This document shows, in pieces, positions 1 to 26,266 of a DNA stretch of 26,266 bases (position 1 is the first letter of the stretch; each line of letters opens with the position of its first letter). This DNA comes from Candidatus Phoenicimicrobium oleiphilum (GTDB lineage: Bacteria; Atribacterota; Phoenicimicrobiia; Phoenicimicrobiales; Phoenicimicrobiaceae): NCBI GenBank assembly GCA_039638295.1, contig JBDIWJ010000023.1:1-26266 (forward strand), in the 5' to 3' direction. A model generated the notes under the pieces. It was not told where the DNA came from. It saw only the letters and a program-made list of their open reading frames with translations, and made no database searches. A program made the translations under genes and the position numbers.

Positions 1-80
1 AGTACACGATGTTATGCTATAGAATAGTATTAGACAGTACACGATGTTATGCTATAATTTTGGTACACGATGTTATGCTA
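1..80. repeat. Three direct repeats of GTACACGATGTTATGCTA (2-19, 37-54, 63-80), possibly truncated by the window edge
   Basis: Read directly. Copies 1 and 2 are identical over 21 bp (1-21, 36-56); gaps between the 18-bp cores are 17 and 8 nt. Confidence 0.9.
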
Positions 81-87
81 GTTGTCA

Positions 88-111
88 ACTAACGACTAAC
101 TAACGACTAAT
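88..111. repeat. Tandem ACTAACGACTA x2 immediately 3' of the radical SAM stop codon
   Basis: Units at 88-98 and 99-109. The 17-mer ACTAACTAACGACTAAT (95-111) recurs at 2221-2237. Confidence 0.8.
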
Positions 112-1923
112 TCAACATACCCCACAGAAAGTACAGGAATCAAATCGGCAATCAGGAGTAGTTTCTCCTTTTCGAGATTTCTCTTTCTCTCTTAGTAAAA
201 ATTCTTTTTTTACCCCACAAGAAATATGATCCCAGGGTAAAACTTCATCATCTCCCCGTTCTCTATTAGCATAAAATTCCATAGAAAGTCCGCTCTCACT
301 AAAGACCTTTTGCCAGGCATTAAAATCAAACTGTTCTCGCCAGGCATCAAACTTACAACCTAAATAATGGGCTCTTTCTAATACTTCACCTAATCTCCTA
401 TCTCCGCGAGCAAAGACTGCTTCCAAATAACTTCGATTAATGTCAGGATAACTAAAAGAAATGTTTTTTCTTCTTAATCTATTACTCAAATAACTTAATT
501 TTTGTGATAAAATATCTCTTTTCTCCTGAGCTTCCCATTGAAAAGGAGTATGGGCCTTAGGCACAAAAGCAGACACACTAACATTTATGCCTATTCTCCT
601 GCCGGTCACTTCTCTACCTATGTGCTCAACTTTATTTATCAGCCTAACAATTTCTTCCACATCCTCGTTAGTCTCGGTAGGTAAACCTATCATAAAATAA
701 AGTTTTATCCTTCTCCATCCCCCCTTAAACGCAGCTCTTATAGATGAATACAAGTCTTCTTCTTGAACATTTTTGTTTATTACATCTCTTAGTCGTTGAG
801 TCGCTACCTCAGGAGCAAAAGTAAGACCAGTTTTTCTAACTCTTTGAATCTGTTGAGCTAAATTAACAGAAAAGGCATCTATCCTTAAAGATGGTAGAGA
901 AACACCCACGCCCTTTTCTTTAAAGCGGTCTACCAATTTAGTAATTAATTCCTCTATCTGACTATAGTCGCTTGAGCTTAAAGAGGATAAAGATATCTCT
1001 TCATATCCAGTATGAGCAAGAATTTCCTCAGCTAATTTGATTAAATTATCCACTGATTTCTCTCTTACTGGGCGATATATCATCCCCGCCTGGCAGAAAC
1101 GGCATCCCCTGGTGCATCCTCGAAATATTTCCAATGTTATTCTATCATGAACCACATCTATATTGGGAACAATGGGACAAAGGGGAAAGGATATTTGGTC
1201 AAAATTAGAAATTAAACGTTTTTTAACTAAAGAAGGTATACCTTCCTGTTTGGGGGTAATTGATTTGACCTTCCCATCTTCATAATAATTTACCTCATAA
1301 AAAGAAGGGATATAAACTCCTTCTAATTGGGCTAATCTCTTTAAGAGTTCACCTCTGTCTTGTTTTTGATTTTTCCATTTTTTGTAAATTTCTATAATTT
1401 CCGCAGTAATCTCTTCCCCCTCTCCTATCACAAATAAGTCAATAAAATTAGCTAAGGGTTCCGGATTAAAAGCCCCTGGCCCACCGGCAATAACCAGAGG
1501 ATCTCCCTCTTTTCTGTCTTTGGACTTTAAAGGAATTTGTCCAAGCTCGATAAGATTCAGGATGTTGGAAAAACATAATTCATGTTGAATGGTAAATCCT
1601 ACAATATCGAAAAAATTTAAAGGTCGGTAGGTTTCTAAAGAAAAGACGGGAATCTGTCGTTCCCTTAGTAATTTTTCCATATCTACTGCTGGCGAAAAAA
1701 CCCTTTCAGCGAAAGCATCTTCTCTTTTATTGATGATATCATATAGTATTTTAAACCCTAAATAGCTCATTCCAATTTCATACAAATCAGGAAAAGCCAA
1801 GGCCACTTTAATTATAGAGTTATCTTCTTTTTTTATTATTTCATTGAATTCCTTACCCGTATATCTCCCTGGTTTTTCTACCTTATCTAATAATTCATCA
1901 AACAATATTTTTTTTATATTCAA
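112..1923 (-). CDS. B12-binding radical SAM protein, TIGR03960-like family
   Basis: CxxxCxxC motif (RGCTRGCRFC), N-terminal FPDLYEIGMS, C-terminal Cys cluster (CRFDSCTFCGVC), position after rodA typical of this family. TTG start with an AGGAG RBS. Confidence 0.88.
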   Translation of the reverse strand: MNIKKILFDELLDKVEKPGRYTGKEFNEIIKKEDNSIIKVALAFPDLYEIGMSYLGFKILYDIINKREDAFAERVFSPAVDMEKLLRERQIPVFSLETYRPLNFFDIVGFTIQHELCFSNILNLIELGQIPLKSKDRKEGDPLVIAGGPGAFNPEPLANFIDLFVIGEGEEITAEIIEIYKKWKNQKQDRGELLKRLAQLEGVYIPSFYEVNYYEDGKVKSITPKQEGIPSLVKKRLISNFDQISFPLCPIVPNIDVVHDRITLEIFRGCTRGCRFCQAGMIYRPVREKSVDNLIKLAEEILAHTGYEEISLSSLSSSDYSQIEELITKLVDRFKEKGVGVSLPSLRIDAFSVNLAQQIQRVRKTGLTFAPEVATQRLRDVINKNVQEEDLYSSIRAAFKGGWRRIKLYFMIGLPTETNEDVEEIVRLINKVEHIGREVTGRRIGINVSVSAFVPKAHTPFQWEAQEKRDILSQKLSYLSNRLRRKNISFSYPDINRSYLEAVFARGDRRLGEVLERAHYLGCKFDAWREQFDFNAWQKVFSESGLSMEFYANRERGDDEVLPWDHISCGVKKEFLLREKEKSRKGETTPDCRFDSCTFCGVC

Positions 1924-2070
1924 ATTCTTTACTCCTTAATTTTAATAAGTTTTGTATAAATCTTGTCCTCTTGAAAAGTGAAAATGGGGAAAAGTCAGAG
2001 AAATCTATTCATATCTTGTATTTCGTGAAAAATATAGAAGCCAGAACTCAGAATTCAGAATATTACAGCT

Positions 2071-2148
2071 GTAGTGGCTCGATTCATCGAGCCCGTTAGA
2101 AAATTACTCGAATAGCAGGGATCGAATAAAAATAAATTCGACCCCTAC
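2071..2148. mobile_element. GTAG-type REP doublet (REPIN-like)
   Basis: GTAGTGGCTCGATTCATCGAGCC (2071-2093) faces an inverted hairpin ending in CTAC (2115-2148; minus strand GTAGGGGTCGAAT...ATTCGATCCCTGC). Confidence 0.7.
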
Positions 2149-2239
2149 ATATAATTTATAAATCACAATGACATAAAAAATAATAAACTGAAAACTTGTA
2201 TTTAATGCTCACGACTATTCACTAACTAACGACTAATAT

Positions 2240-3352
2240 TTACCACCTTACCTTGTGCAATTCTACATTTAATAATATCCCTATAACTACTAAATTAGAA
2301 ATCATAAAACTTCCCCCATAACTTAAAAAAGGTAGAGGTAATCCTGTCGCAGGCAATATTCCCATTGCCATTCCAATATTTACTACTATATGAAAAAACA
2401 GAAAAGATACTGCCCCGGTTGCCAATAAGGTCCCCAATAAATCTCTTGCCTCCAGAGCAATTTTAATTCCTCTCCATAAAACAATAACATAGAGACCTAA
2501 CAACAATATAGCTCCCACAAAACCTAATTCTTCTCCCACTACCGAAAATATGAAATCGGTATGTTGAGCTGGCAGGAAGTTTAATTGGCTTTGTAAGCCA
2601 TTAAAAAGTCCCTTACCCAGAAAGCTACCAGAACCAATGGCAATTTTCGACTGAATAATATTGTAGCCACCCCCTAAGGGATCCAAATTAGGATTTAAAA
2701 ATAGAATCAATCTCCTTTTTTGATATTCTTTTAAACAAAACCATAAAACGGGAACCGAAGATAGGGCAATCAAAAAAACAGTCATTAAATACTTTATCTT
2801 GGCTCCAACCACAAACAACATCATTATAAGAATGACTAAATATACCAAAGAAGTCCCTAAATCTGGTTGTTTAAATACTAAGAAAATTAATATACCAGTA
2901 TAGGCAAAAGGTAATAGAAAATAGAAAAAATTATCCAGTTTTAATTTATTTTTAGATAAAAAATCCGCTAAAAATATTATTAAAGCAATTTTAGCAAACT
3001 CAGAAGGCTGAAAATCAAAAGGTCCGATCGACAACCAACGTCTTGCTCCATAAGTTGACCTGCCCGAAATAATTACCATCACTAACAAGATAATAGCCAC
3101 AAAATAGATAAGTTGAGAATATCTTTCTAACTTATGATAATCAATGAAAATTATTATAATTAAAAATATAAATCCCCATACTATCCATAAAGACTGCCGT
3201 TTAACATATAAAAAGGGGTCTGCCGGTATAGAACTAGAACTAATACGAGTAGAACTATACAACACCAAAATACCGTAAAAACAAAGAAATACTACGGCAA
3301 GAAGAAGAGTATAGTCTAAATTTTCAGTTAATTTCCCTAATTTTTCTTTCAT
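2240..3352 (-). CDS. rodA: Rod shape-determining protein RodA (SEDS family)
   Basis: GARRW, QPSEFAK, QPDLGT, HTDFIFSVVGEELG and TGLPLPFLSYGGS motifs; directly downstream of PBP2. Confidence 0.93.
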   Translation of the reverse strand: MKEKLGKLTENLDYTLLLAVVFLCFYGILVLYSSTRISSSSIPADPFLYVKRQSLWIVWGFIFLIIIIFIDYHKLERYSQLIYFVAIILLVMVIISGRSTYGARRWLSIGPFDFQPSEFAKIALIIFLADFLSKNKLKLDNFFYFLLPFAYTGILIFLVFKQPDLGTSLVYLVILIMMLFVVGAKIKYLMTVFLIALSSVPVLWFCLKEYQKRRLILFLNPNLDPLGGGYNIIQSKIAIGSGSFLGKGLFNGLQSQLNFLPAQHTDFIFSVVGEELGFVGAILLLGLYVIVLWRGIKIALEARDLLGTLLATGAVSFLFFHIVVNIGMAMGILPATGLPLPFLSYGGSFMISNLVVIGILLNVELHKVRW

Positions 3353-3367
3353 TTTTTATCCTTATCA

Positions 3368-3402
3368 ATGTAAACAAAGGTGCCTGGCACTTTTGTTTAC
3401 AT
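3368..3402. mobile_element. 35-bp RAYT-associated palindrome (arms A/B); supplies the last codon and stop of mrdA
   Basis: ATGTAAACAAAGGTGCC-T-GGCACTTTTGTTTACAT with one arm mismatch; overlaps mrdA at 3397-3402 (ATG TAA on the minus strand). Confidence 0.9.
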
Positions 3403-5160
3403 TTTTACTTCAAAATATTTTTCTAACATAGCACGGGCGATGGGAGCAGCTATTTCTCCACCCTCTCCCCCATTTTCTACAAAAACTGTAATACACACTT
3501 CAGGATTTTCATAAGGAGCAAAACCCGCAAACCAGGCGTGGGTTTCTCCTTGAGGATTCTGAGCTGTTCCGGTTTTACCAGCTATCGACAACTCCTTAGA
3601 ATTTGCCCGCCAACCCGTTCCTTTTAATATAGTAGCCCGCAATCCTTCTTTAACTATTTGAAAAGTATTGGCTGATATACTTACTTTCCTGCTTATTTCT
3701 GGTTTAATTCTCTTAACTACATTACCTTCGGGGGAAATTATTTCTTTTACCAAATGTAACCTATAAATCTCTCCTTCGGTAGTAACTGCACAGATAATAC
3801 TATGAATTTGCAAAGGAGTTAATAGAAGATACCCTTGACCTATAGAAAGATTAATATCGTCACCTGGAAACCATATCTGTTTAAACTCCCTCTGCTTCCA
3901 TTCAGTAGAAGGTATTATTCCTAACACCTCTGCCGGTAAATCAATACCAACTTTTTCCTCTAATCCAAATTTATGCATATATTTGCTGAATCTTTCAATA
4001 CCTAGTTCTTTTCCCATGGTATAAAAATAGATATTGCAGGAATGAGCAATAGCATCTATAATGCTTAAACTACCATGCCCTGATTCCTTCCAGCAAGTAA
4101 AAATCTGATCAGCTAACTTAAAAGTACCAGAACAATATACCTTCCTTTTCCTATCAGTAATACCTTCTTCTAAGGCAGCTATAGCAGTAACTATTTTAAA
4201 TGCTGAACCTGGGGGATAGGCACTCTGGATACTTCGATTAGTTAAAGGATACTCGGGATCTGAGGAAAGTCTCTCCCAATCAGAATAGGAAATTCCACCT
4301 GCAAATAAATTAGGATTAAAAGAAGGTCTATTTACTAAAGCCAATATCTCGCCAGTATAAGGATTACTCAGGATTATAGAACCCTTTTTCCCGTAAAGTA
4401 AATTTTCCCCATAAATCTGTAAATCTTTATCAATAGTTAAAACTAAATCCTTACCTGGTACAGGTTTTTGAAACAATAAAGTAGCTATTTCTCTGCCCAA
4501 GGCATCAACCTCGACTTCTTTCCCTCCTTTTTCTCCCCTTAAAATGTCATCATAATATTTTTCTAACCCAGCTTTGCCAATAATATCTCCTCCCTGGAAT
4601 TTGGGATTCCCTAATTTTTGCAGTTCTTCTTTGTCTATTTCTCCGACATATCCTAAACAATGTGCAGCTAATTCCTGATAAAGGTAATTCCTTCTAGGTT
4701 TAACCTCTAAAATTACTCCTTTTAGTTCTTCTTTCTTCTCTTCAATCTCAATTACTATATCTTTTTTACAATCATCCAAAATCTGTACTGGCTTGAAAGG
4801 GTTATCGGTATGCTTTTTTACCTTTTGCACAATTACATCTTCAGATAGACCAATTATTTTACCTAATCTTTTACTTAATTCTTCTAAGTTATCGACTTCC
4901 GCCGGGATTATTGAAATTACTACGGCTGGTCGATTGGTCACTAAAATTTCTCCTTGGCGGTCATAAATATGTCCTCGAGGAGCATCTTCAACTAAGGAAC
5001 GGATACAATTTTCTACTGCCCTTTCTTTAAATTCTCCTCCTTTAATAATTTGTAGATACCACAGATTGATAACTAAAAAAGAAAAACATATTATAATAAA
5101 TATTAACAACCAATTTATTCGTTGCTTTACATCTTCTGGAACATTAGAAGATTCCTTCAT
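3397..5160 (-). CDS. mrdA: Penicillin-binding protein 2 (class B PBP)
   Basis: N-terminal TM helix, APRG dimerisation motif, SxxK (GSAFK), SxN (SCN), KTG (GKTGTAQ). Confidence 0.93.
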   Translation of the reverse strand: MKESSNVPEDVKQRINWLLIFIIICFSFLVINLWYLQIIKGGEFKERAVENCIRSLVEDAPRGHIYDRQGEILVTNRPAVVISIIPAEVDNLEELSKRLGKIIGLSEDVIVQKVKKHTDNPFKPVQILDDCKKDIVIEIEEKKEELKGVILEVKPRRNYLYQELAAHCLGYVGEIDKEELQKLGNPKFQGGDIIGKAGLEKYYDDILRGEKGGKEVEVDALGREIATLLFQKPVPGKDLVLTIDKDLQIYGENLLYGKKGSIILSNPYTGEILALVNRPSFNPNLFAGGISYSDWERLSSDPEYPLTNRSIQSAYPPGSAFKIVTAIAALEEGITDRKRKVYCSGTFKLADQIFTCWKESGHGSLSIIDAIAHSCNIYFYTMGKELGIERFSKYMHKFGLEEKVGIDLPAEVLGIIPSTEWKQREFKQIWFPGDDINLSIGQGYLLLTPLQIHSIICAVTTEGEIYRLHLVKEIISPEGNVVKRIKPEISRKVSISANTFQIVKEGLRATILKGTGWRANSKELSIAGKTGTAQNPQGETHAWFAGFAPYENPEVCITVFVENGGEGGEIAAPIARAMLEKYFEVKM

Positions 5161-5311
5161 ATTTACCCTCTAAACTTATTCTTATTTTCGTAATTTAATT
5201 CAATATTATGGTTATTTTACAAAAAGCCAAAAATATTTTTAACACGTTATATAGATAGTACTTTGTAGATAATTTTGTAATAAATTACAACTTTTTGGTT
5301 ATAATTATGTT

Positions 5312-5386
5312 GTAGGGGCACAATGAATTGTGCCTTCGCATATTATTGCCTAATTTCTCCTGTGGGCACGATGCATCGTGCCCTAC
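5312..5386. mobile_element. GTAG-type REP doublet (REPIN-like)
   Basis: GTAGGGGCACAATGAATTGTGCCTTC (5312-5337) and the inverted GGGCACGATGCATCGTGCCCTAC (5364-5386). Confidence 0.8.
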
Positions 5387-5453
5387 CTTACCATTTGATC
5401 TACTTTTTGGGTTTCAATCATATTATCATAATATTATCATAATAACTAAATTG

Positions 5454-6257
5454 TCATCTCTTACAAAGCTTAAGAAACTGACAAAGTAGAAAACCAATCA
5501 CTGACACCATTACTATCGTCGCCCCGGACGCCAAATTAAGCTGATAAGATAAGATTAATCCTATCACCCCAAATACCGCACTAACAAATATTGATACAAA
5601 CATCATCTTTTTTAAATTTGTACTAATCTGTTTACTTATCGCTGCAGGAATAGTTAATAGGGCAATTACTAAAATAATCCCTACCACTCTTACCAGCACT
5701 ACAATAGTCAGCGCAATCAAACATAAAAGAAGTAAGTATAATTTCATGGTGGGAACTCCTATTACAGTGGCAAATTCATCATCAAAAGAAAGGGCTAAAA
5801 ATTCTTTATAAAACAGAAATACCACTTTGATTATCACTAAATCCAGGATTAACATTACTACCAAATCAGTAGTTGTTACTGTTAATATACTACCAAAAAG
5901 GTAACTGAAAAGGTCAGGGGCATAACCTGGACTCAAACCAATAAAGATTACCCCCAAAGACATACCAAGAGCCCATATTATTCCAATTGCAGTATCCTCT
6001 GGTATCTTAGTGCGTTTACTTACTAACCCCATAACCAGAGCAGAGATAATACTAAATGGGATTATCCCCCAAACAGGATTTATTCCCAAAAAATATCCCA
6101 AACCTATACCTCCAAAGGAGGCGTGAGCAATCCCCCCACTTATAAAAACAATTTTCTTTACTACAATATAAACTCCAATAATCCCGCAAGCAATACTTGC
6201 CAAAATTATCGCTAACAGAGCATTTTTCATAAATTCATATTGTAGTAATTCCATCAT
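5454..6257 (-). CDS. znuB: Zn/Mn ABC transporter permease
   Basis: ABC-3 family motifs ([36 protein letters not shown]). Start placed at ATG 6257; the ORF is open to 6296. Confidence 0.88.
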
Positions 6258-6342
6258 ATCGAATTTTTCCTCTCTCTTCTCTTCACGAGACCTCATCTGA
6301 GTATTAGTTCATTGACTTCTATTACTCAATATACCTCTTCTC

Positions 6343-6404
6343 AATCCCAAATCCTAAATCCCAAATCCCAAATCCTAAATCCTAAATCCTAAATCCCAAA
6401 TCCT
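6343..6404. repeat. Heptamer tandem repeat (AATCCYA) x8 plus a partial unit, between znuC and znuB
   Basis: Read directly; units are AATCCCA or AATCCTA. Confidence 0.95.
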
Positions 6405-6429
6405 CGATATACTCAATACTTGATACCAA

Positions 6430-7242
6430 TTAATGCTTTCTGAGTACTCTATGAGGAATACCGTGGGCAATCAGGTCTACTGGACAACGATAAGTTGCCT
6501 CTAAATCTTCTAATCTAATCTCTTTAGAATTATGATAAAAAAGTCGGCGATTTAAACAGGCAACCTTATCCATGTAAATCGACACTGCAGTAAGGTCGTG
6601 AGTAACTAAAACGATACTCATTTTTTTCTTTAATCTTTCCAATAATTCATAGAATCCAGTCTGTAAAAGAGTATCAATGCTAGCTAAAGGTTCATCAAGC
6701 AACAATACTTTTGGGTCAGTCACCAGGGCCCGAGCAATAAAAACTCTTTGCTGTTGTCCACCCGAAAGCCTCCCTATCTGTTTATTCTTAAATTCTAACA
6801 TCCCAACAAGATCAAGTACCTCCTGTGCCTTCTGTTTATCTATTTGGTTATAGGATTTAAAATATTTACTCTTACCCCATCTTCCTATTAAAACAACTTC
6901 CTCAACGCTTATGGGAAATTCTCTATCAAAAAGGGGGTATTGAGGAACATAGCCGATATATTCCCTATTCTCTTCTGGTTTTCTTCCAAAAACCTTTACT
7001 TCCCCTTTACTGGGTAAAATCAAACCCAATATTACTTTAAGTAAAGTAGTCTTACCGCCACCATTAGGTCCTATTATACCCAAAAACTCTTGCTCATAAA
7101 TGGAAAGATTAATATCCTCTAAAACATTAATATCATCATAACTTACCCAAATATTTTTTAAACTAATAATTTCTTGTTTTTTTTTATTGGGAATTTTATC
7201 AACTTTACATTCAGATTTAGTATTATGGTTAGAATTTATCAT
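6430..7242 (-). CDS. znuC: Zn/Mn ABC transporter ATP-binding protein
   Basis: Walker A GPNGGGKTT, LSGGQQQR signature, Walker B LLLDEP, His-containing C-terminus; start overlaps the znuA stop (TAATG). Confidence 0.9.
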   Translation of the reverse strand: MINSNHNTKSECKVDKIPNKKKQEIISLKNIWVSYDDINVLEDINLSIYEQEFLGIIGPNGGGKTTLLKVILGLILPSKGEVKVFGRKPEENREYIGYVPQYPLFDREFPISVEEVVLIGRWGKSKYFKSYNQIDKQKAQEVLDLVGMLEFKNKQIGRLSGGQQQRVFIARALVTDPKVLLLDEPLASIDTLLQTGFYELLERLKKKMSIVLVTHDLTAVSIYMDKVACLNRRLFYHNSKEIRLEDLEATYRCPVDLIAHGIPHRVLRKH

Positions 7243-8174
7243 TATTCATTACCACCCAACACTGTAGTTAAGTTTTGGAGATTTTTAATATAATCCCGAG
7301 CTAAAGGGTCAGCAGTTATAATCTGAGCTCCTATCTCCTGAGCAATCACTTCAGCACTTTTAATATTAAATTGAGGGGAACACAAAATAATAGATATGTG
7401 GCTAGCTCTTGCCTGCTCTATTATACTGACTAAAAAAGTAGCACTTGGTTCCTTCCCTTCTTCTTCAATAGCCACCTGGACAAGGTCATATTCTTTAGCA
7501 AAATAAGTCCAGGAAGGATGGTAAGATAAAAATCTTTTGTTATTCATCTTACTAAGTTTAATTTTAATTTCTTTGTCCAGTTCATCTAATCTTGAATTAA
7601 ACTCTCTTGCATTTTCCTTAAAATACTCTTGACTAAGCGGGTCAATTTGTATTAATGCCTGACAAATATTTTGCACTATTTTTTTAGCATTTTTGGGAGA
7701 TAACCAGATATGGGGGTCATGATTTATTATTTCAATACCTTGGGAAGAATCACAAATCAACATATCTCTATTTACTTTCCTAATCTTATCCATCCAGGCC
7801 AATTCAAAATCGATTCCTGATCCTACCTTAACATACAATTGAGCCTGGCTAATCTCTTTTAACTGTAACGGTGTTGGTTCATAAGTGTGTGGACTAGCCC
7901 CGGGAGGTACCATAACCCCAACTTCTACTCTTTCTTTTCCCACCTTTTCAACAAAATTAGCAAAAGGTAAAATGGTAACTATTACTCCAATTTTATCTTT
8001 GGGTAATAACTCTTCAACTTCCGCCCCCACGTTCATAACTCCTGTGAGGAGCATAAAAATTAACGCTATAATCATGATAACAAATAACTCAAGATTGTCA
8101 GAGGAGTAAACTCCCCTGAAATCCCTATGTCTTTTATTATTTTTTTCGCTTTTATAGAATAGTTTTACTGACAA
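7242..8174 (-). CDS. znuA: Zn/Mn ABC transporter substrate-binding protein
   Basis: PGASPHTYEP, DPHIWLSP and YHPSW motifs. Start uncertain: TTG 8174 lies inside a MITE; an alternative ATG is at 8075. Confidence 0.88.
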   Translation of the reverse strand: MSVKLFYKSEKNNKRHRDFRGVYSSDNLELFVIMIIALIFMLLTGVMNVGAEVEELLPKDKIGVIVTILPFANFVEKVGKERVEVGVMVPPGASPHTYEPTPLQLKEISQAQLYVKVGSGIDFELAWMDKIRKVNRDMLICDSSQGIEIINHDPHIWLSPKNAKKIVQNICQALIQIDPLSQEYFKENAREFNSRLDELDKEIKIKLSKMNNKRFLSYHPSWTYFAKEYDLVQVAIEEEGKEPSATFLVSIIEQARASHISIILCSPQFNIKSAEVIAQEIGAQIITADPLARDYIKNLQNLTTVLGGNE

Positions 8175-8186
8175 TCTTGTGAGAAT
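8088..8186. mobile_element. MITE-like element copy 1 (TIR core CAAGATTGTCAG...CTGACAATCTTG)
   Basis: Perfect 12-bp inverted ends at 8090-8101 and 8168-8179; internal hairpin GGAGT-AA-ACTCC; similar along its length to 8800-8902. Confidence 0.75.
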
Positions 8187-8261
8187 CCATTCCTTATTTA
8201 AAAATATTTGTTATGAATATATCTGATCTTTTATTTTATCATCTTTTTTTATTATTTTTGG

Positions 8262-8296
8262 ATGTAAAATTTTGTGCCAGGCATAAAATTTTAATT
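8262..8296. mobile_element. Diverged copy of the 35-bp palindrome
   Basis: ATGTAAAATTTTGTGCC-A-GGCATAAAATTTTAATT; 14-bp stem with one mismatch around the same TGCC-W-GGCA core. Confidence 0.7.
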
Positions 8297-8306
8297 CTAT
8301 TCACCT

Positions 8307-8783
8307 TTATTTTAATATCTTTACTACTATAAGAAAAACAAAGGGTGACAATAGACAGTTAATTAATGCCTCGGGGAGAGCTATTTGTTTCAAACTCCAG
8401 GCTAAACCATATTCTATCCCGAAAGCACGGAGCACAAAAAATATTAATATACTCTGACCAATCGAAGCTACAAAGGTTATTATAGGAACAAGAAATAAGA
8501 TATGTTCAGGGAATATTTTATTTCTCAAAATTCCACAGGTAAAACCGACAATGGTTTTGACTAAAGCATTCACGCCTAACAAGCCAGAAGAAAAAATATC
8601 TTGTAAAAGACCGGCCGCAAATCCTGAAACACATCCCTCTTCTGCCCCCTGAAGTAACGAAAATATTATTACAACTAATAGTATTAAATCAGGTTTTAAC
8701 CCTTGAATGGTAAATAAATTAATAAGGGTTAGTTGAATTAATAAAGTAACCGCAACTATGGCAATTTTCAGGTATATTTTCAT
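8307..8783 (-). CDS. mreD: Rod shape-determining protein MreD
   Basis: 158-aa multi-TM protein with KPDLILL and GFAAGLLQDIFS motifs; AGGAG RBS. Confidence 0.85.
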   Translation of the reverse strand: MKIYLKIAIVAVTLLIQLTLINLFTIQGLKPDLILLVVIIFSLLQGAEEGCVSGFAAGLLQDIFSSGLLGVNALVKTIVGFTCGILRNKIFPEHILFLVPIITFVASIGQSILIFFVLRAFGIEYGLAWSLKQIALPEALINCLLSPFVFLIVVKILK

Positions 8784-8799
8784 TAATCTTCTCCTGAAA

Positions 8800-8902
8800 C
8801 TTACAAGAATGTCAGGGGAGTGAACTCCCCTAAAACCCCTCTATCTCCTTTTTACTTCATTTCAATTTTATATAAAACTTTTCCTGACAATCTTGTTAGA
8901 AT
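8800..8902. mobile_element. MITE-like element copy 2
   Basis: CAAGAATGTCAG (8804-8815) ... CTGACAATCTTG (8884-8895); internal GGGGAGT-GA-ACTCCCC hairpin; same orientation as copy 1. Confidence 0.75.
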
Positions 8903-8929
8903 ATATTGTTTTTTTAAATAGTATCCCTA

Positions 8930-8968
8930 TAAGAGCATCGGGGAATTTTTAAAATTCCGATGCTCTTA
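8930..8968. other. Strong hairpin TAAGAGCATCG(GG)GAATTTT-T-AAAATTCCGATGCTCTTA
   Basis: 18-bp inverted repeat with a 2-nt bulge; possible terminator or element remnant. Confidence 0.6.
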
Positions 8969-8994
8969 AATAGCAATTTCCCAAAAAGTTCTAT

Positions 8995-9018
8995 GGGCAC
9001 GATGCATCGTGCCCCTAT
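8995..9018 (-). mobile_element. Single REP of the GTAG family (ATAG variant)
   Basis: GGGCACGATGCATCGTGCCC is identical to 5364-5383 and is followed by CTAT. Confidence 0.75.
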
Positions 9019-9112
9019 TTTACTATTTTGTGCATTTTTTAAGTTACAATTAATAAATTAAATAAAAACAGCTATTGAATAAAGAGCGGGGCTGCCTTAA
9101 GCAAGTTTAGAG

Positions 9113-9174
9113 GCAATAAAAAATAACAAATGACATAGAGGTTTCAGAGGAGTTTGTCCCCCTGAGAATCTTGA
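9113..9174 (-). mobile_element. Partial inverted MITE-like copy 3
   Basis: Reverse complement TCAAGATTCTCAGGGGGACAAACTCCTCTGAAACCTCTATGTC aligns with 8089-8131; the second TIR is not seen. Confidence 0.65.
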
Positions 9175-9199
9175 TGTTGCTATATATTCTAATATATTT

Positions 9200-10831
9200 T
9201 TAATTATTTTTTAAAGTAATAATTATTTTTCCTACAATTACCAACCAGATAAAGTAAAAAAGGGCTAAAACCCGAAAAATCCTCTTGGGTTGTTTTATCA
9301 ACCTGTAAACCCATTCCATTCCGTGTCTTTGCATCCACAATGGTGCACGTGGTATCCTCCCCGACAGGACATCAAAACTCCCGCCTACCCCCATACATAC
9401 TGATACATTTAATTTTTCTAAGTTATTAGCAATCCATTTTTCTTGTTTGGGTACACCCATCCCTACTAATAAAATATCTGGACGCTTCTCATTAATCTCT
9501 CTAATAATCTCCGCCTCTTCTTTGTTTGTAGCAATATTTTCTTTAACTCTTGAATCAAAATAACCATGATGACTTCCTACAATCTTTAAGCCGGGGTAAC
9601 ATCTGGTTAGATTTAGAGCTGCTTCTTTTGCTATTCCAGGATAAGACCCCAGTAAATATAAAGAATACCCTTTCTGTACGGCTAATTGACATACTTTGTT
9701 TATTATATCAATTCCAGTAACGCGTTCTATTAAAGGCTGTCTTAAGGTTAAGGCAGCCCATAAAATACCCGCTCCATCAGGTGTAACTAAATCAGCAGAT
9801 TTTAAAATTTCATAATATTCTGAATCTTTCCTGGCTCGTAGTATGGCTAAAGTATCTGGTGTAACTATTAGATAAGGATGAGTTCTTTGGGAAGAAATAA
9901 ACTCCTCAATCTTGTTAATAACACTTTGATTATCTATCCGGTCGATACCTATCTGAAAAAGTTTGACTCGATTAGCAGAAGAATCCTCTCCAATAATAAT
10001 TTCCCCTGACTGAACCTGCTTTTTTATTAACTCAAAGACTAAACTGCCCCCTGCTAATAATGCCATTAAGAGATAGATGTTCTGATATACTGAAATAATC
10101 AAAGCAGAAAGACTCAAATAAAGGGATGAAGAAATAATGATGATATTGGCTCCTTGAGGAGAAAAGCCATAAGATTGCAACTTCTGACGTAATCTACTCT
10201 CTGGAAAAGAGGAATGATCACCTATATTTTCTGAACGTGCATAAGCTGCAACAATAGAATAAGAAGAGTCAATAATAGGAACTCCCAATATCAAAAGAGG
10301 TATAAATAGGGTCAAAGCAGCTGTGCTTTTTGATACACCCACAATAGCGATAATAGCTAATACAAAACCAAAAGACATATAATAAGAAGATAATTTTTCC
10401 TTGGGTATATATTTGATAAAAAGGAAAGATACAGCAGCCAGGATAAGAGATAAAATTTCTGCTAAAATTAATCCCTGCCTTTGGAGGAAAGAAACAACTA
10501 AAAAGGTCAGAGAAGCAATAAAGACAATATATGGGGTAATATCTCCAAATTCATCTACTTGACCGATAGAATTGGTGATACTCACTATCCAGATTAAGGT
10601 CAAAGGTATGGAAAAAAAGTTAAGATAAAGATATTCGCCAGTTGAGGAGGGATCTCGTAGAAATTCTATTTTAACTCCAGAATATATTACAATTAGAGAA
10701 ATTAAAATCTGGAAGATAAGTTTATTTCCTGTAGAAAGCCTTTGTCTTTTATCAGCTCTTCCCAGGAAAATCATCAGTATGCTGGCTATCGCAATACCTA
10801 TAATCTTATATATTATTCCCGTTTCAAACAT
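9200..10831 (-). CDS. Fusion of a degenerate MraY/WecA-like membrane domain and a WecB/TagA/CpsF glycosyltransferase
   Basis: The C-terminal half has TagA motifs (PDGAGI, RVTGID, VGMGVPKQEKWI, GVGGSFDVLSG, RAPLWMQ, EWVYRL). The N-terminal half aligns by eye with the neighbouring WecA. Start placed at ATG 10831; the ORF is open to 10855. Confidence 0.85.
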   Translation of the reverse strand: MFETGIIYKIIGIAIASILMIFLGRADKRQRLSTGNKLIFQILISLIVIYSGVKIEFLRDPSSTGEYLYLNFFSIPLTLIWIVSITNSIGQVDEFGDITPYIVFIASLTFLVVSFLQRQGLILAEILSLILAAVSFLFIKYIPKEKLSSYYMSFGFVLAIIAIVGVSKSTAALTLFIPLLILGVPIIDSSYSIVAAYARSENIGDHSSFPESRLRQKLQSYGFSPQGANIIIISSSLYLSLSALIISVYQNIYLLMALLAGGSLVFELIKKQVQSGEIIIGEDSSANRVKLFQIGIDRIDNQSVINKIEEFISSQRTHPYLIVTPDTLAILRARKDSEYYEILKSADLVTPDGAGILWAALTLRQPLIERVTGIDIINKVCQLAVQKGYSLYLLGSYPGIAKEAALNLTRCYPGLKIVGSHHGYFDSRVKENIATNKEEAEIIREINEKRPDILLVGMGVPKQEKWIANNLEKLNVSVCMGVGGSFDVLSGRIPRAPLWMQRHGMEWVYRLIKQPKRIFRVLALFYFIWLVIVGKIIITLKNN

Positions 10832-10927
10832 ATATCTACCCCTGCTCCCCATCAATGCTCTTATTATTTTATTATATCTTAATTATATTTTTATTACCAT
10901 CAATCTTTAATATTAGGATTTTTCTTT

Positions 10928-11908
10928 TCATCTCTTCTTAAACCAATCAACTGTCTTTTTCAATCCTTCAGATAAAACGACCTCTGGTTGCCATCCCCAA
11001 ATCTGCTTAATTAATTGACAGTCCAGAATATTCTTTCTTAAATCCCCAGGGCGGGGAGGTCCGTAATTTGCTTGATGAGGAAATTTTATAATCTCTTTTA
11101 AAAGATGAAAAAGTTCATTTACTGAAGTGCCTATTCCCGTCCCTAAATTAAAAACATTATTTTCCAACTCAATTTCTTTTGCACTTTTTGTTTTTTGGAT
11201 TGTTTTATACAATTTTAACATATTTTTAACCGCGAGTAAATTAGCCTGAGCTACATCTCCCACATAAACATAATCTCTGATATATTCTCCATCACCATTT
11301 ATGGTAGGAATCTCCCCTTTTAACATCTTCTCAATAAATATGGCTATAACCCCTGCTTCCCCATAAGGATCCTGCCGAGGTCCATATACATTTCCATATC
11401 TCAAAGATATATAATTAAGATTATAATTTTTCTGATAAAAATTAAGATAATATTCAATTGTCACTTTGCTAATTCCGTAAGGAGACAATGGTTGGAAGGG
11501 ATAAGTTTCACTTACTGGTAAATACTCTGGTTCTCCATAAATAGTCCCTCCACTGGAGGCGAAAACTATTCCTTTTGTTTGATAATTTACACAACATTGT
11601 AATAAATTTAAGGAACCCAGGATATTAGTCCGAGCATCAAACAAGGGATCTCTTACCGACAAAGAAACACTTATTTGTGCTGCTTGATGGCTAACATAAT
11701 CAGGCCTTTCCCGGTGAAAAACTTCCCTCAATTTTTCTTCATCAGTAATACTCAATTTATAAAACTGGGTCTGTTTATTTATATTTTCTTCTCGCCCTGA
11801 AGATAGGTCATCAACTACCACTACTTTAAAATTATTTTTGATAAGCAAATCCACAATATGAGAACCAATAAATCCCGCTCCCCCAGTAACTAATACAGTC
11901 ATTTTCAT
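10928..11908 (-). CDS. NAD-dependent epimerase/dehydratase (UDP-glucose 4-epimerase-like)
   Basis: TGGAGFIG, YxxxK (YGISK), RYGNVYGPRQ, RDYVYV; GGAGG RBS. Confidence 0.88.
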   Translation of the reverse strand: MKMTVLVTGGAGFIGSHIVDLLIKNNFKVVVVDDLSSGREENINKQTQFYKLSITDEEKLREVFHRERPDYVSHQAAQISVSLSVRDPLFDARTNILGSLNLLQCCVNYQTKGIVFASSGGTIYGEPEYLPVSETYPFQPLSPYGISKVTIEYYLNFYQKNYNLNYISLRYGNVYGPRQDPYGEAGVIAIFIEKMLKGEIPTINGDGEYIRDYVYVGDVAQANLLAVKNMLKLYKTIQKTKSAKEIELENNVFNLGTGIGTSVNELFHLLKEIIKFPHQANYGPPRPGDLRKNILDCQLIKQIWGWQPEVVLSEGLKKTVDWFKKR

Positions 11909-11922
11909 ACATTTTCCTCCCT

Positions 11923-11957
11923 ATGTAAACAAAGGTGCCAGGCACCTTTGTTTACAT
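11923..11957. mobile_element. 35-bp RAYT-associated palindrome (perfect, arms A/A)
   Basis: ATGTAAACAAAGGTGCC-A-GGCACCTTTGTTTACAT; 6 nt from the wecA stop and 2 nt from the RBS of the next gene. Confidence 0.92.
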
Positions 11958-11963
11958 TTTTTA

Positions 11964-12887
11964 CTAAAGAGCTAGAATAAGAGCAATTATGCTGCAGAGG
12001 GCAGTTACTCCCCATAGAATTAAAACAACATTCTTATGAGATATCCCGCGACTCAAAAGACGATGATGGAGATGTTTTTTATCAGCCTGAAAAATAGGTT
12101 GATGACTTCTATATCGCCTGTATATAGCAAATAAAGTATCAAAAATAGGTAAAGCTAAAACAATTAAAGGAATGAAAACAAAAAATGCATTTTCACTTTT
12201 TAAAACCCATAAGGCTCCAAGGGAAGCTAATATAAAACCGGAAAAAGTACTTCCCGAATCACCTAAAAATATCTTTGCTGGATAAAAATTAAATCTTAAA
12301 AAAGCTAACATACTTCCCGCCAGGGCAATAGATATAAGATTTAAAGTTTCGAAATTTTGCTTTAACCCTAAAACAAAAAAAGTGATTAAAGTGATAATTG
12401 AAACTCCACAAGCCAGTCCATCTAAACCATCTATTAGATTAATAGAATTAGTAACTCCCACTATCCATAAGATTAAGATAGGATAAAGAAGATAGCCTAA
12501 TAAATCAAAGCTTTTTAACTGGTTATTTATAAAGATATTTATTAAATCAATATTGGAGATAATCACCATCAATGCCGGTACCATTTGAATAATGAATTTA
12601 TGTTTAGGTGAGAGATCGACAATATCATCTACTATCCCTAATAGTAAAATAATTACCCCCGCAGCTAATAAAATTTTAATCTGCCCTTCTATCTGTACAA
12701 TAAACAGCAAACTTAGTAAAAATCCAAAAAAAATAATTACTCCCCCTAAATTAGGAATAGCTGCCTCGTGTATTTTACGGTGATTAGGCAAATCTACCAT
12801 ATTCTGTTTTTTCCCTACTTGAGCTAAATAAGGGGTTAAGATATAGGAAACCGCAAAGGCAATAACACCTACTTCTATGTATTTCAA
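11964..12887 (-). CDS. wecA: Undecaprenyl-phosphate GlcNAc-1-phosphate transferase (WecA/TagO; MraY-like family)
   Basis: RKIH..PNLGG, GIVDD, NLIDGLDGL, IFLGDSG and HLHHRL motifs; TTG start with an AGGAG RBS. Confidence 0.87.
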   Translation of the reverse strand: MKYIEVGVIAFAVSYILTPYLAQVGKKQNMVDLPNHRKIHEAAIPNLGGVIIFFGFLLSLLFIVQIEGQIKILLAAGVIILLLGIVDDIVDLSPKHKFIIQMVPALMVIISNIDLINIFINNQLKSFDLLGYLLYPILILWIVGVTNSINLIDGLDGLACGVSIITLITFFVLGLKQNFETLNLISIALAGSMLAFLRFNFYPAKIFLGDSGSTFSGFILASLGALWVLKSENAFFVFIPLIVLALPIFDTLFAIYRRYRSHQPIFQADKKHLHHRLLSRGISHKNVVLILWGVTALCSIIALILAL

Positions 12888-12987
12888 AAAACAATCTCCT
12901 ATCTTTTCTTAGTAGTTAAGGTAAACTAAAATTTTGTGTTGTGACTGGATTGGTATAAAATGTTATCCTACCTTATCTTATCTTATC

Positions 12988-14106
12988 TTATCTTAATCGA
13001 GCTAATTCTTTCTTTAAATTTTCAATACAAGCTACCGGGGAAGGGTCAACCTGATTTAATACAGCTAAATAATAACTTACCAGGTCACCCAAATAGATCA
13101 GGGAAAACATGCGGGCTAACTTCCCCTTACCACTCGAGTGGCAAATTATAAATTCTGCAACTTTATTTCCAATAATCTTTTGAGTAATTTCGCGTCTCTG
13201 ATTTATCCGCAATGACCCTTCTTTGTCTTCCAGATAAATAATTTTAACCAGTCGATTTATATTGTTTTCGATTTCATAACCAACTATTTCATTGTGATTT
13301 AATTCAGAAAATATATTCCAAAAACAGGGCCATTTACTATTTTCATTTATTTGAGTCTTCCATCGCATAGCAACTGCTTCAAGTAATCCCTCAGAACCAT
13401 AGACCAATGGAAGATTCTGGTATAATTTCAGGGCTATCTTTTTAGCTAAATTATTCTTAAGTGGAGACTCACTACTATATGCCCTGCAAAGTCCCTGTAA
13501 AATATCAAAAGCTTCCTCAATCTCCTGGTTTCTCTCTTTTATAAGACCCATCCTCTCTAAAACCTTTAACATCGGAAAGAACAAATAAGGGATGGCAGCT
13601 CGAGGTTGAATCCCTGCTGGTACTTTAATAAAAGGAAAAGTCTTTTCTTTAGATAGCTCAGCAAATTTACCTCCCGAAGTTAGGGCGATGACTTTGGCCT
13701 TAGCTTTCAAAGACTTTTTCAAGGCAGAAATAGTCTCTTCGGTATTACCAGAATAACTTACCGCAAAGACTAATGAATTTTCCCCCACAAATTTTGGCAC
13801 ATCATAGCCTCGGATGACTAAGAGGGGTATGGAAAGTTCATCAGCTAAATAATGAGATAACAAATTGCCACCGATAGCTGAACCTCCCATTCCAAGTACG
13901 ACGATATTTTTAAGTCTATCAGGAGAAACAGATAATAAATCAGGAGTAAGGGGAAACTCTTCGCCTAACTGCAAAGAATCTTTCATCTTTTCAGTAAAAT
14001 CTTCTAATAGGCCGATCATATTATCTTGGTCTAATCCGGATAAATCCCCATCTAATATTTTCTCTGCCTGGTTAATATCTATTCTGTTTTCTTTTAGTTC
14101 ATTCAT
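12988..14106 (-). CDS. Bifunctional phosphoglucose/phosphomannose isomerase (SIS family)
   Basis: GMGGSAIGG, SYSGNTEET, QPRAA, RWKTQINENSK, ELNHNE. Start placed at ATG 14106; the ORF is open to GTG 14118. Confidence 0.88.
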   Translation of the reverse strand: MNELKENRIDINQAEKILDGDLSGLDQDNMIGLLEDFTEKMKDSLQLGEEFPLTPDLLSVSPDRLKNIVVLGMGGSAIGGNLLSHYLADELSIPLLVIRGYDVPKFVGENSLVFAVSYSGNTEETISALKKSLKAKAKVIALTSGGKFAELSKEKTFPFIKVPAGIQPRAAIPYLFFPMLKVLERMGLIKERNQEIEEAFDILQGLCRAYSSESPLKNNLAKKIALKLYQNLPLVYGSEGLLEAVAMRWKTQINENSKWPCFWNIFSELNHNEIVGYEIENNINRLVKIIYLEDKEGSLRINQRREITQKIIGNKVAEFIICHSSGKGKLARMFSLIYLGDLVSYYLAVLNQVDPSPVACIENLKKELARLR

Positions 14107-14147
14107 AATCCCTTCCACCCCTTTTTAAATCTATTTTTACATTCTAT

Positions 14148-14176
14148 AACATACCACACAACTATTTTTCAAGCAA
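14148..14176 (-). promoter_or_regulatory. Putative sigma70 promoter for the PGI/PMI-wecA cluster
   Basis: Minus strand TTGCTT-17 nt-TATGTT with an extended TG. Confidence 0.35.
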
Positions 14177-14184
14177 GTATACAA

Positions 14185-14219
14185 ATGTAAACAAAGGTGC
14201 CTGGCACTTTTGTTTACAT
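14185..14219. mobile_element. 35-bp RAYT-associated palindrome (arms A/B)
   Basis: Identical to 3368-3402; 4 nt from the lipoprotein stop codon. Confidence 0.92.
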
Positions 14220-14223
14220 TACA

Positions 14224-16047
14224 TTAGGGTGCTGTAGACAACCAAGGGTCAAAATCAATGTCCCCATCTGACTGACTCCAATAAGCCCAATCTCCCGAAC
14301 TTGAATTGTTGCCTGGATATTTTGGTCCCGCAGCATCTCCCCACCAGTTATTCTCTGCTTTTATAGTATGAGGAGCTTCATTACTAACACCATGAATACT
14401 ATTCCCGGTAATACTATTCTCTCCTACACTTCCTCTCTCTCCTCCCCCTAAATCCGGGTTTACTAAAGCACCCCAGGTTGAATTATAATCAATTAATACT
14501 CCATAACTATTATTACTAATAGTATTATAAGAAATAATTGGTGTAGCACTCTCCCGACAATAGATACCAGTATTTGAATTATTACAAATATCATTGTTAT
14601 TAATCTCTGGTGAAGAATCGCCCCAGGTTCTTATTCCATATTGATTGGAAAGAATAGAATTATTTCTAATTATTCCTGAACCGCCCCTACCAATATCTAT
14701 TCCGCTATAACCATTATTCTCAATATCATTATCTTCAATTATGGGAACAGAATTGGTATAACTTATTCCATAATCATAGTTATTTCTTACTAAGTTGTTG
14801 TTTATAATTATAAAGGAACATCCATTAAAATATATACCAACATTTGCTTTATTTTCTCCATCAATAGTAAATCCAGATATGGTAACATTATTAGCCTCAA
14901 TAGTGATTAAATTTCCAATTATACCCCCACCCATGATAAATGCATTGTCTCGACCCGCACCCCAAAGATTAATCTCTTTATTTATCACTAATTGCTCATT
15001 ATAAGTTCCTGCACTGACTATAACTGATTTTCCAGAATTAACTGCTTCTATCCCCTCCCTGATAGTATTAAAGGGGTTAATCTTAGTACCATCTTCAACT
15101 CCGCTTGTATTTCCAGCATCTACATACACATTTAAATCATATTCAATTTCTGCAATTAAGGGAACGCTTTCATTTCCAACAAAATCACAAGAAGTAATGG
15201 ATATAGTATTAACACCTTCTGAAAGATTATATGAATAGGACCACTCAGTAGAAGAATTAAGAGGAATCACTTCTGTGCCATTAATCCAAAGAGAAGAATC
15301 TGCTTCTTTGGTACCTGAGAGAATCTGGGGAGATATATTGGTCGGGGTAATTACCTCATTTAATGTAGGTTTCTTGGGAGGAGTTATATCTTTTACAGTT
15401 ATTTTCCATTGAAAACTATCTGTAAATTCTCCATCACTTACTAAAACTTTTATTACTTTTGTCCCATATTCTCCATACTCAGAAGAATATTTCCAGATAC
15501 TCTGTGCGCTATTTTCATTTGTTGAAGAACTGGAAACAAGTTTTCCTTCTAAAAACCATTGAAATCCAAGAGCTGTGTTTATGTCAACATCATAAGCTTG
15601 AATTTCGAATTTGATTGAATCTCCTTCATTAATCTCAATGTTGAGATTACTCGGAAGATAAGAAATGATTTGAGGAGGGTCATTGATATTAATGACTTCG
15701 ATTTTAAAACTCTGCTGGATGTTATGTTTGCCATCAGTAATTTCTATAATCACTTGATGCACTCCTATCTGATTATTGTTCGGTATCCAGGTTACTAAAC
15801 CATTTTCACTATCAATGCCCATTCCTTCTGGATTGAGAGCTAAAAAATAGGTAAGTCTATCTCCCTCCGGATCTTTTGCCTCAATCTGATATGAATAAAG
15901 ATGATTTTCTTTGACAGTACTAATAGGGTCAGAAATTATAACCGGTGCCTGGTTTAAAAACGGAATAATTTTTTCTAAATTTAAGCAACCCCCAATCGAT
16001 AATGCTATAACAATTAATCCAATTAACAATACAAAAAACTTTTTCAC
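14224..16047 (-). CDS. Predicted lipoprotein with Ig/cadherin-like domains and a right-handed beta-helix
   Basis: MKK plus hydrophobic stretch and lipobox-like IGG-C; NQAPVIIS/DPEGD/NDPPQI Ig-like repeats; NPFNTIREGI and GTYNE followed by IxNNxI beta-helix repeats; NNWWG tail; GTG start. Confidence 0.75.
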   Translation of the reverse strand: MKKFFVLLIGLIVIALSIGGCLNLEKIIPFLNQAPVIISDPISTVKENHLYSYQIEAKDPEGDRLTYFLALNPEGMGIDSENGLVTWIPNNNQIGVHQVIIEITDGKHNIQQSFKIEVININDPPQIISYLPSNLNIEINEGDSIKFEIQAYDVDINTALGFQWFLEGKLVSSSSTNENSAQSIWKYSSEYGEYGTKVIKVLVSDGEFTDSFQWKITVKDITPPKKPTLNEVITPTNISPQILSGTKEADSSLWINGTEVIPLNSSTEWSYSYNLSEGVNTISITSCDFVGNESVPLIAEIEYDLNVYVDAGNTSGVEDGTKINPFNTIREGIEAVNSGKSVIVSAGTYNEQLVINKEINLWGAGRDNAFIMGGGIIGNLITIEANNVTISGFTIDGENKANVGIYFNGCSFIIINNNLVRNNYDYGISYTNSVPIIEDNDIENNGYSGIDIGRGGSGIIRNNSILSNQYGIRTWGDSSPEINNNDICNNSNTGIYCRESATPIISYNTISNNSYGVLIDYNSTWGALVNPDLGGGERGSVGENSITGNSIHGVSNEAPHTIKAENNWWGDAAGPKYPGNNSSSGDWAYWSQSDGDIDFDPWLSTAP

Positions 16048-16152
16048 CTTTTAATACATCCCTTTTTCTAAATATATCTAATTTATTTTGATATTTTTTC
16101 TTTTAATTCTTTAAGTTCTTCAAGGAATTAAGTATTTTATATTCTTATTTGA

Positions 16153-16168
16153 TATGATTCGAATCATA
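16153..16168. promoter_or_regulatory. Perfect 16-bp palindrome TATGATTCGAATCATA, candidate operator
   Basis: Lies between a minus-strand TATAAT (16189-16194) and the lipoprotein start. Confidence 0.35.
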
Positions 16169-16280
16169 AAAAGTTGTAACACTATCTTATTATAAAGCAC
16201 CCACCTCATCTTTCTTTTTTTCTTTTACTTATACATTTATTTTTTCATTAATTTACTTATTTCTGTTCCAAGATATTTTT

Positions 16281-17411
16281 CTAATCTACCTTCCAAAAGA
16301 TTCTTTTCGCATTATCATGATAAATCATTCTTAAAGTAACATCATCAAGATTAAGGCCTTTGTATACTGTTTCTGGATCAATATTTTCTCGAGCTTTTTT
16401 ACTCATCATCTTATAAATTGAATCTGGCAAAGTAAATTCTTCTTTTTCTAACATATCAAAATAACTTAATACTATTTCATCAATATAACTCCTACTTTTA
16501 GCCCGATATGAGGTAATAACTATATCTGTCCCAAAGAGAATTCGATCCTTATATTTTCTCATAAATTTTTTAAATGCTTCAGCATTCTGGGAAATTCTTT
16601 TAAATCCTGCTACTTGAAAATCAGGATGACCAAAACTTATATCTGTATAGAGATTAGGATAAGAATCAAGAAGTCTACTCAATCGAAAAAGATTGCTTGA
16701 GGTCAAGATAAAATGGGGGGCAATAATCGTCAAATTTGGAAAATTCTGTAAAATATTTTCAAATTGTGGGAGAAAACGTCCACTGTTTACATGATAAAGG
16801 ATAGGTATCCCTCTTTCTTCACAATAACTATATACCTCCATCATTCCAGGATCATCCAAGGGGAGCCTAAAAAAATTATCGTAAAAAAAACCGTGTCCAT
16901 TATAAAGTTTCAAACCCTTGGCACCATCAACAATAAACTTCTTTAACTTCTCCAGTTTATTTTCATCGAGAGGGTTGATAGTGCATAAAGCAATAAACTT
17001 ATCTGGATATTGCTTACTTATATTTATGATCTCTTCATTATTTTTATCATATTCAGTAAATCCATATTTAGGATTTAGATAAAAAGTATACTTAGAAGTC
17101 CCCAGTATAATCAATTTTTCTATCTGGCAATCTTCCATCACCTTAAGGAGGATTGGTAAATTACGAGAGGATTGAACATGTTCGTGGGCATTTATAATTT
17201 TAAAATTCGCCCTTCTTTCTGTGAGGGCTGGATTAATTTCAGCAATTAGAGATGAAGGCTGGTTATCTATCCATAAAGGTAGATAACCTATTTGCCTGAA
17301 ATACCATAAAAACATCGTTACCAACAATATAATTATTATGACATAAAACCATAAATCGCTTTTTTTCCCTCTTCTTGCTATTTCTTTTGTACTGGCTTTT
17401 TTTTGGACCAT
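16281..17411 (-). CDS. Membrane-anchored amidohydrolase family protein (Amidohydro_2-like)
   Basis: N-terminal TM helix; HxH (NAHEH), GLKLY, ILYH, APHF and LFGTD metal-site motifs. Confidence 0.8.
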   Translation of the reverse strand: MVQKKASTKEIARRGKKSDLWFYVIIIILLVTMFLWYFRQIGYLPLWIDNQPSSLIAEINPALTERRANFKIINAHEHVQSSRNLPILLKVMEDCQIEKLIILGTSKYTFYLNPKYGFTEYDKNNEEIINISKQYPDKFIALCTINPLDENKLEKLKKFIVDGAKGLKLYNGHGFFYDNFFRLPLDDPGMMEVYSYCEERGIPILYHVNSGRFLPQFENILQNFPNLTIIAPHFILTSSNLFRLSRLLDSYPNLYTDISFGHPDFQVAGFKRISQNAEAFKKFMRKYKDRILFGTDIVITSYRAKSRSYIDEIVLSYFDMLEKEEFTLPDSIYKMMSKKARENIDPETVYKGLNLDDVTLRMIYHDNAKRIFWKVD

Positions 17412-17449
17412 TCCCTCTAACTTGCCCCTTGAATTAATAACTAAAATAA

Positions 17450-17478
17450 ATTATACCTTACTTTCCTCCAAACTCCAA
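17450..17478 (-). promoter_or_regulatory. Putative sigma70 promoter of the amidohydrolase gene
   Basis: Minus strand TTGGAG-17 nt-TATAAT. Confidence 0.45.
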
Positions 17479-17493
17479 AAAATTTTTATCAAT

Positions 17494-17549
17494 AAATGTA
17501 AACAAAGGTGCCAGGCACCTTTGTTTACATTTGTGACAAATTTGGTGCT
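17494..17549. mobile_element. Perfect palindrome (17496-17530) plus a lone D-like arm (17533-17549) upstream of the RAYT
   Basis: AAATGTAAACAAAGGTGCCAGGCACCTTTGTTTACATTT followed by GTGACAAATTTGGTGCT. Confidence 0.9.
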
Positions 17550-17568
17550 GTGATCTCCTATAAAAATC

Positions 17569-17597
17569 TTGAATTATTATAAATAAAATAGTATACT
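17569..17597 (+). promoter_or_regulatory. Putative sigma70 promoter of the RAYT gene (near-leaderless)
   Basis: TTGAAT-17 nt-TATACT, ending 9 nt before ATG 17607; no Shine-Dalgarno sequence. Confidence 0.55.
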
Positions 17598-17606
17598 TTA
17601 TTCATT

Positions 17607-18491
17607 ATGGTGCGAATAAACAGAAAAGAAATTGAATATAAAAATGCTTTCTACCATATAATAGCAAAAGGGGTCGAAGGGATAAACATTTTTATTGACG
17701 ATATAGATAAAAATAAATTTTTACAACTTCTACAAAAAATGGTTAACTCTTACCATATTCATCTCTTCTTTTATGTGCTAATGGATACTCATTTTCACCT
17801 CCTGCTTAAAACAGAAGAAACAAATCTTTCTGAAGCGATGCAGTTTTTAAATTCTTCTTATGCCCACTGGTTTAATTTAAGACATATTAGAAAAGGTCAT
17901 TTATTCCAAGACCGTTATAAAAGCTATCTTATCCTAAATCCTCTTTACATGTATAGTGTGGCTTCTTATATTAGCCTAAATCCTGTAGAGGCTGGATTGG
18001 TAGATTCTCCTGAAAATTACCCCTGGTGCAGTTTTCAATACTTCATCTCAGCTTCAGGCAAAACTGCTCCCCCCTGGCTAAAGGTTAAAGAATTCTTAAA
18101 ACTTTGCCAAACTAACGCAGATAATTTTGTTAATTTTGTAAAGGATAATAATCCTAAAAATCATACAGAAAAAGTCCTCCAAAATTTTAATAAGACAACC
18201 TCAAATTATAGATTGAATACTAACACCCAAGCTTATCTTCCTAAAAATATAGAAAATATATTGGTTAAAGTTAAAGAGCGAGTTGGGGATATAGACACTA
18301 ATAAACGTTTAAAACATTTACTTGTTTACCTATTAATAAAAGAGGGTTATAGAATAAACGATATAGCAACTTCTTTGAACCTTACCCGACAGAGTATTTT
18401 GGGAATAAATAGAAAAATCCAAAAAAATTTAATAAATGACCACTTTTGTCAGCTTTTACTAAATCGAATCAAGATGAGCCTATTTACATAA
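17607..18491 (+). CDS. REP-associated tyrosine transposase (RAYT-like HUH/Y1 nuclease) with a probable C-terminal HTH
   Basis: FYHII, HUH motif LMDTHFHLL, GHLFQDRYKS, candidate catalytic Tyr in YISLNPVEAGLV, YPWCSF; C-terminal YRINDIATSLNLTRQSI HTH-like segment; palindromes on both sides. Confidence 0.88.
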   Translation: MVRINRKEIEYKNAFYHIIAKGVEGINIFIDDIDKNKFLQLLQKMVNSYHIHLFFYVLMDTHFHLLLKTEETNLSEAMQFLNSSYAHWFNLRHIRKGHLFQDRYKSYLILNPLYMYSVASYISLNPVEAGLVDSPENYPWCSFQYFISASGKTAPPWLKVKEFLKLCQTNADNFVNFVKDNNPKNHTEKVLQNFNKTTSNYRLNTNTQAYLPKNIENILVKVKERVGDIDTNKRLKHLLVYLLIKEGYRINDIATSLNLTRQSILGINRKIQKNLINDHFCQLLLNRIKMSLFT

Positions 18492-18499
18492 AAAAGAAA

Positions 18500-18572
18500 A
18501 TGTAAAAAAAGGTGCCAGGCACCTTTTTTTACATTTATGACAAATTTAGTGCCTGGCACCTTTGTTTACATT
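18500..18572. mobile_element. Palindrome doublet (C/C unit 18500-18534 and D/A unit 18537-18571)
   Basis: Read directly; reverse complement of 21781-21853 with 3 differences in 73 bp. Confidence 0.92.
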
Positions 18573-18581
18573 GGAGAAAAG

Positions 18582-21500
18582 ATGAAAAATAAAGTAGTAT
18601 TTTCTTTTTATATTGCTATAATCCTGAGTTTATTAATATGCCTGCCATTAGCTATAAAAGTAGAAGCGGTTCGTTATGACCCCAATTTACAATGGCAGGT
18701 TTTAGAAAGCCCCCATTTCTCAGTTTATTTTTTTACATCACAAGACAATGAAGACTACAAATATCATAACAAACTATTATCTCAGGAAATAGCTGATATT
18801 GCTGAAGAGGTTTACACCCAAATCAATACCCAAATTGGTTTTCCAAAACATCACCATATGCAAAAGATAGCCATAATTATGGAAGATTTTTCTGATTATG
18901 CTCTGGGCTTTGCTTCCTCTTTCCCCCATCGAGTAATTCGCCTTTCCCTAACCGCTCCAACGGCTAAATCCTTTGATATGAAATTTAAAAGCTGGCTCAA
19001 AATGGTAATTGCTCACGAATACACTCACCTAGCTCATTTTGAAATGACTTGTGGTCTTACTACTGCCCTGCGTGCCCTTTTCGGCCAGATAATTACCCCT
19101 AATGGTCTTCAACCAACCTGGTCAATTGAGGGGTTAGCGGTTTATAATGAAACTAAATTTACTACTGAAGGCGGAGGAAGAGGCATAGATCCTCGCTACG
19201 AAATGTATCTTCGTATGGCTGCTTTAGATGACCAATTTAATACTTTAGACCAGATAAATGGTTATTACCTCACTTCCTGGCCCGGGAGCACAGCTCCCTA
19301 TATCTATGGCCAATCTATTATTCACTTTATTGCCCAAAGATACGGAGAAGATAAAGTAATTGCTTTAAGTGAAGTATTTTGCAAATATCCTTATTTAGGT
19401 TTTAACTATGCTTTTAAAAGGACATTGGGTTTGGATCTTGATGAATTGTACCAAAATTGGAAAGAATATTTAAAAGAAAAATATCAAACCCAGGCTCAAA
19501 AAATTAGTTCTCAAAAAAATCTTACTAAATCACAACAATTAACCAATTATCACTATTGGGTCGATTACCCGAGTTGGATCTCTACCTCCACCGACTCTGA
19601 AGATAAAATAGCTATCAGGGTTTCAACACCCCACTCCTACCCTTTTATTCAAATTATTGACCCTTCAGCATCTATGGCTCCTTTAACTTATTCTGCTATT
19701 AAAAACCAATCTTTAGTTAAAAGAACCTATGGTAGGGATTCTTCTTTTAGTATCTCTCCTGATGGTTCTAAAATTATTTATTCCAAATTAACTGATTATA
19801 ATCAATTTTATCAATTTTACGACCTTTATTTATATGATTTAAAAACAGATAAAGAAGTACGCCTTTCTGAAGGGTTACGCGTTCGAGATCCTGACTGGTC
19901 AACTGCTCTTGACTCAAAAAATCCCCAAATTGTAGCAGTAATCAATAATTCCGGAACCAACAATCTAATTCTGATTAATCTACCTTCACCCCTCTCAATT
20001 ATCTCTGTTAAAACTCAATCAACTTACAGCCTAATTACCCAAGAAGATATTATCTACCTCACCAATTTTGATGATGGAACTCAAATATATCAACCCTCCT
20101 GGTCTCCTGGTAGTGATATGATTGCTTTTTCTGCCTGGCGTCAGGGTTATCAGGATATATATATCCTAAATCTTAACTCTACCGACATTGTGAATTCTAC
20201 TCTCCAACCTATCTTTCACGATAAAGCTACCGACTTTAGCCCCTGCTGGTCTTCTGACAGCAAATATCTCTTTTTCTCTTCTGACCGCACCGGCATCTAT
20301 AATATCTTTGCCTTTTCTTTGCTCGATAAAAAACTATACCAAGTGACTAATGTGTTAAGTGGGGCTTTTCAACCCGCCCCTTCTCCTGATGGAAAAAAAT
20401 TAGCTTACATCGAATACCATGCCACAGGATACGAACTACATCTTATGGAATTAGATTCCAATAAGTGGACACAGATAGAATATGTCAAACCCTCCACCAC
20501 CATTGCAGAATTACAATCTTCTCATCAACAGACAGACCAACTAAAAAATCAAAATCTAACCAATACTTCAAAAAGCAACTACCCTATCCATCCCTATTAT
20601 CCCTTTGCCTCCTTTTGGCCACCAACCTACTGGATTCCTGCTGCTCAAATAACTGAAAATGATTTAGGCATTGGTTTTTCGACTGAGCTAGAAGATGTAT
20701 TAGGATTTTATTCTCTACCTATAACGATTACTTACGGAGCATTAAACAATAATCTAAATTACAATTTTGACTATTATAATTACCGCCATTACCCCATCAT
20801 TAATCTTTTTCTACAAGGAAGAACTGATTTAAATTCTTCTGTTTCAACTTCCACTTCCTGGTGGAAAGAAGGAAAAGCCGGTATAAATATCTATTTCCCT
20901 TTTCAGGGGCAAACTACTTCCTCAAGTTCCTTAACAAATTCCCGTTCTTATCGACAAATATTTTCTCTTGGTTATCAATACGAAAGAAAATATTTAACCG
21001 AAGCTGATAATAAAACTTCCTCAGATACTACTACCACTACTAATATCAATACCAATGCCAATACTACCCAAGAAAACATCGCCAGTCTTAGATTGAGTTA
21101 TTCTTATTCTGATACCGAAAAATACGGATTCTCTATCAGCCCCGAACAAGGTCAAGCTTTTTCCCTAAACTACGAGCATGCAGATAAAATCCTTGGCAGC
21201 AGTTATACCTTTGATAAATTCGTCTTTGATGGAAGGAAATTCATCCAACTTCCTTTTCTTCATCAGATCTTATCCCTTCGCCTAATTGCTGGTCATAGTA
21301 GTACAGGTATACCAGATGAGGAAAAATTTAAATTGGGGGGACATTATTCAGCCAACAATCTCGCTAATACAGAAGTTGACATCTTCTCTCTACGTGGATT
21401 CAAATCATCTTTTCTAAAAGGAAACAATCTTCTTTCGACCAGTTTAGAATACCGCTTCCCTATTGCCAACATCGAACATAGTATTAAACTTGGCCCTCTC

Positions 21501-21779
21501 TCCCTCTTTTTAGAAAGACTTTCTGGTGCTCTCTTTATTGACATCGGAAATGCCTGGGAAAGCAGAGAAAATACAAATAAAAATATAAACTCAAATTCTA
21601 ATAATCCTGAGGAAATCATTTCTCCCTGGTATGATTTTAAGACTGGAATTGGAGCAGAATTAAAGGCAGATTTTAATTGGAAATACGAGTCTTCCTTTAC
21701 CTTAAGATTGGGTGCCGCCAAAGCCCTAAACGAACCTAAAGGATATGATATTTACTTTACTTTAGGCACTTCCTTCTAG
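18582..21779 (+). CDS. Omp85-superfamily outer-membrane protein with an N-terminal HExxH peptidase-like domain and a TolB/PD40 beta-propeller
   Basis: Signal peptide after a GGAG RBS (ATG 18582); HEYTH...EGLAVYNE; repeated SPDG/PSWSP/PCWSSD motifs; LRGF, SLEYRFP, FIDIGNAW and terminal Phe of BamA/TamA-type barrels. Confidence 0.8.
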   Translation: MKNKVVFSFYIAIILSLLICLPLAIKVEAVRYDPNLQWQVLESPHFSVYFFTSQDNEDYKYHNKLLSQEIADIAEEVYTQINTQIGFPKHHHMQKIAIIMEDFSDYALGFASSFPHRVIRLSLTAPTAKSFDMKFKSWLKMVIAHEYTHLAHFEMTCGLTTALRALFGQIITPNGLQPTWSIEGLAVYNETKFTTEGGGRGIDPRYEMYLRMAALDDQFNTLDQINGYYLTSWPGSTAPYIYGQSIIHFIAQRYGEDKVIALSEVFCKYPYLGFNYAFKRTLGLDLDELYQNWKEYLKEKYQTQAQKISSQKNLTKSQQLTNYHYWVDYPSWISTSTDSEDKIAIRVSTPHSYPFIQIIDPSASMAPLTYSAIKNQSLVKRTYGRDSSFSISPDGSKIIYSKLTDYNQFYQFYDLYLYDLKTDKEVRLSEGLRVRDPDWSTALDSKNPQIVAVINNSGTNNLILINLPSPLSIISVKTQSTYSLITQEDIIYLTNFDDGTQIYQPSWSPGSDMIAFSAWRQGYQDIYILNLNSTDIVNSTLQPIFHDKATDFSPCWSSDSKYLFFSSDRTGIYNIFAFSLLDKKLYQVTNVLSGAFQPAPSPDGKKLAYIEYHATGYELHLMELDSNKWTQIEYVKPSTTIAELQSSHQQTDQLKNQNLTNTSKSNYPIHPYYPFASFWPPTYWIPAAQITENDLGIGFSTELEDVLGFYSLPITITYGALNNNLNYNFDYYNYRHYPIINLFLQGRTDLNSSVSTSTSWWKEGKAGINIYFPFQGQTTSSSSLTNSRSYRQIFSLGYQYERKYLTEADNKTSSDTTTTTNINTNANTTQENIASLRLSYSYSDTEKYGFSISPEQGQAFSLNYEHADKILGSSYTFDKFVFDGRKFIQLPFLHQILSLRLIAGHSSTGIPDEEKFKLGGHYSANNLANTEVDIFSLRGFKSSFLKGNNLLSTSLEYRFPIANIEHSIKLGPLSLFLERLSGALFIDIGNAWESRENTNKNINSNSNNPEEIISPWYDFKTGIGAELKADFNWKYESSFTLRLGAAKALNEPKGYDIYFTLGTSF

Positions 21780-21780
21780 A

Positions 21781-21853
21781 AATGTAAACAAAGGTGCCAG
21801 GCACTAAATTTGTCATAAATGTAAACAAAGGTGCCAGGCACCTTTGTTTACAT
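21781..21853. mobile_element. Palindrome doublet (A/D unit 21782-21816 and A/A unit 21819-21853) filling the convergent intergenic gap
   Basis: Lies between TAG 21777-21779 (+) and TAG 21854-21856 (-). Confidence 0.92.
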
Positions 21854-22921
21854 CTACATTAAGCCTACTTTACTATGGTCTCCTAAAGTGAATCTGTATA
21901 CTCGAGGTAGGTCTTTAGAATGATAAATGTATACACCTTTACCTATCAGACATCTATGCATTCTCCCTCTTATGTTTTCTAACTTAGTTTCTTCTAATAC
22001 AACACTACATTCAATTTCACTCTTTACTATTTCTACTCTATCGGAAAGAGAACTAAAAGGACCTATATAGGAATCAACTATCCTAGCCCCCTGACCTATT
22101 ATTACTGGACCTAATATCTTAGAATTTATAATTTCTGTCCCTTTTTCTATCCTGACTCTTCCTAAAATCTCTGAAGCTTCATCAACTTTTGCTTCGCTTA
22201 TATCTCGCTCAATATCTTCCAAGACCAAGCGATTGGCCTCTAAAATATCTTCTGGTTTTCCGGTATCTTTCCACCAACCCTTAATTACTTCCGCTCCTAC
22301 CTTATAACCCTTATCAATCATCCATTGAATGGCATCAGTAATCTCTAATTCTCCTCGAGCAGAAGGTTTTATGTTCTCAATGGCTCGATGAATATTTTTA
22401 TCAAAAAAATAGACTCCAATCAAAGCCAAATTACTGGGTGGTTCTTTCGGTTTTTCTACAACCTGTATAACTCTCCCTCTCTCCACTTCAGCAACGCCAA
22501 ACTGCTTCGGATTATCTACTTCAGTAAGCAGAACAAAGGCATTATAATTTCCCTGATTAAATTTATGGGCGTAACTTTCTACCCCATTTTTCAGGAGATT
22601 ATCCCCTAAATACATTAAAAATTCATCTTCTCCCAAAAAATTACGAGCCACCGATACAGCATGAGCCAATCCCAAAGCCTCTTTCTGTTCAATATAAGAA
22701 ATATTTACTCCCCATCTACTACCTTCTCTAATTTCATCCTTTATATCCTCACCGGTCTCCCCGATGATTATACCTATATCTTTTATCCCACAATTCTTAA
22801 TTGCCTCTATTCCATAAAAAAGAACTGGTTTGTTACCAATAGGAATCAAATGTTTAGCACTCGTATGGGTAAGTGGTCTAAGACGAGTCCCTTTCCCTGC
22901 ACATAGAATAATAGATTTCAA
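21854..22921 (-). CDS. rfbA: Glucose-1-phosphate thymidylyltransferase, long form
   Basis: AGKGTRLRPLT, GLAHAV, YLGDN, EKP, SARGELEITDAI, WWKDTG, C-terminal left-handed beta-helix; TTG start with a GGAGG RBS. Confidence 0.87.
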   Translation of the reverse strand: MKSIILCAGKGTRLRPLTHTSAKHLIPIGNKPVLFYGIEAIKNCGIKDIGIIIGETGEDIKDEIREGSRWGVNISYIEQKEALGLAHAVSVARNFLGEDEFLMYLGDNLLKNGVESYAHKFNQGNYNAFVLLTEVDNPKQFGVAEVERGRVIQVVEKPKEPPSNLALIGVYFFDKNIHRAIENIKPSARGELEITDAIQWMIDKGYKVGAEVIKGWWKDTGKPEDILEANRLVLEDIERDISEAKVDEASEILGRVRIEKGTEIINSKILGPVIIGQGARIVDSYIGPFSSLSDRVEIVKSEIECSVVLEETKLENIRGRMHRCLIGKGVYIYHSKDLPRVYRFTLGDHSKVGLM

Positions 22922-23038
22922 TTTTCTACCTCCCTATCTTCCATAATTTTAAACCAAAATTTTAAACCAATCATAAAAACTCAAAACTCACTTTATCCTC
23001 TTATCTTCTTATCTTCTTATCTTCCATTTTTAACCAAA

Positions 23039-24196
23039 TCAACTAATTATCTTCCTTATATTCCTCCCTAAAATTTTAGTGGCCCCTAAAAATATTTTAG
23101 GCCGTTTAAACGCCTTTCTAAACACTACAGAATGGTTTTCAAAGTTTGCTGCCTGCTCAATTAAATCCTCATTCTCTTTAAATAAACTAAATATATTTTT
23201 TGTCTCCTGTTTATTCAATTTTTCATAAACCTTCCGCGCCCACAGCCCGAATCTTATCTCTCTTCCAAATTTTCTCTTCCATCTCCGGTCATACTCTGGT
23301 AAATCATTTTCCTTAATACACTCCACTAAAATCTCTGCAGCCTTTAGACCATAATAAATTCCTCCACCAGTCAAAGGTTTTATATGGCACGCTGCATCTC
23401 CTACTACCGCAATATTTTTATCGCTGGTCTTGGTGATCATCCCCAATGGAATAATTCCCGCTAATTTATCAATAATCTCACCTTTAATCTTTGTTTCTGC
23501 CAAAAAATGATTCAATTTAATTCTGCCATTTTTAGAAATAATTCCTACCCGAATAATCTTCTCACTCTCTGGAATAGTCCAGATAAAAAAGGGTATACCT
23601 TCACTCATACATACCTGAGCAAATTTCTCTGGTACAAAATTTTCTTCCACCCTTATTCTATACTGCCAACCATTATAATATTTTATACCATCTTTAATAC
23701 CGTCTTTTAAGTCATCTTCCTTATTTTCTTTCAACATTCCCAGTTCACTCATCATAAACTTTCTTACTCTGGATTTTGCCCCGTCTGCCCCAATTACTAT
23801 ATCTGCAAAAATATCACCACTACTGGTCTTAAGCCAGTAACCTTTTCCTCTTTTCTCTATCTCTAATAATCTCCTCCCGCACTCTACGTTCAACCCTTTA
23901 CTTAGCTCTTTGTCAAACTTTTCCCGATCAATTACATAAGCTACTCCCTCTCTCTCAATCCGGAAATTATCCTCTTTATAAAAGAAAAAAGCCCCGTTAA
24001 TTTGATTTATAACCGAACTTTTCGAAATCCCAATCAAAGTATCCTCAAAGACCTGTCTGCCTACAATACCAGCACACTTTACTGGCCTACCTACTTCCTT
24101 ATGCTCTTCGATTACTCTGACTTTAATACCATATTTCTTCAACAATTGAGCAGTATAACACCCTATCGGCCCCGCACCCACAATAACTATTTCCAT
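23039..24196 (-). CDS. Geranylgeranyl reductase family FAD-dependent oxidoreductase
   Basis: GAGPIG, PVKCAG, DREKFD, GADG, GDAA..KPLTGGGI. Start at ATG 24196 with an AGGAG RBS; the longer ORF-track start falls inside the repeat. Confidence 0.8.
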   Translation of the reverse strand: MEIVIVGAGPIGCYTAQLLKKYGIKVRVIEEHKEVGRPVKCAGIVGRQVFEDTLIGISKSSVINQINGAFFFYKEDNFRIEREGVAYVIDREKFDKELSKGLNVECGRRLLEIEKRGKGYWLKTSSGDIFADIVIGADGAKSRVRKFMMSELGMLKENKEDDLKDGIKDGIKYYNGWQYRIRVEENFVPEKFAQVCMSEGIPFFIWTIPESEKIIRVGIISKNGRIKLNHFLAETKIKGEIIDKLAGIIPLGMITKTSDKNIAVVGDAACHIKPLTGGGIYYGLKAAEILVECIKENDLPEYDRRWKRKFGREIRFGLWARKVYEKLNKQETKNIFSLFKENEDLIEQAANFENHSVVFRKAFKRPKIFLGATKILGRNIRKIIS

Positions 24197-24216
24197 ATAA
24201 AAAACTCCTATTTCAA

Positions 24217-24251
24217 ATGTAAACAAAAGTGCCTGGCACCTTTTTTTACAT
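24217..24251. mobile_element. 35-bp palindrome (arms B/C); supplies the last codon and stop of psuG
   Basis: ATGTAAACAAAAGTGCC-T-GGCACCTTTTTTTACAT; overlaps psuG at 24246-24251. Confidence 0.88.
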
Positions 24252-25172
24252 TTTTATGGCAGTAGCGATTTTTGCCCCTACTCGAGCATTGTTTTTTACC
24301 AGCTCGATATTGGCTGCCAGGCACTTGCCTTCACTCAATTCATTTATTCTGCTCAGTAAGTATGGGGTAAGTTTTTTACCTTTTATCCCCTTCTTAGCCG
24401 CCTCTAAAATAGTTCTATTTACAATTCTGTTAACATAGGTCCGCGAAAGAGCATATTCTTCCGGTATAGGATTGGCTATTACTATTGCACTTTTTAGACC
24501 CAAATCCCACTTTGTTTTAATTATCCTGGCTGCCTCTATCTCATCCTCTACAGTATAATCTACCTTTAATCCGCTTTCTCTACAATAAAAAGCGGGAAAT
24601 TCATCAGTCCTAAAACCAATTATAGGTACTCCCATCGTTTCCAAATATTCTAAAGTTAAAGACAGATCGAGAATCGACTTTGCCCCAGCACATACCACCA
24701 CAACTGGTGTCCTGGCCAACTCCTGTAAATCAGCTGATACATCAAAGGTTTTCTCTGCCCCTCGATGTGCTCCACCAATACCACCTGTGACAAAAACCTC
24801 TATCCCAGCCAGATGAGCAGCCACCATAGTCGCCGCTACTGTGGTAGCAGCAGTAAGTTTTTTGGCTAAAACTATAGATAAATCACGACGACTCGCCTTT
24901 ATTACCTCCCCAGAAGTAGCCAATAGCTCAAACTCTTCCTCACTCAAACCAATTTTAATCTTCCCTCCCATTACCGCAATTGTTGCTGGTACCACTCCAT
25001 ATCCCCGGATAATATTCTCTACTTCCCGAGCAACCTTTAAATTCTCAGGATAAGGCATACCATGGGCGATAATGGTGGACTCTAACGCCACTACCGGTCT
25101 ATTATTTTCTAAAGCCTCTCTTACATCATCTTTGAAATCGAGAAATCTTCCTGCAGCTCCGCTTCCACACAT
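24246..25172 (-). CDS. psuG: Pseudouridine-5'-phosphate glycosidase
   Basis: PVVALESTIIAHGMPYPEN, KASRRD, ATTVAATM, TGGIGG, DVSADL, GAKSILD, TPYLL. Confidence 0.92.
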   Translation of the reverse strand: MCGSGAAGRFLDFKDDVREALENNRPVVALESTIIAHGMPYPENLKVAREVENIIRGYGVVPATIAVMGGKIKIGLSEEEFELLATSGEVIKASRRDLSIVLAKKLTAATTVAATMVAAHLAGIEVFVTGGIGGAHRGAEKTFDVSADLQELARTPVVVVCAGAKSILDLSLTLEYLETMGVPIIGFRTDEFPAFYCRESGLKVDYTVEDEIEAARIIKTKWDLGLKSAIVIANPIPEEYALSRTYVNRIVNRTILEAAKKGIKGKKLTPYLLSRINELSEGKCLAANIELVKNNARVGAKIATAIKM

Positions 25173-25179
25173 AACTGAT

Positions 25180-26266
25180 TTATACCAACCTTCCTTCTTC
25201 TTCTCCTTCTTCCTCTTCCTCTCCCTCTTTCTCTTCTTCTATCCTGCTTCTTAGCAATCCTTCCCTCAAATCTCTCCTTACCGCCTCTCTGCTTGAAATA
25301 GTGAGTGCTGCTGCCCCCAAGCCAAATTTTGCTGCCATCTCCAGAGGGTATCCTTTATAAATTCCGTAGATTAAACCAGCCACCAGGGCATCTCCTGCCC
25401 CAGTTACATCTACTATCTCACCCCTATAGGGAACCATAAACTTATTCCAATCCTCTTTCCTTCCTTCTCCGTACCCACTACCACCACCACTACCACTAGA
25501 AGAGACATATATTCCTCTTTCTCCCAAAGTAACAATCACATTCTTTACTCCCTTATTTCTTAGCTCTTCTATAGCCTCCAACATATCCTTATCATCATCG
25601 ATTCCTATCCCGGAAATTGATTCCAACTCATCCCTGCTGGGAGTCATATAATCAATATTCCAGCTTCTTCCACTTTTTTCACTTCCACTTTCACTTTCAC
25701 TTCTACTCCCACTCCCGCTTCTACTTCCACTTTCCTCAAATAATATATTTCTTAACTTCTTGACCTTTTCCACCGAAACTGGCTCAATCAAAAGCGGTAC
25801 CTTAACCTTATTGCACAGATCTACCATATATTCAATACTCTCTTCTGGTATATTAGTGTCCATAACCACTATCTTACTCTCTTTAATCAAATAGGCCTTC
25901 GACCTCAGATACTCCACCGTAATCTCCTCCAATATCTGCATATCTGAAACCGCTACTTCCATTTCACCCTTCTCATCCAATATAGCCAGATATATTCCAG
26001 TAGGATATTTTCCCGAGATTATCATCTGATCCATCTTAACCCCAGCCTTCTCGGTCTCCTCCAAAATCCTGATCCCTTCTCCATCATCTCCCACAGCACT
26101 CAACAGGGTAACTGGTACATTAAGTAATGCTAGATTATGGGCGATATTTCTCCCTACTCCTCCTGAGCTAACATTTATCTTCCCGGGATTAGAAGTATAT
26201 CTTTTCAGCTCACCACTCGGCCTACCCCTTAAATCAATATTTGTCCCCCCTATTACCACTACACCA
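25180..26266 (-). CDS. psuK: PfkB-family carbohydrate kinase, probable pseudouridine kinase (likely 5'-truncated by the window edge)
   Basis: GGVGRNIAHNLALL, VTLGERG, DVTGAGD; adjacent to psuG; frame stays open to the window end. Confidence 0.75.
   Translation of the reverse strand, partial: GVVVIGGTNIDLRGRPSGELKRYTSNPGKINVSSGGVGRNIAHNLALLNVPVTLLSAVGDDGEGIRILEETEKAGVKMDQMIISGKYPTGIYLAILDEKGEMEVAVSDMQILEEITVEYLRSKAYLIKESKIVVMDTNIPEESIEYMVDLCNKVKVPLLIEPVSVEKVKKLRNILFEESGSRSGSGSRSESESGSEKSGRSWNIDYMTPSRDELESISGIGIDDDKDMLEAIEELRNKGVKNVIVTLGERGIYVSSSGSGGGSGYGEGRKEDWNKFMVPYRGEIVDVTGAGDALVAGLIYGIYKGYPLEMAAKFGLGAAALTISSREAVRRDLREGLLRSRIEEEKEGEEEEEGEEEGRLV

Follow-up and report, generated by a model that had tools for sequence, protein, structure and literature searches.

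The locus raised the question of how a gene for a Y1 (HUH) nuclease is related to the palindromes that bracket it, and how these palindromes came to lie in the gaps between the neighbouring genes. The window, that is, the whole stretch of 26,266 nucleotides that was analysed, and the genomes of relatives were searched for an answer. The locus, from an uncultured Atribacterota bacterium, is probably an unusual REP/RAYT-type pair, in which a single-copy, vertically inherited Y1 nuclease gene is bracketed by its own family of perfect palindromes; the enzyme is predicted to bind the palindrome tip GTGCCWGGCAC and likely copies or overwrites the repeats in place. The Y1 protein and the palindrome are thus regarded as putative enzyme and substrate, a relation drawn from sequence comparison.

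The nuclease gene and the palindromes of the window

An intact ORF with the features of a HUH/Y1 nuclease was found between direct repeats (17494-17548 and 18498-18552) that were identical at 51 of 55 positions, in agreement with the initial annotation, which had described such a gene within repeats of about 55 bp. The full repeat unit, ATGTAAACAAAGGTGCCWGGCACCTTTGTTTACAT, comprised 35 bases arranged as a 17-1-17 palindrome and folded as single-stranded DNA at -18.6 kcal/mol (z = -7.9). Its central core, GTGCCWGGCAC, occurred exactly nine times in the window (3380, 11935, 14197, 17508, 18512, 18549, 21794, 21831 and 24229), and 100 dinucleotide-preserving shuffles of the window gave no match (expected 0). 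Together with a tenth, degenerate copy (core GTGCCAGGCAT at 8274), the window held 10 units at 8 loci, and every unit position reported earlier was recovered (Table 1). The left flank of the gene consisted of one unit followed by a truncated one. At 18537 and 21782 the units were chimeric, combining a main-type arm with a ATGACAAATTT-type arm, and each formed a doublet with the adjoining unit. The ATGTAA ends noted earlier on both strands were confirmed for the genus of the window and did not extend to other genera, where the outer arms differ.

Table 1. Positions of the nuclease gene, its protein domains and the palindromic units in the window (nucleotide positions unless marked aa).
Feature	Position	Strand	Remarks
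Unit in the PBP2/RodA gap	3368..3402	.	contains the PBP2 stop codon
Degenerate unit in the ZnuA/MreD gap	8262..8296	.	core GTGCCAGGCAT, weak fold
Unit in the epimerase/GT4 gap	11923..11957	.	
Unit in the PGI/beta-helix gap	14185..14219	.	
Upstream flanking unit, perfect 17-1-17 palindrome	17496..17530	.	
Remnant of a second unit, TTGTGACAAATTTGGTGC, broken off within the core	17531..17548	.	matches 18535-18552
Promoter-like site TTGAAT-17-TATACT	17569..17597	+	between upstream unit and start codon; consensus match only
RAYT-like Y1/HUH nuclease gene	17607..18491	+	intact ORF, 294 aa
Y1 domain of the 294-aa protein, N-terminal	about aa 8-147		HUH = H62-F-H64; Y121-ISLNP
Helical domain of the 294-aa protein, C-terminal	about aa 215-293		HTH predicted
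Downstream doublet	18500..18571	.	folds as a single long hairpin
First unit of the doublet	18500-18534		compensated A-rich arms
Chimeric unit of the doublet	18537-18571		left arm ATGACAAATTTA, right arm main-type
Same doublet, order inverted	21782..21853	.	directly 3' of the Omp85/PD40 stop codon (gene of 1080 aa)
Unit in the FAD-oxidoreductase/IndA gap	24217..24251	.	

The 1.65 Mb assembly (G000) contained 25 copies of the core, nine of them on the 26-kb contig (binomial p about 1e-10). All 25 units were intergenic, mostly between co-directional genes and about -10 to +20 nt from ORF ends, and the stop codon was often supplied by the unit itself.

The 294-aa protein matched the Pfam family Y1_Tnp (7e-10), and H62, H64, Y121 and N125 were invariant in an alignment of 46 sequences. 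Its AlphaFold model (pLDDT 84), confident also for the helical domain at aa 215-293, had 4er8_A (TnpArep) as the top PDB fold match (E 1.7e-7, TMt 0.75); the likeness to 4er8 at the sequence level was marginal (E 0.33 in a single-sequence PDB search, 9.7e-5 with a profile). HTH matches were weak, with HTH_7 at E 0.013 in Pfam; a profile search gave chains of the LuxR type and of DnaA domain IV (E 0.013-0.06), among them VraR/NarL at 0.013-0.03 and DnaA at 0.024 over aa 207-283. Among the 28 nearest relatives, 11 carried Bac_DnaA_C, and others HTH_24, HTH_23 or HTH_38. The gene was single-copy in the assembly (one tblastn match). A contig from an RNA library among the public runs covered the gene, which is not proof of transcription.

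Old positions and renewed stems among relatives

Orthologues of the Y1 gene (>=57% identity) were identified in 17 of 24 relatives within the family. Core units flanked the gene on both sides in 16 of the 17, and the remaining one lay at a contig end; the tie between palindrome and RAYT-like gene, first proposed from the window, therefore held among the orthologues. A comparison of contigs from 12 relatives, in which both the gene and the filled gaps were checked for synteny, placed the gene at one fixed site, between an amidohydrolase gene and the Omp85/PD40 gene, across several genera. The same gaps were occupied by palindromes in several genera, indicating that the positions are old and that the sequence within them has been renewed, and the recent spread through the window that had been suggested at first was thus not borne out. 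Palindromes crowded into the 20-30 kb around the gene, with 9/25 cores in G000, 9/11 in its congener G001 and 7/22 in G003 (p 1e-8 to 1e-10).

The fate of the core after gene loss differed between genomes. G002, in which the RAYT gene was absent, had no cores and one relic, and G013, with pseudogene fragments of the RAYT, likewise had no cores; G004 kept 17 cores although the gene was deleted at the syntenic site, which runs against enzyme dependence. Equal abundance in RAYT-less relatives had been named by the initial annotation as an argument against the pairing, and this argument applies to G004 but not to G002 and G013. Four further genomes (G010, G011, G017 and G023) contained 2-10 cores each in the form of a 13-mer (GGTGCCWGGCACC), and no orthologue was found in these assemblies, which are incomplete or have the region unassembled. 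In the sister family, cores were present in 0/16 and 0/22 genomes. Among seven G004 units examined, three were near perfect and four chimeric or degenerate; no conclusion on decay after gene loss could be drawn, since G008, a congener with the gene, was much alike.

A comparison of empty and filled sites had also been proposed, and no clean pair was found between G000 and G001, where presence differed with no readable insertion signature. Of the 3-4 regions compared, two of 4 kb had no G001 counterpart, and in the remaining one, with two units, both sites in G001 carried a different element of 190-270 bp.

The stems were compared in 109 units from 19 genomes, collected by exact core match. The only invariant columns were 10 of the core, its central W being variable; this invariance follows from the selection. 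The outer stem and foot varied by genome. Stem positions changed in a compensatory manner: 90.6% of cells were paired vs 70.2% after shuffling, double changes numbered 354 vs 131 (0/500 shuffles as high), and sliding the pairing partners left 38-53% paired. Perfect 12-nt arms were present in 67 of the 109 units. Arm identity was 0.84 between different gaps of the same genome (n = 156) and only 0.60 between different genomes at the same gap (n = 172), and all copies within one genome represented one stem type, even in gaps shared with differently stemmed genomes. The stem type thus tracks the genome rather than the gap, suggesting in-place replacement rather than recent spread. Even G000 and G001 differed at shared gaps (stem ACAAAG vs AAAAAG). 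In G015, the sole unit with a mutated core (GTATCAGGCAC) retained an older stem type, whereas nine units with intact cores were of the new type; as a counter-case, the unit upstream of the gene in this genome had an intact core and yet the old stem type. The symmetry noted in the window extended to the whole set, with no strand asymmetry in mispairs (G.T 20 vs A.C 17) or in the central base (A 60 vs T 49). In other genera, the outer arms took the form of an A-run and a T-run, as in bidirectional terminators.

Relation to known Y1 systems and occurrence in other phyla

What is known of REP/RAYT systems comes from Proteobacteria and from REPs that carry the GTAG mark. For Group 1 (subclass 2.1), which is the largest among RAYTs, we know of no DNA partner. 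The REPtrons, that is, TnpAREP/RAYT genes with flanking REPs or REPINs, as in E. coli YafM (PDB 4ER8) and Pseudomonas RAYTs (Nunvar 2010, PMC2817692; Bertels 2017, PMC5581495), resemble the present system in several respects: the Y1/HUH gene is single-copy and vertically inherited, the short hairpin-forming repeat at its flanks is also scattered in intergenic DNA, the units stand alone or in doublets folding into one long hairpin, gene and repeat are found together among relatives, and the closest fold of the protein is that of 4er8_A. Unlike in REPtrons, the unit lacked a 5' GT[AG]G foot, as the initial annotation had already noted for the GTAG-type tetranucleotide (the foot varied by genome among the 109 units); its conserved part was the hairpin tip instead of the foot, its stem was perfect and free of bulges, both strands were identical, the copies were few (25) and concentrated near the gene, and the protein scored 61.2 bits against NCBIfam NF047646, below the 80-bit cut-off.

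Judged by motifs and the HTH-like domain, the protein appears to fit the HTH-bearing TnpAY1 subclass 2.1 (Quentin et al. 2018, PMC6006769), which equals Bertels Group 1 and the TIRYTs of TIRtrons (Di Nocera et al. 2013, PMC3733652). Members of this group carry a C-terminal HTH of the Bac_DnaA_C, HTH_23 or HTH_28 type, and the present protein is similarly long, with a C-terminal domain that gives weak HTH matches. The motifs of the subclass are NH[YF]H or NHVH, W[EQ] or FQ, and Y[IV]HLNP or YIELNP (PMC6006769, Table 1); FQ and YISLNP were present here, whereas the HuH motif read T-H-F-H in place of N-H-[YF]-H. REP-like sequences near subclass 2.1 genes have been reported as absent (PMC6006769), and TIRYTs have terminal inverted repeats that contain GGGGWSAS and form no hairpin (PMC3733652). 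In contrast, the gene studied here was flanked by hairpin palindromes. A TIRYT motif next to it was rejected, as GGGGWSAS was lacking within 17400-18600 (four matches in the window vs 3.3 expected, all elsewhere); paralogues in the same phylum were TIRtrons of the classical kind, each end bearing an GGGGTCAGGTCT... inverted repeat.

The IS200/IS605 insertion sequences (IS608, ISDra2) share the Y1 fold (ranks 2-26 of the PDB fold matches) and recognise single-strand DNA hairpins, a trait that may apply here as well. They differ in that a genome holds several almost identical copies, the subterminal hairpins are imperfect, the motif is Y...Q and the left and right ends are asymmetric; membership in this family was rejected because the gene is single-copy, the repeat symmetric and the motif Y...NP. 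More generally, the element differs from known Y1 transposase substrates in having no strand asymmetry.

The association recurred far beyond the family. In nine of ten genomes from five other phyla, a Y1 gene was flanked by the GTGCCWGGCAC core, other Y1 paralogues in these genomes were not, and core copies numbered 7-329, compared with 0-8 for a reversed-pattern control. Among the core-flanked Y1 proteins of these phyla (n = 10), three had an HTH match and seven had none, and five were 237 aa or shorter. An HTH-based link of protein to core was therefore rejected. In a quick IQ-TREE tree of 54 rows, in which ORF starts were set by rule and may be off, the core-flanked genes required 10 changes of state, at least four of them forced by well-supported branches, and a single clade of such genes was rejected.

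No description of a GTGCCWGGCAC repeat class was found in the REP/RAYT papers and supplements searched, consistent with the earlier impression of a little-described system. It is conceivable, although we hold this broader view with some doubt, that hairpins with this tip form an undescribed pan-bacterial REP class, marked at the apex and not at the foot, identical on both strands and with copy numbers that rise into the hundreds in a genome. Diverse class-2 Y1 nucleases would serve this class, among them the large subclass 2.1, which bears an HTH and was thought to be REP-less; the enzyme would read the tip, exchange strands there and overwrite in place the copies already present, with a preference for those close to its own gene. 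The present findings offer a concrete candidate substrate, an invariant 11-base tip with a free stem, and natural controls in the form of a core mutant escaping renewal, a gene-deleted genome and a gene-decayed genome, with counterparts in five other phyla that reach hundreds of copies. What the enzymes of Group 1 do, a long-open question, thereby becomes directly testable in vitro. Repeat replacement at fixed gaps combined with crowding near the gene would, if so, be a clear case of concerted, cis-biased repeat evolution, and a new sequence-specific HUH enzyme would serve covalent protein-DNA tagging.

Proposed mechanism and alternative explanations

In the proposed mechanism, the hairpin would form on single-stranded DNA and, because the element is fully symmetric, could do so on either strand. 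The tip would be read by the Y1 domain and not by the HTH, because the same tip flanks HTH-less Y1 genes in other phyla. The catalytic tyrosine would then cleave and rejoin the DNA, so that a new stem variant replaces resident copies, and action mostly close to the enzyme's own gene would account for both local clustering and concerted change. Strand exchange might occur at the core, as hinted by the chimeric units, in which differing arm types join exactly there. The hairpins are co-transcribed within operons and abut stop codons, so that a role as RNA hairpins may also be possible, but G.U pairs show no excess, which speaks against RNA-level selection; such selection was rejected on the counts of G.T and A.C given above.

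Some observations weigh against the preferred pairing. Copies are few (25), and the positions they occupy are mostly old; the element lacks the strand asymmetry of known Y1 transposase substrates; ordinary gene conversion together with self-correction of palindromes at replication could yield concerted, compensatory change enzyme-free; cores persist in G004, and 2-10 occur in G010, G011, G017 and G023 with no gene found; the core-flanked genes make up no single clade, and no clean filled-empty pair of sites was found between G000 and G001. Alternatively, the palindromes could be host elements, namely RNA hairpins stabilising or terminating transcripts, or sites for host proteins, kept alike by gene conversion and self-correction, with the RAYT-like gene merely sitting or landing among them. 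The intergenic placement of all 25 units near ORF ends, often with a stop codon provided, the filling of the same gaps across genera, the terminator-like outer arms in other genera and the 17 copies in the gene-deleted G004 accord with this explanation. However, only three palindromes passed a terminator scan of 8000-26266, one of these, at 11923, lay on the other strand from the genes beside it, and units lay within tight operons such as PBP2-RodA; intrinsic terminators were rejected on these grounds. The G.U vs A.C counts were unbiased, and cores were absent where the gene is missing or decayed (G002, G013). One 11-base tip common to six phyla (that of the window and five others) and one Y1 gene flanked by it in 9/10 distant genomes would not be expected of independent hairpins, and we consider a host origin unlikely.

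Low copy number and old positions could also denote a system that is a fossil in this genome, its units left over from an old burst and its conserved gene since turned to a different function; degenerate copies such as that at 8262 and the lack of excision or insertion joints in contigs assembled from public runs fit this picture. Against it, 67/109 units were perfect, the identity of 0.84 within genomes vs 0.60 at the same gap between genomes demands renewal after the genera split, and G000 and G001 already differ in stem at shared gaps, which makes a fossil quite improbable. The protein might alternatively be a domesticated DNA-binding regulator whose dimer binds the duplex palindrome via the HTH and controls its own promoter, perhaps also neighbours, with its nuclease chemistry disused. 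The core is indeed a perfect 11-bp duplex palindrome of dimer-operator size, the promoter-like site of the gene has one unit some 40-70 bp upstream, the C-terminal domain is HTH-like, and the gene is single-copy, vertically inherited and housekeeping-like. This explanation is nevertheless very hard to credit, given that none of 46 sequences departs from the HUH and Tyr residues, the units lie mostly at gene 3' ends or inside operons and not at promoters, seven of the ten core-flanked Y1 proteins in other phyla have no HTH match, and hundreds of copies per genome elsewhere are ill-suited to a regulon.

Two further candidates were discarded. A known RNA family was rejected because an Rfam search of the window gave no match, and a link to CCWGG restriction or Dcm was rejected because CCWGG was undepleted (2815 vs 848 expected from base composition). 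Public contigs broke at the units, with loose ends starting at 17494-17496 and 17532-17534, as a repeat would give.

The RAYT-like protein and its palindromic units

The window is a complete contig (26,266 bp, 35% G+C) from a 1.65-Mb assembly of 83 contigs (91% complete), in which the RAYT-like gene occurs once. Its 294-aa product matched Pfam Y1_Tnp (7e-10, aa 13-122) and scored 61 bits against the NCBIfam model 'REP-associated tyrosine transposase', under the model's 80-bit cut-off. H62 and H64 of the HUH motif (H-F-H), as well as Y121 and N125 (Y-ISLNP), showed no variation among 46 aligned homologues. The AlphaFold model (pLDDT 84) has an alpha/beta domain on its N-terminal side, and its top solved fold match was E. 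coli TnpArep with a bound REP hairpin (4er8_A; E 1.7e-7, TM 0.75 on target), with the ISDra2, IS200 and IS608 transposases ranking next. Residues 215-293 form a confident helical domain with only weak HTH matches (Pfam HTH_7, E 0.013); LuxR-type response regulators (0.013-0.03) and DnaA domain IV (0.024, 0.059) were likewise weak profile matches. Among 28 near relatives scanned, Bac_DnaA_C was found in 11, and HTH or other DNA-binding domains (e.g., HTH_24, HTH_23, HTH_38) in 5 others. With the protein as query, an exhaustive HMMER search (E <= 0.001) returned 28,210 representative clusters; at 50% identity the orthologous group falls within a single cluster, and the next relative shares 39% identity. 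In a crude-oil metatranscriptome library (run X1; window 16500-22500), contigs spanned the RAYT gene and its neighbours (99% of sampled words), with DNA carry-over possible.

The initial annotation had described an intact Y1/HUH gene between direct repeats of about 55 bp and a symmetric unit, lacking a GTAG-type foot, that recurs through the window, and these descriptions hold. The direct repeats (17494-17548 and 18498-18552) are identical at 51 of 55 positions. The core GTGCCWGGCAC occurs nine times in the window (0 matches across 100 shuffles), with a degenerate tenth copy at 8274. The unit is a 17-1-17 palindrome, ATGTAAACAAAGGTGCCWGGCACCTTTGTTTACAT, folding as single-stranded DNA at -18.6 kcal/mol (z = -7.9). 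Two doublets lie on either side of the next gene, which encodes a 1080-aa Omp85/PD40/peptidase protein, and each includes one chimeric member that joins a main-type arm to a ATGACAAATTT-type arm. A genome-wide count yielded only 25 cores, nine of them on this contig (p about 1e-10). All 25 are intergenic, mostly amid co-directional genes and a few bases from ORF ends, and at least six of the units provide the stop codon with their own TAA. For the 1080-aa ORF, the start as listed falls within the palindrome doublet (window 18537-18582, translated ..LVPGTF...); the ATG at 18583 (MKNKVV...) is more likely the true start. ORFs in other genomes also extend into the unit, ending KVPGTF.

Coordinates of the RAYT-like gene, the palindrome doublets and two inserts in the congener G001
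Feature	Position	Strand	Description
RAYT-like gene	17607..18491	+	ORF, 294 aa
Doublet	18500-18571		inverted copy of 21782-21853; folds into one long hairpin
Doublet	21782-21853		inverted copy of 18500-18571; folds into one long hairpin
G001 insert (L254)	G001:C24, about 12043-12229
G001 insert (L255)	G001:C29, about 7348-7617

A gap-free alignment comprised 109 units from 19 genomes, picked by exact core match, so that the invariance of the core is by construction. The stem outside the core varies between genomes (left arms, e.g., ATGTAAACAAAG, AGTTAACCAAAG, AGTTTCCCAAAG, AGTGTCCTAAAG, AGGGAAACAAAG and AGGTAAACTTTA), and the arms remain complementary, with 90.6% of cells paired vs 70.2% in shuffles. 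Double-sided changes numbered 354 (131 in shuffles), the covariation score was equalled by none of 500 shuffles, and pairing fell to 38-53% when the partner was slid by 1-3 columns. The 12-nt arms were perfect in 67 units, with one mismatch in 17, two or three in 12, and a chimeric structure in 13. Strand asymmetry was not seen in the 109 units (G.T 20 vs A.C 17 mismatches; central A 60, T 49).

Distribution among relatives and renewal of stems

An orthologue with 57-86% identity was found in 17 of 24 same-family genomes. In 16 of these, the gene has a core-bearing unit on either side; in the 17th, the contig stops 17 bp past the gene. The core 13-mer GGTGCCWGGCACC was present in 21 of 24 family members vs none of 16 sister-family genomes, and the reversed-pattern control gave 0 in all family and sister-family genomes searched. 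Of 29 family genomes, 18 had the variant AGTGCCWGGCACT, as did 1 of 56 genomes from elsewhere in the phylum. Since the 17 orthologue-bearing genomes and the present assembly all carry palindromes, gene presence predicts palindromes (18/18); no formal test of this co-occurrence is given because the genomes are kin. Absence of the gene usually, but not always, means absence of palindromes. At the syntenic site of G002 (98% complete), the amidohydrolase gene adjoins the Omp85 gene without a RAYT gene, and the genome has no cores and a single relic with a mutated core. In G013, the gene is reduced to fragments beside a degenerate unit, again with no cores genome-wide. In G004 (97% complete), two units take the place of the missing gene and 17 cores are retained. 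The expectation that palindromes would be scarcer in relatives lacking the RAYT was thus borne out by G002 and G013 and contradicted by G004. Four further genomes (G010, G011, G017 and G023) have 2-10 13-mer cores each, and no orthologue was found in their assemblies, which are incomplete or have this region unassembled or fragmentary. In G006, two orthologue copies (L016, L017; 69% and 62% identical to the query) lie on contigs C9 and C6, which jointly make up the syntenic region, each copy with its own flanking stem type; they reflect a tandem duplication or else the binning of two strains into one genome.

Gene order was kept in all 12 relatives' contigs examined: radical-SAM, RodA, PBP2, (ZnuBCA), MreD, WecG, epimerase, GT4, PGI, beta-helix protein, amidohydrolase, RAYT, Omp85, nucleotidyltransferase, FAD oxidoreductase, IndA and PfkB. 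The palindromes occupy identical gaps across these contigs, and the stem type tracks the genome, not the gap: arm identity was 0.84 between different gaps of one genome (156 pairs) and 0.60 when one gap was compared between genomes (172 pairs). In eight genomes, a unit directly abuts the Omp85 stop codon (TAA or TAG), with at least six different stems. Units at the same position with different stems therefore indicate in-place replacement of copies after the genera diverged, and the initial picture of a palindrome that had spread through the window gives way to one of gaps shared across genera. In G015, nine intact-core units have one stem type in common, and the Omp85-gap unit, with the mutated core GTATCAGGCAC, retains an older type, which agrees with core-dependent renewal; as a contrary case in the same genome, the unit upstream of the gene keeps the old stem despite its intact core. 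Some gaps are filled in one genome only (amidohydrolase|beta-helix in G003; PGI|GT4 and ZnuB|PBP2 in G006). Cores also crowd near the gene in several genomes: 9 of the 11 cores of the congener G001 and 7 of the 22 of G003 are on the gene's contig and within about 30 kb, and the remaining 44 kb of the G003 contig has none. Comparison of the present assembly with G001 gave presence differences only and no clean empty site; public contigs break at the repeat. At two palindrome sites, G001 instead has a different insert of 190-270 bp, in opposite orientations and with a similar end (GGATTGTCAGG.GAGTAAACTC..AAACCCCTCTATA), which may be a second small mobile element in the same gaps.

The core in other phyla and a possible mechanism

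A one-genome-per-species scan for AAGGTGCCWGGCACCTT returned at least 128 stretches, and among the matches listed, many came from a few genomes of other phyla, with extended arms particular to each. Ten such genomes were searched with the protein. Core units stood on both sides of one Y1 gene in nine of them (Iamia, an Acidimicrobiales MAG, an Actinomycetes MAG, three Planctomycetota, an Acidobacteriota, an Elusimicrobia and a Hyphomicrobiales genome), one having two such genes, each with an arm variant of its own; in the tenth, a Bdellovibrionales genome, a flanked Y1 gene was not found. Other Y1 paralogues fetched from these genomes were not core-flanked. The ten genomes contained 203, 174, 115, 134, 82, 329, 88, 7, 48 and 181 cores (0-8 for the reversed-pattern control). 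Core-flanked genes were interspersed among unflanked ones in a quick maximum-likelihood tree that included all 54 genes (every row kept). This pattern requires 10 changes, of which well-supported branches force at least 4, and the 12 Atribacterota orthologues formed a single clade (support 100). All ten flanked proteins matched Y1_Tnp, one below cut-off; only three had HTH matches, and five of the ten measure at most 237 aa. What these proteins share is therefore the Y1 domain rather than the HTH that the initial annotation had named for the RAYT. In the Acidimicrobiales MAG (L134, L222), the core is repeated in tandem every 26 bp, up to four times in a row, beside the Y1 gene and elsewhere; genomes thus differ in whether the core is arranged as singlets, doublets or arrays.

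These observations suggest that the Y1 nuclease probably recognises the hairpin tip on single-stranded DNA, on either strand; we infer the steps from recognition onward, in which cleavage and rejoining would copy or overwrite units, mostly close to the enzyme's own gene. The conserved gaps and the units persisting in G004 would follow from the main rival explanation, in which the units are hairpins of the host that stay alike through ordinary gene conversion and self-correction of the palindromes, but that explanation does not account for a tip common to several phyla, for one Y1 gene being flanked in nine of ten distant genomes, or for the lack of cores where the gene is missing or decayed. 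A role of the units as terminators or RNA elements is a weak alternative. The initial interpretation is supported in its core, with the two points on spreading and on the HTH corrected. Recognition of the tip by the Y1 nuclease would provide an immediately testable candidate substrate for a large group of enzymes with no known function, and the system reaches more widely than the Atribacterota window alone had shown.

Relation to known Y1 systems

The system would work like a REPtron, although its repeat lacks the GTAG foot that defines REPs. The protein looks like a member of subclass 2.1, equivalent to Bertels Group 1, which is characterised by a C-terminal HTH together with the motifs FQ and Y[IV]HLNP (Quentin et al. 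2018, PMC6006769). According to that study, automated and manual searches both failed to detect REP-like sequences close to such genes, and its REP table does not include GTGCCWGGCAC. These genes have been named TIRYTs, with flanking inverted repeats containing GGGGWSAS, some 'partly or wholly self-complementary' and moderately repeated; the core was not found in the searchable text and supplements of that paper, whose Figure 9 could show it (Di Nocera et al. 2013, PMC3733652). GGGGWSAS was not found in the flanks of the RAYT-like gene, and the TIR feature is missing from the present repeat. Group 1 genes are described as having flanking 16-mers that occur about 12 times per replicon (Bertels et al. 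2017, PMC5581495), a frequency that agrees with the copy number here. The core was in none of the REPs listed in the available part of Nunvar et al. (2010, PMC2817692). A literal literature search for the core returned no bacterial repeat paper, and one on TIRYT and TnpAY1 returned no follow-up work.

That homologous RAYTs would have such flanks held for 16 of 17 orthologues and for Y1 genes in nine of the ten genomes of other phyla; among 16 Atribacterota paralogues inspected, none had the palindrome, and at least ten were classical TIRtrons with GGGGTCAGGTCT... ends. Inverted repeats starting GGGGTCAGGTCT accompany HTH-bearing paralogous Y1 genes (L064, L066, L067, L074, L077 and others). 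The TIRtron end motif is similar to one half of the palindrome core (GGNGNCAGG, 7/11 positions), a likeness that might offer a lead on how TIRtron ends and palindromes are related. A single in-frame TGA recurs in paralogous Y1 genes across relatives' genomes (e.g., G020:C12, G017:C339, G024:C108 and G016:C142; one each, the match being otherwise full-length), and these paralogues may be pseudogenes or cases of recoding.
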